From NCBI GenBank assembly GCA_029881495.1, contig JAOUMJ010000004.1, positions 28,476 to 92,475 of the forward strand: a DNA stretch of 64,000 bases, given 5' to 3'. The notes under the pieces were generated by a model. The model ran no database searches. It had not been told where the DNA came from and worked only from the letters and a program-made list of their open reading frames with translations. Made by a program: the position numbers and the translations under genes. The first letter of the stretch is position 1, and the number at the start of each line of letters is the position of its first letter. Shown here piece after piece: positions 1 through 64,000 of this stretch. This stretch comes from Nitrospinota bacterium. Lineage in GTDB: Bacteria; Nitrospinota_A; UBA7883; JACRGQ01.

Positions 1-606
1 ATTCTCCTTTTCTTCTTTTTCAACGCGACACGCGCGAGGGTGGAGGGGAACTGGCCTATCCTTGGCTATCTCCCTCTCTTTGTCCAGACAGGTGTGTTGG
101 CCGTTGAAAGGTATTTGAAGGATGGCGTACGCTGGAGTGTTTCCGTTTCCGTCGGCATCGCGCTGTTCCTCCTGGCATTTTTCCATCTGCAGATAGTGAA
201 TCCCGTGATACCCCATCCTCACAGGGATGAGATAAGCATACGCCTCTACGGCTGGGAAGAGATAGGGAGAAGGGTCGACGCGAACAGGGAGAACGGCAGG
301 TTCACCTTCGCGGTGACGAACAGGGCACAGGTCGCTTCCCTTGTGAACTATTACACATCACCCCATATGGAAACCTACATGCCCCACTCGAACTGGAAAA
401 GATTCTTTTTTCTAAAACCGATAGATTCGCGCATCGGTGAGAACGCGATATACGTTACCGAAGTTAGGCGCGACGATATCGAAAATATAAAAAAGATGTT
501 CGAGAAAGTCGAGAAGGCGGAGTCGTTCGACACCCTTAGAAAGGGGGAGCTCATTAGGAAGGTGAATATCTACAAGTGCTACAATTACCTTGGAGGCATA
601 AAGTGA
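1..606 (+). CDS. C-terminal fragment of a membrane protein (5' end outside window); possibly a glycosyltransferase-like protein
   Basis: Reading frame is open from position 1 to the stop at 604-606; hydrophobic segment followed by soluble C-terminal domain. No recognisable catalytic motif. Confidence 0.4.
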   Translation: MLLFFFFNATRARVEGNWPILGYLPLFVQTGVLAVERYLKDGVRWSVSVSVGIALFLLAFFHLQIVNPVIPHPHRDEISIRLYGWEEIGRRVDANRENGRFTFAVTNRAQVASLVNYYTSPHMETYMPHSNWKRFFFLKPIDSRIGENAIYVTEVRRDDIENIKKMFEKVEKAESFDTLRKGELIRKVNIYKCYNYLGGIK

Positions 607-1163
607 CAATCGTCGGCAAAGCCTCGTACGACAAGGTGGTCTTCGCCGGTTTCAAGCATTCGGGGAAGAGCCTCATCGGGAAAATGGTTGCCGAAAAGCT
701 CGGGTTCAGGTTTGTCGATATCGACGATGTCATTGAAGACGAGTATGTAGCCGGCGGAGGCGAAAAGGTCACGGTCAGGGAGATCTATAAAAAACTTGGA
801 AGTGGAGGTTTTTTGGAACTCGAAGCGCTGGCTATCCGCGCAGTGTCGGGGGAAAAAGGGGCGGTCATTTCCCTTGGAGGGGCGAGCCCGCTTAACTCCG
901 GTTTCGATAAGGCACTTTTCGGGCGGGCGGTATTTGTATATCTGGCGGTAAGGCCGGATGTGCTTTATGAAAGAATAATCGCGAAAGGAATTCCCCCCTT
1001 TCTGGATGAAGAGAGGCCGAGGGGGAGCATGGATGAACTCCTTGAGAAGAGAACTCCGTATTACGAGTCGATTTCTGATATAAAGGTGGATAATACCGAC
1101 AGGGAACCGGCGGAAGTCGCCGGGGGGATAATTGAAGAACTAAGGAGAAGGTATGCCGGGTAA
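603..1163 (+). CDS. aroK: shikimate kinase
   Basis: P-loop GFKHSGKS near N-terminus, size ~185 aa, immediately upstream of chorismate synthase. GTG at 603 overlaps upstream stop as GTGA; ORF track alternative start is 576. Confidence 0.8.
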
Positions 1164-2214
1164 TACTTTCGGGACTCTGCTCCGCCTGACAACGTGGGGC
1201 GAATCGCATGGCGCCGCAATAGGCGGCGTTCTGGACGGATGCCCGTCGGGCATTGAATTGAGCGAGGCCGACATGCAGGTCGATCTCGACAGGCGGAAGC
1301 CGGGGCAGAGCAGGCACGCGTCACAGCGCAAGGAGCCGGACACCGTTGAAATTCTCTCCGGCCTGTTTGAAGGGAAAACAACCGGCGCGCCTATCTCATT
1401 TCTCATAAAGAACAGGGATAAGGATTCGTCGGCTTACGAAGATATAAAAAACCTCTATCGTCCCGGCCACGCCGATCTCTCATACGATATGAAATACGGA
1501 TTCCGCGATTACCGGGGGGGGGGCCGTTCATCCGCCAGGGAGACGGCGGTGCGCGTTGCCGCCGGTGCGATCGCCAAAAAGATAATCGCAGGAATAAAGG
1601 TTACCGGCTACACCATCCAGATAGACGGCGTAAGAGCTGAAACATTCAGCGAGGAAGAGATAGAAAAAAATCCGGTACGTTCCCCCGACCCGAAAGCGGC
1701 GGAGGAGATGGAAAAGATCATAGACCTCGCCAGGAAAGCGGGGGATTCCGTCGGTGGGATAGTGGAGGTCACAGCGTCGAATGTCCCGCCGGGGCTTGGG
1801 CAACCTGTGTACGGAAAGATCAGCGCCGACCTAGCCTCCGCGCTGATGAGCATCAACGCGATTAAAGGGGTGGAGATAGGGGCCGGGTTTGCCTGCGCTT
1901 CCATGAAAGGGAGCGAGTTCAACGACCCGATAACGGCAAAGGGTGGCAAATTCACATTCAAATCGAATAACGCCGGAGGGATCCTCGGCGGGATCACTTC
2001 AGGACAGGATATAGTCGTGAGGATAGCGGTCAAGCCTACCCCTTCGATCCTGAAAGAGCAGGAGACAGTCGACAAGGATGGAAAGAGCGCCAGCATCAGC
2101 GTGACCGGGAGGCACGACCCCTGCATCTGCCCCCGCGTAGTTCCCGTTGCCGAAGCGATGGTCGCCCTTGTGCTTGCGGATCACATCCTCATCGGCAGGT
2201 CGTCGCGAATCTGA
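1153..2214 (+). CDS. aroC: chorismate synthase
   Basis: 353 aa; N-terminal [18 protein letters not shown] motif ([26 protein letters not shown]), RPGHADL motif; RBS aaggagaagg before ATG 1153. Confidence 0.92.
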
Positions 2215-2218
2215 GAGT

Positions 2219-2812
2219 ATGGAAAGAGTTTCCCTCATCCTCGCTTCGGGGTCGCCGAGGAGGAAAGAGATTCTTGAGGAGATGAGCCTCCTTTTCGAAG
2301 TAAGGAGCGCCGATGTGGACGAAACCTTGCGCGACGGGGAGAGCGCGGAGTCTGCCGCGAGAAGACTCGCTCTGGACAAGGGGGAAGCCGTTGCAAAGGA
2401 AGCTGTCGATTCACTCATCATCGCGGCGGACACGCTGGTTACGGTGGAGGGGGAGATACTGGGTAAACCGAAAGATGAAAACGACGCACGCAGGATGCTG
2501 AAACTCCTTAGCGGAAGGGGGCACGAAGTTGTCACCGGAATCGCCTTCATTCTCCGCGCGGAGGATGTAAGGCATGTCGTATTCAGCAGGACGGAAGTCT
2601 TTTTCCGCAAACTTTCCGAGATCGATATTGAAGATTATATTTCCACCGGCGAATACGCGGGGAAGGCGGGGGCCTACGCCATACAGTCCGCCGGTGGTAC
2701 GCTCATAGAATCCCATTCGGGGAGCTTTTCAAATGTAGTCGGGTTACCGGTTACCGAGGTGCTGAAATTCGCGTCGGCGTTCGGCATTGACCGTTTTCCG
2801 TGGAAGGGGTGA
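2219..2812 (+). CDS. maf: Maf-like nucleoside triphosphate pyrophosphatase
   Basis: N-terminal LILASGSPRRKEIL motif typical of Maf family; ATG 2219 five nt after aroC stop. Confidence 0.85.
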   Translation: MERVSLILASGSPRRKEILEEMSLLFEVRSADVDETLRDGESAESAARRLALDKGEAVAKEAVDSLIIAADTLVTVEGEILGKPKDENDARRMLKLLSGRGHEVVTGIAFILRAEDVRHVVFSRTEVFFRKLSEIDIEDYISTGEYAGKAGAYAIQSAGGTLIESHSGSFSNVVGLPVTEVLKFASAFGIDRFPWKG

Positions 2813-2813
2813 A

Positions 2814-3425
2814 ATGCTGGTCATAGGGCTAACCGGGGGGATAGGCTCTGGGAAATCGACGGCTCTCCGGGTCTTTAAGAAACTTGGTGCATTCATAATA
2901 GATGCCGACAGGCTCGCTCGCGATGTGGTTAAACCGGGGCGCCCCGCGTGGCAAGATATCAGGAGCCGTTTCGGCAAAACGGTATTCAATGCAAACCATA
3001 CTCTCAACAGGAAGAAGCTCGCATCGATAGTTTTCAAGGACGCCAAGGCGCTAAAGGAGCTGAACGCCATGATCCATCCCCGCGTATTCGAAGAGGAGAA
3101 GGCGCTTATAGGAAAATATTCGAAGAGCGGCAAAAATGCCGTCGTCGTAGTTGACGCGCCCCTGATGATAGAGAGCGGTTCGCATAAATGGAAAGACGTC
3201 TTGGTGGTAATGAAGGCTTCGCGCGAAAGTCAGGTTGCGCGCATTGTAAAGAACAAGGGTATGAGCAGGAAAGAGGCGGAAGCCCGCATCGCGGCGCAGA
3301 TGCCGCTGGCGGAAAAGCTCAAGTATGCCGATTTCGTTATTGAAAACGATTCCACGCTGGCAGACTGCAGGCGCAACGCGGAGAAGGTTTATCGGGAAAT
3401 TCTGAAAAGGCATCGAGGTAAATAG
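2814..3425 (+). CDS. coaE: dephospho-CoA kinase
   Basis: N-terminal IGLTGGIGSGKST P-loop typical of CoaE; ATG 2814 overlaps maf stop (ATGA-type junction). Confidence 0.88.
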   Translation: MLVIGLTGGIGSGKSTALRVFKKLGAFIIDADRLARDVVKPGRPAWQDIRSRFGKTVFNANHTLNRKKLASIVFKDAKALKELNAMIHPRVFEEEKALIGKYSKSGKNAVVVVDAPLMIESGSHKWKDVLVVMKASRESQVARIVKNKGMSRKEAEARIAAQMPLAEKLKYADFVIENDSTLADCRRNAEKVYREILKRHRGK

Positions 3426-3480
3426 TCCACTCGCGCAACTCCCGTTTACCGGTTTCCCGGAGCCGGAAATATTTCAGGAG

Positions 3481-4344
3481 CTAAAAATTGTATTTGACCA
3501 GCGTGATGAATTTGCTGTCGAGCATTTTCACGTCCGGCGAGGGCGGAAGATTTGAGTAATCGGCGATTACCTTGAATTCAAGCGCGAGATTGTTCGTCAA
3601 ACTGTTTTCGACGCTCCCTTCATAGTAGATGTAGTAGTCCTTGTCGCTCTTTGATGAAACCTTAAGTACCAGCTTCTCCTTGAATTTTATGCTGTCGTTG
3701 AATTTGTGCCGAAAACGCCATTCGGCGTAGTTTACGAAATGCTCCTCTTTCATGTTGCCATCCTTATCGGGTCGGATGAAGGAATCCTTGTTGTAAAGGA
3801 CGTAAACGCTTCCGGTAAGGTAGGTTTTTTCAGTTTTAATAAAATAGTATCCGCAACCAGGACCGGTTGAGAGCCTGTTGTCGTATCCCTTGAAAGGATT
3901 TTTATAGTAGTTTACGTTCCAGAATGGAAAGAGCCTGTCGAACCTCATCTCCCCCCTCAGGTCGAGTTCGTTTTCATCGTTGCTCTTTATTCCCTTTGAT
4001 TCGCTGTACGCCGATTTGCCGTCGAGAAAAAAACGGTATGTCTTCCGCTCCAGTGACAGGTCGAAGTTCAGCGACATATCGGCGGTATCGGTGTTTCCTC
4101 CGGTCCGGTGGTAGCCGAGTGAGATCGATCCTTCATCCTTCGGCACGAATGCAAGGCGACCTATCGAGGCAGAGATAGGCACAACCGTTATCTCCTGTTC
4201 GCCGAGGCCAGGATTTTCATCTCCATAAAGCGGTCTTGCCGGTACGGTCGCTTCTTCAGGCTTGGGCGGGTCGGCATACGCCTGCCCCGTGAAGAGAAGC
4301 AACGCTCCAAGGATCGCAAACGCTCTGTATCTTTTCGCTCTCAT
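3481..4344 (-). CDS. DUF481-like outer membrane beta-barrel protein with signal peptide
   Basis: Signal peptide (AFAILGALLLFTGQAYA), alternating amphipathic strands, C-terminal aromatic residue (ends ...VKYNF). Confidence 0.55.
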   Translation of the reverse strand: MRAKRYRAFAILGALLLFTGQAYADPPKPEEATVPARPLYGDENPGLGEQEITVVPISASIGRLAFVPKDEGSISLGYHRTGGNTDTADMSLNFDLSLERKTYRFFLDGKSAYSESKGIKSNDENELDLRGEMRFDRLFPFWNVNYYKNPFKGYDNRLSTGPGCGYYFIKTEKTYLTGSVYVLYNKDSFIRPDKDGNMKEEHFVNYAEWRFRHKFNDSIKFKEKLVLKVSSKSDKDYYIYYEGSVENSLTNNLALEFKVIADYSNLPPSPDVKMLDSKFITLVKYNF

Positions 4345-4485
4345 AGAATGGAAATTCTACAATTTTTCAGCCACGGGGGGAACCTCCAGGCACCGGATGG
4401 CAAGATAATCTTGCTCCTCCATACGGTCGGGATTATGTAATAATATGAATGAAGATGTTAATCGGTATCAGTAGGGGATTTTGAA

Positions 4486-6069
4486 ATGTCTTTGCCTTTG
4501 AATTTTGGTATTCCGTATCACACGCTCGTAACCGCCGTAATCATCGCCTTGTCCACGGCTCTTCTGGCGGTACTGTATCAGAAGTTCTTCAGGAAAAAGG
4601 GGATAAACGATTATCCCGACAACTGGCATATGCCGCACCGGCAGAACCTTCATTTCACCGGCAGGGAAGAGCAGATATTGGCTCTCCATGCCTTGCTCCA
4701 CGCTTCCGTTAAGGTCGTGATCATCGGGATGAAGTCCGAGCATGTTTCGGGGGGTATAGGCAAGAGCGAGCTCGCCATTGAGTTCGCATACAGGTGCCGT
4801 GACGAGTATTCCCTGATATGGTGGATTGACGCCGAAACGATATTCTCCATCGAAACCGCTTACATGATGATTGCCAGGAATCTTGGCATCCTGAAAAAGA
4901 ACGAGAGAGATCAAAACAGCATCTCCGCCGCCGTGAAGGATTGGCTCTCCATGAACGGAGAATGGCTCCTTGTTTTCGACAACATGATGAATGAAGAGGA
5001 CCTGCTCCCGTACATCCCCTCGGAAGTGAAGGGGAGGATACTTGTCACCACCCCAAAAAGCGACTGGAAAGAGAGCGTTGCCGCAAGGTTTTCTCTCGAC
5101 GTCTTTACCCCGAAAGAGGCCGTGGATTTTCTTCTGGAAAGGGAAGGGAACACATCGGAGGCGAGAGAGGCGGAAGAGCTATCAAAGGAGACCGGTTTTC
5201 TCCCGCTCGCGCTGGAGCAGGCTTGCGCGCATATTAAATATGAAAAGATATCCATCGCCCAATATCTGGATTCGTTCAGGACAAGAAGGGTCGAGATATT
5301 AATGTCCGGCAGTCCGGCTTCGCCAAATGGTGTGGTCGAGACGGCGTGCGACCTCTCTTTTTCCAAATTGCATGAGGAGGCGAAACAGCTTCTGTTCCTC
5401 TGCGCGTTCCTCCACCCGGAGGATATCCAGTTTGAAATGATAAAGGACGGCGCGGAACATCTCCCTGAACCGCTGAGGTCGGCGGCATACGACATACTGA
5501 GGCTTAGGACCGCCGCCGCAAGCCTCACCTCATACTCCCTCCTGTATTATGAGGAAAACATGATCATCATTCATCGTCTCATGCAGAAAGTGATACGGAA
5601 TCGGATGGACGCGGAAACGAGGAAAATATTCGCGGGGGCCGCGGTGGCGATAGTCGACAAAGCTTTCACCTACGGAGAATACAAGCAGGAAACATGGGAG
5701 CATTCCGACCGCCTTATCGCTCAGGCGTTAACGGCAACGAGCCACGCGGTAGAGGAGGAGGAGGCGCTTGGAACGGCGATAGACCTGATAAATAACACCG
5801 GTCTTTATTTCCAGCAGACGTCGAGATGCCCTGCCGCAAGAGAGCGTCTTGAACTTGGGCTTGCGCTCTCCGGAAAAGTTTACGGCCCCGATAATGCCGA
5901 TGTCGCGGTAATGCACGACAACCTCGCCGAAGTTCTGATGAAACTCCGCGATTTCGAGAACGCGAAAAAACATTTTCAGCGCGCTCTGGAGATAGGTATC
6001 AAGGTTTACGGAGAGGATCACCCCACCACGAACCTCTACCGTGAGAACGTGGAATCGCTCACAAGCTGA
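4486..6069 (+). CDS. membrane-anchored NB-ARC/STAND NTPase with C-terminal TPR repeats
   Basis: N-terminal TM helix; P-loop GGIGKS; Walker B LLVFDN; ILVTT motif; GFLPLAL (GLPLAL-type) motif; C-terminal TPR-like repeats (NLAEVLMKLRDFENAKKHFQRALEI). Confidence 0.7.
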   Translation: MSLPLNFGIPYHTLVTAVIIALSTALLAVLYQKFFRKKGINDYPDNWHMPHRQNLHFTGREEQILALHALLHASVKVVIIGMKSEHVSGGIGKSELAIEFAYRCRDEYSLIWWIDAETIFSIETAYMMIARNLGILKKNERDQNSISAAVKDWLSMNGEWLLVFDNMMNEEDLLPYIPSEVKGRILVTTPKSDWKESVAARFSLDVFTPKEAVDFLLEREGNTSEAREAEELSKETGFLPLALEQACAHIKYEKISIAQYLDSFRTRRVEILMSGSPASPNGVVETACDLSFSKLHEEAKQLLFLCAFLHPEDIQFEMIKDGAEHLPEPLRSAAYDILRLRTAAASLTSYSLLYYEENMIIIHRLMQKVIRNRMDAETRKIFAGAAVAIVDKAFTYGEYKQETWEHSDRLIAQALTATSHAVEEEEALGTAIDLINNTGLYFQQTSRCPAARERLELGLALSGKVYGPDNADVAVMHDNLAEVLMKLRDFENAKKHFQRALEIGIKVYGEDHPTTNLYRENVESLTS

Positions 6070-6245
6070 CCTCTTCCTCGCACCGCCGAAAAGAGATTGC
6101 CGCACTCTGTCCGCAATGACTGTTTAATGAACCACCCCTTGTCCTTCGTCAAGCCGGAGAAACAGCTGATAAAAGTCCGCGTTAACGGAAAAAATGGAAG
6201 AACGGATTCGATTCTGAAATAAGGAAAAACCTGTACAATAGGCGG

Positions 6246-6701
6246 ATGATAAAGACTATCGCCAGCAACAAAAAGGCGTTTCACGACTACACGATCCTTG
6301 AAAAGATCGAAGCTGGGCTTGTACTTGTGGGAACCGAGGTGAAATCACTGCGCGCTGGGAACGTGCGTCTCAGCGAGGCGTACGCCTGGCCGGTAAACGG
6401 CGAGCTTTACATACAGAACATGTTCATCGGCGAATACAAGCAGGGGAACATACACAACCACGAGCCGACGCGCGACAGGAAGCTGCTACTCAAGAAAAAG
6501 GAACTTGAAAAACTCATCGCGAAGACACAGGAAAAGGGATTGAACATCGTCCCGTTAAGGATATATTTCAAGGATGCTCTCGTGAAGCTGGAGCTTGGGC
6601 TTGGCAAAGGTAAAAAACTATACGATAAGCGCGAGACCCTCAAGAAAAAGGTGATGGATCGCGAGGCGCAGAGGAGTCTCGCCGACAGGAACAAGGGGTA
6701 G
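6246..6701 (+). CDS. smpB: SsrA-binding protein SmpB
   Basis: 151 aa; N-terminal NKKAFHDYTILEKIEAGLVLVGTEVKSLR signature of SmpB. Confidence 0.9.
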   Translation: MIKTIASNKKAFHDYTILEKIEAGLVLVGTEVKSLRAGNVRLSEAYAWPVNGELYIQNMFIGEYKQGNIHNHEPTRDRKLLLKKKELEKLIAKTQEKGLNIVPLRIYFKDALVKLELGLGKGKKLYDKRETLKKKVMDREAQRSLADRNKG

Positions 6702-6772
6702 TCAGTCATCCGCAAATTCTGTTTTCAGAAGCTTCTCTGCATGAAGCATGCTAAGCCCGGGGGGAAAGGATA

Positions 6773-7579
6773 TTGAGCGCACTGCATTTCGAATCTGCCG
6801 GTTTCGGCGAACCGATAATTTTCATCCACGGCTGGGGTGTGAGTTCGGCGGTTTGGAAAGAGGAGGCCGACTACTTCTCGAAGAGGTTCCGCGCAGTGAC
6901 GGTAGATCTACCGGGACACGGAAAGTCGGCGCCGGTCGACGTAGAGCTGACCATTAAGCTCTGCGCGGAGCTGTTAAAGGAGCTAATGAAAAACGAGGGG
7001 CTGGAAGGCGCGCACCTTGTCGGGTGGTCGCTTGGCGCGGAGGTTGCCGCGCGTACGGCGATGATCTCCGGAGGCAGATTGGTCCGCTCACTCGTATCGG
7101 TCGGAGGAACGCCGTGCTATGTCGCTCCGACGCAGAAGGACGAGTGGGGTATGCCTGAGGGGAAAGCAAAATATTTCCAGCGACAGCTTGAGCGCGATTT
7201 CTCGGTGAGCCTTTCGATGTTCATACACACATTCTTTGAGGCGGAGAAGGATATTTCAGCCGAGCGGGCGGCGTTCATCAAATCGGTTTTTTTCGGCGAA
7301 GATTTTCCGCCGGACCAAAGGTCTGCCATTGACCTCTTAAAAAGTCTCTATGACGAGGATCTGCGCGGGGAATTGAAGGCCTCTCCTCTCACATTGCCTC
7401 TCTTGGTATGCCATGGCGACCGTGATATGATTGTCCCGATTGGAGCGGCCGAACAATGGAGCGCTCTCCTTTCGCAGGTGAAGATCGTGAAATTTGAAAA
7501 TTGCGGGCACGCCCCGTTCCTTACAAACAGCGAGCTATTTCGGGAAACCGTTGAAAATTTCATAACGGCATTAGGATGA
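6773..7579 (+). CDS. bioH: alpha/beta hydrolase, probable pimeloyl-ACP methyl ester esterase
   Basis: IIFIHGWG and GWSLGA (GxSxG nucleophile elbow) motifs; sits directly upstream of bioC and bioD/bioA. TTG start; stop overlaps bioC ATG. Confidence 0.6.
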   Translation: MSALHFESAGFGEPIIFIHGWGVSSAVWKEEADYFSKRFRAVTVDLPGHGKSAPVDVELTIKLCAELLKELMKNEGLEGAHLVGWSLGAEVAARTAMISGGRLVRSLVSVGGTPCYVAPTQKDEWGMPEGKAKYFQRQLERDFSVSLSMFIHTFFEAEKDISAERAAFIKSVFFGEDFPPDQRSAIDLLKSLYDEDLRGELKASPLTLPLLVCHGDRDMIVPIGAAEQWSALLSQVKIVKFENCGHAPFLTNSELFRETVENFITALG

Positions 7580-8352
7580 CCAATACCGACAAGATAAAAC
7601 GGGCCTTCGGGAGGAGCGCCGGAAGCTACGAAAGATTCGGCACCTTGCAGCGCGAGGTATCCGCGCGCCTCGTGCGGGAATTCACTCCGTTTGATGGCTC
7701 CCCGCAACGCGCTCTCGACATCGGATGCGGCACAGGGTTCACTTCGACCGATATGAAGAAGCGTTGGCCCACGGCTGACATTCATCCGCTCGACCTCGCT
7801 TTGCCGATGGCGAAACGTACTCACGCGGCGGGCTTCATAAAAAGTGTCGCCGGCGACGCATCATCCCTCCCTTACGCGGAGGCTCTCTTTGATGTAGCGG
7901 TATCTTCACTCGCACTGCAGTGGGGGAGCGATTATGAAAGAATATTTTCCGAAGTCTCCCGTACGCTGAAGCCGGGGGGACTCTTTTCGTTCAGCGCCCT
8001 TCTCCCCGGAACGCTGAGGGAGCTTCGAGGCGCTTACGATTCGGCTAGCAGGGAGTGCACCGGCAAGGGGGCGAATTTCCCCTCCTTTGCTTCGATAGAG
8101 GAAATGACTGCGCCTCTTGAAACCGGGGGATTCCGCAATTTGTCGATACATGCCGAGAGCGTGGTGAAGAGCTACTCCACAGTTGAAGAGATGATGCGGA
8201 CATTGAAAGGTATAGGAGCTACAAATCCGGCAAGACCGGAAAATCCTCCGAGGCGTGACGTGCTTGCGCGGACCATGGAATTTTATCCCGGGCGCAACGG
8301 CCATGTGGAGGCGACATATGAAATCTCCTACATCTCCTGCGTGAAGGGGTAG
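7576..8352 (+). CDS. bioC: malonyl-ACP O-methyltransferase
   Basis: SAM-binding motif LDIGCGTGF; N-terminal FGRSAGSYERFGTLQREV typical of BioC; biotin gene context. Confidence 0.7.
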   Translation: MTNTDKIKRAFGRSAGSYERFGTLQREVSARLVREFTPFDGSPQRALDIGCGTGFTSTDMKKRWPTADIHPLDLALPMAKRTHAAGFIKSVAGDASSLPYAEALFDVAVSSLALQWGSDYERIFSEVSRTLKPGGLFSFSALLPGTLRELRGAYDSASRECTGKGANFPSFASIEEMTAPLETGGFRNLSIHAESVVKSYSTVEEMMRTLKGIGATNPARPENPPRRDVLARTMEFYPGRNGHVEATYEISYISCVKG

Positions 8353-8356
8353 CGGT

Positions 8357-10480
8357 ATGGATGTAAATGCTCGCGCCGGATATTTCGTCACAGGTACAGG
8401 CACAGGTGTAGGGAAGACCGTCGCGGCGGGAGCCGTCGCGTACCTTTTGAAAAAAGCGGGATACTCAACAGGGGTGATGAAACCTGTACAGACCGGGGCG
8501 AAGAGCGTAAAGGGGAAACTGGTATCGGAGGATTACGAATTTCTCCGCGCGGTAGCCGATACGGACGATCCTTATGAAACGGCCGTTCCGGCAATATTGA
8601 AAACTCCGCTCTCCCCGTATCACGCATCCCTTGCTGAAAGGGAGAAGGTGGATGTGGCCCATCTCGCGATCAGTTTCCAGAAGATGAAAGAGCGGTACGA
8701 GGTCGTAGTGGTCGAAGGGGCGGGGGGGTTGATGGTTCCGCTCACGGAAAATCTTTTCTGGCACCACTTCATCAAGATGATAGACCTTCCGTTGATAGTG
8801 GTGACAGGCGCGGAGCTTGGAATGATCCATCAGACCCTCTCCACGATCCTTTCTGCGGAGATGTATGGGCTGGAGATAGCCGGGATAATGATAATGGAGA
8901 CGAAGAAAAAGAATAATCCCGAGCCGGATATCAAGTGGCTCGAAAAAACTTCCGGCTATCCGGTGCTCGGAGTCCTCCCTCACACCTCTTCGGTTGCGGG
9001 GGCGAAGGTGAAGAAAAAGGCCTTCCACTCGCACGTTGAAAAACATATCAAGGCAAAACCTTTCGTCGATTATATCGAAAGGAAGGGGTGCGAAGCGGAG
9101 TGGAAACGGCTGAACGAAGCGGATCACAAATATGTATGGCACCCCTTTACCCAGATGGCGGATTGGGTGAAGGAGGAGACGCTTGTCATCGAATCTGCGA
9201 GCGGAATGAAGCTGAAGAGTATAACGGGGGAAGAGTATTACGACGGGCATTCCTCTTACTGGGTGAACGTGCATGGGCACGGCAATCCAGAACTTTCAAG
9301 AACGCTTGCCCGTGAAACTGCAAAGCTCGATCACTCCACATTCCTCGGATTGAGCAACAGGCCGGCGATTGATCTTGCTGAAAAGCTTGTGGAGATTACG
9401 CCAAAAGGTTTGAGCAAGGTATTCTTTTCCGATAACGGCTCCACCGCGGTGGAAGTCGGCATGAAGATGGCCGTGCAGTATTTCCGCCAGAGGGAGAAGG
9501 GGAAGAGCCGGAAGAAAAGGAAGTTCATCGCGCTTGGCGAGGCTTATCATGGCGATACGCTCGGCGCGGTTGCCGTAGGTGGAGTTGAGATATACAGAAA
9601 TATCTTCGGCCCGCTCCTTGCCGACGTGGTATTCACACCTTCGCCATACTGCTATCGGTGCCCATTGAAGAAGTTTCCGTCCGACTGTTCTCTTGCGTGC
9701 GCCGCGGAGATGGAGAAGTTGATAGTGGAGAACCACGAAGATATCGCGGCATTTGTTATAGAACCGATAGTCCAAGGGCCGGGGGGGATAATCGTGGCCC
9801 CTTCGGGCTATCTGAAAAGGGTGCGGGAGCTATGCACGAAATACGACATACTTATGCTTGCCGACGAGGTTGCCGTAGGGTTTGGCCGTACTGGAAAGAT
9901 GTTCGCCTGCGAACATGAAGAGGTTGAGCCGGATCTGATGGCGCTCTCAAAAAGCCTCGGTGCGGGACTTGTCCCGATAGCGGCGACGATGGCGACCGAT
10001 GAGATTTACGAAGCTTTTCTCGGGAAGTGGGAGGAGCAGAAGACGTTTTTTCACGGTCACACATTCACCGCCCACCCCCCGGCGTGCGCAGTCGCCCTGC
10101 AATCGCTGAATTTATACAGGAAGCAGGGGATTATCAGGCAGGTCGAGACGAAAAGCCAGGCTCTTGCCGATTCGCTTGTGAGGTTCGAGAACCTCCCGCA
10201 TGTAGGGGATATCCGGCAGAAGGGGATGATAGCCGGGATCGAACTCGTAAAGAACCGTGAAACAAAAGAACGTTTTGAGATAGCGGTTCGTGCGGGTAAC
10301 ATGGTCTCAAAGGAAGCGAGGAGGAACGGGCTGATAGTGCGCCCCCTGGGTGATACTCTGGTGCTCTTTCCGATCCTTTCCGTCAGTGAAGGCGATTTGA
10401 GAAAAATGACGGATATACTTTACAATTCGATCGCGGCTGTTACAGGTTCGTTCGAAAAGAACGAACCGTTTGTGAAATAG
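8357..10480 (+). CDS. bifunctional dethiobiotin synthetase / adenosylmethionine-8-amino-7-oxononanoate aminotransferase (BioD-BioA fusion)
   Basis: N-terminal ~230 aa BioD with P-loop GTGTGVGKT; C-terminal ~460 aa class-III aminotransferase with WHPFTQM, DEVAVGFGRTGKMFA and PLP-lysine region LSKSLGAG in one uninterrupted frame. Confidence 0.85.
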   Translation: MDVNARAGYFVTGTGTGVGKTVAAGAVAYLLKKAGYSTGVMKPVQTGAKSVKGKLVSEDYEFLRAVADTDDPYETAVPAILKTPLSPYHASLAEREKVDVAHLAISFQKMKERYEVVVVEGAGGLMVPLTENLFWHHFIKMIDLPLIVVTGAELGMIHQTLSTILSAEMYGLEIAGIMIMETKKKNNPEPDIKWLEKTSGYPVLGVLPHTSSVAGAKVKKKAFHSHVEKHIKAKPFVDYIERKGCEAEWKRLNEADHKYVWHPFTQMADWVKEETLVIESASGMKLKSITGEEYYDGHSSYWVNVHGHGNPELSRTLARETAKLDHSTFLGLSNRPAIDLAEKLVEITPKGLSKVFFSDNGSTAVEVGMKMAVQYFRQREKGKSRKKRKFIALGEAYHGDTLGAVAVGGVEIYRNIFGPLLADVVFTPSPYCYRCPLKKFPSDCSLACAAEMEKLIVENHEDIAAFVIEPIVQGPGGIIVAPSGYLKRVRELCTKYDILMLADEVAVGFGRTGKMFACEHEEVEPDLMALSKSLGAGLVPIAATMATDEIYEAFLGKWEEQKTFFHGHTFTAHPPACAVALQSLNLYRKQGIIRQVETKSQALADSLVRFENLPHVGDIRQKGMIAGIELVKNRETKERFEIAVRAGNMVSKEARRNGLIVRPLGDTLVLFPILSVSEGDLRKMTDILYNSIAAVTGSFEKNEPFVK

Positions 10481-10495
10481 CCGGTTTCGTATACC

Positions 10496-11944
10496 ATGTT
10501 AAAAAAATATTGGGAGACGGCAGGAACATTGGAGACATCCGAGAGCAAGTTTCATGACGAGTGTGCCATTTTCGGCATTTACAGGCACCCCGAAGCGGCG
10601 AACGTAACATACCTCGGCCTTTACGCGCAGCAGCACCGCGGGCAGGAGAGCTCCGGCATAGTATCATCTGACGGTTCCGACCATCATATACACCTCGGCA
10701 TGGGGCTTGTGGCAGATGTGTTCAAAAGGGAGATCATAGAAAAACTGCACGGGAATATGGCGATAGGGCACAACCGCTATTCAACCACCGGCGCGTCGAA
10801 ACTTATGAACGCACAGCCGCTGGCGATCGAATATTCCGCCGGATATCTTGCCATCGCGCACAACGGCAACCTTGTGAACGCGTCGACCGTCAGGGCGGAG
10901 CTTGAGGATATCGGCTCAATTTTCAGATCGACCATGGATACGGAGGTGATATCCCACCTTATCGCGAAGTCGAGCGAGAACACGCTCTTCAGCCGCGTGG
11001 TGGACGCACTGCATCAGGCTAGAGGGGCCTATTCGCTACTGGTTATGAACGAGGATGAAATGATAGCGGTGCGCGACCCGAAAGGGTTCAGACCGCTTGT
11101 GATGGGGAAGCTGGATGGCGCGACGGTCTTTGCATCGGAGACTTGCGCGTTCGACCTCATTGGAGCGACGTTCGAAAGGGATCTGAAACCGGGAGAGCTG
11201 GTTCATGTAACCTCCGACGGCGTGAGATCGCACTTTCCGTTCCCTCCAAAAAAGAGCTGTCAGTGCGTTTTCGAGTTCATATATTTCGCCAGGCCCGACA
11301 GCAATATCTTCGGCCGTTCAGTCCATGAGGTGAGAAAAAATTTCGGCAAGGCGCTTGCGCTTGAACTTCCGGTCGAAGCGGACATGGTGATCCCCGTGCC
11401 GGATTCCGGGGTCCCCGCCGCGATGGGTTACGCGGAAAAATCTGGCATCCCTTTCGATATGGGTTTGATAAGGAACCACTACATAGGGAGAACGTTCATC
11501 GAGCCGGAGAGCAGGATCAGGCATTTCGGCGTAAAGCTGAAACTGAATCCTATACGTTCTCTCATCGAAGGGAAAAAGGTCGTAGTCGTCGACGATTCCA
11601 TAGTGCGGGGCACCACATGCAAGAAAATAATCGGAATGGTGCGCTCAGCTGGCGCAAAAGAGGTTCATATGCGCATCAGTTCCCCCCCTACCACGCACCC
11701 CTGTTTTTACGGAATTGATACCCCGACAAAAGAGGAGCTTATCGCTTCGAACATGACCGTCGAGGAGACGAGAAAATTCATCGAGGCCGATTCGCTTGCC
11801 TACCTTACGCAGGAGAAGATGCTCTCCATATTCGGCGATGAGGCGGTCGATTTCTGCACGGCATGTTTCGACGGAAACTATCCGATAAAACGGTTCGATA
11901 TGGATATCGTTCAGGCCGAGCTTTTCGACTCAATAAGAAAATAG
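10496..11944 (+). CDS. purF: amidophosphoribosyltransferase
   Basis: N-terminal propeptide then CAIFGIY nucleophile Cys motif; C-terminal PRTase domain (VVVVDDSIVRGTT) and Cys cluster. Confidence 0.92.
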   Translation: MLKKYWETAGTLETSESKFHDECAIFGIYRHPEAANVTYLGLYAQQHRGQESSGIVSSDGSDHHIHLGMGLVADVFKREIIEKLHGNMAIGHNRYSTTGASKLMNAQPLAIEYSAGYLAIAHNGNLVNASTVRAELEDIGSIFRSTMDTEVISHLIAKSSENTLFSRVVDALHQARGAYSLLVMNEDEMIAVRDPKGFRPLVMGKLDGATVFASETCAFDLIGATFERDLKPGELVHVTSDGVRSHFPFPPKKSCQCVFEFIYFARPDSNIFGRSVHEVRKNFGKALALELPVEADMVIPVPDSGVPAAMGYAEKSGIPFDMGLIRNHYIGRTFIEPESRIRHFGVKLKLNPIRSLIEGKKVVVVDDSIVRGTTCKKIIGMVRSAGAKEVHMRISSPPTTHPCFYGIDTPTKEELIASNMTVEETRKFIEADSLAYLTQEKMLSIFGDEAVDFCTACFDGNYPIKRFDMDIVQAELFDSIRK

Positions 11945-11996
11945 CCGGTCACTGTTTCGCTGAGCCGGCTCTATAAATCGTATATAATCCCACACC

Positions 11997-12737
11997 ATGG
12001 CAAAGCTTGGAGTAAACGTGGATCATGTCGCTACCCTTAGGCAGGCTCGTCTTATCGACTATCCCGATCCGGTTGCGGCGGCGAAAATTGCGATTGAGCA
12101 TGACGTCTCATGCATCACTGTGCACCTGCGCGAGGACAGAAGGCACATTCAGGATAGAGACGTATACCGTATCAGGGAGCTTGAGAATTGCAGGCTGAAC
12201 CTGGAGATGGCGGCGTCCGAGGAGATCATAAAAATTGCGCTTGATGTAAAGCCGGATCAGGTGACCCTCGTGCCGGAGAGGCGGGCGGAGTTGACTACCG
12301 AAGGGGGGCTTGATGTCCTTTCCAGGATCGATTTCTACAGGGAGCTTGTCGCACGATTCAGGGATGCCGGAATACCGGTATCGCTTTTTATAGATACGGA
12401 TGATAAACAGGTAGAGGCTTCATCCAGGACGGAGGCTGGCGCCGTGGAGATAAACACAGGAAAATATTCGGAAGCCGATTCAAAAAGTAAACAGGCCGAG
12501 AGACTGAACGATGTCCGTCGCGCAGTTGAATCGGCCCACGCGCTCGGCATGGTTGTTCATGCGGGGCATGGGCTTCACTACGAAAACGTCTCACCCGTTG
12601 CCGCGTTGCCATGGGTGGATGAACTTAACATTGGTCATTCGATAGTGTCGCAGGCGGTCTTTGTCGGTTTTTCAAAGGCTGTTCTTTCGATGAAAGAGTT
12701 GATCGAAAAAGCGTCCGCGGGCGCAAAGGGGGTTTGA
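11997..12737 (+). CDS. pdxJ: pyridoxine 5'-phosphate synthase
   Basis: N-terminal KLGVNVDHVATLRQAR signature of PdxJ; 246 aa. Confidence 0.9.
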   Translation: MAKLGVNVDHVATLRQARLIDYPDPVAAAKIAIEHDVSCITVHLREDRRHIQDRDVYRIRELENCRLNLEMAASEEIIKIALDVKPDQVTLVPERRAELTTEGGLDVLSRIDFYRELVARFRDAGIPVSLFIDTDDKQVEASSRTEAGAVEINTGKYSEADSKSKQAERLNDVRRAVESAHALGMVVHAGHGLHYENVSPVAALPWVDELNIGHSIVSQAVFVGFSKAVLSMKELIEKASAGAKGV

Positions 12738-12739
12738 AA

Positions 12740-13033
12740 ATGATCAGGCATATAGTTTTGTTCAAGATGAAGGAAGGGAGCACCGGCGAGGAGAAGGAGA
12801 AGCTTATGGCGGACCTTGCGGGGCTGAAGGATTCAACCGACGGGCTCATGCTTGAGTGCGAGGTCGCTTCGGATGTCGCGTCTACCCCTACTTCTTACGA
12901 TGTCGCGCTGAATTCCCTTTTTGAAAGCATGGAAATGGTCGCCTCCTACCAGGTGCATCCTGCACATGTAAAGGTGCTTGAATATATAAAGAAGGTATGC
13001 GGAGCAATTTCGAAAATCGATTACGAGGTGTAA
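12740..13033 (+). CDS. Dabb-type stress-responsive alpha/beta-barrel protein
   Basis: ~98 aa; IRHIVLFKMKEG N-terminus and conserved His near C-terminus typical of Dabb family. ATG 12740 just after pdxJ stop; ORF track start 12734 is TTG. Confidence 0.55.
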   Translation: MIRHIVLFKMKEGSTGEEKEKLMADLAGLKDSTDGLMLECEVASDVASTPTSYDVALNSLFESMEMVASYQVHPAHVKVLEYIKKVCGAISKIDYEV

Positions 13034-13090
13034 CGCACCTAAAGCAGGCTTCCAGCCTGGCCGATTAAACCGAAAGGGAACCTGAAAGGT

Positions 13091-13477
13091 TCAGCTCTTA
13101 ATTACAGCTCCGGCGGTAAATATCCCTACCGGCTTTTCTTCCTTTACGACAATGAGGTGCATAATCTTTTTGTCGGCCATGATCTTTTTCGCTTCAAAGA
13201 TCGATTCGGTATGGTCGATTACTATAGGCTTCTTCGTCATGATCTTCGAAATGGCTGTAGCAGCGAGATCCTTTCCGCTGGCGACACCTCTTCTCACGAT
13301 ATCCTGCTCGGTTACGATTCCGGTGATTTTTCCGGTCTTTCCGATAACAAGGAGAGAGCCTGTATTTTTGCTTTTCATTTTTGCGGCGGACTTTTTTATG
13401 GTTTCAGTTTCCTTTATGGTTACCACGTTTTTATCGGCCATATCACCAACTGCGAGCAGCGTTTTAAATTCCGCCAT
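13091..13477 (-). CDS. CBS domain pair protein
   Basis: 128 aa; two CBS-like repeats (SLLVIGKTGKITGIVTEQDIVRR / HLIVVKEEKPVGIFTAGAVI). Confidence 0.75.
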   Translation of the reverse strand: MAEFKTLLAVGDMADKNVVTIKETETIKKSAAKMKSKNTGSLLVIGKTGKITGIVTEQDIVRRGVASGKDLAATAISKIMTKKPIVIDHTESIFEAKKIMADKKIMHLIVVKEEKPVGIFTAGAVIKS

Positions 13478-13752
13478 TTTGGAACTCCTCCCGGTTTATG
13501 TAAGTTGAATTATGGTAATTTACCCTTGCCTTGAGGAAGTGTCAAATTAATTAAAAAAGTTCATTGAATTGCCATGAGCTATTTAAACATCTGAAAGTGA
13601 AGCGTTTTTGGAGATATCTGGAAATGTGCCTAAGGAAATAATGTTATGTATGATAACAGGTAGAATTGAGTAGCGGCTCTGGTTTGACCAGTGAACAGTA
13701 AACGCTGAATATATTGTTGAATGTTCAGCAACATTTCAGTAATATCCCAAAG

Positions 13753-14361
13753 GTGGAAACCAACGAAGATATCAAGGGTAAAATTCTCGAGGCGGCGATG
13801 GCGAGGTTTATCCATTACGGTTTTCATAAAACTACAATGGCGGAAATTGCCAAGGATTGCGGCATGTCAGCTGCGAACCTCTACCGGTTTTTCCAGAACA
13901 AGGCCGAGATAATCGTCACACTTGCGCTGAATCATTTTGAGGTGACATGGGAGAAGATGGAGGCGATCGTTGGCAACCGTACCCTTGCTTCAGCGGAAAA
14001 ACTTGAAAGCTTCTTTGTTCATCTCTTCAGATGCAACCGCGATCTGTTGCGCGAAAAGCCGAATATTTCAGAGGTGGTCGAGTTCTTCCTTAATGAACGC
14101 CCGGACATCGTAAAGGAGATGGTTTCCCGCGAAATCGTTACGCTGGAAAAAATTCTCGTAGATGGAAATGATTCGGGCGAATTCGCCATTGAGGATACCG
14201 CGGAAACCGCCAGGAATTTCAGGATGGCGTTTACTCCGTTTATCGTCACGCCGTTCCTTCTTCATATTATGGATAACAAGGTCATCGACCATGGCGACCT
14301 GGAAACGAGGCTGAAGAGTCTGCTGAAGCTCCTTTTGAAAGGTATATCCGCGTCGAATTAA
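13753..14361 (+). CDS. TetR/AcrR family transcriptional regulator
   Basis: N-terminal HTH region ILEAAMARFIHYGFHKTTMAEIAKDCGMSAANLYRFFQNK; GTG at 13753 with aaagg RBS; upstream of efflux genes. ORF track start is 13714. Confidence 0.8.
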   Translation: METNEDIKGKILEAAMARFIHYGFHKTTMAEIAKDCGMSAANLYRFFQNKAEIIVTLALNHFEVTWEKMEAIVGNRTLASAEKLESFFVHLFRCNRDLLREKPNISEVVEFFLNERPDIVKEMVSREIVTLEKILVDGNDSGEFAIEDTAETARNFRMAFTPFIVTPFLLHIMDNKVIDHGDLETRLKSLLKLLLKGISASN

Positions 14362-14403
14362 TAGATCGGCAAAAACCGAATTGGCTTAAAAGGTGTATTG
14401 AAA

Positions 14404-15936
14404 ATGATTAGTACATTCAGGAACGGAAAATATATTCTCTTTGCGGCCCCCTTGTTCGCTGTCGCGGTCGGATTCCTCGGAACCGCTGAATCGGCAAAGG
14501 GGGCGGGAGAGAGGATCATCTCTTCAGCCAGAGATATCAGGAATATTATCGGGAGCAACAATTACGATGTAAAGATCCTAGGCGAGCAGGTAAAGCGCGC
14601 GTCGGCTGTCGTGGAAGGGATCGAAGGGGCCTACTTCCCGATGCTTTCGCTCGACACCAGCATCATGGACGACAGAAAACAGCCGCTGAGCAATTTTCAG
14701 CCTGCGAGGGTGGAGAACACGCACTGGGGCGCGACGCTTATTCAGAGAACACCGATGGGGATCAATTTCTCGGCAGGGGTAACGAACGACACGGCTAAAC
14801 TTTACCAGTCCGACCCTCCAAACGATTTTCTTCCATATCCGGCAACGTTCAACCAGCCGGTGGTCTTCCTGAAGATGGAGATGGACATTCTTCAGGATCT
14901 CATGGGCTTTGTGAGCTTCAAGGAGTGGGATCAGTACCGGATAGACGAAGAGGTGTCGAAGATGCAGGTCGAACTTATAAAGCACAAGCTGTTCACCAGC
15001 AGTTCGGCGCTTCTCTGGAATACCAGGGAGATGATGGAGATGAAGTCGATCATCGAGGAGATGGTGACGAGGTTTGAAAAACTTGAAAAGGATGTTGATG
15101 CCAAGGTGCGCAAGAGGATTGCCGAGCCTGGGGACATCTACAAGCTCAAAGCGCTCGTCGCCCAGAGGAAGGCGGACGTTGTGGCGCTAGAGAGGACAGT
15201 GCGGGAGATAGAAAAATCGATCGCCGAAATTCTTTCTGTGCAGGAGGGGATTCGCTTCATGCCTGACAGGACGCTTGCGTCGCTGGAAAAGGGGATAGAC
15301 GCTTGCGAACAGGATATTCTCAGCCGGAAGGAGATGGATACCGCCTGGAGCAGGGAGTTCGACGTTCTTGAAAAAAATATCAGGCGCGGAGAGCTTGAAA
15401 AGGATATCAGGTACAGGAAGGCGCTCCCCGACCTGAAACTCGTTGGCTCCTACGCGAAGACCGGCACCGATTCAACCTTCGGAGACGCGTTTTCAAATAT
15501 CGTGGACCAGGACAAGCCGCAGGTATATGTCGGTTTGAATTTTTCCTGGCCGCTTTCCTCCAGCGTTGCGAAATCAAGGCGGGTATTCGGCGATACCGCG
15601 CTCGCAACCCAGGGGATGACATACGGCAAATTCTACGAAGGGAGCAGGGTTTTTCACGAATCGACTATCAGGAAAATCGGGCATCTGAGGGAAGAGGGGA
15701 AACTTTCAGATGAAGCTGTCGGATACGGCAGAAAACAGATAGACGATCTGCACAAGAGGTACAGGCAGGGGCGGGTAAGCATGTTCGAGCTTGTACAGGA
15801 GGAGAGCTCCGTGCTTCAAAGCGAGTTGACCCGCAAGAGGGTATGGGTTGAGAGGATAAATAATATCTACCAGTACCTTGGCCGCTTCGACAGGCTTAGT
15901 TGCGCCGATAGCGATCTTACGGCTGGAAGAGATTAA
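14404..15936 (+). CDS. TolC-family outer membrane efflux protein (putative)
   Basis: Signal peptide, long coiled-coil segments, ~510 aa; stop 3 nt before RND pump start. Family call is by architecture, not a diagnostic motif. Confidence 0.55.
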   Translation: MISTFRNGKYILFAAPLFAVAVGFLGTAESAKGAGERIISSARDIRNIIGSNNYDVKILGEQVKRASAVVEGIEGAYFPMLSLDTSIMDDRKQPLSNFQPARVENTHWGATLIQRTPMGINFSAGVTNDTAKLYQSDPPNDFLPYPATFNQPVVFLKMEMDILQDLMGFVSFKEWDQYRIDEEVSKMQVELIKHKLFTSSSALLWNTREMMEMKSIIEEMVTRFEKLEKDVDAKVRKRIAEPGDIYKLKALVAQRKADVVALERTVREIEKSIAEILSVQEGIRFMPDRTLASLEKGIDACEQDILSRKEMDTAWSREFDVLEKNIRRGELEKDIRYRKALPDLKLVGSYAKTGTDSTFGDAFSNIVDQDKPQVYVGLNFSWPLSSSVAKSRRVFGDTALATQGMTYGKFYEGSRVFHESTIRKIGHLREEGKLSDEAVGYGRKQIDDLHKRYRQGRVSMFELVQEESSVLQSELTRKRVWVERINNIYQYLGRFDRLSCADSDLTAGRD

Positions 15937-15939
15937 CCG

Positions 15940-18900
15940 ATGATCACATATTTCATAAAAAATCCGAAGGTCGTTGCTCTCATAACTCTTGCGATCGTGA
16001 TTGGGGGGATTATCAGTCTGTTGGCGATGAGGCGGGAGGCTTTCCCCAACGTCGATTTTGCCATGGCGACGATCACAACATTCTATCCGGGTGCCACGCC
16101 GGAAGATGTTGAGATACAGGTAACAAAAAAAATAGAAGACGAGTTGAGGGGCATAGAGGGGATAAAGCAGACGCGCTCCATCAGCCAGGAGGGGTATTCC
16201 GAGATAACCATTGTCGTAGATATAGATAATGTGAGCTCAAGGGAAGTGCTGGACGAAGTACAGCGAACCACCGACAGGGTGGTCGACCTCCCGGCTGAAC
16301 TCCCCGATCCCCCTCATTTCAACGAGATCAAGACGAAGCATTTCCCGGTTCTGGAGGTTTCGGTTCTCGGCGATGTTGACGAGGAGAAGTTAAGAAAGGT
16401 TGCCGATCAGCTGGAAGATGTTTTCGACATGAACAGCGGTGTGGCCGCGGTAAACAAGATCGGGTACAGGGAGCGCGAATACAGGATCTATATAGATCCC
16501 GTAAAAATGGGGAGATATCACGTAAGTTTCAACGAGGTGATACGGGCGATCGGCGCGAGCAATGTCGATACTCCCGGCGGCATATTCGAAAGCCGCCCGT
16601 TCAAGAAATCGGTCAGAACAGTAGGGTCGCTCAAGGAAGCCGAGATGTTTCTCGACGTTGTGGTTCGCACGAATCTTTCGGGCCAGGTCATACGCGTGCG
16701 TGATATCGCCACAGTGGACGATACGTATGAAGATCCGAGGGTGGTGGCGAAGACCAACGGCAAGCCGAGCATAATCCTGGTTGCCATGAAAAAGGAGCAT
16801 ACCGACATACTGAAATTGACCAAAGAGCTCAAGGAAGCGATTGCCGAATTCAGGAAGGGATTGCCGGAAGGGGTTGGCGTAATTGTCAGCAACGACGAGT
16901 CGGAAAGGACAAGGACACGCCTCGACATCATAATTTCCAATTCGATCATCGGATTTTTTCTCATGCTCATTGCCCTTATCGTATTCCTTGATCTGAGGAA
17001 CGCGCTTGTAACGTCTCTGGCGGCGCCAATCGTTATCCTTGTCACGCTCATTCTCATGAGCTTTTTAGGAATTACGTTCAACATGATCTCAATGCTGGCG
17101 GTGATAATCGCGCTCGGCATGTTCGTGGATAACAGCATCGTCATATCAGAAAATATTTTCAGGCTGAAGCAGACAGGATTGTCGATGGAAGAGGCGGCGA
17201 TGAAGGGGACGATAGCGATAGCCGCTCCCATAACGGCGACGGTACTAACTACTATCGCGGCGTTTGTTCCGATGATGGTTACCTCGGGCGTAATGGGGCA
17301 GTTCATTATTGCCATTCCGATAGTGGTCACATGCTCACTCCTTGCCTCCCTGTTCGATTCCTTTTTCCTCCTCCCGGCAAGGATAATCGCGCTGGACAGG
17401 GAAGCGGTCATAAAGGAATCACGGTGGTTCGCCTGGTGGAGACATCTGTTTGAAAGTTTCGTAAGGTTCTTCATCAGATACAAGTGGTCTTCGATCGCAC
17501 TTGCGAATCTTCTCCTTATTGGCGCACTGATATTTGCCGTGAAAAAGATAGACTTCATTCTCTTTCCGCCGGAAGGGGTCGACAGGTTTGCTGTCAAATA
17601 TCTTGCCCACCCCGGAACTCCCATTGAGGATGTGAACAGGGGGATAGAGAAAGTTGAAAACGCTCTGATGAGTCTTCCCTCCGATGAAGTGTACGCCATC
17701 ACTACGAGAACCGGCGTCCAGCAGATGGGCCTTGGTGACCCTCTATCCAGGGTCGGGGACAACGTGGGGATGATACTCGTATACCTGACGCCGGAGAACG
17801 AACGGAAAAGAACCGCGGCGGAAATAATATCCTGGCTGAGGGAGAATGTAGATATCTACGAGCCGTTTGAAATGATCCAGTTCGAGACCCTGGCGATGGG
17901 CCCACCTGTAGGAAAGGCGGTTACGGTCTCTGTGCAGGGGGATGACCTCGAAAAGCTGAAGGAACTAGCCGGACAGATATGGAAGTTCCTTTCCGATATC
18001 GACGGCGTGACGGACATCGATCAGGATCTAAAGCCCGGCATAAGGCAGTTGCGCGTTGAGATAAATAAGGGTGTTCGCGAAGAGATAGGCCTTACCGTAG
18101 CAGAGATCGCGGCCGCTCTTAGAACCGCGCAGGAAGGGGTCATCGCTTCAAAGGTCAGGAAGTATGATGATGATATTGATGTCCGCGTCCTTTTTTCAAA
18201 GGAGGCGAGAGGGAGCATGACCTCGCTGGAAAACCTTCTCATATCGGATGTGAGGGGAAACCTCATCCCTCTTCATAAAGTTGCGAACATCAGGGAGGTG
18301 GAGGGGCCGGAGCCGCGACGGCATTTTGATTACAGGCGTTCCATCACTATTACCGCCGGTGTCGACACCGATAAGGTCACTTCGGTGGAGGTGAACGCCG
18401 CGCTGAGAAAGGCGTTCGCTTTCATCCCGGAGAAGAATCCAGGTTATGTGCTGAAATTCGGAGGCGAAGAAGAGAGCACGATGGAGTCGATGTCGAGCCT
18501 TGCGCGCGCGATGGTCTTTGCGATCATCGGGATATTCTCGATACTCGTGGCGCTGTTTGGCTCGTACGCTCTGCCGTTTTTGATAATGTTCTCCATCCCT
18601 TTGGGATTCGTAGGGGTAATAGTAGGGTTTGCGGCCCACGACAAGCCTTTCGGCTTTCTGGCGATTATCGGGATGATAGGTCTTTCCGGCGTTATCGTAA
18701 ATTCGGCGATAGTGCTAATCGCCTTCATTGAGGACATGAGGAAAAATACTAAATTAAGTCTCGAAGAGTGTCTCGTACAGAGCGCCGGCACAAGGCTCCG
18801 CCCGATACTGCTGACGACGTTCACGACGGTGCTCGCGCTTTTCCCGACCGCGTACGGGATAGGAGGATTCGATCCGATGCTAGTTCCGATGACGCTTGCC

Positions 18901-19038
18901 ATGGCTTGGGGTCTCCTCTTTGGAACTCTCCTCACGCTACTTGTAATACCGTGCGGATACGCAGTGATAGAAGATGTAATCCAGTTCTCTAATAGAGTGC
19001 GGGGTAAAAAAGGGGAAAAGCATCCGGTAAAAATATAA
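15940..19038 (+). CDS. RND efflux transporter permease (AcrB/CzcA-like)
   Basis: 1032 aa, 12-TM architecture with two large periplasmic loops; N-terminal FIKNPKVVALITLAIVIGGI typical of AcrB family. Confidence 0.9.
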   Translation: MITYFIKNPKVVALITLAIVIGGIISLLAMRREAFPNVDFAMATITTFYPGATPEDVEIQVTKKIEDELRGIEGIKQTRSISQEGYSEITIVVDIDNVSSREVLDEVQRTTDRVVDLPAELPDPPHFNEIKTKHFPVLEVSVLGDVDEEKLRKVADQLEDVFDMNSGVAAVNKIGYREREYRIYIDPVKMGRYHVSFNEVIRAIGASNVDTPGGIFESRPFKKSVRTVGSLKEAEMFLDVVVRTNLSGQVIRVRDIATVDDTYEDPRVVAKTNGKPSIILVAMKKEHTDILKLTKELKEAIAEFRKGLPEGVGVIVSNDESERTRTRLDIIISNSIIGFFLMLIALIVFLDLRNALVTSLAAPIVILVTLILMSFLGITFNMISMLAVIIALGMFVDNSIVISENIFRLKQTGLSMEEAAMKGTIAIAAPITATVLTTIAAFVPMMVTSGVMGQFIIAIPIVVTCSLLASLFDSFFLLPARIIALDREAVIKESRWFAWWRHLFESFVRFFIRYKWSSIALANLLLIGALIFAVKKIDFILFPPEGVDRFAVKYLAHPGTPIEDVNRGIEKVENALMSLPSDEVYAITTRTGVQQMGLGDPLSRVGDNVGMILVYLTPENERKRTAAEIISWLRENVDIYEPFEMIQFETLAMGPPVGKAVTVSVQGDDLEKLKELAGQIWKFLSDIDGVTDIDQDLKPGIRQLRVEINKGVREEIGLTVAEIAAALRTAQEGVIASKVRKYDDDIDVRVLFSKEARGSMTSLENLLISDVRGNLIPLHKVANIREVEGPEPRRHFDYRRSITITAGVDTDKVTSVEVNAALRKAFAFIPEKNPGYVLKFGGEEESTMESMSSLARAMVFAIIGIFSILVALFGSYALPFLIMFSIPLGFVGVIVGFAAHDKPFGFLAIIGMIGLSGVIVNSAIVLIAFIEDMRKNTKLSLEECLVQSAGTRLRPILLTTFTTVLALFPTAYGIGGFDPMLVPMTLAMAWGLLFGTLLTLLVIPCGYAVIEDVIQFSNRVRGKKGEKHPVKI

Positions 19039-19110
19039 TTTGAACTAGCGGCGCAATACACGCTTAATGGCGGTATGAGATCGACTTGACCATGTGAAGA
19101 GAGGATTCTG

Positions 19111-21408
19111 ATGGCGAAGCTCAATTTTGGTTCGAAACTAGCGCTTAAGGTAATAAAGTACCGTTTCCAGATCATCATACTCACCGTTCTTTCAGTAGCG
19201 GTCTCATCCGCCGGTCTTGCATATCTCACCTTCTCCAGCGACAGCAGGGCGTATTTCGGTCCCGATAATCCACAGCTAAAGGCTCTCGAAAAGCTGGAGA
19301 ATACATATTCTAGGGACGACTCCGTTCTCCTTGCGATTGCGCCGAAGGACGGTAACATCTTTTCCGCCAGGACACTTTCGATTATCGGCGAGATAACCGA
19401 TGAATTCTGGAAGCTCCCCTTCTCCAGCAGGGTGGAATCCCTCACCAACTACCAGCATACTTCGGCAGACGGCGACGAGCTTATAGTGGAGAACCTTGTA
19501 AAGGAGGCCGATGAACTGACGGGCGCTGACCTTGACCGCATAAGGGAGATCGCCGTAAACGAACCGTTCCTGAAGGATCGCCTTGTTTCTTCCAAAGGGA
19601 GCGTTGCCGGCGTCGTAGCTCTTTTCAGAATGCCGGAGAATAAGAACGAGGCGACAAAGGAGGTCGTTGGGAAAGTTCGTGCGTATGTGAAGGAGGTTAA
19701 AAAGAAATACCCCGACATGGAAATATACCTGGTCGGGAGCCTGATGGTGGATACCGCTTTCGCGGAAGCGGGGGAGGACGACATGAGGAGCCTCATCCCT
19801 ATCATGTTCGCGATAATGGTTTTCTTCATGTGGGTGATGCTAAGGTCGGTTACTGCAATGCTTGTCACCACGCTCGTAATTATTTTTTCGTCGGTCGTCT
19901 CCATGGGGATTGCGGGCTGGCTCGGAATCGTGCTTACCGCTCCGTCGGCGAATTCGCCTATAGTCATACTCACGCTTTCGATAGCGGATTCGATACATGT
20001 CCTCGTTACCATGCTGCAGGAGATACGAAAAGGGAGATCGCGCGAAGAGGCGATAGTGGAATCGATGCGCATAAACCTTTCTCCGGTGTTTCTGACCACC
20101 ATTACCACTTCGATAGGTTTTCTCAGCATGAACTTTTCGGATTCTCCCCCTTTCTGGGATCTCGGAAATATAGTATCGATCGGGGTGCTGGTAGCTTTTA
20201 TATATTCGGTTACGTTTCTCCCTGCGATGATGGCCATCCTCCCGATCAAGGTGGGAGAAGAGAAAACTTTCGGCCCGCCGATAATAGACCGGTTCGCCGA
20301 TTTTGTCGTATCCAAAAGTACGGCTCTTATGTGGGGTATGGCTCTTTTTATAATTTTTTCCGTATCGGGCATCTCCAGGATAGACGTGAACGATCTGTAC
20401 CTCGATTATTTCGGAAAGAAGTTCCAGTTCAGGAAGGATACCGATTTCATTGTGGCAAATCTCACCGGTGTAAGCATGGTCGAATACGACCTCTCGTCGG
20501 GTGAAGAGGGGGGGGTATCCTCTCCAGAATATCTTGACACTCTTGAGCGTTTCACTGTTTGGCTCCTTGCCCAGCCGGAAGTAAAACAGATAAGCGGATT
20601 CCATGACGTCATGAAGAGGCTGAACAAAAGCATGCATGGCGACGACCCCGCCTATTACAAGGTACCGGACAGGAGGGATCTTGCCGCGCAGTACCTCCTT
20701 CTGTACGAGATGTCGCTCCCGTTCGGGCTCGATATGAACAACATGATAAACGTCGACAAGTCCTCCACAAGGTTCAGGATATCGCTTATCGACATTTACA
20801 ACCGGGAGATACGGCAGTTCGAAAGGAGGGCGACCGCGTGGCTCGAAGAGAATGCTCCGCCGTCGATGCATGTTGACGGCACAGGGATGTCGATCATCTT
20901 CGCGCACATCACCGACAGGACTATCAACTCAATGTTCAGGGGTACCGCCTTCGCCCTCTTTCTTATATCTGGGCTACTCATACTCGCGTTCATGAATCTC
21001 CGCATAGGGTTGATAAGCCTCCTGCCGAACATAGTTCCGGCGTTGATGACATTCGGTCTATGGGGTTATACGGTGAGCCAGGTCGGTCTCGCCGCTTCGG
21101 TCATCGCGGCGCTCAGCCTCGGGATAGTGGTGGACGACACGATACACTTTCTCTCGAAATATCTTAGGGCAAGAAAGGAGCTCGGCCTAAGTCCAGAAAT
21201 GGCGGTGAGGTACTCCTTCCATACGGTCGGCAGGGCGCTTGTAATAACTTCAGTCATACTCGTTGCCGGATTCGGGATATTGACCCTCTCAAATTTCAAG
21301 GTGAATTCAAACATAGGCACCCTCACCGCGATAGCGATAGCGATAGCGCTCATAGTCGATTTTCTTTTCCTTCCCGCCCTTCTGCTTAAACTTGAAAAGA
21401 GAAGATGA
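19111..21408 (+). CDS. MMPL/SSD-type RND superfamily exporter (HpnN-like)
   Basis: 765 aa; two repeats each of a periplasmic domain followed by a 5-6 TM bundle, typical of MMPL exporters. Confidence 0.75.
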   Translation: MAKLNFGSKLALKVIKYRFQIIILTVLSVAVSSAGLAYLTFSSDSRAYFGPDNPQLKALEKLENTYSRDDSVLLAIAPKDGNIFSARTLSIIGEITDEFWKLPFSSRVESLTNYQHTSADGDELIVENLVKEADELTGADLDRIREIAVNEPFLKDRLVSSKGSVAGVVALFRMPENKNEATKEVVGKVRAYVKEVKKKYPDMEIYLVGSLMVDTAFAEAGEDDMRSLIPIMFAIMVFFMWVMLRSVTAMLVTTLVIIFSSVVSMGIAGWLGIVLTAPSANSPIVILTLSIADSIHVLVTMLQEIRKGRSREEAIVESMRINLSPVFLTTITTSIGFLSMNFSDSPPFWDLGNIVSIGVLVAFIYSVTFLPAMMAILPIKVGEEKTFGPPIIDRFADFVVSKSTALMWGMALFIIFSVSGISRIDVNDLYLDYFGKKFQFRKDTDFIVANLTGVSMVEYDLSSGEEGGVSSPEYLDTLERFTVWLLAQPEVKQISGFHDVMKRLNKSMHGDDPAYYKVPDRRDLAAQYLLLYEMSLPFGLDMNNMINVDKSSTRFRISLIDIYNREIRQFERRATAWLEENAPPSMHVDGTGMSIIFAHITDRTINSMFRGTAFALFLISGLLILAFMNLRIGLISLLPNIVPALMTFGLWGYTVSQVGLAASVIAALSLGIVVDDTIHFLSKYLRARKELGLSPEMAVRYSFHTVGRALVITSVILVAGFGILTLSNFKVNSNIGTLTAIAIAIALIVDFLFLPALLLKLEKRR

Positions 21409-21455
21409 CCGGATGCCGGTTTTTAAAAAGTGTAGAATGGGTGAGCAGCGAAGAG

Positions 21456-22289
21456 ATGGCGCGCCCTTCATATTTTAATAGGAGAATTGCCGTGAGATTA
21501 TTTGCGATTCCGTTTTTTATTTTCCTGACACTCGTCGCGCCTGCGACAGCAGAGACGCCGGAGGAGAAAGGGCTCGCCATAGCGCTGGAAGCGGAGAAGC
21601 GCGACAGGGGATGGGGGGATTCCACATCCGAGCTTGAGATGATCCTTATGAACCGGCATGGGGAGACCAGTATTCGCCAGATGAGGGGGGAGTCGCTTGA
21701 AGTGGAGGGTGACGGCGACAAATCGCTGATGGTTTTCGATAATCCCCGCGACGTGAAAGGCTCCGCCATGCTTACATGGTCGCACAAGAATGGGGACGAC
21801 GACCAGTGGCTCTACCTTCCGGCCCTTAAACGTGTGAAGAGGATATCGTCTTCCAGTAAATCGGGCTCCTTCATGGGTTCGGAGTTCTCATATGAAGACC
21901 TCTCCAGCAGGGAGGTGGAGAAGTACAGCTACCGCTTCCTTCGGGAAGAACCGTGCCCGTGCGAAGAGCTGAAATCGCTTACCTGTTTTGTCTCTGAAAG
22001 TTTTCCGGTGGATAAAAGCTCCGGATACACAAGAATTGTCAGCTGGCTCGATACGAACGACTACCGGTCGTGCAAGGTTGAGTTCTACGACAGGAAGAGC
22101 TCCCATTTGAAAACTCTTCTGTCCAGCAATTATAAAAGATTTCTCGACAAATTCTGGAGGCCGATGAGGCTCGACGTCACGAATCACCAGTCGGGGAAGA
22201 GTACAACGCTGGAGTTCAAGGAATACAAATTTAAAACGGGATTAAAAGATTCGGATTTCAATCAGAACGCTCTCATGAGATTCAAGTAG
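21456..22289 (+). CDS. periplasmic LolA-like / outer-membrane lipoprotein-sorting-like protein (putative)
   Basis: Signal peptide (VRLFAIPFFIFLTLVAPATA); soluble ~250 aa beta-rich protein; start overlaps MMPL stop. Family assignment tentative. Confidence 0.4.
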   Translation: MARPSYFNRRIAVRLFAIPFFIFLTLVAPATAETPEEKGLAIALEAEKRDRGWGDSTSELEMILMNRHGETSIRQMRGESLEVEGDGDKSLMVFDNPRDVKGSAMLTWSHKNGDDDQWLYLPALKRVKRISSSSKSGSFMGSEFSYEDLSSREVEKYSYRFLREEPCPCEELKSLTCFVSESFPVDKSSGYTRIVSWLDTNDYRSCKVEFYDRKSSHLKTLLSSNYKRFLDKFWRPMRLDVTNHQSGKSTTLEFKEYKFKTGLKDSDFNQNALMRFK

Positions 22290-22305
22290 GGGTGTGGGAG
22301 CGGGT

Positions 22306-23556
22306 ATGAAAGGCGTTGTCGGTCCGGCTGTTCGGTTGATGTGGGGCGTTCTATTTTTCATTGCTCTTCTCCACGTAGAATCGCATGCCGCGGAGATCTC
22401 CGGTTATATCGAAGGGGAGGCCAGGATATTTCCATCTTCTCCTCTTTACGACGGGCAGGAGAACCACTCCGGCTCAGTTGCGGTACTGTCGGAGTTTTAC
22501 CAGGAGCTCGGCCCAACCTCCGCAATGACTATCACGCCATTTGCCAGGTTGGATTCGGGTGATCCGAACAGGACCCATTTCGACCTGAGGGAGTTCTTCT
22601 TCCTTCTTCATGGGGAGTGGTGGGAGGTTCGCGCCGGTATCGACAAGGTCTTCTGGGGTGTGACGGAATCCGTGCACCTTGTCGACATAGTGAACCAGAC
22701 AGACATGCTTGAATCGTTTGACGGTGAGGAGAAGTTCGGTCAGCCGATGCTGAAACTCTCAATTGCGGGAGACGTCAAAGGGATCGATCTTTTCATTCTC
22801 CCCCTCTTCAGGGAGAGAAATTTTGCAGGCGAGGGGGGGCGTTTGCGCAGTGAAATACTTGTGGAAGGGGACGAGGCCGCTTATGAAAGCGTAAACAGGG
22901 AAAAGAGTGTCGATTTTGCGGTGCGTTACAGCTATACGTCGGGGGGATTCGATCTTGGCATTTCGTATTTCAAGGGGACCGGCAGGGAGCCGTCGCTTCG
23001 CCTTAAACGGAACGACATGGGATTTCCAGAGATAGACGCGAAAGGGAACATTCATCTCTTCCCGTATTATGAGCAGATCACGCAAGCGGGGGTCGATATG
23101 CTGCTGGTGCTCGATGCGTGGCTGCTGAAACTGGAGTCGATATACAGAACGGGGCAATCCGACAGGGACTGGATGAAAAACGATTTCGCATCTTCGGCGC
23201 TCGGCATTGAATACACGGTATACGGGGTCGCCGGTAGCGGCGCCGATGTAGGCATTCTCGGGGAGTGGGTTTACGACGACAGGGGTGATTCCGCCGTCTC
23301 CGCGCTCAACAACGACCTGATGGCGGGGCTGAGGTTTTCACTAAATGACGTTTCAGGCTCCACCGCGCTCCTTGGATATATCCATGATTATAAAAATAGC
23401 TCTTCTTTCCTCACGCTGGAGGGGAGCAGAAGGCTAAATGACCATCTGAAGCTGGAGCTGCAGGGATTTTACTTCCTCTTCTCCCCGGAGGATGATCCGT
23501 CATGGGTGATAAGGAGAGACTCATTCATGGAGGCTCGGCTCGTCTGGTATTTTTAG
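22306..23556 (+). CDS. putative outer membrane beta-barrel protein
   Basis: Signal peptide (LFFIALLHVESHAA), alternating beta-strand pattern, terminal aromatic (ends ...RLVWYF). Confidence 0.45.
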   Translation: MKGVVGPAVRLMWGVLFFIALLHVESHAAEISGYIEGEARIFPSSPLYDGQENHSGSVAVLSEFYQELGPTSAMTITPFARLDSGDPNRTHFDLREFFFLLHGEWWEVRAGIDKVFWGVTESVHLVDIVNQTDMLESFDGEEKFGQPMLKLSIAGDVKGIDLFILPLFRERNFAGEGGRLRSEILVEGDEAAYESVNREKSVDFAVRYSYTSGGFDLGISYFKGTGREPSLRLKRNDMGFPEIDAKGNIHLFPYYEQITQAGVDMLLVLDAWLLKLESIYRTGQSDRDWMKNDFASSALGIEYTVYGVAGSGADVGILGEWVYDDRGDSAVSALNNDLMAGLRFSLNDVSGSTALLGYIHDYKNSSSFLTLEGSRRLNDHLKLELQGFYFLFSPEDDPSWVIRRDSFMEARLVWYF

Positions 23557-23962
23557 CTGCTGATAAAAATCGGCAGTAGCAAACAGCTCGGGAAAACTTT
23601 GAATCGATATAAAAGTACGCCGCTGTAACCCGGTTACCCGCTTTTTTCTTCTAAATGATTTATTTTTTTATCTATTTTTGTTTGTCCATCAACACTTTAT
23701 TAAATACAAAATGCAATAAGTAACGAAAAATAAGTATGTTTTATATTAAATATCATTCTCATTATTCGGTATATCAAGGAGGCCTGTATCTATAAATATA
23801 CATATATGAGCAAAGATGGTATATATTGCACATTTGTGCATGTCGGGATTATTGACGAGTTTTTACCAGTTATATCAACGGTTTCACTTTCCTTTAGTTG
23901 ATTTTAATCTCATTTCAAGTTAAATTAGATGGAATTATATTGAATTAGGGTGGTAATCGGCT
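23557..23962 (+). promoter_or_regulatory. AT-rich intergenic island upstream of the sigma-54 activator gene, containing palindrome TGCACATTTGTGCA
   Basis: Visibly AT-rich relative to flanking coding sequence; perfect 6-bp inverted repeat TGCACA-TT-TGTGCA near 23829-23842; multiple A/T tracts. Confidence 0.4.
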
Positions 23963-25240
23963 ATGGATAGCGTCAAAGAAATGAACGATGATTCATCAGG
24001 GAGTGATGAGATCTTCCCTGAACCGAAGATAGCTCTTTCCGGTGCACAGGTTTCCGGCGACGATTATGCGACATCCTCTACCGAGGATACGGAGGAGCCT
24101 TTGAATTCCGACTCCGATTCTTTTTCCGACTCCGCGCCCCTGCCCGGCGCTGTTCCGACTGCCGAGACGCAATCAACCCCTGTTTCTGAAGCAGCTGTTC
24201 CGGCAAATCCGTTCTCACGGATAATCGGCAACAGCCAGCAGCTGAACAAGGTTTTTGATTCTGTAAGGAAGATTGCCGACACCGATTCCACTGTGCTGAT
24301 ACTCGGCGAATCGGGAACCGGCAAGGAGCTTTTCGCCAGGGCGATACATGATCATTCGCCGAGAGCAAAAAACAATTTTGTTGTAGTGAACTGCGGCGCG
24401 ATACCGGAGGATCTCCTTGAAAGCGAGCTCTTCGGCCACGAGAAGGGATCGTTTACCGGCGCCATAAGGACGAGGCTCGGGAAATTCGAGCTTGCCAACC
24501 ACGGCACGATCTTCCTCGACGAGATAGGGGACATGAGCCCTTCCCTCCAGGTGAAGCTGTTAAGGATACTGCAACAGCAGGAGTTCGAGCGCGTCGGCGG
24601 AAACCAGGTTATCCGCACGTCGGTAAGGGTTCTTGCCGCCACGAACCGCGACCTCCAGAAGGCGATAGCCGAAAAGAAGTTCCGCGAGGACCTCTTTTAC
24701 CGCCTCAACGTAATCCCGCTCAACCTCCCTCCCCTGCGGGAGAGGAAGGACGATATCCCGAAACTTATTGAGCATTTCATGGGGCGCTTCAACAGGAGCA
24801 AGAACCGAAGCGTCAGCTCCGTCACCTCCGAAGCGATGAGCGCGCTGATAAAGTACGACTGGCCCGGCAATATAAGGGAGCTTGAGAATATCTGCGAGCG
24901 GATGGTTGTCATGACCGGCGAAGGGGAGATAGGGATGGATGATCTGCCGTTCCATATCGTCCCGGACAACGTGGAGAGCGAACAGCTCCTTCACGACATG
25001 CTCCTTGTAGGTAGCGAGGAGGTTGATCTCTTTGTTCCTCAGGACATCCCGCCCGGCCTGGTGGTAAAACTTCCGGATGAGGGGATAAGCCTCAAGGATG
25101 TTGTCGAGGAGTATGAAACGATGCTGATAATGCAGGCGCTCGAAAGGTCTAACTGGGTAAAGAACAAGGCGGCCACGCTCCTTGGACTAAACCGCACTAC
25201 CCTCGTCGAAAAACTGAAGAAAAAGGGTATCAACCGCTAG
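23963..25240 (+). CDS. sigma-54-dependent transcriptional activator (bEBP) with acidic low-complexity N-terminus
   Basis: AAA+ sigma-54 interaction domain ([35 protein letters not shown]), C-terminal Fis-type HTH ([21 protein letters not shown]); first ~95 aa are S/D/E-rich with no REC/GAF/PAS. Confidence 0.9.
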
Positions 25241-25850
25241 ACGCTATCTCCGCCACCCACTCCCGCTCAAGTAAAAGCTTCTCTCCGTCGAAAATTTTTC
25301 CTGTAATGCGGTCACCGGCTTTGTAGGAGCCGACCCCTTTCGGTGTTCCGGTCATTATTATGTCGCCATCCTCTAGCGTGAAATGCCTTTTAGCTTCCGC
25401 GAGTATTTGAGAGGGATTGTGTATCATCAGTTCCTCCCCCCCCTCCTGTGCCGCGCTTCCGTTTATCGAAAGGGTGAGGCGGAGGTTGCCTAACCTCTCA
25501 AGCGTTATGAAATCGCTGAATACGGCAGAGCGGTCGAAAGCTTTCGCCTTCTCCCACGGCAATCCCTTCGCCTTGAGCCTTTTTTGCACCTCCACAAGGG
25601 TAAGGTCGAGGCCGAATCCGACGCCGGCATACTCCCCGTTCTCCACGATGAACGATATCTCCCCCTCGTATCGGCAGACCTCCTCCGGTACGGAGAGCGT
25701 GGATGATATGGAGCTGTTCGGCTTCATAAAGAGCACAAGCTCCCCCGGCTCCCAGTTGCCGAGTTCCTCTATATGTTCGGCGTAATTCATTCCGACACAG
25801 ATCACCTTTGTCGGAAAGTATTTTCTCTTATCAAACAGAACGGAATTCAA
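25230..25850 (-). CDS. fumarylacetoacetate hydrolase (FAH) family protein
   Basis: 206 aa; [13 protein letters not shown]-terminus and MTGTPKGVG motif typical of FAH family. Confidence 0.8.
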
Positions 25851-25889
25851 TTCTCTCCCCCTTTACGCGAAGCGGACGATTTGGGAAAA

Positions 25890-26435
25890 CTATGACAGGG
25901 TATCAACCTTTTGCCCCACATTCATTTTATAAACGAAGGCCTCCCTGTTTCCGTAAATGTATACAGGCTTGAATCCTTTTAGCAGAAACCGGTAGGTGAT
26001 TATCACGGCGGTAGGCTTCAGTTCGCGTCTGAATTTTTCATGGAGCTGGTCGGTCGCCTGGTGCGAGAGGTAGCAGTAGACGAAATCGGCGTCGCTCAGC
26101 TCCGTACTGCTTGCCGAGGCGAGCCGGATCTTTATTTTGTCCGACAAGCCGGCTCTCCAGACGAGAAGCCGCGCGATAAGAACTTTCAGCGGGTCTATCT
26201 CTATGCCGACCCCTTTTGCGCCGAATGTTTTTGCCAGATATAAAAGCACCCTTGCGTCGCCGCAACCGAGGTCGTAAACGAGCGAGTTCTCGTTTATCCC
26301 CGCTACCTTGAATATCTGTTCGATATCCTTTTGCGGGGTGGGGAGCCATACGGCGCCGAAGATTCCGGGGAGTCCGATAGAAAGGGCGATTATGAGAACA
26401 AAGCCGAGAGGGAGATAGTAAAGGAGTGATTCCAA
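25890..26435 (-). CDS. class I SAM-dependent methyltransferase with N-terminal TM helix
   Basis: Motif I VYDLGCGDARVL; N-terminal hydrophobic helix. Confidence 0.7.
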   Translation of the reverse strand: MESLLYYLPLGFVLIIALSIGLPGIFGAVWLPTPQKDIEQIFKVAGINENSLVYDLGCGDARVLLYLAKTFGAKGVGIEIDPLKVLIARLLVWRAGLSDKIKIRLASASSTELSDADFVYCYLSHQATDQLHEKFRRELKPTAVIITYRFLLKGFKPVYIYGNREAFVYKMNVGQKVDTLS

Positions 26436-26478
26436 CTATTCGTATATCCCAATCAATGGAAAAGGGAAGGGGGCTGGA

Positions 26479-26733
26479 TCAATCGTGACCGGCATCGTCC
26501 CTGTCGGTCAGCGACCTGTACGCGGCCCGTAGCGGAAAATAGGCGATGCTGATGAATACCGCCAGCAGTATCAGAGCATGCGGCGAGGTCAGAACCTCAT
26601 AGATCGGATTGTTAACAAGAATCGCGACTGAATACCCAATCCCGATAATTCCGGCGAGAACGGGGAAGATTACCGCTTCCGTTTTTGCCCAAATACTCTC
26701 TTTATTATTTTCCAATGTAATCTGTTCGCTCAT
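26479..26733 (-). CDS. small membrane protein, hypothetical
   Basis: 84 aa, two predicted TM helices; no family recognised. Confidence 0.35.
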   Translation of the reverse strand: MSEQITLENNKESIWAKTEAVIFPVLAGIIGIGYSVAILVNNPIYEVLTSPHALILLAVFISIAYFPLRAAYRSLTDRDDAGHD

Positions 26734-26813
26734 TTAATCGTTCTCATTTTTTATATCAGTAAAGATAATATGTTGAATGGGGTATCACCGCAAGTCATTT
26801 CGGAACAGCGAGT

Positions 26814-27095
26814 TCATAACCTCACGCTGAATGTTTCAAATCCGTTTCCAGGTTCTTCCCATCTGGCATCAACCGATGTGACCCTTGCCGATGGGGGACC
26901 CTTTTTGCACCAGGCGACAAGTTTTTCGAGCTTTGACTTTTCCCCTTCGGCTACAATCTCGACCGTACCGTCCGGCAGATTTTTTGCCCATCCGGTAAGG
27001 CCGAGGGAGAGCCCGGTCTCGGCCGTAGTTGAGCGGAAGAAAACCCCCTGCACAATTCCGTGCACTATCAGGTGTACCCTCGCTTTTTCACCCAT
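26814..27095 (-). CDS. acyP: acylphosphatase
   Basis: 93 aa; HGIVQGVFFRSTT and GWAKNLPDGTVEI motifs typical of acylphosphatase. Confidence 0.8.
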   Translation of the reverse strand: MGEKARVHLIVHGIVQGVFFRSTTAETGLSLGLTGWAKNLPDGTVEIVAEGEKSKLEKLVAWCKKGPPSARVTSVDARWEEPGNGFETFSVRL

Positions 27096-27810
27096 TTTTG
27101 AGCGCCTCTTTTATCTCCTTAATTATCATCTCCGCCGCCTTTAAAGGTTCCTCCGCGGCAAGGATAGGGCGGCCTACGACGATATAATCCGCTCCGTCCA
27201 TTATCGCATTAAAAGGGGTGGAAATCCGTTTCTGGTCGTCCGTTTTGGCCCATTCCGGTCTCACTCCGGGGGTGACGATAAGAAAATCCTTTCCGAATTT
27301 TTCGCGAAGCCTCCTTGTTTCGAGCGGCGAGGCGACTACTCCGTCGAGACCTGAGCCAATCGCTGTACCGCAAAGCTCCTCAACCCGGTCTGGGAGAGGT
27401 GTTCTTATTCCGGCGATGTTCATCTCCGCCTCGTCCATCGAAGTGAGGATGGTAACGGCGATGAGGAGGGGAGGTTTTTTTATCTGTTGTACGGTTTGCG
27501 CGGTTTTTTTAAGAGCCGCCGGCCCGGCGAGAGCATGCACGTTTATCAGGAAGGCGCCGCTTTCGCACGCGGATTTGACGGCACCCGCCATCGTATTCGG
27601 GATATCGAAAAATTTCAGGTCGAGGAATACCTTGCCGCCGAGAGTGTTTATTTTTTTTACGATCGAAGGGCCTGCCGTGCAGAAGAGCTCAAGGCCGACC
27701 TTGAAAGTGCTGACGGCAGGGCGAAGTCTCTTCACCCATTTCAACGCTTCCGCTCCCGTGCCGACGTCAAGCGCGACTATCAATCTTTCAGCAGGAGTTA
27801 TCTTTTTCAA
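27088..27810 (-). CDS. pyrF: orotidine 5'-phosphate decarboxylase
   Basis: LIVALDV, FLDLKFFDIPNT and IVVGRPI motifs characteristic of PyrF. Confidence 0.9.
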   Translation of the reverse strand: MKKITPAERLIVALDVGTGAEALKWVKRLRPAVSTFKVGLELFCTAGPSIVKKINTLGGKVFLDLKFFDIPNTMAGAVKSACESGAFLINVHALAGPAALKKTAQTVQQIKKPPLLIAVTILTSMDEAEMNIAGIRTPLPDRVEELCGTAIGSGLDGVVASPLETRRLREKFGKDFLIVTPGVRPEWAKTDDQKRISTPFNAIMDGADYIVVGRPILAAEEPLKAAEMIIKEIKEALKNG

Positions 27811-27820
27811 ACCGCTCTCC

Positions 27821-28609
27821 CTACCTCTCCTCTATCTGGTCTATCGGCGTAACGGCATTGACATCCTTTTTCCCCTTTTTAGCTGTGGTTTTCAGGATGA
27901 GAATGCTCGCTTCATAAAGTATCACTATAGGGATAGCCAAAACGACCTGGGTAAAAACATCAGGCGGGGTAATTACCGCCGATATTACAAACGCAGTTAC
28001 GACCAGATAAGGGCGGAACCCGGCGAGCTGTTCCACGGTCACCAGGTCGGCCATGTTCAGGAAAATGACCACGATGGGGAGCTGGAAGACAATTCCGAAT
28101 ACCACCATTAAATTGAGGCAAAACCCAATCACCGCGGAAATAGAGAGCATCGGCAATAGTGTTTCTCCGCCGAACCCAAGAAGAAAGGCCAATCCGTAGG
28201 GGAGTATCATGTTGAAACAGAAGAGGGCGCCGGCTGTGAAGAACAGCGTCGAGAAAAAAATGAATCCTGAGAGGTATTTTTTCTCCTTCTTTAAAAGCCC
28301 GGGTGCCAGAAACGCCCACGCATGGTAGAGGAAGAAGGGGAGGCCCAGAATGCCCGCCGCGTAAAAGGCTATTTTCATATGGACGAAAAAGGCTTCAGTA
28401 GGGCTTATGAAGACCAGTTTACCCCCGGGGAGGAGCGAGGTAAAAGGTGCAAGGAGGCGGTCCGAAACGGCCCATGTTGCGAAGAAAAGGACAAACACCA
28501 TTCCAAGGCAGAGCATCAGCCTTGAGCGAAGCTCCTCAAGGTGCTCGGTAAATGGAACTTTCTCGCCCTCTTTCAGTTTCTTGATCATCATTCTCTCCAG
28601 TGGAATCAT
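27821..28609 (-). CDS. tatC: twin-arginine translocase subunit TatC
   Basis: ~255 aa, 6 TM; N-terminal FTEHLEELRSRL motif typical of TatC. Confidence 0.9.
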   Translation of the reverse strand: MIPLERMMIKKLKEGEKVPFTEHLEELRSRLMLCLGMVFVLFFATWAVSDRLLAPFTSLLPGGKLVFISPTEAFFVHMKIAFYAAGILGLPFFLYHAWAFLAPGLLKKEKKYLSGFIFFSTLFFTAGALFCFNMILPYGLAFLLGFGGETLLPMLSISAVIGFCLNLMVVFGIVFQLPIVVIFLNMADLVTVEQLAGFRPYLVVTAFVISAVITPPDVFTQVVLAIPIVILYEASILILKTTAKKGKKDVNAVTPIDQIEER

Positions 28610-28815
28610 AAGGATAACACGCGATTTTCAGAATGTCTTTTTCGCGATGCATTTTAAATATGAGGGAAGGGTCATCCATGTTTTTTCCCGGTTTTTGGAA
28701 CATCGCCTCGCCAATCCCGGGGAGTTACCCAAACCTGCAATATGGTTTAAACTTGTTATACTTGTTTGCAACGGCTTATCCAGCCGGTATGGATCGAAAT
28801 AGGGAGCATTCGATT

Positions 28816-30957
28816 ATGGATGACAGGTTATTACGGAGATTGGCGGGCGTCAGGCCGGCATATATTGTTCTTGTGTCGGTGCTTGCCTCTGTCAGCCTCA
28901 CCCTGGTAATTGTCTCCATATGCAGTCTCTATTTTTACGGTCGCGTTACTTTCGAGTTTATCGCTACCGGGATCATCGCCTCTTTCTTTGTGGCTTTCTT
29001 GGTCGTCATGTTTCTGCAAAAAATTACGAATAGCATTATGGAAGTGAAGCTCCAGTCGGATTCCATGATCCAATCCCTGGAGAAAAATATCTCCAATATC
29101 ATCCAAAAGAGCAATGACGTCTTCTACAGGACCAACCTGAAGGGGGAGATAGTCTGGATATCTCAATCGGTTCAAAAGGTGATGGGATATTCTCCGGAAG
29201 AGTTGATCGGGAAGGATATTTCCAGTTTTTACGTAAATCCGGAAGAGCGATTGAGGCTCCAGGAGTTGCTGAGGGAGAATGGCGGATTCGTAAAGAATTT
29301 TGAGGCAAAACTCCGGAAGAAGGATGGGAGCGAGATATGGCTCTCAACGGACACCGGTTATTATTACGACGAACACGGGAGCATCGCCGGAGTTGAAGGG
29401 GAGACCAAGGATGTAACCGAAAAGAAGGAGATCGAAAACGCCCTGAGGCTCTCCGAGGAAAAGTACAGAACGCTTATCGAAAATATACAGGAGGGGATAT
29501 TCCTCCTTCAGGAAGGGAAGTTCGTCTACGTAAATGACAGGTTTGCCGAAATGACCGGCTACAAGGTAGCCGAGATAATTGGAAAGGAGTTTGCCCCTTT
29601 CGTGGCCCCGGAAGACAGGAACAAGGTTTTCGAGCGGTACAAAAGGAGGTTGCAGGGGGAAGACGTTCCAAAGGAGTACGAGTTCCGGCTCCTGCATAAG
29701 GATGGCAATGCGCGGGTGGTTGTGCATATGCTGGTGAGTCTCACCCAGTATCAGGGAAAACTGGCAACCACCGGTACGATCACCAATGTATCCGAAAAGC
29801 GGAAGATGGAAACTCTCTATCAAAAAGCCCAAAAACTCGAATCTGTGGGATTGCTGGCTGGCGGCATTGCCCATGATTTCAACAACCTCCTCACCTCGAT
29901 ACTGGGCGGTCTCTCACTGCTGAAGCTTACTATCGACAAGAGCGGAGATGACGAGGATTTGCAGATAGTCACGGAATCTATAAACGCCACTAAGCGCGCG
30001 AAAGACCTCGCAAGACAGCTCCTTTCATTTTCGAAGGGGTCGGAGCCTGTAAAGAAGCTGTTAAGCCTCAAAGATCTCCTGATGGACTGCGTGTCGTTTT
30101 CTCTTCGGGGTTCGTTATCGAATTATTCGTTCGATATTGTCGACGACCTCTGGAACGTGGAGGCCGATGAAGGACAGCTTAACCAGGTATTCAATAATTT
30201 GATAATCAACGCGGAACAGTCAATGCCGGACGGCGGCGTGATAGATGTCTGCGCCTACAATATAAACATATCGTCGCACAGCGGGATACCTCTTCCACCA
30301 GGGAAGTATGTTCAGATTACGGTTGAGGATGCCGGCCACGGAATACCGGATGAATATCTCGACAAGATATTCGATCCCTACTTCACCAGTAAACAGAAGG
30401 GGAGCGGGCTCGGCCTTGCGTCAGCATATTCGATAATCAGGAACCACGGCGGATTTATCGATGTTGAATCCGATCTCGGAAAGGGGAGCAGGTTCCATGT
30501 ATTCGTTCCGGCCAGCGATTTGGCGATAAATGAATACGCCTCTTCTCCAGCGCTTGTGAAAGGCCATGGGAGGGTTCTTGTTATGGATGATGAGGATGTC
30601 GTAAGGAATGTTCTCGGCAGGATGTTAAAGAGGCTGGGGTACGAGACGGAGTATGCCGTCGACGGCGAAGAGGCCGTCAGCATTTACAGGCAAAACCTCG
30701 AAAACGGCACCCGGTTTAAGGCGATAATTACCGATCTCACGATACCCGGCGGGATGGGGGGAGAAAAGGTCTTGAAAATCCTCAAGGAGGCCGACCCTGA
30801 GATCAAGGCGATAGCAACAAGCGGCTACGCGCTTGATCCCATAATGTCGGATTATCCCAAATACGGATTTGCCGGAATTCTTCAAAAACCTTTTGAAATG
30901 GAAAACCTAAGCGTGGTACTGGAAAAGGTGACGGCGGAGAACGGCGGGAAATCATAA
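28816..30957 (+). CDS. hybrid sensor histidine kinase (membrane N-terminus, two PAS, HisKA, HATPase_c, receiver)
   Basis: H-box GIAHDFNNLLTSILGG; N/G boxes (NNLIINAEQSM, DAGHGIPDEYLDKIF, GSGLGLASAYS); C-terminal REC (VLVMDDE ... ITDLTIPGGMGG). ATG 28816 chosen by RBS; ORF track start is 28633. Confidence 0.85.
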   Translation: MDDRLLRRLAGVRPAYIVLVSVLASVSLTLVIVSICSLYFYGRVTFEFIATGIIASFFVAFLVVMFLQKITNSIMEVKLQSDSMIQSLEKNISNIIQKSNDVFYRTNLKGEIVWISQSVQKVMGYSPEELIGKDISSFYVNPEERLRLQELLRENGGFVKNFEAKLRKKDGSEIWLSTDTGYYYDEHGSIAGVEGETKDVTEKKEIENALRLSEEKYRTLIENIQEGIFLLQEGKFVYVNDRFAEMTGYKVAEIIGKEFAPFVAPEDRNKVFERYKRRLQGEDVPKEYEFRLLHKDGNARVVVHMLVSLTQYQGKLATTGTITNVSEKRKMETLYQKAQKLESVGLLAGGIAHDFNNLLTSILGGLSLLKLTIDKSGDDEDLQIVTESINATKRAKDLARQLLSFSKGSEPVKKLLSLKDLLMDCVSFSLRGSLSNYSFDIVDDLWNVEADEGQLNQVFNNLIINAEQSMPDGGVIDVCAYNINISSHSGIPLPPGKYVQITVEDAGHGIPDEYLDKIFDPYFTSKQKGSGLGLASAYSIIRNHGGFIDVESDLGKGSRFHVFVPASDLAINEYASSPALVKGHGRVLVMDDEDVVRNVLGRMLKRLGYETEYAVDGEEAVSIYRQNLENGTRFKAIITDLTIPGGMGGEKVLKILKEADPEIKAIATSGYALDPIMSDYPKYGFAGILQKPFEMENLSVVLEKVTAENGGKS

Positions 30958-31059
30958 CTCCCCTTATTTGGCTCTAATAACAACTTAATAAAGAGCTTTC
31001 CGGGCCTATTCCAGCATTGGGGTATCGTTTCCCGTAACGGCTCGGTTATTATCAATGTA

Positions 31060-32004
31060 ATGAAAACTCTTCTCCACTATCTGAAGCTGGTCGCGATAGT
31101 TGTAGGCGCAGGGACGCTCAGCGGCCTCTTTGTGATGCTTATCGCCCTGAGGGACAAGGGTGAGGTGGAGGTTCCCTACATAGAGAGGGAAGAGATAGTC
31201 ACGGCCCTTGAGAAGATATCTTCGGTTGGGCTGAACCTCAAGATGACCGAACTTGCCTATCACGATCATCTGCCGCGAAATTATGTGATAAGCCAGAATC
31301 CCGAAGCGGGGAAGGGGCTAAAGCCGGGGCGGGATGTCCGTGTTGTTGTCAGCAAGGGTGTGCGTGATTTTGTCATGCCGGACGTAAGGGAGATGTCGCT
31401 TCGGCAGGCAAAAAACATTCTTTCCCAGCGCGGCATGAAGATCTCCCAGGTAGAGGAGGCGCATTCCGATGTGAAGGAGGGGTATGTCATCGTCCAGTCC
31501 CCTCCGAGAGGGAGAAGGATAGATAAGGAGGCGCGCGTGGAGCTTTTTGTCAGCATCGGCCCGTGGCCGGAAAAATTCATCCTCCCCGATTTCCGCGGGG
31601 ACGCGGCGGGGGACGCGGCGAGCGAGATACAGATGGCGGGGTTGAAACTTGGAAAGCTCCGCTACTCCAGCGAAGGGGACGGTTTGCCGGATACTGTTGT
31701 GGCGCAGGAGCCGACAGCAGGTAAACCTGTAGAAAAGGATGAAGAGATATCACTCGTTATAAAGAAGGAGAAGTCCTCCGCATCAAAGAAGGGGCGAACC
31801 TATACCGTATACAACTACACGGTTCCTTCAAACGCCTCCGGCACCGTCCGCGTAAAGGCGGAGAACGTCGACGGCGAAAAGGATATCTATCTCCGCTCCC
31901 ACAAGGGGGGACAGACGATATCCATCCTTGTGGAGGTTGCCGGCAAAACAACGGTAAGGATATTCCTTGGCGACGAGCTGATGGAAGTTAAGGATTTTCA
32001 GTAA
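31060..32004 (+). CDS. membrane-anchored PASTA-domain protein (no kinase or transpeptidase domain)
   Basis: N-terminal TM helix followed by PASTA-like repeats (VPDVREMSLRQAKNILSQRGMKI; LPDFRGDAAGDAASEIQMAGLKLG). Confidence 0.6.
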   Translation: MKTLLHYLKLVAIVVGAGTLSGLFVMLIALRDKGEVEVPYIEREEIVTALEKISSVGLNLKMTELAYHDHLPRNYVISQNPEAGKGLKPGRDVRVVVSKGVRDFVMPDVREMSLRQAKNILSQRGMKISQVEEAHSDVKEGYVIVQSPPRGRRIDKEARVELFVSIGPWPEKFILPDFRGDAAGDAASEIQMAGLKLGKLRYSSEGDGLPDTVVAQEPTAGKPVEKDEEISLVIKKEKSSASKKGRTYTVYNYTVPSNASGTVRVKAENVDGEKDIYLRSHKGGQTISILVEVAGKTTVRIFLGDELMEVKDFQ

Positions 32005-32114
32005 TCGCGGAATTTGACCCGACGGCGGCAAGGAATGGTAAACTAGACCTCGTTTTTTACAGGATATTCCTTGTTGCGTTAAAGAAATAGTTTTCGTATT
32101 TAGGGGAAAGACAA

Positions 32115-32762
32115 ATGGCTCTAATAGCGCCCTCGATACTCTCGGCGGATTTCGCACGCCTCGGCGAAGAGGTAAAGGCGGTAGAGAAAGCCGGCGCCGA
32201 CTGGATACATGTCGACGTCATGGACGGCCATTTCGTTCCGAACATAACCATCGGTCCGCTTGTTGTCTCCGCCGTAAGGCCTGTCACGAAACTCACGCTC
32301 GACGTGCATCTGATGATAGAGAACGTCGATACATACATACCGGAGTTCGCAAAGGCTGGCGCCGATTACATCACCATCCATCAGGAGGCGGGGAAACATC
32401 TCCACCGCTCGCTGATGATGATAAGATCGCTCGGTAAAAAAGCGGGTATCTCGCTAAATCCGGCCACGCCTGTGGAGAGCATCCGTTCCATCGCAAAGGA
32501 GGTGGACCTTGTTCTTCTCATGTCGGTAAATCCCGGGTTCGGCGGGCAGTCTTTCATCGAAAGCTCCATCGCCAAGGGGAAGGAGCTTAGAAAACTGCTC
32601 GATGAAACAGGCTCGAAGGCCCTTATCGAGATGGACGGCGGCATCGGCACCGGGAACGCAAAAACCGTCAGGGAAGAGGGTTGCGTAGATGTTATCGTCG
32701 CCGGCTCCGCGGTCTTCGGCTCGAAGGACTACGCGGACGTGATCGCAAAGCTGAGAGGGTAG
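32115..32762 (+). CDS. rpe: ribulose-phosphate 3-epimerase
   Basis: [28 protein letters not shown] and [10 protein letters not shown] motifs. Confidence 0.92.
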
Positions 32763-32784
32763 CCTCCGGCGCATCGTGACCTAT

Positions 32785-32809
32785 CTTTCATATAGATGAA
32801 AGCTTTTCC
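32785..32809 (+). terminator. candidate intrinsic terminator downstream of rpe
   Basis: 7-bp stem CTTTCAT/ATGAAAG with 4-nt loop followed by CTTTTCC; T-run is short. Confidence 0.4.
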
Positions 32810-32879
32810 TGTAAACCATCCATGCGCATCCACATTTTTTTATTTAATGGAAAGTTGCAGATGGGGTAATAAAACCGGG

Positions 32880-33464
32880 TCAGCTTGAAAGCGTTTTGAG
32901 CGACTGCCTGATTATCTCCGATATGGAGAGTTCCTTTTCAGGCGCCGATACCGCCATTACCGCTTTTTCCGCCTGCGCCCTTTTGTAGCCGAGGTTCACG
33001 AGCGCTTCTACAGAATCCCGTATATCGGCGCTTCCCGACAGCGCGGTTCCGGCGCCGGTCGGCGGTGCCATTTTATCCTTCAGCTCGATTATGATCCTTT
33101 CGGCGGTCTTCTTGCCGAGGCCGTGAACGCGGGAGAGTTTCGCCACGTCGTTATTCGCGATTGCCGATTCGAGGTTGCTTGAGCTGATGCCGGAGAGTGT
33201 CTGTATAGCGAGCTTCGGACCGACGCGCGAGACGGTTATCAGTTTGTTGAAAACATCCTTCTCATCGGTATCGAAAAATCCGTAGAGGTGCAAAGCGTCT
33301 TCCCTGGCTATCGTGACAACATGAAGCCTTGCGTTCTCCCCCCTTTGCGGAAGTTTTTCATAGGTGTTGAGCGATATGAAAAGCCGGTACCCGACCCCAC
33401 CTACATCGAGGATGACCTGCGTCGGTTTTTTCTCCGCCACAATTCCGGTAAGCAGGGCGATCAT
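32880..33464 (-). CDS. ruvA: Holliday junction DNA helicase subunit RuvA
   Basis: MIALLTGIVAEKKPTQVILDVGGVGY N-terminus matches RuvA; start overlaps ruvC stop (ATGA). ORF track start is 33509. Confidence 0.85.
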   Translation of the reverse strand: MIALLTGIVAEKKPTQVILDVGGVGYRLFISLNTYEKLPQRGENARLHVVTIAREDALHLYGFFDTDEKDVFNKLITVSRVGPKLAIQTLSGISSSNLESAIANNDVAKLSRVHGLGKKTAERIIIELKDKMAPPTGAGTALSGSADIRDSVEALVNLGYKRAQAEKAVMAVSAPEKELSISEIIRQSLKTLSS

Positions 33465-33955
33465 TTGAGCGCAAGCCTCTTCAACGCGGGCGCCGAATGT
33501 ATATGGCATATCGCGACGCCGAGCGCATCGGCGGCATCGGCAGGCTTTGGAGCCTCTTTGAGCGAAAGGAGACGGCGCACCATCCCGGCGACCTGATGCT
33601 TCTCCGCCTTCCCGTGTCCCGTAAGCGCCTTTTTCACCTGAAGCGCGCTGTATTCATATACGGCGATGCCGCGGTTTACGGCGGGGAGCATCGCGGCTGA
33701 GCGCGCCTGACCAAGAAGCAGTGCCGATCTCGGATTCTCGGCGGTGAATATGTTTTCTATCGCCGCTTCGTCCGGAGAATATTTTTCGATTATTTCGCTG
33801 AAGCTCCTGTATATTTCACCCAGCTTTTCTGGGAGATTTTTGGACGGGTCTGTCTTTACCGCGCCGAAAGCGACGAGGGAAAGCCTGTTCCCTTTTTCCT
33901 CAACGAGCCCCCACCCCGCTATTCTGCTTCCCGGATCTATGCCAAGGGTAAGGAT
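33461..33955 (-). CDS. ruvC: crossover junction endodeoxyribonuclease RuvC; no canonical start codon in frame (see findings)
   Basis: Continuous frame encodes (I)LTLGIDPGSRIAGWG...GQARSAAMLPAVNRGIAVYEY...; ORF track only reports the C-terminal 76 aa from an internal ATG at 33691. The 5' boundary 33955 is an ATC codon. Confidence 0.7.
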   Translation of the reverse strand: MLTLGIDPGSRIAGWGLVEEKGNRLSLVAFGAVKTDPSKNLPEKLGEIYRSFSEIIEKYSPDEAAIENIFTAENPRSALLLGQARSAAMLPAVNRGIAVYEYSALQVKKALTGHGKAEKHQVAGMVRRLLSLKEAPKPADAADALGVAICHIHSAPALKRLALK

Positions 33956-33960
33956 GTCCG

Positions 33961-34710
33961 TTACTCCGAAAGCTTCTTCATGATTTCGTCGGAGATGTCG
34001 AAATTTGCGTAGACCTTTTGAACGTCGTCGTGGTCCTCGATGCTATCCATCAGTTTGAGCATTGCCGCCGCTTTGCTCTCGTCGAGGCTTACGGTATTTT
34101 GAGGGATCATTGTCAGCTCGCATTCTGTCGGTTCCAAGCCTTTTTTCTGAATGGCTTCCCTTACCGCTTCGAAATTCGAGGGTTCGGTCCTTATCTCGTA
34201 AACATCATCTTCGGTCTTGATGTCCTCCGCCCCTGCTTCGAGAGCCAACTCTATCAGCTCATCTTCAGATATCTGGTCGACCGGAATTTCGATGTACCCC
34301 TTGTTGTCGAATAGATAGCTCACACTGCCGGTAGTCCCCATGCTCCCTCCGCTTTTGCCGAGAAGGAGCCGTATTTCCGGGAGTGTTCTGTTCTTGTTGT
34401 CTGTCGCGCACTGAATGAGGATGGCCACTCCCCCCGGCCCGTATCCTTCATAAGCGACCTCTTCTATCATCTGTCCGGGGAGTTCTCCCGTCCCTTTCTT
34501 GATGGCTCTGGTAATGTTATCGGCCGGCATGTTCACCGATTTCGCGGCGTACACGGCTGTTCTTAGCCTCGGGTTGGCATCTATATCTCCTCCTCCCGAC
34601 TTTGCGGCAAGAGTTATCTCCTTGATATATTTTCCAAAAATCTTCCCCTTTTTCTGGTCGGCGGCCCCCTTTTTCCGTTTTATCGTCGACCATTTTGAAT
34701 GACCTGACAT
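33961..34710 (-). CDS. yebC: YebC/PmpR family DNA-binding regulator
   Basis: [26 protein letters not shown]-terminus is the YebC signature; 249 aa. Confidence 0.9.
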
Positions 34711-34837
34711 CGTAATGCTCCCAAAAAGTAAGGTTGTATCTGTAATTTGCTGTTGAGAATGTTATCACAGCTGAAATGCGCCGCATAGCGGACAACTTTT
34801 TCCTCTGAGTTGATCTGATTTCTGCGGGGAGGCAGGC

Positions 34838-35098
34838 TCATCCTTTCCGGATTTTTTCGATATCCTCCTCCCCCTTCGCCTCTATCTTGCGGATGTCTGC
34901 TGAGTATCTTTCGGTGATGTCGTCACGTTCCGCCGGATTGGAGGTTTTTGACAACGCCTCCCGAAACATTATCTCCTCCTGGGCGAGCCTCGCGGCGGTT
35001 TTGGAGCGCACTTCGGCTATCCCCTTTCTTTGTTCGTCGGTCAGTTTGCGGTTCTCTCCACCGGATCTTTCCATGGCGAGTTCTATGGCGCTTTTCAT
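34838..35098 (-). CDS. hypothetical small charged coiled-coil protein
   Basis: ORF on minus strand divergent from ruvB; highly charged (K/E/R-rich), no family recognised. Confidence 0.3.
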
Positions 35099-35194
35099 TA
35101 CTCCCTCCGATTCAGAAACATTCTTTTCCAGATGATACATTATTTCGCGCCGCTTATCTGGTCAAGTACGCGCGCGCAAGGTTATAATCCGGTC

Positions 35195-36211
35195 ATGTCC
35201 GAATTGATCGAACCGCAGGGAGAATCGCCGGCAGATGTCGTCATTGATGAAAGCCTCAGGCCGAAATCGATCGACGATTACGTCGGGCAACAGAGGATAA
35301 AGGAAAACCTCAAGATATCGATAGCCGCCACGCGCAAACGTGGCGAAGCGCTCGACCACATCCTTTTTTACGGACCTCCCGGCCTCGGAAAGACCACTCT
35401 CGCCTACATAATGGCAAACGAGCTTGAAGTGAACATAAGGGCCACCTCCGGCCCTGCCATAGAAAAAGCGGGAGACCTCGCCGCAATACTTACCAATATC
35501 GAAGAGAACGAGATAGTCTTTATCGACGAGATACACAGGCTTGCCCCGCCGGTGGAGGAGATACTCTATCCCGCCATGGAGGACGGGAATATAGATCTCG
35601 TTATCGGGCAGGGCCCGTCGGCAAGGTCGGTAAAGCTGGAAATCCCGCCATTCACGCTGGTAGGAGCCACAACGCGAGCCGGGCTTTTAACCTCCCCTTT
35701 AAGGGACAGGTTCGGCATTGTTCACCGTCTCGAATTCTATACCGAGGGGGAGCTTGCGCAGATAGTCAAGCGTTCAGCCGGAATCTTAGGCGCTCCTCTC
35801 GACGATGAAGGGGCAAGGGAGATCGCGCGCCGCTCGCGGGGAACCCCCCGCATCGCCAACCGGCTCCTTAGGCGCGTCCGTGATTACGCGGAGGTAAAGG
35901 GTGACGGCAGGGTAACCATGGAGATAGCGGGTCTCGCGCTCCGCATGATAGATATCGACGAAATGGGATTCGACAGAATGGATAGAATGCTTCTCCTTGC
36001 GATAATAGAAAAGTTCGGTGGAGGTCCGGTAGGGCTGGATACGCTTGCCGCCGCCATCAACGAGGAGAAGGATACGATAGAGGATGTCCTGGAGCCGTAT
36101 CTCATCCAGGAGGGATTTCTCCAGAGGACACCTCGCGGAAGGGTCGCCTGTGAAGCGGCATATCGTCACCTGAAAAAAAATCCCCCTTCACGACAAAAAG
36201 AGATCTTTTAG
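35195..36211 (+). CDS. ruvB: Holliday junction DNA helicase RuvB
   Basis: Walker [12 protein letters not shown], Walker [11 protein letters not shown], sensor and C-terminal winged helix; ATG at 35195 (MSELIEPQ). Confidence 0.92.
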
Positions 36212-36446
36212 GGCTACTCGAAAGAAGCCCTTTTCGACAGAGCCGTCCGGGGAAAACAGCCTCTCTCCCCCAACGAAATCTAAAAAGAGACTGTAACGGA
36301 TGTTGCGACACTCGTATTTCCGTTACAGACAAATATAGTTATTTTGTATATAATTTTCCAATCTGCGCTTTAGCACAGTTTAAACCAGCGGTGTCTCTCT
36401 TTTTGCGGTTTTAAGCTGGTTTTATTTTATTTATGGGGAGAGCTAA

Positions 36447-38444
36447 ATGAGTTCGTATTTTAAGAGTTCTGAATCTTGTGTCAGGTTTTTGATGCGTGTA
36501 AATATTTTGATTTTATCTCTGTTCATTAGTGCTGTCTTTAATCCATCGCCTGCGTATGCGGAAGTGCAGGTGGTTGCGTCGAACGATCTCTTCGATATGG
36601 ACATAGTCGACCTCATGGAACTTGCTGTCACCACCGCGTCGAGAAAATCCGAGAAGCTTGTGCATACCTCCTCGGCAGTATATGTAATTACATCCGAGGC
36701 TATCAGGAACAGCGGAGCGACGACCATACCCGAAGCGCTGAGACTTGCGCCCGGGCTTCAGGTAGCGAGAATGGGATCGCACAGCTGGGCGATAACGTCG
36801 CGCGGTTTCAACAATGCATACGCAAACAAGCTCCTCGTATTGATAGACGGGCGGAGCGTATACACACCTCTCTTTGCGGGGGTCTACTGGGATGAGCAGG
36901 ATACCCTGATGGAGGATATCGACAGGATAGAGGTGGTCCGAGGTCCCGGCGGCACCATGTGGGGGGCGAACGCCGTGAACGGGGTGATAAACATCATCAC
37001 GAAAAAGGCAAACGAAACGGAGGGGACACTCACCTATATCGGAGGGGGCGATTTTGAAAAGAAATTTGCCGGTTTAAGGTATGGCGGGAAGCTGGGTGAA
37101 AACAGCTCGTACCGCATGTTCACGAAATATGACGACAGAGGCTCACTGGTAAAAAATGGTACTGATGAAAACATAAACGACGATTGGGATACCGGGAGAT
37201 TCGGATTCAGGATAGATTCAGAACCTTCCAGTACGAACACGTTCATGTTGCAGGGTGACATCTTCAAAAAGAGGAATGATTACACCTCAGACTCGCAGAC
37301 ACTGAAGTACGGCGGGGATATCGTCGGAAATTGGAGCCATACCATCTCGGAGAAATCAAAGACCGATTTGCAGTTTTATTACGACAGGACCGAAATGTTC
37401 GACGAGGATTCCTCGAGGATAATCGAAACGCTGGATCTTGATTTTCAGCACCACCTCTCTGCGGGTGACAGGCATGATTTGAGCTGGGGAGCCGGGATGA
37501 GAAACATCAGGTTTGATAATGAAAATACCTCCCCCCCCATTTTCTACGATCCGGCGAAGCGGGAGGACAGCCTGACAAACGTTTTTTTGCAGGACAAGAT
37601 AGCCGTTTCCCCCGGCCTGTTTTACTGGACTGTCGGGGCAAAGGTTGAGAACAATCCCTACACGGGGGTTGAGTACCAGCCGAATACCAGGTTCCTTTAC
37701 ACACCGGGTGAGAAGAACGTCTTTTGGGGTGCGGTATCAAGGGCTACCAAAACCCCCACGCGCGCCGACATGGACATGGGGATGTATAACTCAAAAGGGG
37801 GGCTTTTCCTAGTTCCGAAGAAGGATATGGCGTCGGAAATTCTCGTCGCCTACGAGCTTGGCCACCGCGCGATGCCGTCGGAAAAACTTTCATTTGATAC
37901 CACCATCTTCTACAACGACTACGACAAACTTGAAACTACCGAATGCGGATTTGCCGGCGGTTCCATGCAGTGCTACCAGGACAACCAGATGTACGGAACC
38001 ACCCACGGATTTGAAGCGGCCGCGAATTGGAGCCCGGTCCATGACTGGGTGCTCACCGCTACCTACACGTTCCTTGAGATGGATATGAAACTTCTCGATG
38101 GTTCCGAATCGATATACGCCACCGACGAGATGGAGTGGGAAAACCCCAAACAGCAGGCAAGGCTCAACTCCTATATCAAGCTCCCCTATAACATGCAGTT
38201 TGATTTGGCGGTATTTCATTCCGCCCCCGTAAGTTTCCAGCTATACACCGGCGAATACAAGCTGGCAGGCTACACGCGCGTAGATACCAGGCTGTCATGG
38301 AACGCGGGGAACGGATTTGTCACCTCGCTTTTTGTACAGGACGTGCTTAACGAATCAGGGCGCGGGGAATATAAAGGGGCAAGTTACGATCCATCTACTG
38401 ACGTGGAAAGAAATGTATATCTGAAAGTTTCGTTTGAAAAGTAA
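36447..38444 (+). CDS. TonB-dependent outer membrane receptor
   Basis: Signal peptide; plug domain motifs (VYVITSEAIRNSGATTIPEALRLAPGL, NKLLVLIDGRSVYTP, IEVVRGPGGTMWGANAVNGVINIITKK); ~600-aa barrel. RBS ggggagag before ATG. Confidence 0.85.
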   Translation: MSSYFKSSESCVRFLMRVNILILSLFISAVFNPSPAYAEVQVVASNDLFDMDIVDLMELAVTTASRKSEKLVHTSSAVYVITSEAIRNSGATTIPEALRLAPGLQVARMGSHSWAITSRGFNNAYANKLLVLIDGRSVYTPLFAGVYWDEQDTLMEDIDRIEVVRGPGGTMWGANAVNGVINIITKKANETEGTLTYIGGGDFEKKFAGLRYGGKLGENSSYRMFTKYDDRGSLVKNGTDENINDDWDTGRFGFRIDSEPSSTNTFMLQGDIFKKRNDYTSDSQTLKYGGDIVGNWSHTISEKSKTDLQFYYDRTEMFDEDSSRIIETLDLDFQHHLSAGDRHDLSWGAGMRNIRFDNENTSPPIFYDPAKREDSLTNVFLQDKIAVSPGLFYWTVGAKVENNPYTGVEYQPNTRFLYTPGEKNVFWGAVSRATKTPTRADMDMGMYNSKGGLFLVPKKDMASEILVAYELGHRAMPSEKLSFDTTIFYNDYDKLETTECGFAGGSMQCYQDNQMYGTTHGFEAAANWSPVHDWVLTATYTFLEMDMKLLDGSESIYATDEMEWENPKQQARLNSYIKLPYNMQFDLAVFHSAPVSFQLYTGEYKLAGYTRVDTRLSWNAGNGFVTSLFVQDVLNESGRGEYKGASYDPSTDVERNVYLKVSFEK

Positions 38445-38468
38445 ACCGGGCAGGGGAGCATCGGAATT

Positions 38469-39023
38469 TTGAAAAGAAAGAACGGAGAGATACATGTCAT
38501 CGCGGCGGTAATCTCCCTACTTCTCTGCTCATCCGCCTTTTCAAGTGAGAAGGTATTCACCGAGTACCAGGTAAAATCCGTTTTCATATACAACTTCGCG
38601 AAGTTCGTCGACTGGCCCGAACAGGCATTCAGTAGCGAGGCCTCCCCTGTAAACGTATGCGTGCTTGGCGAAGACCCTTTCGGCAACGAGATGGACCTCC
38701 TCACAAAAAAATCGGCCAGGGGGAGAGGATTCGACGTTCTCAGGTTCAGCAAGTTCAAGGATAAGGAGGAGCTGAAATCGTGCCACCTCCTCTTTATCAG
38801 TAAATCGGAAGAAAGCCGTATCGGCTCGATAATCGAGTCCCTTTCGGGATTCGGTGTCTTAACCATATCCGATGTGGAAGGTTTCATGGATTCCGGGGGG
38901 ATCATTGAGTTCACGATGAGGGAGAACAAGGTTCGCTTCGCCGTAAATCTGAAGGCCTCCGAACAGGCAGGGATAAGAATAAGCGCGAAGCTTCTGAAAC
39001 TTGCCGAGGCGGTGAAAAAATAG
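38469..39023 (+). CDS. YfiR-like DUF4154 periplasmic protein (putative)
   Basis: Signal peptide; conserved N-terminal EYQVKSVFIYNFAKFVDWPE-type segment; TTG start with GGGGAG RBS; stop 3 nt before kinase start. Confidence 0.55.
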   Translation: MKRKNGEIHVIAAVISLLLCSSAFSSEKVFTEYQVKSVFIYNFAKFVDWPEQAFSSEASPVNVCVLGEDPFGNEMDLLTKKSARGRGFDVLRFSKFKDKEELKSCHLLFISKSEESRIGSIIESLSGFGVLTISDVEGFMDSGGIIEFTMRENKVRFAVNLKASEQAGIRISAKLLKLAEAVKK

Positions 39024-39025
39024 CC

Positions 39026-41296
39026 ATGCCGAAAACCAGGGACTTCACGATAAAGCAGAAGCTGGGGCTCATCATCGGGGTGACCACTGTTGTGGCGCTC
39101 CTTCTCGCTTCGGTGTCGTTCATCCTCTACCAGAGATACATGCTAAGGCAGACCATAGTGCAGGATCTCTCTTCGCTAGCGGAGATCACGGGAAACAACA
39201 ACGCCGCTTCACTCGCGTTCATGGACACCGGTTCGGCAAGGGATACGCTCGGTGGCCTGAGCGCCAGGCCGTCTATCGAAGGGGCCGCTATATACTCCGC
39301 TGACGGCGAGCTGTTCGTGAAATATATAAAGATGAACGCGGATTTTGACGTTCCTGAATACCCAGGCGAGGACGGGCAGAGCTTTTCAGGCGGGAGGCTT
39401 ATCCTTGCAAGGGGGATAATATTCGACGGTGAGAGGATAGGTACCTTTTTCCTGGCGGCAAACATGGACGAGCTGAACGCACTGACAATAAAAAGTTCGA
39501 TGACAGTTCTGCTGGTAATGTTTATTTCGTTGATAGCCTCAATGATCGTCTCTTCAAGGCTTCAGGGGCTTATTTCAAATCCGGTAGCGGCCCTTTCAAG
39601 CCTCGCCATATCGGTTTCTGAGAGCAAGGATTATTCCGTCCGCGCAAAAAGCGACAGCCGCGACGAATTCGGCGACCTCATGAACGCGTTTAACGAGATG
39701 CTTGAACAGATCCAGTCAAGGGATCAAAAGCTGAGGGAACATGGCAAAGAACTGGAAAAGGAAGTTGAGGAGCGTACAAGAGAGTTGAACATCGCCAATA
39801 CGAATCTAAACGAAGAACTATTGGACCGCAGAAAGGCGGAACAGGCGCTTGCCCGCACGCTAAGCGAACTGGAAACGATAATGAACGCAAATCCCGACAT
39901 CCTTTACGTCGTAAACATGGAAGGGAAACTGATCAAATGGAACAACGGACTGGCAATGCTCACTGGGCTGGGGCCGGACAAGCTGATGCTACGGCCGATA
40001 ACCGAATTCATTCATGAAGATGACCGGGATATCGTCATGAGGAGGGTAAAGGATGTATTCCAAAATGGGGAGGCAACGGTCGAAGCGAGATTCTTCGACA
40101 GGAACGGCGACCTTTTCCCTTACTACTGCAACGGAATTGTTCTCAGGAACGAAAAGGGGGAAGTGACCGGCTTTACCGGAACGGGGCGCGACATCTCCAT
40201 ACTGAAGGAGACAGAGCTAGAACTGCGAAGGGCAAAGGATAGCGCCGAGGAGGCCACAAGGCTAAAGGACAAGTTCGTATCGCTAGTTTCCCACGACCTC
40301 AAAGGGCCTCTTGGAAGTCTTTTGGGATTTCTGGAGCTTATCAAAAGGGACTCTGCGAATGGCATCTCTGCGGAATCGGGAAAGTACCTAAGCATCGCCC
40401 TAGATTCCGGCGAGAAAATGCTCACATTGATAGATGATCTCCTCAACATCAGCAGGCTCAAGACCGGAAACATCATGCCGCACTACACATTCAACGATCT
40501 TCACATTATCATGTTGAAGATTCTTTCCGGCCTCGCCTATCCCGCGTCCCTGAAGGGTGTGACAATACAGAACGACGTAAGACCCGGCATCCGCGTATAT
40601 GCCGATAAACAGCTTCTGCAGGAGGTTTTGCAAAACCTTATTTCAAATGCGGTGAAGTTCTGCAATCAAGGGGACACTATCAGGATATTCCTTCCGTCAG
40701 GAAACGGGGGGCAAATTTCCGTTGCCGACACCGGGCAGGGGATCGCCCCCGAAAGGATAGGTAAACTCTTTAATTACGAAGAGAAGACCTCCACTATAGG
40801 CACCGCAGGTGAGACCGGAACGGGGCTGGGGCTCCCGCTTTCAATGGACATCATAAAGGCGCACAAGGGGAACATAGCCATAAGTTCCGAAGTTGGCATA
40901 GGGAGCACTTTCACCGTTTCGCTCCCGATAGTGAAGCCTGTCATTCTCCTTGTGGAAGACGACATAAACCTGATGGAACTCGTAAAGTTCATGCTTGAAG
41001 GGCTGGATGTGTTTATTATGGAAGCGAGGGACGGACAGGAAGCACTCGATATTCTCAGCGAGAAAACCCCTCATCTCATTCTCTCCGACATAATGATGCC
41101 GCGAGTGGATGGTATGGAACTGCTCGAAAAGGTGAGAAATACCGAACTCCTTAAAGATATCCCTTTTATAGTAATGACAACTTCCAGGGAGCCTGAAGTA
41201 TCGGAGAGAGCTTTTCAGCTTGGAGCGGACGACTTCCTGGTAAAACCGGTCACGCAAAACGAAATGATCCCGCGTATCAAGAGATTTATTTTATAG
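39026..41296 (+). CDS. hybrid sensor histidine kinase (periplasmic sensor, HAMP, PAS, HisKA, HATPase_c, receiver)
   Basis: Two TM helices flanking a ~130-aa periplasmic domain; H-box SLVSHDLKGPL; G boxes DTGQGIAPE, GTGLGLPLSMDI; REC ILLVEDD ... ILSDIMMPRVDG. Confidence 0.85.
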   Translation: MPKTRDFTIKQKLGLIIGVTTVVALLLASVSFILYQRYMLRQTIVQDLSSLAEITGNNNAASLAFMDTGSARDTLGGLSARPSIEGAAIYSADGELFVKYIKMNADFDVPEYPGEDGQSFSGGRLILARGIIFDGERIGTFFLAANMDELNALTIKSSMTVLLVMFISLIASMIVSSRLQGLISNPVAALSSLAISVSESKDYSVRAKSDSRDEFGDLMNAFNEMLEQIQSRDQKLREHGKELEKEVEERTRELNIANTNLNEELLDRRKAEQALARTLSELETIMNANPDILYVVNMEGKLIKWNNGLAMLTGLGPDKLMLRPITEFIHEDDRDIVMRRVKDVFQNGEATVEARFFDRNGDLFPYYCNGIVLRNEKGEVTGFTGTGRDISILKETELELRRAKDSAEEATRLKDKFVSLVSHDLKGPLGSLLGFLELIKRDSANGISAESGKYLSIALDSGEKMLTLIDDLLNISRLKTGNIMPHYTFNDLHIIMLKILSGLAYPASLKGVTIQNDVRPGIRVYADKQLLQEVLQNLISNAVKFCNQGDTIRIFLPSGNGGQISVADTGQGIAPERIGKLFNYEEKTSTIGTAGETGTGLGLPLSMDIIKAHKGNIAISSEVGIGSTFTVSLPIVKPVILLVEDDINLMELVKFMLEGLDVFIMEARDGQEALDILSEKTPHLILSDIMMPRVDGMELLEKVRNTELLKDIPFIVMTTSREPEVSERAFQLGADDFLVKPVTQNEMIPRIKRFIL

Positions 41297-41714
41297 GCCG
41301 CTACAGGCGGTTGTACTTCGGTTCACATTTTTCGATTCCTTTGTTCGATAAACGTACAGCAATCCAGATATTTTGCGTATTGACGGTACCGGAGTTCAGA
41401 AATTATGAAACTTCCAGATATTGTTAAGCTTAAGCCTTATGAAACCAAATCCTTGCATGTGGTAAAATGTACTTGGTTGGAACTTCCATCCGAAATATGC
41501 GCACTAAACGGTGGAAATTCCCTAAAGGGGAGAAATCAGATTTGTTGCGAAATGGAACGTTTTTTTTACTGATTTTCTGCATCATGGAAGCTACGAAAGG
41601 GAGAAGCTGATCTCTCTGGATGAAAGCGACGGCATAAAAAACCGTCAATTTCCCGTATGGGTGTACGTAATGCAAGGAGTAGCCTGAGACAGATCAGGAT
41701 CTTTCGGTGTAAAT

Positions 41715-44700
41715 ATGACCTCAAAGCCGCAATCAGGGATAGCAAAGCTGATTTTTTCCCCTTGGGGAGCCGTATTGGTATGGAGTGTCTTTATCGCCAT
41801 CTCCCTTCTGTGGAACATCAGCCACCATAGGAAAGACACCCTGGAAATGGCGGTCAAGGAAGCAACCATCCACTTCAACAAGGATCAGGCTTTCAGGTAC
41901 TGGGTTACTTCGCATGGCGGCGTTTACGTCCCTGTGGATGAAAGAACACCTCCAAATCCTCTTCTTTCGCATGTGCCGGAAAGGGATATCGAAACCAAAT
42001 CGGGAAAAAAACTTACCCTGATGAATCCCGCTTACGCCTTGCGCCAGTTGATGAACGATTACAGCGACAAATACGGGATAAAAGGGCGCATTACGAGTCT
42101 GAAACTCCTTAACCCGGCAAACGCTCCCGACGAGTGGGAAAAGAAAGCGCTAAAGTCCTTCGAGAATGGCGCGGCTGAAGCGGTTGAATTCACCAAGATC
42201 GACGGCGTTCCGTTTCTGAGGTTCATGCGTCCGATGATCACCGAAGAGGGATGTCTTAAATGTCACGCGCATCAAGGGTACAAGGTCGGCGATGTGAGGG
42301 GTGGGGTCGGGGTAATCCTTCCGGTACAGCCGTATATGGAAATAGAGAAAAGCGAAGTTGCATCAATAGCCATCTCGCACAACCTGTTCTGGATAATCGG
42401 GCTTTTTGCCATCGGGTTCGTATCGAGGCTGAATAAAAAGAGGATACAGGAAAAGAGCGAGGCCGAACAGGCAGTTTTCCTTTTCAGGACCCTTCTTGAC
42501 CGCTCCAGCGACGCCATCACCGTTGTTGATCCCGACAACGGAAGGTTCCTCGATTTCAATGAAAAGTTCTGCGCTAATCTCGGTTACGGACGCCATGAGA
42601 TCATGGGGAAGAGCATTATTGATATCGATTCAACCATCAAGGATATCTACGAGTGGAACAAGCGAATTGAAGAGCTGGAGAAACATGAAGAGCTTGTTTT
42701 TGAGAGTGTGCATGTCCGGAAGGATGGCTACAAATTTCCGGTAGAGGTCAGCGTAAAGCTTGTTCGGGAAAAAGGGAAGAGGTTTATCATTGGAGTCACC
42801 AGGGATATTACGGAGAGAAAGCGCGCGGAAGAGGCGCTCTTGCGGAGCGAGGAAAAATACAGGCTGTTGGTGGAGAGCGGTCTCCTGATCGCGTGGGAAG
42901 CGAAGTTCCCTTCGCGGCAGTTCACCTTTGTAAGCTCGCATGCCGGAAAGCTCACAGGCTACAGCGAAAAGGAGTGGTGCAAGCAGGATTTCTGGGTGAA
43001 CCATCTTTATACCGAAGACAGGGAGAAGGCAATAAAACAGAGCGGGGAGCTTGTCAAAAAAGGTGAGGGTCACACACTCGAATATCGGATGATCGCGAAG
43101 GACGGCAAGGTTATCTGGTTCAAGGATATGGTGAGCGTCATAAAGGATTCGGCCTCGGCGCCTGTCGGCCTGCGCGGGTTCCTTACCGATATAACAGAAA
43201 GAAAAAACATGGAAGATCTTGCCAAGAGCAGGGGGGAATCCCTCGCCAGAGCGCAGGAGATAGCGCACATAGGGAGCTGGAGCTGGGATGTTCAAACAGG
43301 CCATCTCTACTGGTCCGACGAAAATTTCAGGCTCTTCGGATTCTCTCCCCAGGAATTCGAGCCTACGTATGAAAAGTTCCTTGAAATTTTACATCCATCC
43401 GATAGAGAGAGCGTGATCCAGGCCGTCAATCTCACGCTGGAGGGGGGCGGGAATTACGATATTGAACATAGGATCGTCCGTCCCGACGGCACGGTAAGGC
43501 TGATACATGGGCAGGGGAGGGTTGAATACGGGAGGGACGGAACGCCTGCAAGGATGTATGGCACGGGACACGATATCACCGATCAGCGGAAATCCGAGGA
43601 GACCATGCGTCTGCAGAGCGAGATGATGGCGAACATGGGGGAGGGGGTTCTGCTGATAAAGGCCGACAACATGAAAATAGTTCACGCGAATTCCAGACTT
43701 GAGAAGATGTTCGGCTATGGTGAGGGGGAGCTTTTGGACAAAGAGGTCGCCATACTTAACGCGCCCACGGAACGCGATCCGAAGGAGACCGCGAGGGGAA
43801 TAGTCACTCTGCTGCAGGAAAAAGGTTTCTGGCAGGGGGAGGTTCACAATATCAAAAAGGACGGTTCCACGTTCTGGTGTTTTGCGTCAATCGCGGGGTT
43901 CGACCACCAGGAGTACGGGAAGGTCTGGATATCGGTGCATGCCGACATAACCGAAAACAAACGCGCAGAGGAAGAAAAACTTCTTTTCAGGAGGCTTGTC
44001 AACAGATCTAACGACATGATCCTTCTGGTCGACCCGGAGAGCGCGCTCATTCTCGATATAAACGACAAGGGGTGCGAGCACCTCGGATATGACCGTGAAG
44101 AGTTGATGAAGATGCGGGTAATAGATTTCGACGCAACCGTAAGTGAAGTTGAAGCGTGGCAGGCACACACTGCGGAGCTGGAAGCTAAGGATTCACTCCT
44201 CTTTGAAAGCGTTCATATAAGAAAAGACGGCGCCCGGATACCGGTAGAGATAAACGTAAAGCTGGTTTCGGAGAGCGGCAGAAGCTTTATAATCGGCGTG
44301 GTTCGGGATATATCCGACAGAAAGCGCGCCGAAGAAGAGCTGAGAAACAGCCAGAAGATACTCGCCCGCGCCCAGAAGATAGCAAATATTGGAAACTGGA
44401 CATGGGATGTGCCGGATCAGAAGTTCAGCTGGTCGGATGAGCTCTATCACATACTCGGTTTAAGCGAGAAGAAGGGGAAGGCGGATTACCTGGCGATACT
44501 GGAGACGACCCACCCGGAGGAGAGGGAAGGATTGAAGCGGGCAATTTTCGATGCGCTCGAAGAGAAAAAGCCATGGAACCTTGATCACAGAATAGTTCTT
44601 GAGGATGGGAATATTCGCGTAGTGCATCACCAGGGGGAGGTCACCTTGAACAGCGATGAGGAGGTCCTCCTCATCGAAGGGACGTTGCAGGATATTACCG

Positions 44701-46184
44701 AACGGAAGGAGGCCGAGCGCGCCCTGGAAAAGTCGGAGAGAAATATCAGGGCGATAGTCAAATCGGTCGGAGAAGGGATAGTCGTTGCCAATCGTGATTC
44801 GCGGGTGACATTCGTGAACGGAGAGCTCTGCGAAATTTTCGGCTGTTCCGAAGAGGAGATTATCGGACAGCCGCTCGAAATACTTATGCCGGAGCGTTTC
44901 AGGGAATCTCACAGGACGTCATTCAAGAGATATCTGGAAGGTGGGAAAGCGAGGGTCGTAGGGAAGAGGATCGAACTGGAAGGCCTTCGAAAGGATGGCT
45001 CGGAGTTCCCGCTTGAACTGAGGATCGAGGAGTCGGTATGGGATCACCAGGAGAAATTCTTCGTAGGCGCGATAAGGGATATTACTGAAAGCAGGCGAAT
45101 CTTCGAGGAGCTCCGAAAGGCGAAGGAAGAGGCTGAAGGGGCCACAAAACTGAAGGACAAGTTTGTGTCGATGGTCTCGCACGACCTCAAGGGGCCGCTT
45201 GGGAACATGATGGGATACCTGAAACTGCTGTTGAACGAGCAGGCCGAGCCGCTGGGGGAAGGGGCAAATGTCATCCTCGGGTCCGCGCTGAAATGCGGCG
45301 AGGGGATGATAAGCCTGATAGAAGAACTCCTGAATATCTCCCGGCTTAAGACCGGTAAGCTGGTTCCGCAGATGAGATTCCACGATCTGTATGTTGTCTC
45401 ATTGAGAGCGCTTTCGGGTCTCAGCTATCTCGCCCTCCAGAAAGGGATCGAAATTGTTAACGAAATAAAGCCCGGTGCGAGGGTCTTCGGAGACGAGCAG
45501 CTCCTTTCGGAGGTTGTCGCTAACGTCCTTTCTAACTCGATAAAATTCAGCGGGCGCGACAGCAGGATAACGATATCCCACTCCGCAGGAGAGAAGACAC
45601 TCCTTGCCATCAAGGATAACGGAGTGGGAATTCCGCCCGAAAAAATTGAATTCCTGTTTGATTATGAGGTGAAGACATCGACCGTCGGAACCGCCGGGGA
45701 GACCGGCACCGGCCTCGGTCTCCCGCTGGCAATGGATATCGTCAAGGCGCATGGGGGGGATATATCGGTGGATTCAAAGCCGGATGCCGGGAGCAGCTTC
45801 ACTATTGCGCTTCCGGTCGTGACGCCGAGGATCCTCGTGGCGGATGACGATGAAGGTGTACTCCATATCATCAGAACGATCCTTGCGGATGAGTCGGTGG
45901 AGATAATCGAAGCGCTCGACGGCAAGGAGGCGATGGAGCTCATCAGGGAGAAGGCTCCGCACTTTATAATCGCCGATTTCCACATGCCTGAGATCGACGG
46001 CCTAAAGCTCCTCGAAAGGGTGAAAAAAGAGAAGTCGATCAAGAACGCGGTATTCTTTATCATGACAAGCGACAAGGATACAGAGATAAAGGAGAGGGCG
46101 TTCCAGCTTGGGGCGGATGATTTTCTAAACAAACCGATATTGAAGGGGGACCTCCTCCCCAGGGTGAGGAGATATATAATTTAG
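41715..46184 (+). CDS. giant multi-PAS hybrid sensor histidine kinase with N-terminal CxxCH heme-type periplasmic domain
   Basis: 1489 aa; periplasmic N-domain with CLKCH motif (near 42252-42266); TM helix; at least five PAS/PAC modules; H-box SMVSHDLKGPL; HATPase_c; C-terminal REC. Confidence 0.85.
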   Translation: MTSKPQSGIAKLIFSPWGAVLVWSVFIAISLLWNISHHRKDTLEMAVKEATIHFNKDQAFRYWVTSHGGVYVPVDERTPPNPLLSHVPERDIETKSGKKLTLMNPAYALRQLMNDYSDKYGIKGRITSLKLLNPANAPDEWEKKALKSFENGAAEAVEFTKIDGVPFLRFMRPMITEEGCLKCHAHQGYKVGDVRGGVGVILPVQPYMEIEKSEVASIAISHNLFWIIGLFAIGFVSRLNKKRIQEKSEAEQAVFLFRTLLDRSSDAITVVDPDNGRFLDFNEKFCANLGYGRHEIMGKSIIDIDSTIKDIYEWNKRIEELEKHEELVFESVHVRKDGYKFPVEVSVKLVREKGKRFIIGVTRDITERKRAEEALLRSEEKYRLLVESGLLIAWEAKFPSRQFTFVSSHAGKLTGYSEKEWCKQDFWVNHLYTEDREKAIKQSGELVKKGEGHTLEYRMIAKDGKVIWFKDMVSVIKDSASAPVGLRGFLTDITERKNMEDLAKSRGESLARAQEIAHIGSWSWDVQTGHLYWSDENFRLFGFSPQEFEPTYEKFLEILHPSDRESVIQAVNLTLEGGGNYDIEHRIVRPDGTVRLIHGQGRVEYGRDGTPARMYGTGHDITDQRKSEETMRLQSEMMANMGEGVLLIKADNMKIVHANSRLEKMFGYGEGELLDKEVAILNAPTERDPKETARGIVTLLQEKGFWQGEVHNIKKDGSTFWCFASIAGFDHQEYGKVWISVHADITENKRAEEEKLLFRRLVNRSNDMILLVDPESALILDINDKGCEHLGYDREELMKMRVIDFDATVSEVEAWQAHTAELEAKDSLLFESVHIRKDGARIPVEINVKLVSESGRSFIIGVVRDISDRKRAEEELRNSQKILARAQKIANIGNWTWDVPDQKFSWSDELYHILGLSEKKGKADYLAILETTHPEEREGLKRAIFDALEEKKPWNLDHRIVLEDGNIRVVHHQGEVTLNSDEEVLLIEGTLQDITERKEAERALEKSERNIRAIVKSVGEGIVVANRDSRVTFVNGELCEIFGCSEEEIIGQPLEILMPERFRESHRTSFKRYLEGGKARVVGKRIELEGLRKDGSEFPLELRIEESVWDHQEKFFVGAIRDITESRRIFEELRKAKEEAEGATKLKDKFVSMVSHDLKGPLGNMMGYLKLLLNEQAEPLGEGANVILGSALKCGEGMISLIEELLNISRLKTGKLVPQMRFHDLYVVSLRALSGLSYLALQKGIEIVNEIKPGARVFGDEQLLSEVVANVLSNSIKFSGRDSRITISHSAGEKTLLAIKDNGVGIPPEKIEFLFDYEVKTSTVGTAGETGTGLGLPLAMDIVKAHGGDISVDSKPDAGSSFTIALPVVTPRILVADDDEGVLHIIRTILADESVEIIEALDGKEAMELIREKAPHFIIADFHMPEIDGLKLLERVKKEKSIKNAVFFIMTSDKDTEIKERAFQLGADDFLNKPILKGDLLPRVRRYII

Positions 46185-46304
46185 CTGCCGAGGGTTGCAG
46201 TCCTTTGCTGTTCATAGTCATGGCAGTTCAATCACCTTTGCGGACGCGGGAATGAAAAATATCCAGCGCGATCGGGCGGGAAAAGAGCGTTTGAGTAATC
46301 TCGC

Positions 46305-48116
46305 CTACCTTCCGAAGTGGCGGAACAGTCTTTCTTTTTCGATGTTTATCGCCACCGGCCTTCCATGCGGGCAGGTGTAGGGGAGTTCGGCTCTACCGAG
46401 TTCGGCGACCATCGCGGTTATTTCGTTGAGCGAAAGTGTATCTCCCGCCATGACCGCCGCTCTGCATGCCATGTTTGAAACGAGTCCCGATATCATCGTC
46501 GTGAAATCGGAGTCGCGGTTTCCAGCGATACTCTCGGCGAGTTCGTCGATGAGCGGGACGATATCCTTTCCCGAAAGGATGGCCGGGATCTCCCGGACGA
46601 TGAAAGAGGTGTCGCCGAACTCCTCTATCTTCCATCCCAGGTCGTCGAACGTTTTGAGATGGGCGCGTATGACATCTGCCCGCCCATGTTTTTTGTCTAT
46701 CGTCAGTGGGATAAGTAGCTGTTGCCGCTCTACCTTTTTCTCCTTCAGTCGCTTGAGGAACTTTTCATAAAGTATCCTCTCGTGAACGGTATGCTGATCC
46801 ATTATTACCAGCCTGTTGCCGTCTTCAATGATGAGAAGGGTATCGAACAGCTGACCGACAACTTTCGATTGAGGGGAGAGGACACCATGCACCGGCGAAA
46901 ATACCGGAATCTCCCCAAGGGGGGGGTAATTGCTTCTGTCGTTTTCTCTGAGCGGTTCGCTCCAAAGCTCGAACGATCGTTCAAACCCGGCAGACATCCC
47001 CGTTTCGCGCTTGTTGGCAAGATGAGGCTCCATTTTGGGAGCGGGATAACCGGAGAGCGCCGGGGCGACGTAGTAGTCTGTACCGGCAGTTTGCGCCGCG
47101 ACAGAGTATCCACCTCCACCGGCGTATTTTGAAAGCGACTGCCTGACGCAGGCGATGATGGCGGAAGTAATCCTCCCGGGGTCGGAAAAACGGACTTCGG
47201 CCTTTGTCGGGTGAACATTGACGTCGACTTCATTTACAGGGAGTTCGATAAAGATGAAGATGACCGGCTTTCTGCCGCGCGGGATGAGATCGTCGAACGC
47301 CCTGGCGAGCGACATCCTGATAAGGGGATCCTTCACCGGACGGTTGTTAACGAAAAAATATTGGTCCAGATTTGTTGCCCGGTTGAATTCCGGCTTTCCG
47401 GCGAGGCCTGAGACATGGAGTGTGCCGTCGGCCAATTCCATCTTCACCAGGTTTTCAGAATATTCCGAGCCGAATATCTGGTGAACCCTTTCGAGGAGCG
47501 ACGAGGCGGGGGGGAACTCCATCACCCTCTTTTTCTCCTTTATGAATGTGTACCTGACGGAGGGGGTCGCCAGCGCGGCCTGTATTATCCTTCCGGTGAT
47601 GTGACCCATTTCGGTTGTGTTGGCCCTTGCGAACTTCCTCCTGGCCGGCGTGTTGTAGAAAAGGTTTTCAACAATAGCCTCCGTTCCGCCGATAGGGGGG
47701 CTTTCATGGCTGCTCACGGTTTTGCCGCCGTCGACCACTATTGTCCTTCCGCTCTTTTCGCCGCTCCTTTGTGATGAGAGCGTAAACCGCGAAACGGAAG
47801 CAATCGAGGGGAGCGCCTCGCCACGGAAGCCGTAAGTGCCGATATTGAATATGTCGTCGAGCTCGAATACCTTGCTCGTCCCATGCCTCGCAACCGCCAG
47901 ATGAAGCTCGCCGGAGGGTATCCCCGCGCCGTTGTCCTTTACACGGATCCTCTTCCGTGATAGCGACACCTCCACCTCTATGGAGGTCGCCCCGGAATCG
48001 AGGGAATTTTCGATAAGCTCCTTTATGACGTTTGCGGGCCTCTCGATCACTTCACCAGCCGCTATCTGGCTGGCAAGCTCCGGGGGCATAACTTTTATTT
48101 GACCGCTATTCTCCAT
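46305..48116 (-). CDS. mutL: DNA mismatch repair protein MutL
   Basis: N-terminal IKVMPPELASQIAAGEVIERPANVIKELIENSLDSGA (GHKL ATPase); C-terminal dimerisation domain. ORF track start is 48209; 48116 preferred by N-terminal alignment. Confidence 0.9.
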   Translation of the reverse strand: MENSGQIKVMPPELASQIAAGEVIERPANVIKELIENSLDSGATSIEVEVSLSRKRIRVKDNGAGIPSGELHLAVARHGTSKVFELDDIFNIGTYGFRGEALPSIASVSRFTLSSQRSGEKSGRTIVVDGGKTVSSHESPPIGGTEAIVENLFYNTPARRKFARANTTEMGHITGRIIQAALATPSVRYTFIKEKKRVMEFPPASSLLERVHQIFGSEYSENLVKMELADGTLHVSGLAGKPEFNRATNLDQYFFVNNRPVKDPLIRMSLARAFDDLIPRGRKPVIFIFIELPVNEVDVNVHPTKAEVRFSDPGRITSAIIACVRQSLSKYAGGGGYSVAAQTAGTDYYVAPALSGYPAPKMEPHLANKRETGMSAGFERSFELWSEPLRENDRSNYPPLGEIPVFSPVHGVLSPQSKVVGQLFDTLLIIEDGNRLVIMDQHTVHERILYEKFLKRLKEKKVERQQLLIPLTIDKKHGRADVIRAHLKTFDDLGWKIEEFGDTSFIVREIPAILSGKDIVPLIDELAESIAGNRDSDFTTMISGLVSNMACRAAVMAGDTLSLNEITAMVAELGRAELPYTCPHGRPVAINIEKERLFRHFGR

Positions 48117-48234
48117 AAGCCGATAATTTACCTTTCTGTCTGCATGGTAATAGTAATGCGTCCGCCATGCAAGCGGTAAGATAATTAATGGTAGTAATAT
48201 ATATACCACATAACAGGAGACGAGTCTGAGCGAA

Positions 48235-48969
48235 ATGAAGAGCGATAAACCAAGTCAGTTAAGGTTCGGATTGACCCTGCCGGAGAAGACTCTCTTTTCG
48301 CTAGGCAGGTTCATCGAGGGGGAGCACAACGCAGTCCCGCTCGAGGCAGCAAGAAGGTTCACGCGCGAGGGGAATATCCAAAGCCTGGTGATCTTCGGGA
48401 GCCGGGGATCCGGCAAGAGCCATCTCCTTAAAGGGATGGCGATAAATATCGCGGATGAAAGATCAACCGCCGTAGTCGACGCGGCTGAAATGCTGAATAA
48501 AAGGAAGATACGGGAAGAGATGAAGAATCTTGCCGGCTATCAGGTTGTCTGCATCGACAACCTTGACGCCCTCTCTGGAACGCCGGAGCTTTTCGATGAG
48601 GTTTTCCACCTCTTCAACGAACTCACGGGGAAGGGGGGATTTTTCGCCGCCACAATGGAAGAGTCGCCGGCAAGGGGGGGGAATATGCCGGACTACCTCT
48701 ATACCAGGCTCCTCTCCGGACTGATAGTGGCAATCGAAAGGCCCGGTGATGCGGAGAAGGGGGAGATACTCAAAAAACTCGCCGCCGACAGGCAGATCGA
48801 ACTTTCGCAAAAAGAGGTCAAGTACATCCTTGAGCACTCCGCCAGGTCGATCGGCGATCTCGTAGGGCTGCTCGGCAGGCTCGAATCGATGCTTGGAAAA
48901 GGGGAGCGCAACATCGGCATACAGCATATAAAGGAGGCGATGTCGGCCGGTGAAATATTCAAAAAGTAA
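48235..48969 (+). CDS. DnaA-homolog AAA+ protein (Hda-like, putative)
   Basis: Walker A GSRGSGKSHLL, Walker B VVCIDNLD; ~240 aa like Hda/DnaA domain III. Assignment tentative. Confidence 0.5.
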   Translation: MKSDKPSQLRFGLTLPEKTLFSLGRFIEGEHNAVPLEAARRFTREGNIQSLVIFGSRGSGKSHLLKGMAINIADERSTAVVDAAEMLNKRKIREEMKNLAGYQVVCIDNLDALSGTPELFDEVFHLFNELTGKGGFFAATMEESPARGGNMPDYLYTRLLSGLIVAIERPGDAEKGEILKKLAADRQIELSQKEVKYILEHSARSIGDLVGLLGRLESMLGKGERNIGIQHIKEAMSAGEIFKK

Positions 48970-49013
48970 AATTGGAAAGAGGGCTCGATTTTTAATATCA
49001 TACTGATTGGAGT

Positions 49014-49430
49014 TTGGTTCAAATTCATCCTGAATATTTCGAGGAGTTAATGGGAAAAAGGATTGGCGAAGGACAGAGCGGCCAGATAATAGACTGCCCG
49101 AAATGCGGCTGTCCAAACAGGTCCACCGACATACGTTGCACATACTGCCGCGTCGAGCTTTCATCAGCAAAACCGGGGCTGGGGGACAGGCTAGAACATT
49201 ACTTCAATTACCTGAAGTTCAAATATAAGCTCCCCAGATACGCCACCTCCGCACGGGAAGCTGTCAAATACTCCCTCATTATCATGGCGGCTCTCCTCCT
49301 TTTCTTCGCCGGTAGCTACCTTATATATCTCGCCATGACAGGGGAAGGATTCCTCTACCTCTGTATTGGGATACTCCTCTGCCTCTACGGTGGGGGGGCT
49401 ATTTACAGCGTTTACAACAGGCCCGCCTGA
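49014..49430 (+). CDS. zinc-ribbon membrane protein, hypothetical
   Basis: CPKCGC ... CTYC zinc-ribbon-like motif followed by two TM helices. Confidence 0.4.
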   Translation: MVQIHPEYFEELMGKRIGEGQSGQIIDCPKCGCPNRSTDIRCTYCRVELSSAKPGLGDRLEHYFNYLKFKYKLPRYATSAREAVKYSLIIMAALLLFFAGSYLIYLAMTGEGFLYLCIGILLCLYGGGAIYSVYNRPA

Positions 49431-49486
49431 CCTCCTTGAGTTGAAAGGGTCAGGGCATTAGCCTCCCACTGAACGGTGTCCCTGTG

Positions 49487-50299
49487 CTAGCTGATTATAA
49501 AGCTTGCGTACCCCACGACCCGATCCAGGTCGCCGGTTATGTCGCCGGAGTTCGCGTATTCCACCAGCTCCGCTTTCGTTGCCCCCATCTCGCCAGCCGC
49601 CCATAGGAGCGTTGAAACAGAGGAGACTCCGCAGAGGGCGTTGTCGCTCTTTAATATATCTATAATCGATTCCTCCGTGAATTCCACAATCTGTTCAATA
49701 GTGCGCCGGTCGCGTTCCCGCGCCTCGCTGTCGGTCAAAAAATGGGAAAGATCGCTACTCGATATCACTAGCGAGCCCGATTCGGATGCGCGCTTCCCGA
49801 TAGCGCTCCCGAGCATCTTGAGCGTTTGCGCCCTCTGCGTACCTAGCGACACAGGCACTATCCTGATATTCTTGTTCCTGTAATAGAGGAACGGAACTAG
49901 CACTTCGAGGGAGTGCTCCATCATATGCGCGGCGGAATCAAACCTTACATGTTCGCAATCGGAGGCTATCTTTTTGGCGAGTTCCCGGTCGACAGGGACA
50001 TCGCCGAACGGGAATTCCCACGCATTGGCGCTGTCGATAGCGACCCTTTCTCCAAGGCCACGGTGGTTTGGTCCGATAAGGATTATGCTGTCAGGTATCT
50101 TTATCGAGCCGAACAGCGCTCCGGCAACCTCCCCGGAGTACATCCACCCGGCGTGGGGGGAGATGCAGCCCGCGACTTCCCGCTCAACGCGACTGTCGCC
50201 AAGGAGCCTGTTTACCTCTTTCGACATCTCTTTTTCGGTGCCCGGATAAAAACTTCCAGCCACCGCCGTTCTTCTCTTCGCAGTAATGGGCATATTCAA
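49487..50299 (-). CDS. MEMO1-family protein (AmmeMemoRadiSam system protein B-like)
   Basis: GSFYPG and ISPHAGWMYSG motifs typical of Memo family; 270 aa. Confidence 0.75.
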   Translation of the reverse strand: MNMPITAKRRTAVAGSFYPGTEKEMSKEVNRLLGDSRVEREVAGCISPHAGWMYSGEVAGALFGSIKIPDSIILIGPNHRGLGERVAIDSANAWEFPFGDVPVDRELAKKIASDCEHVRFDSAAHMMEHSLEVLVPFLYYRNKNIRIVPVSLGTQRAQTLKMLGSAIGKRASESGSLVISSSDLSHFLTDSEARERDRRTIEQIVEFTEESIIDILKSDNALCGVSSVSTLLWAAGEMGATKAELVEYANSGDITGDLDRVVGYASFIIS

Positions 50300-50310
50300 A
50301 TCACCTTGAT

Positions 50311-51819
50311 TTATTCTAAACCTCTTTGTGGTTTTTTAGCTCCTTTTTCCAGAAGTGAGAGGTAGAGCTCTTCGTACTTCTTCGCCGACCCCTTCCATGA
50401 GTGATCTTGCGACATTCCGTTCCTCATGATCCTCGTCCATTCGGCACGGTCGCCAAACGCCTTTATCCCCCGCTTTGCGGCGTCGAGGAATTCCCCCGCT
50501 TCCGGTTTGCTGAAAACAAAACCATTCCCTCTTTCAGGGTTGGAGGTCCAGTCGGTGACGGTATCGGCAAGCCCCCCCGTAGAGCGGACAAGCGGGACCG
50601 TGCCGTACCGAAGGGAGAACATCTGGTTTAAACCGCACGGCTCAAATCGGGACGGCATTAGAAAAATGTCGGATCCCGCCTCGATAAGGTGGGCGATGGT
50701 GTTGTCGAATCCGATTTTGAGCGCCACCCTTCCCGGATGCTTTTTGGCGAGTGATGTAAAGAAAGATTCGTACTCCTTCTGTCCGGTTCCAAGGATGACG
50801 AGGTTCATCCTCTCCTCCATCAGTTTTTCCGCTGAGTCGGCGATTATGTCGCAACCCTTCTGCTCGATAAGTCGTGAGACCATGCCGAAGATCGGGGTAT
50901 CCTCCCCACCGGTCAAACCAAACCGGTCGATCAGCGCTTTTCTGCAGTGACTCTTCCCTTCAAGGCTGTTAATCGAAAAATTGGCTGGTATAAGCCGGTC
51001 GGTCTCCGGGTTCCATTCGTCGGTGTCGATCCCGTTCAATATTCCGGCGAGATCCTCCTTCCGTTTTTCGAGGAACGGTTCAAGTCCGAAGCCTAGCTCC
51101 GGGGTGAGTATTTCGCGGGCGTATGTGGGGCTGACGGTTGTCAGCGCGTCGGCAAAAAGTATCGCGCTTTTGAGGAGCGCGAGCTTTCCGTACTGCTCCA
51201 CTCCATCAATGGAGAATAGCTCTTCGGGTAGGGTGGTCAGTTTGAACGACTCTTTCGGAAAAAGTCCCTGGTATGCGAGATTGTGTATCGAAAAAACCGA
51301 AACAGTCCCCTTGAGCGGGGAGCGGTCAATCCCCCTCTCCAGTCGGAGTAACAGCGGAATGAGCCCCCCCTGCCAGTCGTTTGAATGGATTACATCAGGG
51401 AGAGGCTGTGACGATCTTGCCAATTCGACAACCGCGAGGTCGAAAAAGATGAAGCGTTCATCGTTGTTTTCATAGTCCCCGTTCTCATCGCCATACGGGT
51501 TTGGAAGTCCCCCGAAAAGCTCCGGCTGGTCGATAAACAGGGCTTCGGTATTTTCAGCTATTTTTTTTGAAAAAACTGCGGCATGAAAAATTTTTTTTCC
51601 AACTTTTTTTTCAATTGTGAACGGGAGCCTGGTGAAACCGCTTCTGTCGATCGAACCGTAAAGCGGGAGGATCACTTTGACATTGTGGCCAAGTCTTCCA
51701 AGCTCTACCGGGAGTGAATAGGAGACATCGGCCAAACCCCCTGTTTTTACAAAGGGTTTGACCTCTGATGAGGCAAAAAAGATGCAAAGACTCTTCTCTT
51801 GGCTAATTGCGGCCCCCAA
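50311..51819 (-). CDS. glgA: glycogen synthase
   Basis: N-terminal KTGGLADV motif; GT-B fold size (~500 aa). Confidence 0.88.
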   Translation of the reverse strand: MGAAISQEKSLCIFFASSEVKPFVKTGGLADVSYSLPVELGRLGHNVKVILPLYGSIDRSGFTRLPFTIEKKVGKKIFHAAVFSKKIAENTEALFIDQPELFGGLPNPYGDENGDYENNDERFIFFDLAVVELARSSQPLPDVIHSNDWQGGLIPLLLRLERGIDRSPLKGTVSVFSIHNLAYQGLFPKESFKLTTLPEELFSIDGVEQYGKLALLKSAILFADALTTVSPTYAREILTPELGFGLEPFLEKRKEDLAGILNGIDTDEWNPETDRLIPANFSINSLEGKSHCRKALIDRFGLTGGEDTPIFGMVSRLIEQKGCDIIADSAEKLMEERMNLVILGTGQKEYESFFTSLAKKHPGRVALKIGFDNTIAHLIEAGSDIFLMPSRFEPCGLNQMFSLRYGTVPLVRSTGGLADTVTDWTSNPERGNGFVFSKPEAGEFLDAAKRGIKAFGDRAEWTRIMRNGMSQDHSWKGSAKKYEELYLSLLEKGAKKPQRGLE

Positions 51820-51975
51820 AATGTGAAAGATTACCGAGCCAGAATATCATGAAAAAAGGGGTAAATCGGCAAGGAAAAAGTGGCGATATTTTTTTATTTT
51901 TTTCTTTGCAGGGGGTTGACAACCTGGTAAATATGTGCAAATATTAGTCATAGAATTAATTGGAATAGTAGCTAT

Positions 51976-52006
51976 TTGACAATGAACTATTTTAAATTAA
52001 TAAATA
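51976..52006 (+). promoter_or_regulatory. candidate sigma-70-type promoter for the RHH gene
   Basis: TTGACA at 51976-51981, 16-17 nt spacer, A/T-rich -10-like TAATAA; second TTGACA at 51916-51921; followed by GGGGG RBS and ATG 52022. Confidence 0.4.
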
Positions 52007-52021
52007 AATGGGGGTAAGTTG

Positions 52022-52198
52022 ATGGCTGGCTCGAAGAAAAAGGTTCCGGTTACTACCCATTTATACGAGGACCAGGTTGAAATGCTCAACAAGATCGCCA
52101 AGGAGTTGCAGGTGACCAAGGCTGTGCTCTTTCGAACGGCTATTGAGGAGCTGTTGAAGAAATACGAGAACAAGCAACTCGACATTGGGATTAAATAG
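52022..52198 (+). CDS. ribbon-helix-helix (CopG/Arc-like) small DNA-binding protein, 58 aa
   Basis: Not in ORF track (<60 aa). ATG with GGGGG RBS; N-terminal basic strand (KKKVPVTTHLYEDQ) followed by two helices. Fold assignment by pattern only. Confidence 0.5.
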   Translation: MAGSKKKVPVTTHLYEDQVEMLNKIAKELQVTKAVLFRTAIEELLKKYENKQLDIGIK

Positions 52199-52248
52199 GG
52201 ATTCTGTTTCAGGAACAGAAAACTAAATTAAGAAAGGAGGGTAGCAAA

Positions 52249-52341
52249 ATGGCAACTAAGAAAAAAGCTAAGAAAAAGGCCACAAAGAAAAAAGCAGCTA
52301 AGAAAAAAGTAGCGAAGAAGAAATCAAAAAAGAAGAAATAA
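52249..52341 (+). CDS. 30-aa poly-lysine micro-protein (MATKKKAKKKATKKKAAKKKVAKKKSKKKK)
   Basis: Not in ORF track. Strong RBS aaggaggg 7 nt upstream of ATG; 20 of 30 codons are Lys in repeating KKK-A-x units; followed by intrinsic terminator. Confidence 0.45.
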   Translation: MATKKKAKKKATKKKAAKKKVAKKKSKKKK

Positions 52342-52424
52342 AAAAATAGGAAAATCATGAAGTCGGCCTTTGTTGCGGCACGCAACATATGGCGGACCTT
52401 AAGAGAGCATAGCTGTTCTTTTGA

Positions 52425-52465
52425 GCCGGGAGGCGAGCCAAGGAAAGCCTCCCGGCTTTTTTTTT
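52425..52465 (+). terminator. Rho-independent terminator
   Basis: Perfect 11-bp stem AGCCGGGAGGC / GCCTCCCGGCT with 11-nt loop, followed by T9 run. Confidence 0.8.
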
Positions 52466-52567
52466 ACCAAATTCACCAGTTCAATCCAGCAATATATAGG
52501 AAATTGTCATCTCCACGTCTGTTAGACGTTCCCTATTCGATCAAAAAGGGGTAATATCTACCCCGAT

Positions 52568-53686
52568 ATGGAAGGTATGCGCAAGACGGGGAAGGGTGTT
52601 TTTCCAATACAGCTTATAAAACACGCGGTCCAGAAAGGTTTTATTCAGGCGCGCGAACCGATAAGGAGCGACCAGTACCAGCCGTCGAGCATTGATCTCC
52701 GCCTTGGGGAGAAGGCTTACCGTATCAGGAGTTCCTTCCTCCCTCAGAAACGGAAGGTCGAAGAGATACTGGGGGAGCTTGAGATGTACGAGATAGATCT
52801 CAAAAAGGGGGCGATACTCGAAAAGGGCAATGTCTATCTAATCCCGCTTCTTGAGGAGCTGAACCTCCCGGAAGATGTTTACGCGAGGGCGAATCCGAAA
52901 TCGTCGACCGGCAGGCTCGACATATTCACAAGGGTAATTACCGACAATTCCCACAGGTTCGAGGATGTCGCGGCGGGATACCGGGGCAAACTTTACCTGG
53001 AGGTGGTCCCCCGCTCATTCACTATCAAGCTCAAGACAGGATTATGCCTGAACCAGTTGCGGTTATTCAGGGGTGATTCATCCCTTTCCGATATTGAAAT
53101 CGCCAAGATACATGAGGAGAGTCCTCTTCTCTACTGCTATTCGAGGGAGAGCATAGTGCCGGTGCTCAACGACGGCCTCTTTGTGAGCATTGAGGTCGTA
53201 AAGGAGGGGAACGGCGGCGTGATCGGCTATATGGCGAAGAAGAACAGCACGGTAATAGATCTTTCCAACGTGGGGGGGTACAGGGTCCGTGATTTCTGGG
53301 ATCCTATAACTTCGCCGGAGGAGAATTTTCTGATACTTGAACCGGAGGAGTTTTACATATTCGCGTCGAAGGAGCGGGTGAGGGTACCGGTTGACTGCGC
53401 CGCGGAGATGGCGGAGTACGACGCCGGATCGGGGGAGTTAAGGACACATTACGCCGGATTTTTCGATTCGGGATTCGGCGGGGGGAGCGTTGAGGGGACG
53501 AAGGCGGTTCTCGAAGTGAGGCCTCACGATGTGCCGTTCCGCATTGAGGACGGGCAGATATTTTTCAAGCTCCGTTACGAGAGGATGCTGGAAACGCCTA
53601 ACGTCGCCTATGGCGAGAAACTTGGTTCGAACTATTTCAATCAGGGATTACGGCTCAGCAAACATTTTGTAATGGAAAGCGAATAG
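52568..53686 (+). CDS. long-form 2'-deoxycytidine 5'-triphosphate deaminase (DCD family, putative)
   Basis: 372 aa; dUTPase-fold motif NPKSSTGRLDIF in first half and a second related half. Family assignment from motif and length. Confidence 0.65.
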   Translation: MEGMRKTGKGVFPIQLIKHAVQKGFIQAREPIRSDQYQPSSIDLRLGEKAYRIRSSFLPQKRKVEEILGELEMYEIDLKKGAILEKGNVYLIPLLEELNLPEDVYARANPKSSTGRLDIFTRVITDNSHRFEDVAAGYRGKLYLEVVPRSFTIKLKTGLCLNQLRLFRGDSSLSDIEIAKIHEESPLLYCYSRESIVPVLNDGLFVSIEVVKEGNGGVIGYMAKKNSTVIDLSNVGGYRVRDFWDPITSPEENFLILEPEEFYIFASKERVRVPVDCAAEMAEYDAGSGELRTHYAGFFDSGFGGGSVEGTKAVLEVRPHDVPFRIEDGQIFFKLRYERMLETPNVAYGEKLGSNYFNQGLRLSKHFVMESE

Positions 53687-53723
53687 GGCGGAATCTTCTG
53701 CCGATTCGGGAGGGTTTTTAGTC

Positions 53724-56168
53724 TTAGTTCGCGAAGAGCTCCTTGTGTTTCAGTTTCCATTCGATATTCTCCAGCGTTGCGCTTGCCACTCTGCCGTATA
53801 CGGAGAGCGGCTCCCCTTTTACCAGATCCTGTAGTTCCGCGGTTGCGTTTTCATCCTGGCTCAGCTTCAGCTGGCTGTCGCTCCTCACATACCGTACCCA
53901 GCTGTTCTGCTTGTCGTCCGGGTAGAGGTTTAGGACAGCTGTGGAATATTTCTGCACGGCGTCGAAATCGCGCGAGAGATAGGCTGATTCTATGAGCTGG
54001 TAGCGGCTCTCGACCACGAACCATTGGTCAGCCTGGCCAGGCATCTTTTCCTGTTTGTCGACCGCCATTTCGAAGTAGGTGATCGCGTTCTTGTATTCAT
54101 GCCGCGCCTTGTGCATCAGACCGAGATAGTAGGCGGTCTTTGAAACCCTTTCGAAATCCTGGTCAAGGGAGATCGCCCGCACATATGTCGTCATCGCCTC
54201 GCTGTTCTTCTTCTGAATCAGGTAGATATCCCCGAGTGTATGGACAGCCTCCGGGGCGTGGATTGAGCTGTCAAGCAGGTCCGCAAATGGGAGGAGCGTC
54301 TCTTCCGCTTCGTCGTATCTCTTAAGGAGGGCAAGTGTCGTTCCCTTTCCAAGCCGTATCCTCTCCTTGAGGAATCCCTGCCTGTCGAGCCTTTCGGCCT
54401 CTTCAAAACGCGCGAGCGCCTTGTCGTTCAATCCCATTTCGGAGTAGGCATCGGCAACCTTCACCATTACATTGGCGTCCTTGATATCCGTGAGGAACGG
54501 ATCAAAGTTGTCGTAATATGTCGCGAGTATGGTGTAGAACCCTTCCTGCTCATGCAGTCCGTGAATAAGCTCGTAGAGGTCGTTCTTGACGAGTTTCACA
54601 ACAGGTTCCTCCATCTGCGAGTCGGGGAAGTCCACCATCATCTTTTTCAATGCAAGTATCGATTCAATGTATCTCTTCTCCTGGTTGAGGAGTTTAGCTT
54701 TCTGGAACAGCGCGTTTCTTGACTGCGGCGTGTTCGGATGTTTTTTGATTATGTGGTTGTATGTATTGTAGGGTTCGAAGTAATCGGGATAGTCGTATAT
54801 GAGCGCGTCCTTTGGTTCGATAAGTTTTTTCGGCGCGTGACCGAGGGCGGCAAGCCTCAGCCTGGAGTCGAGGCCGTGCGGGAGTTCCGGTATTTTCCTT
54901 GCCTGAATCCCTAGAATTCTCATCGCTTCCATCGGCTGGTTTTTCGAAACATAAATGTCGGCGAGCCTGTTCACGGAGGCTCTCCCCTCGTCGCCGTTGG
55001 GGAAAAGGTTTATCAGCTTTACGTATAGATCCATAGCCTCGTCGAACTTGTTTAGCTGGTAATAGGTGTCGGCAAATCTGAAAAGTGTGTCGGGGTTCGA
55101 CATAACGAATGAGGGCCACTTAAGGTTCGAATCTTCGAACATTTTAAGGGCGGTCTTGTACCGTTTTTTGAAATAGAACGCCTCTGCGATCTTGAACCTT
55201 GCCTCACGCACTTCCTTTGCTTCGGGGTAGAGGAGAAGTATCTTTTCAAGCTCGTTGTATGCGAGAGCGTAATCTCCATTCTTCAGGTATATGTTTGCCC
55301 TGCCGGTGAGCGCACTGACGGTGAATTTCCCTTCAGGCTCCGATTCGATAATGCTTTTATATATGGCGAGAGCTTCAACGTCGAGCCCCTGATCTATATA
55401 GAGGTTCGCGATCCTCATTTTCGCCCTGTTCGCCGCCATAGAGCTGGGGAATGAGGCGGCGACAAGCCTGAACGCATTTATCGCTTCAGGGATCCTTTCA
55501 TTCTTTTTCTTTGCTATGCGGTAGACCGTTTCGGCAAGCATGAACATCGCTTTTTCCTGGTATTTGCTGTCGGGATACTGCCGAATGAATTCGGTAAGTT
55601 TGATTTCGGCGTCATCGAATTTGTTTTTCTGGAACGCCATCATACCCTCGGTATAGAGGTCCTTTCCGCCGAATTTCTGGATATCCTCAACCTTTGCGAG
55701 AAGCTCCTTTTCCTTTTTTTTCAATTCAGCTCTCTTCTCTTTCCCTTTGCTGTTTTTATCCACAGCAAGGAGTCCTGCCCTGTTTTTCAGTCTAATGGTC
55801 AGATCTTTTTTATCCGTTGAAAGGGAGTGGTATACGGATGTTTTAAAATCCTTCAGGTATATATTGGTGATCGTTTCGGCGTTGTCGGTAAGCATCACCG
55901 TTATCTTCTCAACCCTTTTATCGGCAAGCTTATCAGCGTCAAGCTGGGCTCCTATCCCGCTTTGTGGAGTGACTATGGTGATAACCTTGTCTTCCAGGTT
56001 AGGGTCAATGGAATACTCCATTGCCGGTTCGTCAAATGAAATTACCACGGAGGAGAACTGCTCCCCCTCGACCAGCGCGATCTTATTTATCTTGGTAAAG
56101 GAGGCCTCGGATATTCCCGCAAAGACAAGCATCAGAACCGATACTTTTACTGCAATAAATTTTCTCAT
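53724..56168 (-). CDS. secreted TPR-repeat protein (~815 aa)
   Basis: Signal peptide (MRKFIAVKVSVLMLVFAGISEA); many TPR-like repeats; AAAGGA RBS before ATG. ORF track start is 56225. Confidence 0.75.
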   Translation of the reverse strand: MRKFIAVKVSVLMLVFAGISEASFTKINKIALVEGEQFSSVVISFDEPAMEYSIDPNLEDKVITIVTPQSGIGAQLDADKLADKRVEKITVMLTDNAETITNIYLKDFKTSVYHSLSTDKKDLTIRLKNRAGLLAVDKNSKGKEKRAELKKKEKELLAKVEDIQKFGGKDLYTEGMMAFQKNKFDDAEIKLTEFIRQYPDSKYQEKAMFMLAETVYRIAKKKNERIPEAINAFRLVAASFPSSMAANRAKMRIANLYIDQGLDVEALAIYKSIIESEPEGKFTVSALTGRANIYLKNGDYALAYNELEKILLLYPEAKEVREARFKIAEAFYFKKRYKTALKMFEDSNLKWPSFVMSNPDTLFRFADTYYQLNKFDEAMDLYVKLINLFPNGDEGRASVNRLADIYVSKNQPMEAMRILGIQARKIPELPHGLDSRLRLAALGHAPKKLIEPKDALIYDYPDYFEPYNTYNHIIKKHPNTPQSRNALFQKAKLLNQEKRYIESILALKKMMVDFPDSQMEEPVVKLVKNDLYELIHGLHEQEGFYTILATYYDNFDPFLTDIKDANVMVKVADAYSEMGLNDKALARFEEAERLDRQGFLKERIRLGKGTTLALLKRYDEAEETLLPFADLLDSSIHAPEAVHTLGDIYLIQKKNSEAMTTYVRAISLDQDFERVSKTAYYLGLMHKARHEYKNAITYFEMAVDKQEKMPGQADQWFVVESRYQLIESAYLSRDFDAVQKYSTAVLNLYPDDKQNSWVRYVRSDSQLKLSQDENATAELQDLVKGEPLSVYGRVASATLENIEWKLKHKELFAN

Positions 56169-56486
56169 ATAAAATAATCCTTTCACTCTCACACCATAGG
56201 TAGCAAGATGCGGGCCAAAATGCAACCCGGATAGCCCGATACCTTTTATATTGCCACTTTCGTGTCTGACTAATATGTGAGCAATATAAGTGCCAACGAA
56301 TCAAAGGCTTTAAGTCCTGAATAATTGGCGGGTATTTGGGAAAAACCTGGTCTGGATATCTGTATTTTGTTTTGAAACCGGCAAAATTTGCCGGGTGTGG
56401 GGCGGAATTATCCTTTTATCATGATCTCTACGGAAAAAGGGACGGATTTCGTCTGATAAATACCTGTAACGGCAACCTGAGGCGGG

Positions 56487-57614
56487 TTACCGCCTCTTTG
56501 CTGCTGTTGGAAGAGGGATCGTTTCAAGGAATTCCCGGTTGCTGGCCGACTCTTTGAATTTATCAAGGAACATTTTGTATTTTTCTCCCCGCCTGTCGTC
56601 GAGCATTGCCCTGCGCAGAAGCGTCGCCTTTGCGAGGATTTCGGGGTCGAGGAGTTTTTCCTCTTTTCTTGTTCCCGATTTTTGAAAGTTCATCGCCGGA
56701 AAAATTCTGAGGTCGGCCAGGCTTCGCTCAAGGACGAGCTCGGAGTTTCCGGTCCCTTTGAATTCCTGGAAGATCAGTTCGTCCATTTTGCTACCGGTAT
56801 CGACCAGGATGGAGGCGATAATGGTCAGGCTCCCCCCGCCGTCGACATTCCGCGCGGAGCCGAAAATTTTTCTCGGGAAATCAAGCGCCCCGGTTGATAG
56901 ACCTCCGGTCATGGTCTTTCCGCGGTTATCCATATCTCTGTTGAACGCCCTACCGAGTCTCGTGAGGGAATCGATCATCAGCACTACGTCCCTTCCCGAC
57001 TCAACGAGGCTCTTAACCCTTTCGAATATGAGGTGTGCTACGCGGATATGCTCCTTGTTTGGTTTATCGAAATCGGTCGCGATCACCTCGCCGCCAATGA
57101 GACGCTTGAAGTGCGTAGACTCTTCCGGCCTTTCGTCGGCGAGATAGATTATCTGAGCCATATCCGGATAATTTTTCTTCATCCCCATGGCCATTTCTTC
57201 CATTATGGTGGTTTTACCGGCTTTCGGCGGAGAGACTATCAGGAAGCGTTGCCCCTTTCCGATAGGTATCAGCAGGTCGATAATCCTTGTGGAGACAGTA
57301 TTCTGATCGGTTTCAAGAATAAGCTGTTCATTCGGATCGATGGCTGTCAGTTTGGGAAACGGCACCCGTTTTTTTATTTCGTCCGGGCTTCTTCCGTTTA
57401 TCGATTCTATCGATTCAAGGGAGATGTTCGGCTGGTTTTTCAGCGCCTTCCCGGTTCCGGTGACTTCCATGCCTGTTTTAAGCCAGTTGGTCTGAATGAG
57501 TTTTGGCGACAGGTATGGATCGGTCGGCGCGATCCCTATGTCGTTGGTTACTGATCTTAAAAAACCGAATCCTTTCGGAACGATTTCAAGAATGCCTGTT
57601 ACGGATTCTCCCAT
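56487..57614 (-). CDS. rho: transcription termination factor Rho (short N-terminus)
   Basis: OB-fold RNA-binding motif GILEIVPKGFGFLRS; Walker A PPKAGKTT; Q/R loops; C-terminal ATPase domain. ATG 57614 with AAAGG RBS; ORF track start is 57677. Confidence 0.88.
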   Translation of the reverse strand: MGESVTGILEIVPKGFGFLRSVTNDIGIAPTDPYLSPKLIQTNWLKTGMEVTGTGKALKNQPNISLESIESINGRSPDEIKKRVPFPKLTAIDPNEQLILETDQNTVSTRIIDLLIPIGKGQRFLIVSPPKAGKTTIMEEMAMGMKKNYPDMAQIIYLADERPEESTHFKRLIGGEVIATDFDKPNKEHIRVAHLIFERVKSLVESGRDVVLMIDSLTRLGRAFNRDMDNRGKTMTGGLSTGALDFPRKIFGSARNVDGGGSLTIIASILVDTGSKMDELIFQEFKGTGNSELVLERSLADLRIFPAMNFQKSGTRKEEKLLDPEILAKATLLRRAMLDDRRGEKYKMFLDKFKESASNREFLETIPLPTAAKRR

Positions 57615-57768
57615 TTCTATACCTTTATAAGTTTTTTGGTTGCATTCCAAAACGTGGAATAAACAGCCGAGCCGCAAAGTTCAAATGCGGTAGGCGGATA
57701 TCAAAAAATTCGAACTAGAAAAGTCGTATGGTCCCCTAGTTGGAGTTCTAATAATGACTATACAGGAT

Positions 57769-58191
57769 TTATCCCAGGTTTTCTATTCTTTCCTGAGGGG
57801 TGATAACCTCTGTCAGGCGTACCCCAAATTTTTCATTAACAACTACAACCTCTCCCTTTGCGACAAGCTTGTCGTTAACGAGTACGTCAAGAGGTTCGCC
57901 GACAAGTTTGGTAAGTTCGATGACCGATCCCTGTCCCAGCTGAAGAAGGTCGTTGATCAGCATTTTCGCCTTCCCCATCTCAACCGAAAGGGTAAGCGGA
58001 ATATCAAGCACGCGTGCGTACTTGACATCGTCCCGGGAGGATGGCTGTCCCGTGGCAAGGGCCCCGCCGCCGCTGGTCAATCCTTCAGGATTGCTTTCGA
58101 CCTCTTCGCGGAGCATCTCGCGCTGTTTTTCAAGGTCGTCAGCCGCGGCTCCCCAAAGGTCGTCATCAGATTCCAAATTATCATCAACCAT
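57769..58191 (-). CDS. fliN: flagellar motor switch protein FliN
   Basis: 140 aa; C-terminal SpoA domain (LDIPLTLSVEMGKAKMLINDLLQLGQGSVIELTKLVGEPLDVLVN). Confidence 0.85.
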   Translation of the reverse strand: MVDDNLESDDDLWGAAADDLEKQREMLREEVESNPEGLTSGGGALATGQPSSRDDVKYARVLDIPLTLSVEMGKAKMLINDLLQLGQGSVIELTKLVGEPLDVLVNDKLVAKGEVVVVNEKFGVRLTEVITPQERIENLG

Positions 58192-58195
58192 ATTT

Positions 58196-59200
58196 CTACC
58201 CGATTTTACTTTCTTTCTCTATTCCATGTCTAGGAACAATGCTTGATATCCTGATAGCCTTGTTCCCCCTTACAACACCCGGATATCCCCGGAATTTTTC
58301 TACTTCGCTCACATAGATGGGGAGTTCGTCGGTAATATCCCGTTCCAGCTGTATTATCGACCCCTCTTTGAGATTTATGAAGTCCCTTGTCGACATTGTT
58401 GCTTCTCCCAGTTCCACCTTGATATCTACCTCGGCCTGCGCGAGCCTGTCGCTGAGCCTTGTTACCCATGTAAGGTCGACTTCCAGCTGATCGCTCTGGA
58501 AACCTGCTTTGAGTTTTCCGATGATAGGTTCGATGGTCGAGTATGGAAGACATATCGTCAACGTACCGGCAAACTGATCCATCTCCACTTCGTAAAGGAC
58601 AACCACAACAACGTCCGTGGGGGGGACGATGGCGGCGAACTGCGGATTCACCTCCGAGCGTACAAACTGCATCTGGCATGGGTGAACGGGTTGCCATGCT
58701 TTCTGGGTGTCTCTCAGCATCATGAGAACGACCTTTTTTATTACTCTCTGCTCGATGGCGGTGAAGTCGCGCCCCTCTATCTTCATCTTCGCTTCTCCCG
58801 AGCCGCCGAAGAATGAATCTACAAGCGCGAACGCCATTTTCGATTCGACTACCAGAAGTGCGAATCCTCTGAGGGGATTTATTCGGAAGATGTGAAGGGA
58901 TGCCGGCACCGGCAGGGATTTTATGAATTCGCCGAATTTCACCGTATCGGTTGAGACCGCGCTTACGTCGAGAACTTTCCTGAGGGCCGCCGAGAGGGAG
59001 TTTCTGAAGATACGCGAGAATCTCTGGTTGATGATGTCGAGAGTCGGCATCCTTCCCCTGATGATCCTCTCCTGGCTGGTAAGGTCGTAGGGAACCACGC
59101 CCGAATCGTCGCCGAGGTCATCGGCTTCGGTCTCTATCTCTCCGTCGCTTACGCCTCGTAATAGGGCGTCAACTTCGTCCTGAGAAAGTACCTGACTCAT
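58196..59200 (-). CDS. fliM: flagellar motor switch protein FliM
   Basis: N-terminal LSQDEVDALL CheY-binding motif; 334 aa. Confidence 0.9.
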   Translation of the reverse strand: MSQVLSQDEVDALLRGVSDGEIETEADDLGDDSGVVPYDLTSQERIIRGRMPTLDIINQRFSRIFRNSLSAALRKVLDVSAVSTDTVKFGEFIKSLPVPASLHIFRINPLRGFALLVVESKMAFALVDSFFGGSGEAKMKIEGRDFTAIEQRVIKKVVLMMLRDTQKAWQPVHPCQMQFVRSEVNPQFAAIVPPTDVVVVVLYEVEMDQFAGTLTICLPYSTIEPIIGKLKAGFQSDQLEVDLTWVTRLSDRLAQAEVDIKVELGEATMSTRDFINLKEGSIIQLERDITDELPIYVSEVEKFRGYPGVVRGNKAIRISSIVPRHGIEKESKIG

Positions 59201-59263
59201 ATTTTTTTGGCTCCCAATTCCACTTCCAGCTTTACCGGGGTTATCTTACCCCCAAGTTTGAAG

Positions 59264-59794
59264 CTATTGAATAACAAATTCAACAAAATATACGTTTTTT
59301 ACGACTCCGGTTTTAATCCTTGAATTTATTCTTGTTAGAATCTGCTCTTTGAGCTTGAATTTCCCTTCCACGGTCAATATTTCATCGACTGTCTTGGAAG
59401 AGAGTACCGTTATTACCATATCTTTCACCTGAGGCATCCGGTTTGCCAACTCCTCGGCCACCTTCGGATTGTTAAGCTCAACCTGCATGGTTACCTTCAG
59501 GAAGCGCTTCCCCTCATCCCCTGAAAGGTTGACGATGAAAGGCTCGAAAGCGACCATCTCGCCTAGTTTAAGGGGGTCGTACTGCTCCTGGGCTTCGACC
59601 GCCTGCTTTGACTGGCCTCCGGCCCCTTCCTGCACAGCCGCGTCCTTTTTAATGAAGTTGGAATAGATCAGGAATCCGCCTACGCCGAGAAGTGTCAGAA
59701 GGAGAACGATTATGACAATAAGCAGTACCTTGCTTTTACCTTTAGCCGGTTTTTCTCCACCAGACTCTTCATCCATATCTTCTTCAATAGCCAT
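59264..59794 (-). CDS. fliL: flagellar basal body-associated protein FliL
   Basis: 176 aa; single N-terminal TM helix and periplasmic domain; between motB and fliM. Confidence 0.75.
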   Translation of the reverse strand: MAIEEDMDEESGGEKPAKGKSKVLLIVIIVLLLTLLGVGGFLIYSNFIKKDAAVQEGAGGQSKQAVEAQEQYDPLKLGEMVAFEPFIVNLSGDEGKRFLKVTMQVELNNPKVAEELANRMPQVKDMVITVLSSKTVDEILTVEGKFKLKEQILTRINSRIKTGVVKNVYFVEFVIQ

Positions 59795-59811
59795 CAGGCA
59801 ACCTCCTAAAC

Positions 59812-60621
59812 TTAAAAAGAATCCTTTTCGAATTGTTTTATCACAATTTCAACCCGTCTGTTGTATTTCCTGTATTTATCGCTAATGTTCTTAACGCGAG
59901 GCTTGTTTGAAGAGTAGCCCTTCGCCTCCATCCTCATAGTATCTATTAAGCCGGTCGACATAAAGTAGTTATATACGGAGAGGGCCCTGGCGGAGGAAAT
60001 TTCCCAGTTGGAAGGGAAATTTTTCCCCTTTGCCGGAATATCGTCCGTGTGTCCCTCAATACTTATGTTGTTTTTCGAGATGGAGAGAATGCCGGCGATC
60101 CTGTTTAGAATCGGTTCAAGCGATTTTTTTATTTCGACGCTCCCCTTGTCGAACATCGCGTCATCCGGGATCGATAGTGCCACATCTTCGCCTCGCTTGA
60201 TCACCTCGACGCCGCTCCGCTCTATAGTGATTAAAAGCGTCTGAGCCTCTTTTTCGAGAAGTTTGCGGGATTCGGCTATCTCCTGGTCGTAGGTGATCAC
60301 CTCTTTCAATTCGTCCCAGCCTAGTGAATCGGGCTTGAAGTTCGGGACGACATCCATAGCGGAGGAGCGGGAGCTTTGCGTAAGGTTCAGTGCGCCAGCC
60401 GCGCCGGAGAAAACATTAAACATCTCCTTTATCACCTTGTCGTCCATTGATGACATTGAAATGAGCAGAACGAAAAAGGTGATAAGAAGCTGAAGGAGAT
60501 CGGAGAAGGTGACCATCCACGCATCCTTGTCAGGTCCTGCTTCTTCTGTTTCTTCATCCTTTTTTCCGCTTTGCCAGTCGGTGATTTTGGAGTGTTCGGT
60601 TCCCTTTTCCTGTTCGCCCAT
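59812..60621 (-). CDS. motB: flagellar motor stator protein MotB
   Basis: TM helix with conserved Asp (WMVTFSDLLQLLITFF); C-terminal OmpA-like peptidoglycan-binding domain (SNWEISSARALSV, NRRVEIVI). Confidence 0.85.
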   Translation of the reverse strand: MGEQEKGTEHSKITDWQSGKKDEETEEAGPDKDAWMVTFSDLLQLLITFFVLLISMSSMDDKVIKEMFNVFSGAAGALNLTQSSRSSAMDVVPNFKPDSLGWDELKEVITYDQEIAESRKLLEKEAQTLLITIERSGVEVIKRGEDVALSIPDDAMFDKGSVEIKKSLEPILNRIAGILSISKNNISIEGHTDDIPAKGKNFPSNWEISSARALSVYNYFMSTGLIDTMRMEAKGYSSNKPRVKNISDKYRKYNRRVEIVIKQFEKDSF

Positions 60622-61331
60622 TATGTCAGCCTCTGTTTTTTAAGAACTATTTCGATCCTGTCCTTGAACTTTTCCCTTGTGGCGGTATTACCGCCGAAAA
60701 TGGGACGGCTGGAACCATATCCCGATACCGAGATCCTTCTCTCTTTTATTCTTTTGGTGCTTATAAGGAATTGTGCGGCGCTTCCCCCTCTGGCGATGGA
60801 GAGTATCTCCTCGTTTGGGAAATAGCCCCCCTTGTGCCCACCCTGCGACGCGTGCCCTATCAGGTTTATTTCACCGCTTATCGATACGAGTAGCGGGATT
60901 ATCCTGGTTATTATTTCCGTGGCCTTCGGCTTGAGCTCCGCCTTCCCTTTGTCAAACGCGAGGTCGCCGGAAAGGATAAGTACTACTCCGTCTTTCCCCA
61001 GATTCAGGATTACTTCATCTGCGATATCCTTTTCAAGGCTGAATTTTTCAAGTTTGCGAATGAATTCCATGATGTTGTATTCCCTTGATGATAACTCCGA
61101 CGAGGGGGGTACAGTGTTGCTCCCCTTGCTGGTTCCTGGTGAAAGTCCGCCGGGGAGGATACCTACCGTTCCGAGGAGGGAGCCGAGCGCCTTTCGCGTG
61201 CGGTTGTCGTCCTTTACCGCCAGTGAATTCAGAACGATGAAAAAAGCGAGCAGCACCATATTGAGCGTGGTGAAGAGAACGGTGGTTGAATCACCGCGTT
61301 GATTGAAGAAGGTATTGGAGAGAATTTTCAT
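60621..61331 (-). CDS. MotB-like OmpA-domain protein, second paralog (apparently lacking conserved Asp)
   Basis: TM helix TTVLFTTLNMVLLAFFIVL with no Asp at the expected position; C-terminal OmpA-like region (GYGSSRPI, RIEIVL). Overlaps motA and motB ends. Confidence 0.55.
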   Translation of the reverse strand: MKILSNTFFNQRGDSTTVLFTTLNMVLLAFFIVLNSLAVKDDNRTRKALGSLLGTVGILPGGLSPGTSKGSNTVPPSSELSSREYNIMEFIRKLEKFSLEKDIADEVILNLGKDGVVLILSGDLAFDKGKAELKPKATEIITRIIPLLVSISGEINLIGHASQGGHKGGYFPNEEILSIARGGSAAQFLISTKRIKERRISVSGYGSSRPIFGGNTATREKFKDRIEIVLKKQRLT

Positions 61332-62089
61332 TTAAAGGATGATTTCCTGAACTTCGGCATGAGGTAGCCGTGAAGTTTTTGCTCAAGTATGCGCGGGTTG
61401 TCCCCCGCGGCAATGGAGACGACACCCTCCAGGGAGAGTTCAAGTATGAGTATTTCGTCTGAACTTTTCTTTTTCAGTTTTCCAGCCATAGGAATAAAGA
61501 CAAGGTTGGCCAGAACCGCGCCGTAGAATGTCGTGATAAGAGCGATCGACATTGAAGGTCCGATTTTCGAAGGGTCGTCCATCTGCTGAAGCATAAGAAC
61601 CAGGCCGATCAGTGTGCCGATCATCCCGAAAGCGGGGGCGAAAGTACCGAAAGTCAGAATAATTTCATAACCGGATTTATGCCTCCCTTTCACGTTATCG
61701 ATCTCGTTTTCAAGGATGGCATTTATAACCTGCGGTTCCATGCCGTCTATGGCTAGCTGTATCCCTTTCTGAAGAAAAGGGTTTGCTATTCTGCCGGTTT
61801 CGTTTTGCAGTACCAGTATTCCGTCGCGCCTCGCTTTTTGTCCCAGTTCCACAAGCAGGGGAATAACTTTTTCGGGATTTTCAGTTGAGCCAAATATAGT
61901 CTTTTTAACCACCGCGATAGCAGTCAGAATATCCTTAAATGGATAATTAACCATTACCGCCGCGAAGGTTCCCCCCATAACGACAAGGACCGAAGGTATG
62001 CTGATAAAGAAGGGGAGATTTGCACCGCCTATCGCGGCTACAATCAGGCCTAGCCCCCCGACAATGCCGGCTATTGTTGCTATATCCAT
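61328..62089 (-). CDS. motA: flagellar motor stator protein MotA
   Basis: 253 aa, 4 TM; TolQ/ExbB/MotA-family C-terminal region (FGTFAPAFGMIGTLIGLV, ALITTFYGAVLANL). Confidence 0.88.
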   Translation of the reverse strand: MDIATIAGIVGGLGLIVAAIGGANLPFFISIPSVLVVMGGTFAAVMVNYPFKDILTAIAVVKKTIFGSTENPEKVIPLLVELGQKARRDGILVLQNETGRIANPFLQKGIQLAIDGMEPQVINAILENEIDNVKGRHKSGYEIILTFGTFAPAFGMIGTLIGLVLMLQQMDDPSKIGPSMSIALITTFYGAVLANLVFIPMAGKLKKKSSDEILILELSLEGVVSIAAGDNPRILEQKLHGYLMPKFRKSSFK

Positions 62090-62194
62090 GAAACCGCTTT
62101 TCTCCTCCTAAGCCAAATTAAGGTATACCTTCACGGAAATCTTATCGGAATTTTGTCTATTTAGCTGAATACTTATATTGCCCGTGCCGATTTG

Positions 62195-63532
62195 TCATAT
62201 CTGTTTTTCTGTTTCAACGCTTCCTTCACCATTGTAAACTTTTTTCTCGGTTTCTCCACACTCTTGGAGAGAGTATTTGAACAGGACGGGACCTACAAGG
62301 AGGTTAACGGCTACCGAAGCGATAATGATACTTGATACCGTATACCCGAAAGACGGGAAATTCGATTCAAGGATCATAACAAGTCCGAGCGTAACCCCTG
62401 CTTGCGGGACGAATCCGCTCCAGAGATGTTTTTTGACCAAAGGTTTCTCCTTCATCAGGGAGGCAACGCCTGTGGTTGTAGCCCAAATAAGCAGCATTCT
62501 TAAAACGACATAGAAAAGGGCGATTCCCCAAGTTGTTTGGAGCGCGTACAGGTCGATGGATGCCCCTGCCATTGCGAAAAAAACAACGAATACCGGCATT
62601 GAACCTTTTTCGAGGGAGAGTACGAACTCGTTTCCAGAAGCAAGGAGGCTCCGAAGCGCAAACCCTGCCGTCACGCAAAGCACAAGTTCATTCAGGCCGA
62701 GCATGGCGGATAACTCGCTACAGAGCACAGCAAGTCCGGAGATGAAGATGAAATTTTTGCTGGCGAATCCGCTGAAAAAAACGGCGACGATTCCGGCTAT
62801 TGCCCCGCCGAGGGCCGCGGACATAATGACCGTCTTGCCCGTTGCCAGAAATATGGACCATGCAGTAGTATCTGCGCCGGGCTCCGATTGGTAGAAGTGG
62901 AGCGTCATTGAGACAGTAAGGGCGAAAAGCATGATAACCAGCACGTCTTTTAGCACGGAAACCGACAGGACGGTTTGGGAAACCGTCCCTTTCGCCCCGG
63001 TTTCGTTGATTACCGCTATGGCCGCATCCGGCGAGTTTACCGTCGCGATGATTCCGATAAATATCGCGGCGAATAGCGCGTGTCGCGGATCAGCCAATCC
63101 TCCAAAGCCAGCCTTAAAGAAAACAAGGAACGAGGCGAATACCGTAAAAAAGACCGTGATAACAAAAATAGTGGTAAGCCCTGTGATCTTCATTATCCTG
63201 TTTTGGAGTTTGCCCCATTCGAGTTCAGCTCCAGCCGATAGCGCGATAAAGGAGAGGGCGAGGTGGTTGATGAACTGAAGCCTGTCGAGATCTTCAATAG
63301 AAAGGATTTTCATTCCCCATGGGCCGAACAGCATCCCTCCGATTATGTATCCGGTGATCATCGGAAGTTTCATTCTTCCCGACGCCTTTCCGATGAAGAG
63401 CGAGGCAAGAAGGAGGAATCCGAGCACAGCGGTTGTATACACAGGTTCATGCGCGGGGAGGGCGCCGGGGAGGGAGGGGAGTATGGACATTGTCACGAAA
63501 AGAACGGAGAGAATGAAAAGCCAGACGATCAT
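62195..63532 (-). CDS. cation:proton antiporter (CPA family) membrane protein
   Basis: ~445 aa, about 12 TM helices; ATG at 63532 overlaps upstream gene stop (ATGA). ORF track start is 63595. Confidence 0.7.
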   Translation of the reverse strand: MIVWLFILSVLFVTMSILPSLPGALPAHEPVYTTAVLGFLLLASLFIGKASGRMKLPMITGYIIGGMLFGPWGMKILSIEDLDRLQFINHLALSFIALSAGAELEWGKLQNRIMKITGLTTIFVITVFFTVFASFLVFFKAGFGGLADPRHALFAAIFIGIIATVNSPDAAIAVINETGAKGTVSQTVLSVSVLKDVLVIMLFALTVSMTLHFYQSEPGADTTAWSIFLATGKTVIMSAALGGAIAGIVAVFFSGFASKNFIFISGLAVLCSELSAMLGLNELVLCVTAGFALRSLLASGNEFVLSLEKGSMPVFVVFFAMAGASIDLYALQTTWGIALFYVVLRMLLIWATTTGVASLMKEKPLVKKHLWSGFVPQAGVTLGLVMILESNFPSFGYTVSSIIIASVAVNLLVGPVLFKYSLQECGETEKKVYNGEGSVETEKQI

Positions 63533-64000
63533 GATATCCCCCGAAAGACCTTTGTTATCAGGTAGGGTGCGATCATTTCGCTTACCATTACGCATATGAG
63601 TATTACTGAAAAGAGGATCTCGGAGTTGTTCCCGGGATAGGTTGTAAGGAAAGCGAAACCTATAGTCAGCGCCATGGCCCCCTGCGATGCGAGGGCGAAC
63701 CCGGCATTTGCGGGAAACGTCATGGAGCGATCGAGGCGTGGAGCCGCGTATGCCATGAACAGATACTTTCCGGCGAATCTGAAAACAATTATCAAGAAGG
63801 AAAGGAGGAGGCCGAATCCACCGGGATAGGAGAACATAATGCCTGCGATTATCAGCATGAGGATGTAAAGTGGTTTTTCGGCATTAATAATGACGGCGTG
63901 AAACTTGTCGTCCTTTGTAAGCATGTTGGCCAGATACATTCCGCATACAAGATTTATGAAAAGGGGTGATACCTGAAGTATCCCTCCAACGCCGCTGCTG
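63529..64000 (-). CDS. polytopic membrane protein, C-terminal part (start outside window); possible antiporter-associated subunit
   Basis: Hydrophobic helices; ORF track begins at an internal Met (63939) but the frame is probably open to the window edge. Confidence 0.4.
   Translation of the reverse strand, partial: SSGVGGILQVSPLFINLVCGMYLANMLTKDDKFHAVIINAEKPLYILMLIIAGIMFSYPGGFGLLLSFLIIVFRFAGKYLFMAYAAPRLDRSMTFPANAGFALASQGAMALTIGFAFLTTYPGNNSEILFSVILICVMVSEMIAPYLITKVFRGIS

Follow-up and report, generated by a model that had tools for sequence, protein, structure and literature searches.

To our knowledge, the crossing of the periplasm by hydrophobic molecules is solved for few cargoes only, i.e., those of the Lol, Lpt and Mla pathways. 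Here, we describe a trio of genes from a Nitrospinota genome that encodes an RND transporter, a LolA-like carrier and an outer-membrane barrel. According to the ORF listing, all three reading frames lie on the + strand of the analysed 64,000-nucleotide stretch of DNA (the window; Table 1). The trio resembles LolCDE-LolA-LolB in its succession of inner-membrane extractor, soluble LolA-fold carrier and outer-membrane acceptor, but it would use a proton-driven RND protein instead of an ABC transporter and an 18-strand barrel instead of a lipoprotein as acceptor. Furthermore, its carrier belongs to PF17131; unlike the Lol carrier, the member of this family from P. gingivalis forms no pair with LolB (PMC13103446). 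AcrAB-TolC-type pumps are likewise RND-driven with one component per envelope compartment, whereas the trio has neither a membrane-fusion protein nor a TolC-like duct and combines a small MmpL/HpnN-type RND protein with a porin-like barrel. Among the MmpL proteins, MmpL4/5 employ MmpS adaptors and not LolA-like carriers or barrels. HpnN functions without encoded periplasmic or outer-membrane partners (PMC6394551).

The closest studied relatives of the trio are AmeABCD and the aryl-polyene system ApeLMN, neither of which is identical to it. AmeABCD from Castellaniella defragrans also joins an HAE3/MMPL-type RND protein to a LolA-superfamily periplasmic protein and an outer-membrane barrel, has no HlyD-type adaptor and no TolC, and is linked to the tolerance or handling of hydrophobic compounds; cells from which it is deleted tolerate monoterpenes less well and accumulate more Nile Red (PMC6394551). 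A system of this type also occurs in the ORM2a 'Nanopod' cluster (PMC13101534). However, AmeABCD has four parts, including a 605-aa DUF1302 barrel, a 451-aa DUF1329 LolA-superfamily protein and a Ycf48/BNR-like protein, while the trio starts with the RND gene, encodes a 265-aa PF17131 carrier and a 416-aa barrel outside any Pfam family, and has no Ycf48-like gene (none within 13.7-25.2 kb of the window and none among the conserved neighbours). ApeL, ApeM and ApeN, which we compare by description, comprise an RND transporter, a LolA-like chaperone and an outer-membrane acceptor that are proposed to put an aryl-polyene lipid into the outer membrane (PMC8253772). In this set, a LolB-like DUF3261 protein, ApeN, serves as acceptor in place of an integral barrel, and the genes are located inside a biosynthetic cluster.

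Table 1. Genes of the same-strand cluster that contains the trio (window positions).
Feature	Position	Strand	Basis and remarks
TetR-family regulator, first gene of the six-gene same-strand cluster	13714..14361	+	Pfam TetR_N 1.6e-14 and TetR_C_27
Divergent TolC-like outer-membrane factor	14398..15936	+	Pfam OEP 6.5e-12, three stretches
AcrB-like (HAE1-type) RND permease	15940..19038	+	Pfam ACR_tran 1.7e-182, full length
MmpL/HpnN-like (HAE3-like) RND transporter, inner-membrane energised component	19111..21408	+	Pfam MMPL
Soluble periplasmic LolA-like carrier (PF17131/TP_0789-like)	21492..22289	+	PF17131, PDB 3BK5; alternative, less likely start ATG 21405
18-strand outer-membrane beta-barrel, unnamed family	22306..23556	+	Model; alternative start GTG 22294 unlikely

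Families and folds of the three proteins

The RND protein (765 aa) matches Pfam MMPL (PF03176) in two stretches with 1.8e-36 and 126.2 bits against a cut-off of 20.5. Based on hydropathy and AF2 secondary structure, it has 12 transmembrane (TM) helices (18-38, 210-376, 391-423, 593-763) and two mixed alpha/beta periplasmic domains after TM1 and TM7 (residues 40-208 and 430-590). Its fold is nearest to the MmpL3, MmpL4 and HpnN class and not to AcrB, although the identity to HpnN and to mycobacterial MmpL3, MmpL4 and MmpL5 is only 12-16%. The best NCBIfam match is HAE3 (TIGR00921; 6.7e-56) with 189.7 bits, which is below the cut-off of 351.9; by this score, we class the protein as HAE3-like and not as a trusted member. 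The score for the actII/MMPL NCBIfam model is far below its cut-off, and an assignment as HpnN hopanoid transporter was rejected (TIGR03480: 99.7 versus 751.85; NF052374: 54.6 versus 1100). Among 32 homologues, D293 and H296 in TM4 as well as D675 and H679 in TM10 are invariant, while D676 is conserved in at least 90%; the same TM4/TM10 conservation is seen in 58 RND homologues derived from the loci described below. These charged residues form a putative proton relay, i.e., judged by its sequence the transporter looks active.

The carrier covers positions 2-184 of the 184-position profile PF17131 (LolA_like/TP_0789-like; 5e-63, 212.5 bits versus 30). It is 59% identical to PDB 3BK5 from Vibrio parahaemolyticus (6.8e-88) and also matches P. 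gingivalis LolA3 (9TP6; 3.5e-35). These two solved structures represent the carrier's own family, neither with known function or ligand, and 3BK5 is in turn 82% identical to the carrier of a trio locus in Vibrio aquaticus. A DUF1329 match (24.2 bits versus 23.1) is confined to a stretch of 47 residues (106-152), while the profile has 368 positions, and appears to indicate superfamily relationship rather than membership. Neither Pfam nor NCBIfam LolA models match. We therefore discarded an assignment as canonical LolA, given also that the conserved neighbour is an RND protein and not LolCDE/LolB.

For this gene, GTG 21492 is more likely the start than ATG 21405. It is preceded by AGGAG at a distance of 7 nt and yields a 20-aa signal peptide, MRLFAIPFFIFLTLVAPATA, in front of ETPEEK, with a cleavage site (by inspection) between APATA and ETPEEK. 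Equally short signal peptides followed by the same conserved mature N-terminus ETPEEK are found in 68 homologues from other loci. The resulting length of 265 aa agrees with NCBI entry MDH5541839.1 and with the gene predicted on a contig of 94% identity, while other gene callers report 294 aa. The overlap of the MMPL stop with the next start, as noted in the initial annotation, consequently holds for the longest ORF2 (ATGA, 21405-21408) but not for the likelier GTG start. Since the signal peptide is short and a lipobox is absent (in 64 of 69 family members), the carrier should be soluble in the periplasm.

For the third protein, ATG 22306 (416 aa) is most likely the start, not GTG 22294. Its model comprises 18 strands (pLDDT 89.7), with the topology read from the succession of secondary-structure elements. 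Signal peptide (VESHA/AEISG, by inspection), even strand number and a C-terminal aromatic residue, as claimed before (the protein ends in WYF), agree with the generic features of outer-membrane beta-barrels. No match was found in Pfam, NCBIfam or PDB sequences, the protein is not a sequence member of the OprD/Occ or AlgE 18-strand channels, and the family is large (about 3,500 clusters at 50% identity). A DUF1302-like barrel had been suspected; the window protein does not match PF06980 even at an E-value of 10 and among its homologues only 3/32 do, below threshold (best E 0.0017), such that it is not demonstrably a DUF1302 protein. Because AMIN or SPOR domains, which bind peptidoglycan, occur at the N-terminus of some homologues, this end of the protein is placed in the periplasm. 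Loop 3 is strongly conserved; it probably folds into the barrel lumen as a specificity or gating element.

Taken together, the Pfam matches, the barrel model and the ORFs of the + strand bear out the initial description of a co-directional MMPL-type exporter, secreted LolA-like protein and outer-membrane barrel. That is, the two secreted proteins do not fall into unrelated families but are a LolA-superfamily carrier and an outer-membrane beta-barrel.

Conservation and genomic context of the trio

Using the barrel as anchor, a LolA-like gene is found directly 5' of it in 65-68 of 73 loci from more than 10 phyla (68 by phmmer, E 3.6e-32 to 2.7e-106; 65 by tblastn). RND and LolA-like genes are adjacent in 53/66 loci, and 60/66 contain any RND gene. 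In these 53 loci, which come from distant phyla, the trio keeps its order and strand amid otherwise variable neighbours, i.e., the three genes do co-occur in related genomes, and their adjacency is far beyond chance. The unit is present in Nitrospinota, Desulfobacterota, Nitrospirota, Gamma- and Alphaproteobacteria, Acidobacteriota, Planctomycetota, Omnitrophota, Latescibacterota and others. Over 48 loci, the pairwise divergence of each of the three proteins is correlated with that of the other two (r 0.62-0.76, Mantel p 0.001), which fits co-inheritance, as it would for any vertically inherited genes. Neither RND-LolA nor LolA-barrel fusions occur among 80 loci or the long barrel homologues. 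About 13/66 loci are without an adjacent RND gene, and at the locus of Nitrospina gracilis the LolA-like/barrel pair stands alone; barrel and carrier may thus also work with a different inner-membrane partner elsewhere.

Besides TetR, every further gene family is limited to 18 or fewer of the 80 loci. TetR homologues (30-42% identity) are located directly 5' of the RND gene in 16 of the 64 loci with enough upstream DNA. In the window, the TolC-like and AcrB-like genes stand between TetR and the trio, resulting in a six-gene same-strand cluster of which TetR is likely the repressor. From the gaps of 3 to 83 bp we infer that the trio is co-transcribed with TetR and the AcrB-like pump. No HlyD-type or other membrane-fusion-protein ORF was found within 13.7-19.1 kb or in the cluster, and the TolC-like protein has no PDB sequence match. 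Its gene belongs to the AcrB-like pump and not to the conserved trio; hardly any other trio locus has either of the two pump genes. The view of the trio as distinct from the AcrB-like pump is thus correct for most genomes, where it forms a separate module, but here both share one same-strand cluster behind TetR, a gene whose homologues are normally located immediately 5' of the trio itself.

Elsewhere, the context depends on the clade. On Sulfitobacter plasmids, a type I PKS gene directly precedes the MMPL gene, and some Gammaproteobacteria carry the trio at an XrtA/PEP-CTERM locus with a TIGR03694 acyltransferase. Such variation (TetR, PKS, exosortase locus) fits a generic exporter of lipids or hydrophobes. 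In P. gingivalis and P. intermedia, iron limitation leads to a 13-136-fold induction of operons with the order TetR-MMPL-'lipoprotein-sorting protein'-hypothetical (PMC10434189), which we liken to the trio by this gene order.

Proposed route and alternatives

We propose a physical hand-off in three steps. The MmpL/HpnN-like RND protein would use the proton gradient to extract a hydrophobic or amphiphilic molecule from the inner membrane, e.g., a lipid, a lipid-like metabolite or a membrane-partitioned hydrocarbon. It would then pass this cargo to the LolA-like protein, whose hydrophobic cavity would shield it across the periplasm, and the 18-strand barrel would take it over and either insert it into or release it through the outer membrane. 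Neither a membrane-fusion protein nor TolC would be needed. As best explanation, we consider it fairly probable that the trio acts in this way as one trans-envelope export module, here for inducible efflux or protection. In this Nitrospinota genome, an inducible efflux or envelope-protection system is most likely, rather than the exporter of a biosynthetic cluster. Trio synteny and component identities argue for the envelope-spanning route suggested in the initial annotation; of the two substrates considered there, a lipoprotein is unlikely given the RND partner and the poor binding of LolB by LolA3.

It is less likely that the trio has a housekeeping role in outer-membrane construction, with constitutive delivery of an endogenous envelope lipid, as by HpnN or MmpL3. 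Candidate cargoes of such an exporter are hopanoid-like, ornithine or N-acyl-amino-acid lipids and glycolipids. The RND fold, the weak sequence matches to HpnN models, the wide distribution of the module and its link to PKS and exosortase-associated acyltransferase genes in other clades are in accordance with this role. It is at odds with the HpnN equivalog scores far below cut-off, with the lack of lipid-biosynthesis genes next to the module in the window (the neighbours are housekeeping genes), and with TetR-type regulation alongside an AcrB-like/TolC-like pair, which is typical of inducible efflux. That the three genes are mere neighbours without joint function is hardly credible considering the order and strand kept in 53/66 loci amid varying neighbours.

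The opposite direction, i.e., uptake of hydrophobic substrates such as long-chain alkanes that the barrel admits, the LolA-like protein carries inwards and the RND protein delivers to the inner membrane, was suggested for TOL_3187/TOL_3188 of Thalassolituus oleivorans (PMC6304351). There, an MMPL and LolA-like fusion, likened to the trio by description, is up 42-fold on n-C28, and n-C28 is the sole condition under which an adjoining domain-less predicted porin appears (PMC6304351). High expression of an AmeABCD-type cluster is also known from a benzene-degrading member of the Desulfobacterota (PMC13101534). We nevertheless deem uptake improbable: the homologue search gave no Thalassolituus entry that would tie TOL_3187/TOL_3188 to the window proteins, and the window holds no hydrocarbon-catabolic genes. 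Moreover, characterised bacterial RND, MmpL and HpnN proteins are exporters. The lowered tolerance upon ameABCD deletion fits efflux as well (PMC6394551). Still less credit is given to auxiliary lipoprotein sorting, in which the carrier brings acylated proteins to the outer membrane. Its LolA superfamily and its NCBI name, 'outer membrane lipoprotein-sorting protein', imply such a role, but the partner is an RND protein and not a LolCDE-type ABC transporter, Pfam reports no LolA model besides PF17131 and the marginal DUF1329 stretch, and the acceptor is an integral barrel instead of a LolB-like lipoprotein. The family member LolA3 binds LolB only very weakly and has no LolA arginine, and the LolB leucine is missing, too (PMC13103446).

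Implications

Beyond this genome, we tentatively read the trio, with slightly less than even confidence, as a widespread undescribed lipid/hydrophobe route free of membrane-fusion protein and TolC. Here, a proton-driven RND protein would load a PF17131 carrier that serves a dedicated barrel with the near-invariant loop 3 as cargo gate, fed by clade-specific supply lines (TetR-controlled efflux, PKS lipids, acyl-amino-acid lipids of exosortase loci). If true, this adds to the known pathways a carrier-mediated route driven by protons, one that is widespread among marine and sediment bacteria and extends to Vibrio. A large family of 'hypothetical protein' barrels would gain a function, as would the two orphan crystal structures 3BK5 and 9TP6. 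The trio may also explain proteome signals on long-chain alkanes, the strong iron-limitation induction in oral Bacteroidota and the puzzling 'LolA3' paralogue. Since culturable hosts of the trio exist, the hypothesis is directly testable.

Gene order and reading frames of the cluster

The trio, i.e., the genes of an RND transporter (ORF1), a LolA-like carrier (ORF2) and a barrel protein (ORF3), lies at the end of a run of six same-strand ORFs (13714-23556) with intergenic gaps of 3 to 83 bp. Respective positions are provided in the following table.

Features of the cluster and of its surroundings within the window
Feature	Position	Strand or match
Apparent BioD-BioA fusion	8357-10480	dethiobiotin-synthetase-like domain (AAA_26) and class-III aminotransferase domain
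Imperfect 18-bp palindrome	13607-13624	TTTGGAGATATCTGGAAA
TetR regulator	13714-14361	same strand as trio
TolC-like protein, divergent	14398-15936	same strand as trio
AcrB-like RND	15940-19038	same strand as trio
ORF1, 765 aa	19111-21408	Pfam MMPL, 1.8e-36
ORF2, LolA-like carrier	21492-22289	Pfam PF17131, 5e-63
ORF3, barrel	22306-23556	
AT-rich intergenic stretch (400 bp)	23557-23962	
Weak hairpin with T-run	~23625-23650	
Sigma-54 activator without receiver domain	23963-25240	
833-aa ORF	53724-56225	(-)
Perfect sigma-54 promoter consensus	56280-56295	(-); TGGCACTTATATTGCT

The best NCBIfam match of ORF1 is the HAE3 model TIGR00921 (6.7e-56), with 189.7 bits against a cut-off of 351.9 bits, while the HpnN models of NCBIfam score far under their threshold. 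ORF2 belongs to the Pfam family LolA_like (current name TP_0789-like). For ORF3, neither Pfam nor NCBIfam provides a match even at E = 10.

The initial annotation let the stop of ORF1 overlap the start of ORF2. The required ATGA is present at 21405-21408, but GTG 21492 is the better start of ORF2. That is, an AGGAG is found 7 nt upstream of it, the encoded protein starts with a signal peptide of 20 residues (...APATA|ETPEEK), comparably short signal peptides precede the same conserved mature N-terminus in 68 carrier homologues from other loci, and 265 aa is also the length listed at NCBI and called on a contig of 94% identity. For ORF3, ATG 22306 is the most likely start, with a product of 416 aa.

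Homologues of the window's TetR are usually placed directly before the RND gene, whereas here the TolC-like and AcrB-like genes intervene. Judged from gene order, these two may represent an insertion into a TetR-RND-carrier-barrel unit. The 94%-identical contig (L081) shows the same layout, and an independent case is given by a Terriglobia MAG (L059:415-9081), in which OEP, AcrB-like and a 365-aa ORF without family precede the trio. The TolC-like gene directly precedes the AcrB-like one, and no HlyD-type adaptor (membrane-fusion-protein) gene is found in the cluster. The flanks comprise housekeeping genes, i.e., aroC, the bioD-bioA fusion (itself preceded by BioH/BioC-like hydrolase and methyltransferase genes), purF, pdxJ, ruvA, ruvB and rpe, with no lipid-biosynthesis genes among them.

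Promoter and terminator scans of the cluster yielded chance-level matches only. The palindrome, a possible operator, precedes the TetR gene by about 90 bp. The hairpin, which was not called by the terminator scan, lies at the start of the AT-rich stretch that separates the barrel gene from the sigma-54 activator. We rejected this activator as driver of the cluster, since a sigma-54 promoter match is absent in or before it; the sole exact match of the window precedes the 833-aa ORF by about 55 nt.

Linkage of the three genes across genomes

All synteny counts take the barrel as their anchor. A profile search among 1.84 billion representatives at 50% identity gave 3,514 clusters with a threshold of E <= 1e-3, and 1,456 when this was tightened to E <= 1e-30. 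At least 577 encoded relatives were recovered by scanning one genome per species. The 80 retained loci stem from Nitrospinota, Desulfobacterota, Nitrospirota, Gamma- and Alphaproteobacteria (including Vibrio, Salinimonas, Alteromonas and Cycloclasticus), Acidobacteriota, Planctomycetota, Verrucomicrobiota, Omnitrophota, Latescibacterota, Myxococcota and others.

LolA-like ORFs were searched with phmmer followed by hmmbuild/hmmsearch rounds. Among the 73 loci with enough upstream DNA, 68 carry a same-strand LolA-like ORF immediately 5' of the barrel (phmmer, E 3.6e-32 to 2.7e-106), compared to 65/73 based on tblastn. A co-occurrence of the three genes in related genomes, whose absence would have spoken against the initial reading, is borne out, i.e., RND and carrier are both adjacent in 53/66 loci, and some RND homologue lies inside the locus in 60/66. 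Relay residues are conserved as well. A homologue of the window's TetR is found just upstream of the RND gene in 16/64 loci, while clustering of all ORFs from the 80 loci revealed no further widely conserved neighbour. A Rosetta-stone check found an RND-LolA fusion in 0/80 loci; long barrel homologues carry no LolA domains but AMIN or SPOR instead.

The surroundings vary between clades. In Marinobacterium aestuarii, a Halioglobus-like MAG and a Pseudomonadales MAG, the trio is found inside an XrtA/PEP-CTERM locus between PrsR and PrsT (L076:5353-14036, L083:2858-17248, L087:4712-13974), near a TIGR03694 exosortase-associated acyltransferase and a PepA-like PEP-CTERM protein. All scores exceed their cut-offs (PrsR 749 bits, PrsT 581-688, TIGR03694 240). 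For that clade, the context possibly points to an acyl-amino-acid-type cargo. A general PEP-CTERM/XrtA association was rejected, since it is limited to a few gammaproteobacterial loci (L076, L083/84, L087/88) and absent from the window. Sulfitobacter plasmids (L090/L091; Sulfitobacter sp. DSM 110093, NZ_CP085169.1, 140154-153840) provide a PKS-coupled version of the module, in which a type I PKS gene (7.7 kb) is directly followed by MMPL, LolA-like and galE, after which comes a distant barrel relative (27% identity, E 3e-25).

In Nitrospina gracilis 3/211, the carrier-barrel pair (L085:7173-9224) is found without adjacent RND gene and adjoins six tandem GerE-family regulator paralogues. Three unrelated genomes, N. 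gracilis among them, encode a ThiF-nitroreductase fusion and an EryCIII-like glycosyltransferase a few kb from the module (L083:9537-12802, L087:14932-17695, L085:14939-17224), in N. gracilis together with YcaO. On plasmid p1 of Pseudoalteromonas rhizosphaerae (L089, 23.9 kb), where the barrel gene is divergent from the other two, the trio lies beside gamma-mobile-trio recombinase and integrase genes, which indicates that the module can be mobile.

Carrier and barrel proteins

The carrier shows 59% identity to PDB 3BK5 (E 6.8e-88), a structural-genomics entry from Vibrio parahaemolyticus, and also matches P. gingivalis LolA3 (9TP6, 3.5e-35). The carrier of the trio locus of Vibrio aquaticus and 3BK5 share 82% identity, such that a solved structure already exists for one orthologue of the middle component. 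A lipobox is absent in 64/69 carrier homologues, such that the carrier should be soluble in the periplasm.

Conservation within the barrel peaks outside the strands, namely in the segment of 32 residues that links strands 5 and 6 (114-145; mean identity 0.79), with 11 invariant positions including E121, H124, D127, N130, Q131 and D133. Given canonical topology, it would form extracellular loop 3, which is the constricting loop in many porins. We also considered an enzymatic role of these residues and set it aside, the serine beside them not being invariant. At the N-terminus, many family members have up to two AMIN domains or a SPOR domain (e.g., P0246, P0252, P0330, P0358, P0371, P0250, P0163), and SH3-like domains are found on homologue P0053. 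Such variants would be tethered to peptidoglycan. The peptidoglycan-binding AMIN and SPOR domains further speak for an N-terminus in the periplasm and for an outer-membrane location of the barrel.

Relation to studied systems and possible function

The nearest studied system is AmeABCD of Castellaniella, which consists of a DUF1302 barrel, a DUF1329 LolA-superfamily protein, a Ycf48-like protein and an HAE3 RND, and whose deletion lowers monoterpene tolerance and increases Nile Red accumulation (PMC6394551). In a benzene-degrading member of the Desulfobacterota, an equivalent cluster ranks among those with the highest expression (PMC13101534). Aryl-polyene clusters encode ApeM (RND), ApeL (LolA-like) and ApeN (LolB-like), with a proposed placement of the pigment lipid in the outer membrane (PMC8253772). 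In P. gingivalis and P. intermedia, operons of TetR, (ABC), MMPL, a 'lipoprotein-sorting protein' and a hypothetical protein are upregulated 13-136-fold under iron limitation (PMC10434189). Public records annotate the parts of the trio generically, and architectures related to it are known, while the three-part form, with a short PF17131 carrier plus an ~400-aa 18-strand barrel that lacks a family model or structure, has so far been neither described as a system nor tested as one.

We consider it fairly probable that the trio is a carrier-mediated export module for hydrophobic or amphiphilic cargo. Housekeeping export of an outer-membrane lipid is a less probable reading. Uptake of hydrophobic substrates seems unlikely. 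In T. oleivorans grown on n-C28, an MMPL and LolA-like fusion is induced together with the next gene, a domain-less predicted porin (PMC6304351); a gammaproteobacterial barrel was used as query for T. oleivorans TOL_3188, and none of the 120 matches listed came from Thalassolituus.

Lipoprotein sorting is very unlikely. LolA3, which shares one Pfam family with ORF2, binds LolB only weakly and lacks the signature residues of LolA and LolB (PMC13103446). An adjacency by mere chance is hardly credible given the linkage counts. Across 48 loci, the three proteins show correlated pairwise divergences (r 0.62-0.76, Mantel p 0.001), which fits inheritance as a unit, albeit shared phylogeny alone would also produce a correlation.

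Within the export module, the three genes would be co-transcribed. The proton-driven RND would take out the cargo, the soluble LolA-like protein would carry it, and the barrel would accept or release it. In this genome, the TetR probably co-regulates the module with the HAE1-like pump, i.e., the AcrB-like RND, which points to a role in inducible efflux or envelope protection.

Follow-up and report, generated by a model that had tools for sequence, protein, structure and literature searches.

The region examined here is a 406 bp intergenic gap (23557–23962) between two + strand genes of a Nitrospinota bacterium, and all positions refer to the window, i.e., the whole 64-kb stretch of DNA that was analysed, which belongs to a contig from a metagenome assembly. 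The gap is bounded on the left by the stop codon of a 420-aa ORF (22294–23556) and on the right by the ATG (23963) of a gene encoding a sigma-54 enhancer-binding protein (bEBP), hereafter called the activator. Nitrospinota is a marine nitrite-oxidising phylum that lacks a genetic system and has next to no mapped promoters. The DNA around activator genes was compared between the window, its closest relative L002 (95% protein identity), and L086, L003, L004, L005, L087, L088, L209 and L211 (59–76%). A further locus, L210 (65% identical), does not carry the conserved upstream block described below, so the alignments do not include it. The features of the gap and its right-hand border are as follows:

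23557–23576, + strand: hairpin CTGCTGAT-AAAA-ATCGGCAG, starting at the first base past the stop of the upstream 420-aa gene, with no T-run after it
23625–23651, + strand: weak terminator-like element, GTAACC-C-GGTTAC, then CCG and CTTTTTTCTTC, found by inverted-repeat search
23652–23819, no strand: unconstrained AT-rich spacer with long A/T tracts, 77.5% identity to L002
23827–23840, no strand: palindrome TGCACA-TT-TGTGCA, flagged in an earlier note on this DNA, an exact single copy in the window
23852–23857, + strand: distal TTGACG box, a −35-like hexamer or factor half-site (TGAC invariant in 10 of 10 sequences, the first T in 9 of 10)
23898–23926, + strand: putative proximal sigma-70-type promoter, TTGATT (23898–23903), 17 nt, TAAATT (23921–23926), from ortholog conservation
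23922–23948, + strand: three AAnTTA(G) repeats with a 10-nt period (AAATTAG at 23922, GAATTAT at 23932, GAATTAG at 23942), found by Tandem Repeats Finder
23948–23953, + strand: Shine-Dalgarno sequence GGGTGG, 9 nt before ATG 23963, read from the sequence, with G-rich runs in the same place in the orthologs
23963–25240, + strand: sigma-54 enhancer-binding protein (bEBP) gene, 425 aa, assigned by Pfam
23971–23976, − strand: CGTCAA, an inverted copy of the distal TTGACG (G(C/T)GTCAAA invariant in 10 of 10 sequences), just upstream of a conserved ATG at 23981

Genes flanking the gap

The activator has an acidic N-terminus of ~86 aa together with Sigma54_activat (9e-74), AAA_lid_14 and HTH_8 domains, and no receiver or GAF domain was detected in it by Pfam. 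None of the NCBIfam equivalogs reaches its cut-off with this protein, the NtrC equivalog scoring 367 bits where 558.6 are needed. No other bEBP gene occurs in the window. The orthologs and nearest homologues of the activator come from Nitrospinota MAGs. Which ATG serves as the start codon is ambiguous. In six orthologs (the window among them) M(D/N)(S/T)VKEM is encoded from the upstream ATG, and in the other four (L005, L087, L209 and L211) the activator ATG aligns with window position 23981. Because the GCGTCAAA stretch between the two ATGs is conserved at the nucleotide level whether it is coding or not, translation in the window may in fact begin at 23981. An in-frame N-terminal extension was excluded by a TAA located 9 nt upstream of the ATG.

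The acidic, low-complexity N-terminus (24064–24214) evolves faster, with 78–88% nucleotide identity to L002 compared to ~95.5% for the AAA+/HTH part, and differs from that of L002 by 6 aa in length. Across the orthologs it ranges from nearly absent (in 354-aa proteins) to more than 150 aa.

The upstream 420-aa ORF has no Pfam match, ends in ...WYF, and is the last gene of an MMPL/LolA-like operon. This operon (19111–23556) encodes an MMPL/HAE3 (HpnN-like) transporter, a LolA-like (TP_0789-like) protein and a protein of ~400–420 aa with an aromatic end that is outer-membrane-like. It also lies 5′ of the activator gene in L004 (166–4897), L088 (1–3490) and L003 (1–1790), and is not found upstream of it in L005, L087, L209 and L211. 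In L005 (5417–5584) and L087 (3357–3524) there is a conserved 55-aa ORF without a Pfam match that, together with a squalene/phytoene synthase gene, lies divergently upstream of the activator.

Two hairpins follow the upstream gene. The first (23557–23576) appears as an 8-bp stem in the minimum free energy fold of the whole gap, and could be an mRNA 3′-end stabiliser or a processing site. The second, the terminator-like element at 23625, has a T6 run and a fold of −6.3 kcal/mol, which is no better than that of shuffled sequences (z = 0.08); in L088 a similar GTAACC...GGTT with a T-run is found 3′ of the orthologous gene. A terminator scan called no intrinsic terminator for the upstream operon within the gap, so that transcription may read through from it into the activator gene.

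Base composition

The earlier note described the gap as an AT-rich island, and this description is borne out. Its GC content is 31%, compared to 51% for the window, the AT content well above average that is looked for in H-NS-like AT islands. It ranks lowest in GC among the 24 intergenic gaps of the window (median 44%), it contains the lowest-GC 400-bp stretch of the window (minimum 30.2%; mean 51.1%, sd 4.0), and its AT-richness is well beyond chance.

A conserved block upstream of the activator gene

The sole conserved part of the gap is a block of ~130 bp (23852–23983), forming the last stretch before the activator gene. The window and L002 are 99.1% identical (109 of 110 nt) across 23853–23962, compared to 88.8% at the third codon positions of the activator and 77.5% in the AT-rich spacer (23664–23819). 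With these values, a naive binomial calculation yields P ~3e-5 for the block. In L003 and L086, an independent and more divergent pair, the 42 nt that lead from the −10 hexamer up to the ATG and the first 21 nt of the ORF match at 63 of 63 positions, while identity is 58.9% at third codon positions and 70% between the distal box and the −35 hexamer.

When the ten orthologs were aligned, invariant or near-invariant columns were seen at the distal TTGAC, at TTGA (23898–23901) and at (T)AAnTT(A) (23921–23927), with further invariant columns at AATT (~23933), AATTA (~23943) and G(C/T)GTCAAA-N3-ATG (23970–23983). Relative to the conserved ATG, the motif positions are fixed within 1–2 nt: TTGAC lies at −126 to −129, the −35 hexamer at −81 to −83, and the AnTTA repeats lie near −57, −47 and −37.

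When the block was used as an nhmmer profile, it matched the orthologs only, with no hits among 80 other bEBP loci or 120 unrelated AT-rich loci. The 80 bEBP control loci came from a scan of the genome collection with the activator protein (42–56% identity, via a FLDEIGDM-type peptide), a scan that returned generic bEBPs and no orthologs. A metagenome scan with TAAATTANATGRAATTA gave at least 120 unrelated loci among the matches listed, none encoding the activator, the pattern being too AT-rich; the E. coli genome collection gave no match. Judged from these alignments, strong purifying selection acts on the promoter-proximal ~130 bp, whose layout is the same in 10 orthologous loci; this supports the suggestion of the earlier note that the gap has a regulatory or promoter role, here for the activator.

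Putative promoter elements and repeats within the block

The putative proximal promoter scores 8/12 against the sigma-70 consensus in the window and 8–9/12 in 7 of the 10 orthologs (window included), and its −35/−10 arrangement is conserved in position in 9 of the 10. It resembles generic sigma-70 promoters in having TTGAnn and TAAnTT hexamers at a 17-nt spacing, with T/A-rich sequence at −40 to −60 (UP-like), but the match to consensus is modest, at 8/12 in the window. A generic promoter scan (threshold 9/12) called no + strand promoter, and since neither the proximal nor the distal promoter of the window was called, the assignment of both rests on conservation. From the proximal promoter, transcription would start at ~23933 and produce a leader of ~30 nt.

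The distal TTGACG box lies 44–46 nt upstream of the proximal −35 hexamer in every ortholog, and a T-rich stretch is found within the block between this box and the proximal promoter. A second TTGAC box placed 45 bp upstream, with a usable −10 in most orthologs, is reminiscent of tandem promoters. Together with its downstream −10, the distal box gives a sigma-70 score of 8–10/12 in 6 of the 10 orthologs (10/12 in L003 and L209); in the window there is no usable −10, the only candidate being TATCAA at a 15-nt spacing. With the exception of L211, every ortholog reaches 8/12 or more for either the proximal or the distal promoter, and the proximal promoter of L211 (TTGAAT-17-TAAGTT) scores 7/12. 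The quality of the −10 hexamers is uneven, with L209 having no good proximal −10, and both L211 and the window having no good distal −10, and so the promoter that is used may differ between lineages.

The three AAnTTA(G) repeats extend from inside the −10 hexamer down to the Shine-Dalgarno sequence, and represent a candidate operator or leader element. Tandem Repeats Finder reports a period of 10 and 2.6 copies. The triple occurs once in the window, where 0.02 occurrences are expected, and the repeats are found at the same three positions in 10 of 10 orthologs. Between L003 and L086, identity over the repeats is 100% (59% at third codon positions). Across 23853–23962, AA/TT dinucleotides show a periodicity of 10.5 nt (p ~0.006).

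The CGTCAA box just inside the ORF is the inverted counterpart of the distal TTGACG, at a distance of about 118–119 bp (centre to centre). It is non-coding in L005, L087, L209 and L211, where the ATG is aligned with 23981.

No sigma-54 promoter (TGGCAC-N5-TTGCW) was found in 23557–23962 within 2 mismatches, and the nearest match is at 26894. The sequence TGGTAT-N3-TTGCA was considered and rejected, as its GG and GC are only 8 nt apart, not 10. Also rejected was a sigma-28-like sequence, GCCGATTA (− strand, 23955–23962), which is not conserved and, by eye, has no TAAA at the right distance.

Elsewhere in the window, tandem sigma-54 promoter matches occur on the − strand, one with a single mismatch (TGGCCCGCATCTTGCT, 56202–56217) and one perfect (TGGCACTTATATTGCT, 56280–56295). 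They lie between rho (56487–57677) and the gene for an 814-aa secreted TPR/YfiO-like protein (53724–56168). Neither the palindrome nor the AATTAG array was seen upstream of this pair. The window has no perfect −24/−12 site other than TGGCACTTATATTGCT, which is a candidate target for one bEBP or another.

Proposed control of the activator gene

Overall, what precedes this Nitrospinota sigma-54 activator gene is probably an ordinary 5′ control region, to which the palindrome is incidental. It would consist of three parts. The first is the 3′ end of the MMPL/LolA-like/outer-membrane-like operon, represented by the post-stop hairpin and the weak hairpin with its T-run; the second is an apparently unconstrained AT-rich spacer of ~170–200 bp. 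The third is the control block (23852–23983), which would drive the activator gene from one or more sigma-70-type promoters and not from a sigma-54 promoter. The likeliest mechanism is that transcription depends on sigma-70 and that a sequence-specific factor would attach to the phased repeats, the two inverted TTGACG boxes, or both, elements that overlap the −10 hexamer, the start site and the ribosome-binding region; by obstructing RNA polymerase or ribosomes, this factor would determine how much activator is made. What the analysis shows is the composition, the pattern of conservation, where the motifs lie, and the lack of a sigma-54 promoter or known RNA family; the use of the promoters, the start site and the binding of any factor are inferred.

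Such a region is otherwise routine and leaves current understanding unchallenged. It does hold a lineage-specific conserved cis-block, and attention moves accordingly from the unconserved palindrome to the selected stretch at 23852–23983. The phased AATTAG repeats and inverted TTGACG boxes provide a concrete and testable cis-element for a widespread, orphan sigma-54 activator of Nitrospinota.

Tandem direct repeats spaced at the period of the helical turn are typical of repression by tandem winged-helix regulators of the OmpR/PhoB/ArcA type. The three short motifs of the block similarly have a 10-nt period, which places them on one face of the helix, and they overlap the −10 hexamer and the predicted start site. 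However, AAnTTA(G) matches none of the consensus sequences checked, and the array may be transcribed and act as RNA.

A second precedent is FleQ, a bEBP that both represses and activates a sigma-54-independent promoter at pelA of P. aeruginosa from two boxes flanking the start site that contain ATTGAC, a motif FleQ requires for binding; these boxes are 19 bp long and centred at −48 and +6 (PMC3424551). The FleQ consensus has been given as GTCaNTAAAtTGAC, as quoted in PMC6120874. The (A/T)TTGAC(G) boxes of the conserved block share the ATTGAC core and bracket the start of a putative promoter that has no −24/−12 elements, and the gene regulated here codes for a bEBP, with the same type of DNA-binding domain (HTH_8).

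By analogy, the block could be an undescribed autoregulatory switch of this Nitrospinota-wide, domain-less sigma-54 activator, operating as FleQ does at pelA. The activator or a partner would bind the two inverted WTTGACG boxes, ~118 bp or 11 helical turns apart, which bracket the promoter, the start site and the ribosome binding site. Binding would loop or bend the DNA, with the three phased AATTAG repeats setting its curvature or recruiting a second factor, and the activator would repress or activate its own sigma-70 promoter. We consider this elaboration unlikely. The boxes are single inverted half-sites ~118 bp apart, and relative to the predicted start the conserved WTTGACG lies at ~−81 and the inverted CGTCAAA at ~+41, a spacing and structure unlike those of the pelA boxes. 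No full GTCA-N6-TGAC dyad is found here, the sequence at the ATG being GTCA-N6-TGRAC. Furthermore, TTGAC is also the plain −35 consensus, and the activator does not have the N-terminal domain of FleQ. The precedents of FleQ and of NtrC (see below) are best taken as leads for this region.

A possible role as leader RNA

Perfect conservation over 63 nt, as in L003 and L086, exceeds what separate short protein sites usually need, and could instead reflect a function of the leader at the RNA level. The block would then act mainly as RNA, i.e., as a 5′ leader, structured or bound by a protein or small RNA, that controls translation of the activator. Two forms can be envisaged: a long leader from the distal promoter that hides the Shine-Dalgarno sequence and the AUG, or a short AU-rich leader carrying the AAUUAG repeats. 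Consistent with this, identity between L003 and L086 runs through the spacers between the repeats as well, a small invariant hairpin (CGUCA...UG(A)ACG) can be drawn around the conserved AUG, and in the window the segment 23884–23980 folds at −20.2 kcal/mol (z = −2.0), with 23895–23903 pairing with 23955–23963 and covering the Shine-Dalgarno sequence.

The hairpin partners of the window are, however, not complementary in L003 and L086, and the stretch from the distal box to the proximal −35 hexamer, which would be part of a long leader, is only 70% identical between these two. A check for conserved secondary structure, as recommended by the earlier note, gave no sign of one: across the 10 orthologs, RNAalifold found no consensus structure (−0.5 and −1.19 kcal/mol) and no compensatory pairs. 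Nor were there matches to Rfam at gathering thresholds anywhere in the window; permissive matches had a best E of at least 3.2 (about 3) and were to eukaryotic and archaeal snoRNA and miRNA models, i.e., noise. A function of the block mainly as RNA therefore appears distinctly unlikely.

Two related candidates were rejected. Long-range RNA pairing between TTGACG and CGTCAA would involve only 6 bp, is not extendable and shows no covariation (RNAalifold, −0.5 kcal/mol). Mini-ORFs beginning ATG-RAA-TTA vary in where they lie and how long they are, and 3–4 orthologs lack them.

The palindrome at 23827–23840

The palindrome that drew attention to this gap is present and its arms are perfect, but it lies at 23827–23840, 2 nt from the position originally given (23829–23842). 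It consists of two 6-bp arms around a non-palindromic TT centre. Inverted repeats of this kind (6-bp arms, spacer of up to 10 nt) number 2 in the gap, compared to 2.8 expected from 1000 dinucleotide shuffles of the gap, the other being GTAACC/GGTTAC at 23625. Repeats having arms with at least 3 G/C were found in 13% of the shuffles.

The notion that the palindrome is a conserved operator was not upheld. In L002, the closest relative, the corresponding sequence is TACACATTCGTGCA, with changes at 23828 (G to A) and 23835 (T to C) that each break a different arm pair, so that 2 of 6 pairs are lost. It is absent from the 8 more distant Nitrospinota orthologs, and the ten-sequence alignment has no conserved column there. 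The surrounding 33 bp (23820–23852) are 84.8% identical to L002, a neutral-like value similar to the rate at synonymous sites. The recurrence that the earlier note asked for was also not seen, as there is no second copy in the 64-kb window, and allowing up to 2 mismatches the sole other match is intragenic (12111). Its half-site hexamers TGCACA and TGTGCA are under-represented in the window, with 16 observed and ~31 expected. Most likely, the palindrome is a chance or strain-specific sequence without a conserved role, as far as can be judged from one close relative plus the distant orthologs.

NtrC sites in the glnALG region overlap and repress sigma-70 promoters, and are involved in the autoregulation of glnA and glnL. 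The palindrome might alternatively be a genuine, lineage-specific operator to which a helix-turn-helix dimer, perhaps the activator, would bind, with a site centred ~53 bp upstream of the distal start or ~100 bp upstream of the proximal start. It forms a perfect 6-2-6 dyad with G/C-containing arms, of a kind seen in only 13% of gap shuffles, and lies just 12 bp upstream of the conserved block. The NtrC consensus is TGCACC-(A/T)4-TGGTGCA, 17 bp in length, and the TGCAC of the palindrome matches its half-site TGCACC (PMC4987338). Like the autoregulatory sites of NtrC, the palindrome is also upstream of a bEBP gene.

The differences are considerable. The palindrome is a 14-bp dyad, not a 17-bp one, with half-site centres 8 bp apart compared to 11 bp in the NtrC site, i.e., 3 bp closer. 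For an NtrC enhancer one would look for the appropriate dyad geometry, a −24/−12 promoter ~80–200 bp downstream, and conservation among orthologs or recurrence, and none of these was found: the palindrome is a single copy with no other intergenic match within 2 mismatches, it has no sigma-54 promoter within reach to serve, and it is unconserved even in L002. The activator itself differs from NtrC in having no receiver domain and in scoring below the equivalog cut-off (367 vs 558.6 bits). With the broken pairs, the synonymous-like divergence around the site and its absence from the 8 other orthologs, a lineage-specific operator is very doubtful.

The AT-rich spacer

Upstream of the conserved block, neither length nor sequence is maintained. 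The gap ranges from 188 bp (L087) to 1103 bp (L004) across the orthologs, and the spacer from ~60 to ~970 bp. As the whole gap of L087 is only 188 bp, the extra AT-rich spacer appears dispensable. The spacer shows no similarity to any ortholog but L002, nor to other parts of the window. In L004, the 1103-bp gap (4898–6000) contains no called gene and has a GC content of 38%, and the match to the conserved block is confined to its last ~135 bp.

The small RNA that the earlier note thought might be hidden here did not materialise: there is no Rfam match, neither strand of the gap folds better than shuffled sequences (z = −0.99 and −0.31), and the similarity of the spacer is to L002 only. Searches for tRNA or tmRNA, dispersed repeats, and tandem repeats other than the AATTAG array found none. 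Small ORFs or leader peptides were likewise rejected, those present being of low complexity and 22–35 aa in length, and in L002 the one that begins near the palindrome no longer has its ATG.

Low GC recurs upstream of the activator in the orthologs (29–40%, compared to 46–56% for the loci), which indicates that composition is kept though sequence is not, and the AT composition of the spacer may itself have a role. That the island is a landing site for silencing or nucleoid-associated proteins, or conceals a separate gene for a small RNA, is nevertheless extremely improbable, since apart from this composition and a weak 10.5-nt AA/TT periodicity in the spacer (p ~0.1), the spacer is less conserved than synonymous sites, has the variable length and restricted similarity just described, contains no credible fold, RNA family, tRNA or small ORF, and would be expected to be AT-enriched as unconstrained DNA under GC-to-AT mutation bias. 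A bias of this kind is general in bacteria and enriches AT wherever DNA is unconstrained.

Two other intergenic regions of the window have low GC, at 13478–13713 (35.6%) and 51820–52567 (39%), and both lie between divergent genes. At 51934 the latter (748 bp) contains a TGCACA/TGTGCA hexamer, the single intergenic one besides those of the palindrome.

Follow-up and report, generated by a model that had tools for sequence, protein, structure and literature searches.

The activator gene and its surroundings

The window analysed here is a 64,000-nucleotide (64-kb) stretch of DNA from a bacterium of the Nitrospinota, a phylum that includes marine nitrite oxidisers. The gene under study encodes a sigma-54 activator, a class of proteins that represents the bacterial counterpart of enhancer-dependent transcription. 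It is flanked by a 420-aa ORF without annotation and an FAA hydrolase gene, with no paralog alongside. The features of the coding region are as follows.

23963..25240, + strand: sigma-54-dependent enhancer-binding protein CDS, 425 aa, ATG start (ORF call, Pfam, NCBIfam)
23963..24220, + strand: acidic tail, predicted to be intrinsically disordered, residues 1-86 (no Pfam match, pLDDT, no homologs, composition, dN/dS)
24221..24979, + strand: AAA+ sigma-54 interaction domain and lid, residues 87-339 (Pfam, family alignment, AlphaFold2)
24980..25012, + strand: predicted short helix between lid and HTH, residues 340-350, a family signature (alignment and AlphaFold2)
25103..25222, + strand: Fis-type helix-turn-helix (HTH) DNA-binding domain, residues 381-420 (HTH_8, 2.3e-14; pLDDT ~90)

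Pfam places a full-length Sigma54_activat domain (PF00158, 9e-74) at residues 87-253 and AAA_lid_14 at residues 259-339. The Walker A motif GESGTGKE (residues 115-122; 24305-24328), GSFTGA (residues 162-167; 24446-24463), the Walker B motif FLDEIG (residues 184-189; 24512-24529) and an NIRELEN motif are all present, so that the protein has the Walker A/B, GAFTGA-type L1 loop, arginine finger and sensor II elements that define the class. The catalytic residues of the core are 100% invariant in our 76-sequence family alignment (A2), and the intact AAA+ domain and HTH recorded in the initial annotation are thus confirmed. Comparison with a 95%-identical copy on a separate metagenome contig (locus L086) gives a dN/dS of 0.06 for the core against 0.37 for the tail, which indicates that the core is under purifying selection. 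Every NCBIfam equivalog model scores below its own cutoff, and the protein therefore belongs to no named subfamily. Since no rpoN gene was seen in the 64-kb window, its sigma-54 dependence is assigned by homology alone. We consider that the gene product is probably a functional sigma-54 enhancer-binding protein with core and HTH intact; this is one component of an overall reading, developed below, that we favour with modest confidence.

Three hybrid kinases are encoded in the window (28633-30957, 39026-41296 and 41715-46184), each with HisKA, HATPase and receiver domains, as had been described. The connection that the initial annotation suggested between them and the activator is not supported. 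The activator has no receiver domain. For the kinase at 28633-30957, close relatives show synteny and nothing more (51% identity in locus L081), and the kinase adjoining a more distant ortholog is 27% identical and unrelated beyond generic kinase similarity. A functional link was rejected, local synteny being all that was found. A link to the flagellar genes of the window was also rejected, there being no sigma-54 site upstream of those genes. The window has a single exact sigma-54 consensus, at 56281-56295 (minus strand), with no evident link to the activator. The TPR gene behind this site was considered as a PEP-CTERM PrsT and rejected, its repeats being YbgF/CpoB-like.

An acidic N-terminal tail predicted to be disordered

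Residues 1-86 are rich in serine (16), aspartate (10), proline (9), alanine (9), glutamate (8) and threonine (6), and have a net charge of -15 and a hydrophobic fraction of 0.19. As controls we took 13,213 segments of 86 aa from 38 other proteins encoded in the 64-kb window. All of these are richer in hydrophobic residues and just 24 reach the same acidity, so the tail is a real compositional outlier. The HTH part, for its part, contains 10 K+R and 6 D+E.

AlphaFold2, run with the 76-sequence alignment, assigns residues 1-80 a pLDDT of 37-48 with no secondary structure, and predicts neither docking nor any intramolecular contact of the N-terminus with the rest of the activator. Neither Pfam nor NCBIfam has a match in residues 1-86, and a phmmer search with this segment against 1.84 billion representative proteins returned no match at E<=0.001. 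The initial annotation had described the first ~95 residues as S/D/E-rich low-complexity sequence. Their acidic, low-complexity character stands and the predicted disorder and lack of a domain agree with it, but the disordered stretch is shorter, at about 80-86 residues.

One could suppose that this segment folds into a cryptic sensory domain whose divergence hides it from profile searches, since a sensor at the N-terminus is to be expected in most activators of this class; that general expectation is the only point in its favour. The low pLDDT without secondary structure, a hydrophobic fraction below that of every control segment, the lack of homologs, and the failure of orthologs to keep either the length or the sequence of the tail make a hidden sensor, for which the initial annotation had left room, extremely improbable.

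The upstream region and the start codon

The region upstream of the gene contains a predicted promoter and leader, and several of its elements recur in orthologous loci.

23557..23962, + strand: AT-rich intergenic region of 406 bp (31% GC), upstream of the activator gene, no ORF >35 aa
23852..23857, + strand: conserved TTGACG box, preceding the -35 element by ~45 nt (TTGAC[GA] aligns in 7/7 orthologous upstream regions)
23898..23926, + strand: predicted sigma-70-type promoter, TTGATT, 17-nt spacer, TAAATT (conservation alone)
23923..23947, + strand: three AATTA boxes with 10-nt spacing, overlapping the -10 element and 5' leader; candidate operator (motif search)
23948..23953, + strand: Shine-Dalgarno-like GGGTGG, 9 nt before ATG 23963 (a G-rich Shine-Dalgarno sequence lies directly before the equivalent start in L083, L081, L084 and L085)
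23981..23983, + strand: Met7 ATG, a start codon that every ortholog shares and that might serve here as an alternative (GTCAAA-NNN-ATG kept in 9/9 loci)

The predicted promoter scores 8/12, under the threshold of the consensus scanner, and is identified by conservation: TTGAnn-N17-TAAaTT/TAACTT is kept in the window and in L086, L083, L081, L084, L085 and L082. The AATTA triple box occurs once in the 64 kb, where 0.03 matches would be expected, and is found at the same position with at most one mismatch in L086, L083, L085, L082 and L087. The TTGACG box could be the -35 element of a second promoter or a regulator site. No sigma-54 promoter (GG-N10-GC) is found in 23557-23962, and sigma-54 autoregulation or a relic promoter was rejected on this ground; a palindrome, TGCAC-N4-GTGCA, at 23827-23840 differs in position from the sigma-54 promoters of the orthologs. 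We also rejected a structured RNA leader (fold z-score +0.84; no Rfam matches in the window) and a palindromic enhancer site common to the orthologous intergenic regions, for which inverted-repeat enumeration gave nothing convincing.

An in-frame TAA at 23954, 9 nt upstream of ATG 23963, together with the Shine-Dalgarno-like sequence and the conserved promoter and leader, makes this start credible. We considered whether the start might nonetheless be misassigned, as the initial annotation had allowed, with much of the tail untranslated and the true start at the TTG of codon 47 (24101) or at Met7 (23981). A GGAGG lies 5 nt before the TTG, GC3 is 0.51 in codons 1-86 and 0.71 in the rest of the gene, one ortholog group has been annotated two ways with starts ~100 N-terminal residues apart (P0005, 475 aa; P0011, 372 aa), and Met7 is the start shared by all orthologs, with no in-frame start upstream of it in L082, L087 and L089. 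However, the promoter, the short leader and the Shine-Dalgarno sequence right before ATG 23963 are conserved in five other loci, and independent orthologs keep the frame open and acidic for 80-169 codons, with indels in frame. Even with codon 47 as the start, ~40 disordered residues would remain, and a start at Met7 would remove only six codons and alter nothing material. We therefore regard misassignment as very unlikely. The stop 9 nt upstream and the presence of only short ORFs (<=35 aa) in the 406-bp AT-rich region likewise rule out an upstream domain lost by frameshift.

Origin and evolution of the tail

The initial annotation had pictured the tail as taking the place of a regulatory module. 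We find instead that none of the ~55 closest relatives has a sensor and that in sister clades the N-terminus is only 10-28 residues long; the ancestral state of the family is therefore taken to be a PspF-like minimal activator, and the idea that the tail substitutes for a receiver, GAF or PAS domain since lost is not supported. Among relatives the tail varies from 16 to 169 aa, with a net charge mostly between -12 and -38. The negative charge is kept across non-homologous, unalignable tails, a hint that a bulk property is under selection.

The same tail is present in L086 with an in-frame 6-aa indel, at the following feature.

24107..24134, + strand: direct repeat TCCGACTCCG at 24107 and 24125, flanking an 18-nt segment absent from L086 (sequence comparison)

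Such a repeat-flanked 18-nt indel is, as read from the two sequences, the signature of slippage, and the tail of L083 contains a 51-nt tandem repeat. As a further component of the favoured reading, and at the same modest confidence in the whole, we suggest that the tail is a lineage-specific hypervariable expansion, 33-169 aa long, that replication slippage and tandem duplication produced within a single sub-lineage.

The two halves of the tail differ in their rate of change. Between the window and L086, residues 1-45 are identical, with a single synonymous change, and residues 46-80 are hypervariable, with six replacements and the indel. The first part is thus more conserved than would be expected of a purely neutral tail; the flanking 100 non-coding nt match that level.

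This pattern raises the alternative that the tail is a genuine regulatory module, in which residues 1-45 would act as a short linear docking or degradation signal on an acidic spacer, recruiting a partner or protease or folding back on the AAA+ domain or HTH and so keeping the activator off until a signal arrives. The contrast between the two halves is consistent with this possibility, as are the persistent net negative charge and the recurrence of M-[DNE]-[ST]-VKEM-[ND] at the N-terminus of orthologs only 59-76% identical, with conservative changes (D/N/E, S/T). There is also a precedent in RedR2-BtdS, where the N-terminal tail of an enhancer-binding protein is involved in partner sequestration (PMC10084136). 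On the other hand, GTCAAA-NNN-ATG, which encodes VKEM, is conserved to the same degree in L082, L087 and L089 although no reading frame with a start codon covers it in these loci, so that the constraint there is on nucleotides; this weakens MDSVKEM as a conserved N-terminal protein motif. The non-coding 100 nt upstream are as conserved as codons 1-45, which points to a block of regulatory DNA or RNA or to a tract of recent recombination. Sister proteins whose N-termini are 16 residues long retain both this core and the neighbouring Cys4 mini-gene described below, and the AlphaFold2 model has no docking of the N-terminus. Taken together, we judge a regulatory module of this kind unlikely.

A sensor-less family and a neighbouring Cys4 mini-gene

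The helix between lid and HTH carries the sequence QLxxDMLLVG, which occurs in all members of clades A, A' and B in alignment A2 and is absent from receiver-containing relatives; AlphaFold2 predicts it at residues 340-349 with a pLDDT of ~60-70. The window protein has both this helix and no sensor domain, the combination by which we define the family. In a scan of a genome collection for close orthologs we found relatives of at most 56% identity only. The next-nearest relatives, with 53-58% identity over the core, are activators with a receiver domain from Nitrospirota and Deltaproteobacteria MAGs. The activator appears to belong to an uncharacterised sensor-less family found so far almost only in Nitrospinota/Nitrospinae MAGs, an assignment that we hold as part of, and no more firmly than, the reading as a whole.

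In five related loci (L081, L082, L084, L085 and L087), a sigma-54 promoter (TGGCAY-N5-RTGCW) and an ORF of ~55 aa lie divergently upstream of the activator gene. The encoded mini-protein has four cysteines in the pattern CxxC-x13-CxxxC (Cys4). It has no match in Pfam or NCBIfam, its only three database matches are hypothetical proteins from Nitrospinota, and its AlphaFold2 model (pLDDT 52) is too poor for a fold search. In one of these loci, L087, the activator combines a 16-residue N-terminus with the family core and has the Cys4 mini-gene beside it. The mini-gene and its promoter are absent from the window and from L086, L083, L088 and L089, of which L086 and L083 are the closest loci, and tblastn did not detect the mini-gene elsewhere in the 64-kb window.

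It had been noted at the outset that no partner is evident nearby. This is correct for the window, whose 64 kb encode neither a PspA-like protein nor any other evident partner, but the Cys4 mini-gene of the relatives had been missed, and its product is the obvious candidate target and partner there. We considered a more far-reaching scheme in which the sensor-less Nitrospinota activators and Cys4 would form a new PspF/PspA-like feedback pair, with Cys4 serving as the target and also as an anti-activator sensitive to metal or redox state. The lineage of the window would have lost the adjacent mini-gene, and its role would have passed to the expanded acidic tail, acting as a tethered autoinhibitor that works by electrostatics or as a hub for partners. 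Were this so, the window protein would be a case of a bacterial enhancer-binding protein that carries an acidic region resembling an activation domain. We regard this scheme as speculative and quite unlikely.

Comparison with characterised activators

To our knowledge, sensor-less sigma-54 activators are few, and their control is known only for PspF and HrpR/HrpS. Like PspF, the window protein consists of an AAA+ sigma-54 domain followed by an HTH, without a sensor acting in cis, and in its relatives the activator gene is divergent from a small sigma-54-driven gene, as pspF is beside pspA (PMC7057263); the Cys4 mini-gene is analogous to pspA in layout and unrelated to it. The resemblance proposed in the initial annotation therefore holds for the architecture. 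It does not extend further: the window protein scores below the PspF equivalog cutoffs (TIGR02974, 300.7 vs 443.55; PRK11608, 249.7 vs 529), few residues precede the AAA+ domain in PspF compared with 86 acidic, disordered ones here, and the divergent sigma-54 operon with PspA has no counterpart at the window locus. The surface tryptophan W56 of PspF, which mediates PspA binding, would align with Ala135 of the window protein. HrpR and HrpS of Pseudomonas syringae are enhancer-binding proteins that likewise lack a sensor, and HrpV regulates them in trans (PMC7057263). They are a co-dependent tandem pair, in contrast to the single activator gene of the window, where HrpV- or HrpG-like genes are absent. 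NtrC-type response regulators differ in having their own receiver with a phospho-acceptor Asp, whereas the window protein has no PF00072 match, and NtrC-type relatives lack the QLxxDMLLVG helix.

Among solved structures, the best match over AAA+, linker and HTH is FleQ of Pseudomonas aeruginosa (330 bits; 1.7e-97). This raises the possibility that the AAA+ domain senses a small molecule directly, as FleQ binds c-di-GMP, in which case neither a sensor domain nor a partner would be needed. The presence of flagellar genes in the window would fit this idea. The c-di-GMP contacts in FleQ, which we take to be R144, R185, N186, E330 and R334, are kept at two of five positions (R185 ~ R126 and R334 ~ R275) and differ at the other three (R144 ~ S85, N186 ~ A127 and E330 ~ H271). 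However, the N-terminal FleQ/REC-like domain is absent from the window protein, no FleN-like gene is nearby, and the flagellar genes have a sigma-28-like box upstream instead of a sigma-54 site. Direct sensing by the AAA+ domain is in our view highly improbable.

Implications for control of the activator

Most likely, by analogy, this is an activator of the PspF/HrpS style whose control lies in its own expression or in a factor acting in trans, and the tail would have a modulating role at most. The AAA+ core would be intrinsically competent, as in PspF and HrpR/HrpS, and output may be set by the amount of protein made from the strongly conserved sigma-70 promoter and the leader with its phased AATTA triple box, or alternatively by a factor acting in trans. 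The tail would most likely only tune activity. It might compete electrostatically with the basic HTH for DNA, or its better-conserved first 45 residues might tether a partner. Negatively charged disordered regions can electrostatically autoinhibit DNA-binding domains, and the D/E-rich tails described in one such account (PMC10250230) resemble that of the window protein in being strongly negative, unstructured segments on proteins with a basic DNA-binding domain; as far as that account describes them, they belong mainly to eukaryotic proteins, and in the window protein an intramolecular contact is not predicted. Taken as a whole, the explanation that we favour, a sensor-less functional activator with a fast-evolving, non-sensor tail and control by expression or in trans, seems to us probable, though by no means secure.

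With its acidic tail, the protein is a regulator of a known type that bears an unusual decoration; it does not represent a new kind of system. Should the tail turn out to have a regulatory role, it would be the first described case of a disordered control element on AAA+ activators of this class; if not, it is an ordinary lineage-specific low-complexity expansion. In either case, the conserved linker helix, the conserved promoter and leader with their phased, operator-like AATTA element, and the sigma-54-driven Cys4 mini-gene that neighbours the activator in relatives provide testable handles on an uncharacterised family of sensor-less activators in the Nitrospinota.

An intact core behind an acidic tail predicted to be disordered

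The sigma-54 activator is encoded by a real open reading frame of 425 amino acids (23963-25240, plus strand), in which the following parts were recognized:

Residues 87-253: sigma-54 interaction domain (Pfam, 9e-74)
Residues 115-122: Walker A motif GESGTGKE, present
Residues 162-167: L1 loop GSFTGA, present
Residues 184-189: Walker B motif FLDEIG, present
Residues 259-339: AAA+ lid (Pfam)
Residues 340-350 (24980-25012, plus strand): linker helix, a predicted short helix between lid and HTH
Residues 381-420: Fis-type HTH (Pfam)

Arginine-finger and sensor II segments are also present, and all five motifs are invariant in an alignment of 76 sequences, in agreement with the initial annotation, which had described the AAA+ core and HTH as intact. 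Given the strong purifying selection on the core (dN/dS 0.06 relative to L086, the closest orthologous locus), we judge from the sequence that the activator is a functional enhancer-binding protein without any cis sensor.

Residues 1-86, the tail, have no Pfam match. They comprise 16 S, 10 D, 9 P, 9 A, 8 E and 6 T, with a net charge of -15 and a hydrophobic fraction of 0.19. Among 13,213 86-residue windows from the 38 other proteins of the 64-kb window, none matches this poverty in hydrophobic residues and only 24 are as acidic. AlphaFold2, run with the 76-sequence alignment, is confident for the AAA+ and HTH parts and gives pLDDT values of 37-48 with no secondary structure over residues 1-80; with residues 1-86 as the phmmer query, 1.84 billion representative proteins yielded no match at E<=0.001. 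The N-terminus is thus as acidic and low in complexity as first described, and a cryptic folded domain, looked for by both methods, was not found. We consider it very likely that the activator is sensor-less and that its tail is disordered and contains no cryptic domain.

The tail as an addition within a sensor-less family

The activator reaches none of the curated NCBIfam equivalogs, scoring 414 against a cutoff of 529 for NifA and 301 against 444 for PspF. The nearest solved structure is that of FleQ (1.7e-97), with PspF at 4.6e-59; of five FleQ positions taken to be c-di-GMP contacts, two are kept. The closest database proteins all come from Nitrospinae/Nitrospinota MAGs and carry no Pfam domain ahead of the AAA+ core. 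Aligned relatives fall into four groups:

Clade A (including the activator): N-terminal tails of 33-169 aa, net charge mostly -12 to -38
Clade A' (sister of A): 354 aa, 16-residue N-termini
Clade B: N-termini of 20-28 residues, most with a long disordered insert (about 70-130 aa) between lid and HTH
Clade C: minimal, 10-residue N-termini

Activators carrying a receiver domain are found only at 53-58% identity. The alignment indicates that the family is sensor-less throughout and that the tail is an add-on in one sub-lineage. The proposal that the regulatory module was "replaced" is therefore not supported: the closest relatives are themselves sensor-less, and the tail does not stand in for a lost receiver, GAF or PAS domain. 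Sensor-less sigma-54 activators are a known kind; the activator's own family is uncharacterised, and in the literature searched no long acidic disordered N-terminal tail on such a protein is described.

A short helix with the motif [DE]xQLxxDMLLVG directly follows the lid in all of clades A, A' and B and is absent in clade C and the receiver-containing relatives. As a candidate site for docking, this linker helix is preferable to the tail, which is hypervariable. In most short-N-terminus members of clade B (P0024-P0053) the disordered insert lies downstream of the DMLLVG helix; together with the clade A tails, these inserts place disordered expansions at two different positions in the family.

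The initiation region

The elements preceding the activator gene are:

23898-23926, plus strand: sigma-70-type promoter TTGATT-N17-TAAATT, same layout in six other orthologous loci
23923-23947, plus strand: AATTA-N5-AATTA-N5-AATTA, overlapping the -10 element and the 5' leader
23948-23953, plus strand: GGGTGG, preceding the ATG

A start-codon error that would remove the tail is not supported, given the Shine-Dalgarno-like GGGTGG, the promoter, the conserved Met1 and Met7 and the in-frame copy in L086. Truncation of an upstream domain is ruled out: an in-frame TAA lies 9 nt 5' of the ATG and the 406 bp upstream, an AT-rich region (31% GC), hold no ORF longer than 35 aa, so that no domain has been severed here.

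The sequence GTCAAA-NNN-ATG is common to all nine orthologous loci, its ATG being Met7 of the activator (23981). Six of the nine, the window included, have a start codon in frame exactly six codons before this ATG; the other three have no in-frame start upstream of it. A reading of MDSVKEM as a peptide motif is weakened by these three loci: its conservation is due, in part at least, to constraint on the nucleotides of the initiation region. Translation starts at Met1 or at Met7, and the choice makes no material difference. Translation could instead begin at TTG codon 47, which is preceded by GGAGG, but this is less likely and would still keep about 40 disordered residues. The 5' leader and early coding region have no significant RNA structure. 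In L082 (9970-10003) the codons E-S-V-K-F stand in frame before the annotated ATG, yet without a start codon; a run of six G lies just upstream, and with a seventh G a GTG start would be regained. Behind this may lie a homopolymer error in the assembly or a genuine loss of the six-codon extension.

The triple AATTA with 10-nt phasing occurs once in 64 kb, where 0.03 would be expected, and five orthologous loci (L086, L083, L085, L082 and L087) have it at the same position; it resembles an operator with phased boxes and is a candidate for one. Farther upstream, at 23827-23840 (plus strand), a palindrome TGCAC-ATTT-GTGCA, like NtrC-type half-sites, lies about 12 nt upstream of a conserved TTGACG box. 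The L086 copy of this palindrome is imperfect, and in more distant orthologs none was found.

Evolution of the tail

In L086, an independent metagenome contig whose protein is 95% identical, the tail is the same but for a deletion of 6 aa that keeps the frame; in the window, the segment missing there is flanked by the direct repeat TCCGACTCCG. Against L086 the dN/dS of the tail is 0.37 (over 80 codons, 6 changes are non-synonymous and 5 synonymous). The changes cluster in residues 46-80; residues 1-45 differ by one synonymous change only. Since the adjoining 100 nt of upstream non-coding DNA match L086 just as closely (98/99 identical), a constrained peptide need not be assumed. Identity falls to about 78% farther upstream, and the rest of the gene has a synonymous divergence of 0.18, whereas the block 23863-24097 (about -100 to +135) differs at only 2 of ~235 positions. 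From this pattern the block may be a regulatory region under strong constraint, or else a tract of recent recombination.

Inside the disordered tail of the L083 ortholog (6301-6439), a 51-nt (17-aa) tandem repeat of 2.7 copies with 95% matches is direct evidence for tail growth by tandem duplication. GC3 is 0.51 in the window's tail versus 0.71 in the rest of the gene. Such a pattern is the signature of a low-complexity region growing and shrinking by slippage under weak constraint. There may be selection on its bulk charge.

Neighbouring genes and candidate partners

Gene order is common to the window, L081, L084 and partly L083: an MMPL-type RND transporter, a LolA-like protein and an unannotated ORF of ~400-425 aa precede the activator, and FAA hydrolase, methyltransferase, acylphosphatase, pyrF, tatC and a PAS hybrid kinase follow it. 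This order was not found in the more distant L082, L085, L087 and L089. The unannotated ORF (22294-23556, plus strand, 420 aa in the window) has a signal-peptide-like N-terminus and no Pfam or NCBIfam match. In L081, L083 and L084 it likewise comes straight after the genes for the MMPL/HAE3 transporter and the LolA-like protein, and it probably encodes an envelope component, so far uncharacterised, of the same transporter system.

The three hybrid kinases reported in the window do exist, but a tie to the activator is not borne out. The kinase at 28633-30957 has an ortholog in L081 at 51% identity and the kinase adjoining the L085 ortholog shows generic similarity only (27%), so the pairing is not conserved; the activator also has no receiver domain to which a phosphoryl group could be passed.

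An exact sigma-54 consensus (TGGCAC-N5-TTGC; TGGCACTTATATTGC) occurs just once in the window, in intergenic DNA, and no link to the activator was found. No sigma-54 site lies upstream of the window's flagellar genes; motA is preceded by a sigma-28-like CCGATAA box.

56281-56295, minus strand: sigma-54 consensus, about 55 nt before the TTG start of an 833-aa protein
53724-56225, minus strand: that protein, with YbgF/CpoB-like TPR repeats, just downstream of rho
58196-62194, minus strand: flagellar/motor cluster of motA, two motB/OmpA-like genes, fliL and fliM

Five relatives have a small divergent gene upstream of the activator, across rearranged contexts, each copy with a sigma-54-type promoter upstream on the same strand:

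L081:9472-9718, minus strand: promoter and mini-gene
L082:9417-9744, minus strand: promoter and mini-gene
L084:8281-8505, minus strand: promoter and mini-gene
L085:9446-9712, minus strand: promoter and mini-gene
L087:310-773, minus strand: promoter and mini-gene

TGGCAY-N5-RTGCW occurs exactly once per locus, at the promoter position, in four of these, and L084 has a near variant. The encoded Cys4 mini-protein (53-64 aa) has four invariant cysteines, CxxC-x13-CxxxC, and a basic C-terminus. It has no Pfam or NCBIfam match and its AlphaFold2 model is too poor to use; it matches just three database entries, two of which are the proteins of the query loci themselves, and the two entries with names are hypothetical proteins from Nitrospinae/Nitrospinota. 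A second Cys-containing ORF (69 aa) lies between promoter and mini-gene in L087, and a weak second copy follows the first in L081.

This layout, in which the gene of a sensor-less activator, read from a sigma-70 promoter, stands back-to-back with a small gene driven by sigma-54, is like that of pspF-pspA, where the target gene also encodes the anti-activator. Mini-gene and promoter are both absent in the window, L086 and L083, and nothing PspA-like is encoded in the whole 64 kb, which upholds the earlier remark that no trans partner is evident nearby.

A model for control of the activator

By analogy with PspF and HrpR/HrpS, the AAA+ core would be intrinsically competent, with output set by protein level or by a trans-acting factor. 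PspA and HrpV are trans regulators of sensor-less activators (PMC7057263). On this analogy, the activator is more likely than not controlled in trans or through its expression. Level control would come from the strongly conserved promoter and leader with its phased AATTA boxes, and a trans-acting factor could bind at the QLxxDMLLVG helix that is specific to the family.

The acidic tail most plausibly acts as a modulator, or else has expanded in a largely neutral way. Modulation could work, for instance, through competition of its charges with the basic HTH, of the electrostatic kind described for acidic disordered regions of DNA-binding proteins (PMC10250230). A specific regulatory role for the tail seems doubtful. 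The more promising lead lies in the relatives rather than in the window, in the sigma-54-driven Cys4 mini-gene and the linker helix, and by analogy the Cys4 mini-protein would be a natural candidate for the trans-acting factor.

Follow-up and report, generated by a model that had tools for sequence, protein, structure and literature searches.

The gene of the Holliday-junction resolvase RuvC that we analysed in the DNA of a Nitrospinota bacterium is very probably intact and functional; it would be translated from a weak near-cognate AUC start codon as the second cistron of a yebC-ruvC-ruvA unit, with the help of a Shine-Dalgarno (SD) motif, probably in coupling with the translation of yebC, and with a low output. 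The stretch of DNA examined, to which we refer as the window, covers 64,000 nt (assembly GCA_029881495.1, contig JAOUMJ010000004.1, positions 28,476-92,475 of the forward strand). By all the criteria tested, the encoded protein appears to be an ordinary RuvC, the start codon being the unusual part of the gene. The AUC can best be regarded as a real and conserved start, of a kind that is already known, namely the near-cognate AUH starts of infC and pcnB.

The ruvC Reading Frame and Its Genomic Context

The minus strand of the window was read between positions 33400 and 34900, the frame was translated, and its codons were listed individually from 34048 down to 33899. As had been claimed in an earlier note on this DNA, the RuvC frame is continuous down to the stop that ends at 33461 and has no canonical start between the in-frame stop at 34043-34045 and the first conserved residues; all the coordinates given there hold. 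In detail, the frame is open on the minus strand from the upstream TAG (34045-34043), which was identified by both the frame translation and the codon list, to the TGA at 33463-33461. Between this TAG and the ATG at 33691 there is not a single ATG, GTG or TTG, and in the codon list the 30 codons that follow the TAG are also devoid of CTG and ATH. From the in-frame stop to the G of the GIDPG motif, ATG, GTG, TTG, CTG and ATH are represented by one codon only, an ATC at 33955-33953, followed by CTT ACC CTT GGC ATA GAT CCG GGA, which encodes L T L G I D P G. On the basis of the codon list, the alignment and the relatives described below, we propose this ATC as the near-cognate start of ruvC. The resulting coding sequence would extend on the minus strand over 33461-33955, with 164 codons and a TGA stop, as delimited by the frame, the profile matches and the dN/dS analysis. 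The first canonical in-frame ATG (33689-33691, minus strand) is only codon 89; it is present in the ORF table as the start of a spurious ORF, and this confirms the report of the earlier note that the ORF track gives just a 76-aa C-terminal fragment from an internal ATG.

The absence of canonical starts over 30 codons is not in itself improbable, as a rough estimate, (58/61)^30, gives a chance of about 0.2. What matters is, rather, that the catalytic residues of RuvC are not preceded by any canonical start. Among the other stop-to-stop ORFs of at least 120 codons in the window, judged by eye, no evident gene with a missing start was seen.

Upstream of ruvC, on the same strand, lies yebC (33961-34710, minus strand; TACO1/YebC family, recognised by Pfam PF20772 and PF01709 and present in the ORF table), whose TAA stop at 33963-33961 is separated from the ATC by a 5-nt gap, CGGAC (33960-33956). 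There are therefore 8 nt between the T of the TAA and the A of the ATC, which places ruvC in the -1/+2 frame with respect to yebC. Downstream, ruvA (32880-33464, minus strand; Pfam RuvA_N from residue 1, HHH_5 and RuvA_C) begins with an ATG at 33464-33462 that overlaps the TGA of ruvC (33463-33461) as ATGA, and a RuvB-like ORF is listed in the ORF table on the plus strand at 35030-36211. On the minus strand, a scan for promoter- and terminator-like sites gave no hit between yebC and ruvC, and for this reason yebC, ruvC and ruvA look like one transcription unit. A close arrangement of this kind recurs in the survey of 76 ruvC loci described below, in which several other ruvC genes overlap the yebC stop or sit a few nt away from it.

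Relatives of the Gene and Origin of the ATC Codon

In a protein search, the closest relative of the window RuvC was a protein of 147 aa (P0001) that covers 90% of the query at 81% identity and whose N-terminus MEGKGNRL corresponds to the sequence VEEKGNRL found at residue 18 of the window RuvC. The contig from which it derives (L008, ENA ERZ27296367) has the sequence aag aag ctt tcg gag TAG cggat ATC ctt acc ctt gga att gac ccg gga, with the ATC at 2950-2952. The GGAG motif and the 5-nt gap are as in the window, and the contig also repeats the gene layout of the window, with Pfam RuvB domains. In the ruvC frame of L008 a TGA is found 11 codons 5' of the ATC, with no canonical start between the two, and the gene caller took the next GTG. 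Once read from the ATC, the full-length RuvC of L008 is 82% identical to that of the window. The risk that such a gene would be miscalled, raised in the earlier note, is thus borne out in this relative, whose product is stored as a fragment from an internal GTG. A second member of the same protein cluster (P0121) is encoded on a JGI contig (L089, sample 3300022204), which has an identical junction, with the ATC at 508-510 and the in-frame stop 11 codons 5' of it, and also the ATGA overlap of ruvA and ruvC.

Over 1036 nt the contigs L089 and L008 differ at 7 positions (99.3% identity), and they can be taken to represent one population, sampled and assembled twice; the window, instead, shares with them only 75.8% nucleotide identity over yebC-ruvC. 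The ATC is therefore seen in three assemblies, but in only two species-level lineages. As the lineages are two, and synonymous codons are identical between them at 44-58% of the sites, the retention of the third-position C carries little statistical weight.

More distant relatives, with 59-66% identity, begin with M-L/V-V-L-G-I-D-P-G, and their Met1 corresponds to the ATC column. The alignment of orthologous ruvC 5' ends, which the earlier note had suggested as a check, placed this column at the Met1 of nine relatives. In the DNA of L001 (a Nitrospirae MAG) and of L009, the codon homologous to the ATC is an ATG, and the two triplets differ by one transversion. Since the more distant relatives have ATG at this place, the ATC is a derived state that has been retained. 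Switches of ancestral AUG starts to near-cognate codons are very rare, as they were found in 3 out of 61,358 cases (PMC5622118). When genome contigs were scanned with RuvC, the nearest species representative was a Nitrospirae MAG, 59% identical and with an ATG start, and a scan of metagenome contigs followed by alignment (80 loci, the best 63% identical) gave no further members of the ATC clade.

Identity of the Product and Selective Constraint

The product read from the ATC, of 164 aa, was compared with the RuvC family models PF02075, TIGR00228 and NF000711. The Pfam RuvC profile is matched over positions 2-148 out of 148, with an E-value of 6e-53 and 179.2 bits (cut-off 22.2); the TIGR00228 ruvC equivalog model scores 174.6 bits against a cut-off of 100.65, and NF000711 scores 169.1 bits against a cut-off of 163. 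The E. coli RuvC (1HJR) was matched at an E-value of 2.6e-39, and in the match with the T. thermophilus RuvC (4EP4) residue 3 of the query, counting the ATC as residue 1, pairs with residue 3 of the chain, so that the ATC falls on residue 1 of the latter. Four acidic residues, D7, E67, D140 and D143, are invariant in the RuvC alignment and align with the E. coli protein, in which D7, E66, D138 and D141 form the catalytic acidic tetrad. In the window gene, D7 and E67 are encoded 5' of the internal ATG at 33691.

The comparison of the window with L008, in a gap-free alignment, gave for the whole ruvC a dN/dS of 0.082, with dS 1.23. The same ratio was 0.077 (dS 1.50) for codons 1-88, located 5' of the internal ATG, and 0.084 (dS 1.01) for codons 89-164, and by this measure purifying selection on the protein is as strong before the internal ATG as after it.

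The Initiation Region

Reading of the sequence revealed an SD-like GGAG motif in the last codons of yebC (33964-33967, minus strand), 8 nt 5' of the ATC, which is kept in both L008 and L089. The motif of yebC itself is also a GGAG, at a spacing of 7 nt, and spacers between 4 and 10 nt were given for other genes of the window by a crude SD scan, which is noisy and sometimes picks internal starts; in the same crude scan, an SD-like motif was found at only about half of the window genes. No Rfam families were found across the whole window, hence no 16S rRNA from which the anti-SD could be read. The GGAG is clean in the ATC lineage, and the SD at the same place is weaker or missing in L001 and L009, which start with ATG. 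This pattern, in very few sequences, fits a compensation by the SD for a poor start codon. In fact, it has been reported that sub-optimal start codons tend to have stronger or more conserved SD motifs (PMC5622118).

The yebC-ruvC junction, ATGAAGAAGCTTTCGGAGTAACGGACATCCTTACCCTTGG (33942-33981, minus strand), is the best conserved 40-nt segment within the yebC-ruvC block of 1250 nt: 38 of its 40 nt are identical in L008, and it is the only one with at least 38 identities among the 1211 segments compared (mean 30.2, sd 2.8). Moreover, in the last five codons of yebC and the first four of ruvC all the synonymous positions are unchanged with respect to L008, though dS is above 1. Such conservation, seen in one pairwise comparison, suggests a constraint at the nucleotide level on the initiation region. 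No stable RNA fold beyond that of shuffled sequence was predicted at the junction, with z-scores of +1.23 for the window and +0.67 for L008, and a junction modelled as unstructured would fit an accessible ribosome-binding site.

Alternative Explanations

Beside a near-cognate start, the earlier note had listed a sequencing error and a gene that would be miscalled as truncated. A first rival explanation is thus a sequencing or assembly error, whereby the assembly would show ATC for a genuine ATG, or a canonical start would be concealed by an indel; it could appeal to the single transversion between ATC and the ATG that L001 and L009 have at that place. The probability that we leave to such an error is negligible, because the ATC was seen, with identical gap, GGAG and frame, in two independent assemblies (ENA and JGI) of a relative that differs at 24% of the nucleotides; besides, the 164-codon frame is intact, with no indel in comparison with L008. 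A second rival is a truncated or decaying ruvC, which would give only the 76-aa product from the ATG at 33691 or, as a pseudogene, no product at all. In its favour, the 76-aa fragment is all that an ORF finder limited to the starts ATG, GTG and TTG lists, but the dN/dS and the domain content make both the internal-Met start and the pseudogene untenable, and we consider them exceedingly improbable: the 88 upstream codons, at a dS of about 1.5, evolve with a dN/dS of 0.077 and include the invariant catalytic D7 and E67, the full-length Pfam and TIGR matches exceed their cut-offs, and a 76-aa product would miss half of the RNase H-like fold.

A start codon for ruvC would not be needed at all if a programmed -1 frameshift near the end of yebC produced a YebC-RuvC fusion. 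The position of ruvC in the -1/+2 frame, open for 30 codons 5' of the ATC, and the unusual nucleotide conservation of the last yebC codons are both compatible with this mechanism, even if the SD and the initiation region explain the conserved nucleotides equally well. On the other hand, no X XXY YYZ heptamer is recognised by inspection in AUC AUG AAG AAG CUU UCG GAG UAA, and a slippery heptamer is absent, in the window as well as in L008, from the last 10 codons of yebC, to which any shift is confined by the TGA that L008 has 11 codons 5' of the ATC. Furthermore, the z-scores reported above predict no downstream stimulatory structure, and the relatives have a separate, ATG-started ruvC, so that we regard frameshifting as highly improbable. 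As for a +1 shift similar to that of prfB and a readthrough of the yebC stop codon, they were considered and rejected, since both lead to the wrong frame. Translation might also begin at another non-canonical codon, such as the ATA at 33940-33938 (Ile6) or the ACG at 33961-33959, and the ATA, in particular, is also near-cognate and directly precedes the catalytic D7. Nevertheless, the GGAG is 23 nt from the ATA and 2 nt from the ACG, in comparison with the window spacers of 4-10 nt, and codons 2-5 (L-T-L-G) agree with L-[VIT]-L-G, the consensus of the family, and belong to the conserved first strand, which would be shortened by a start at the ATA and extended by one at the ACG. In the 76 ruvC loci surveyed, the starts normally sit 4-8 codons before the G of GIDPG, a range in which the ATC falls at -4, and initiation at a different non-canonical codon seems very unlikely. 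The choice of the earlier note, which had indicated the ATC at 33953-33955, 5 nt past the yebC stop, as the likeliest initiator, is therefore supported by its alignment with Met1 and by its conservation in the relative.

Proposed Mechanism of RuvC Expression

We infer from the sequence that initiation occurs at the AUC itself. At this codon (33955-33953) the initiator fMet-tRNA would read AUC, and ribosomes could reach it in two ways: the GGAG in the last codons of yebC would direct de novo binding to the AUC, and ribosomes that terminate on yebC, 5 nt upstream, would probably re-initiate at it. The AUC is a poor start, so that the resolvase would probably be made at a low, throttled level. 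A nuclease that cuts junctions would be needed in few copies, and both toxicity and low copy number would offer a rationale for keeping RuvC scarce; the low yield may thus be adaptive rather than merely tolerated.

Several published data are relevant to this model. In E. coli reporters, AUA, AUC, AUU and CUG initiate at approximately 1-2% of the level of AUG, and the presence of an N-terminal Met at an AUC start was confirmed by mass spectrometry; among the natural genes of this organism, the confirmed non-canonical starts are those of infC and pcnB only, both AUU (bioRxiv 10.1101/063800). Concerning the coupling, termination-reinitiation needs overlaps or very short gaps and is nearly lost at about 20 nt (PMC10666635), and the distance of 5 nt between the yebC stop and the ATC of ruvC is short enough for it.

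A stronger version of the model, in which the AUC is a selected throttle, RuvC is produced mainly by re-initiation after yebC and the ruvC family is prone to near-cognate starts, seems to us doubtful and rather unlikely as a whole. If it were true, a low RuvC:YebC ratio would be fixed by re-initiation, and the output of RuvC would be sensitive to the fidelity of IF3.

Start Codons in the ruvC Family

To place the ATC among the starts of the family, it can be compared with the 76 surveyed ruvC loci, in 72 of which a canonical start is found 4-13 codons before the G of GIDPG; the ATC of the window sits at -4 relative to the same G. Two other loci have no canonical start at the expected place: L083, in which ATC or ATA are the candidates, each with a GGAG, and L038, which has a CTG at -4, with GGGGGA 6 nt upstream, or a TTG at -1. 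In the 76 loci there are then three apparently independent lineages without a canonical ruvC start, i.e., the window with L008, L083 and L038, and the ruvC family may perhaps be unusually prone to near-cognate starts, being more tolerant of them than most genes. For comparison, non-canonical starts are about 0.05% of the annotated bacterial starts, a value that we derived from the percentages of ATG, GTG and TTG (bioRxiv 10.1101/063800). Our literature search found no paper reporting a non-canonical ruvC start.

Implications

The main value of the ruvC AUC start concerns annotation. Gene finders that accept only ATG, GTG and TTG truncate ruvC, an essential recombination gene, as observed here for the 76-aa ORF, and the 147-aa RuvC fragment of the relative is stored in public protein databases; inventories based on MAGs would score such a RuvC as partial or missing. 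A homology-guided rescue rule is possible, by which ATH or CTG would be accepted as a start if aligned with Met1 and if an SD is present. The translational throttling of the resolvase is a more modest point: the data suggest that the level of RuvC is possibly set low at translation initiation. Very few non-canonical starts are well supported in bacteria, and the ruvC AUC start, natural and conserved, joins them; it opens no new kind of mechanism.

Comparison with Known Systems

In comparison with canonical ruvC genes, such as those of E. coli (1HJR), P. aeruginosa (6LW3) and T. thermophilus (4EP4), the window gene shares the family, the length and the catalytic residues, and the yebC-ruvC neighbourhood is also found in many bacteria. 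The difference is that the canonical genes have a canonical start before GIDPG, whereas the window gene has none.

The near-cognate AUH codons are listed as starts in translation table 11. One of the two examples from E. coli, pcnB, starts with AUU and encodes a housekeeping enzyme, the poly(A) polymerase I, and by analogy the same limiting rationale is plausible for the RuvC nuclease, although gene and codon are different; to our knowledge, no coupling of pcnB to an upstream gene is known. Its expression was described as translationally limited by the inefficient start codon in the title of Binns and Masters (2002), as cited in PMC3592434, and also by Hecht et al. (bioRxiv 10.1101/063800).

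A close parallel is infC of E. coli, encoding IF3, although the role of the start codon is not the same, as the AUU of infC underlies the autoregulation of IF3 and nothing links RuvC to IF3. At the infC junction, UAA-GGU-AUU, the output was four-fold lower than with AUG and two-fold higher than that of an AUU construct with a single cistron, and it was described as made up of de novo initiation and re-initiation together (PMC3592434). A yield several-fold below AUG, partly due to re-initiation, is thus documented for infC. In their architecture the two genes are alike: both have a near-cognate AUH start a few nt past an upstream stop codon, AUU at 3 nt after the stop of thrS for infC and AUC at 5 nt after that of yebC for ruvC, and both have the SD inside the upstream gene.

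The yebC-ruvC junction and the neighbouring genes

At the junction between yebC and ruvC (33942-33981, minus strand), conservation between the window and L008, the ENA contig of the closest relative, is higher than in any other 40-nt stretch: 38 of 40 positions are conserved against a mean of 30.2, and these include all the synonymous positions. No RNA structure accounting for the conservation of this junction was found. An Rfam scan of the whole window (1-64000, 64 kb; families other than tRNA) returned no family at gathering score, and neither rRNA nor riboswitch.

As listed by the ORF tool, ruvA spans 32880-33509 on the minus strand and starts from an ATG at 33509, within ruvC. Both the Pfam RuvA_N match, which runs from residue 1, and the homologous junction in L089, a second assembly (JGI) near-identical to L008, put the true start at the ATG at 33464-33462, which forms an ATGA overlap with the ruvC stop. 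On the opposite strand, ruvB (35030-36211, plus strand) is divergent from a unit composed of a small ORF of 100 aa (34838-35140, minus strand), yebC, ruvC and ruvA. The TTG listed as the ruvB start, at 35030, looks too early, as homology sets in only near MSELIEPQ, at about 35197. The same arrangement is present in L008, where the small ORF encodes 86 aa, with no Pfam match on record.

Candidate unusual ruvC starts in other loci

The named relatives closest to the window RuvC in the public collections examined come from MAGs of Nitrospirae and Nitrospinota and are about 59-61% identical to it. Among the surveyed loci, L038 (Ga0209614_1001590, 1423-1515), in which the gene upstream of ruvC is not yebC, has as its sole canonical start a TTG one codon ahead of the conserved GIDPG motif; a CTG at codon -4, with GGGGGA 6 nt upstream, looks like a better start. 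In L083 (Ga0256834_1001635, 774-866), ruvC, 48% identical to that of the window, has no ATG, GTG or TTG from the in-frame stop to GIDPG. Two candidate starts are an ATC 12 codons upstream of the motif, which overlaps the end of yebC and is preceded by GGAG at 5 nt, and an ATA 2 codons upstream, with GGAG 8 nt ahead.
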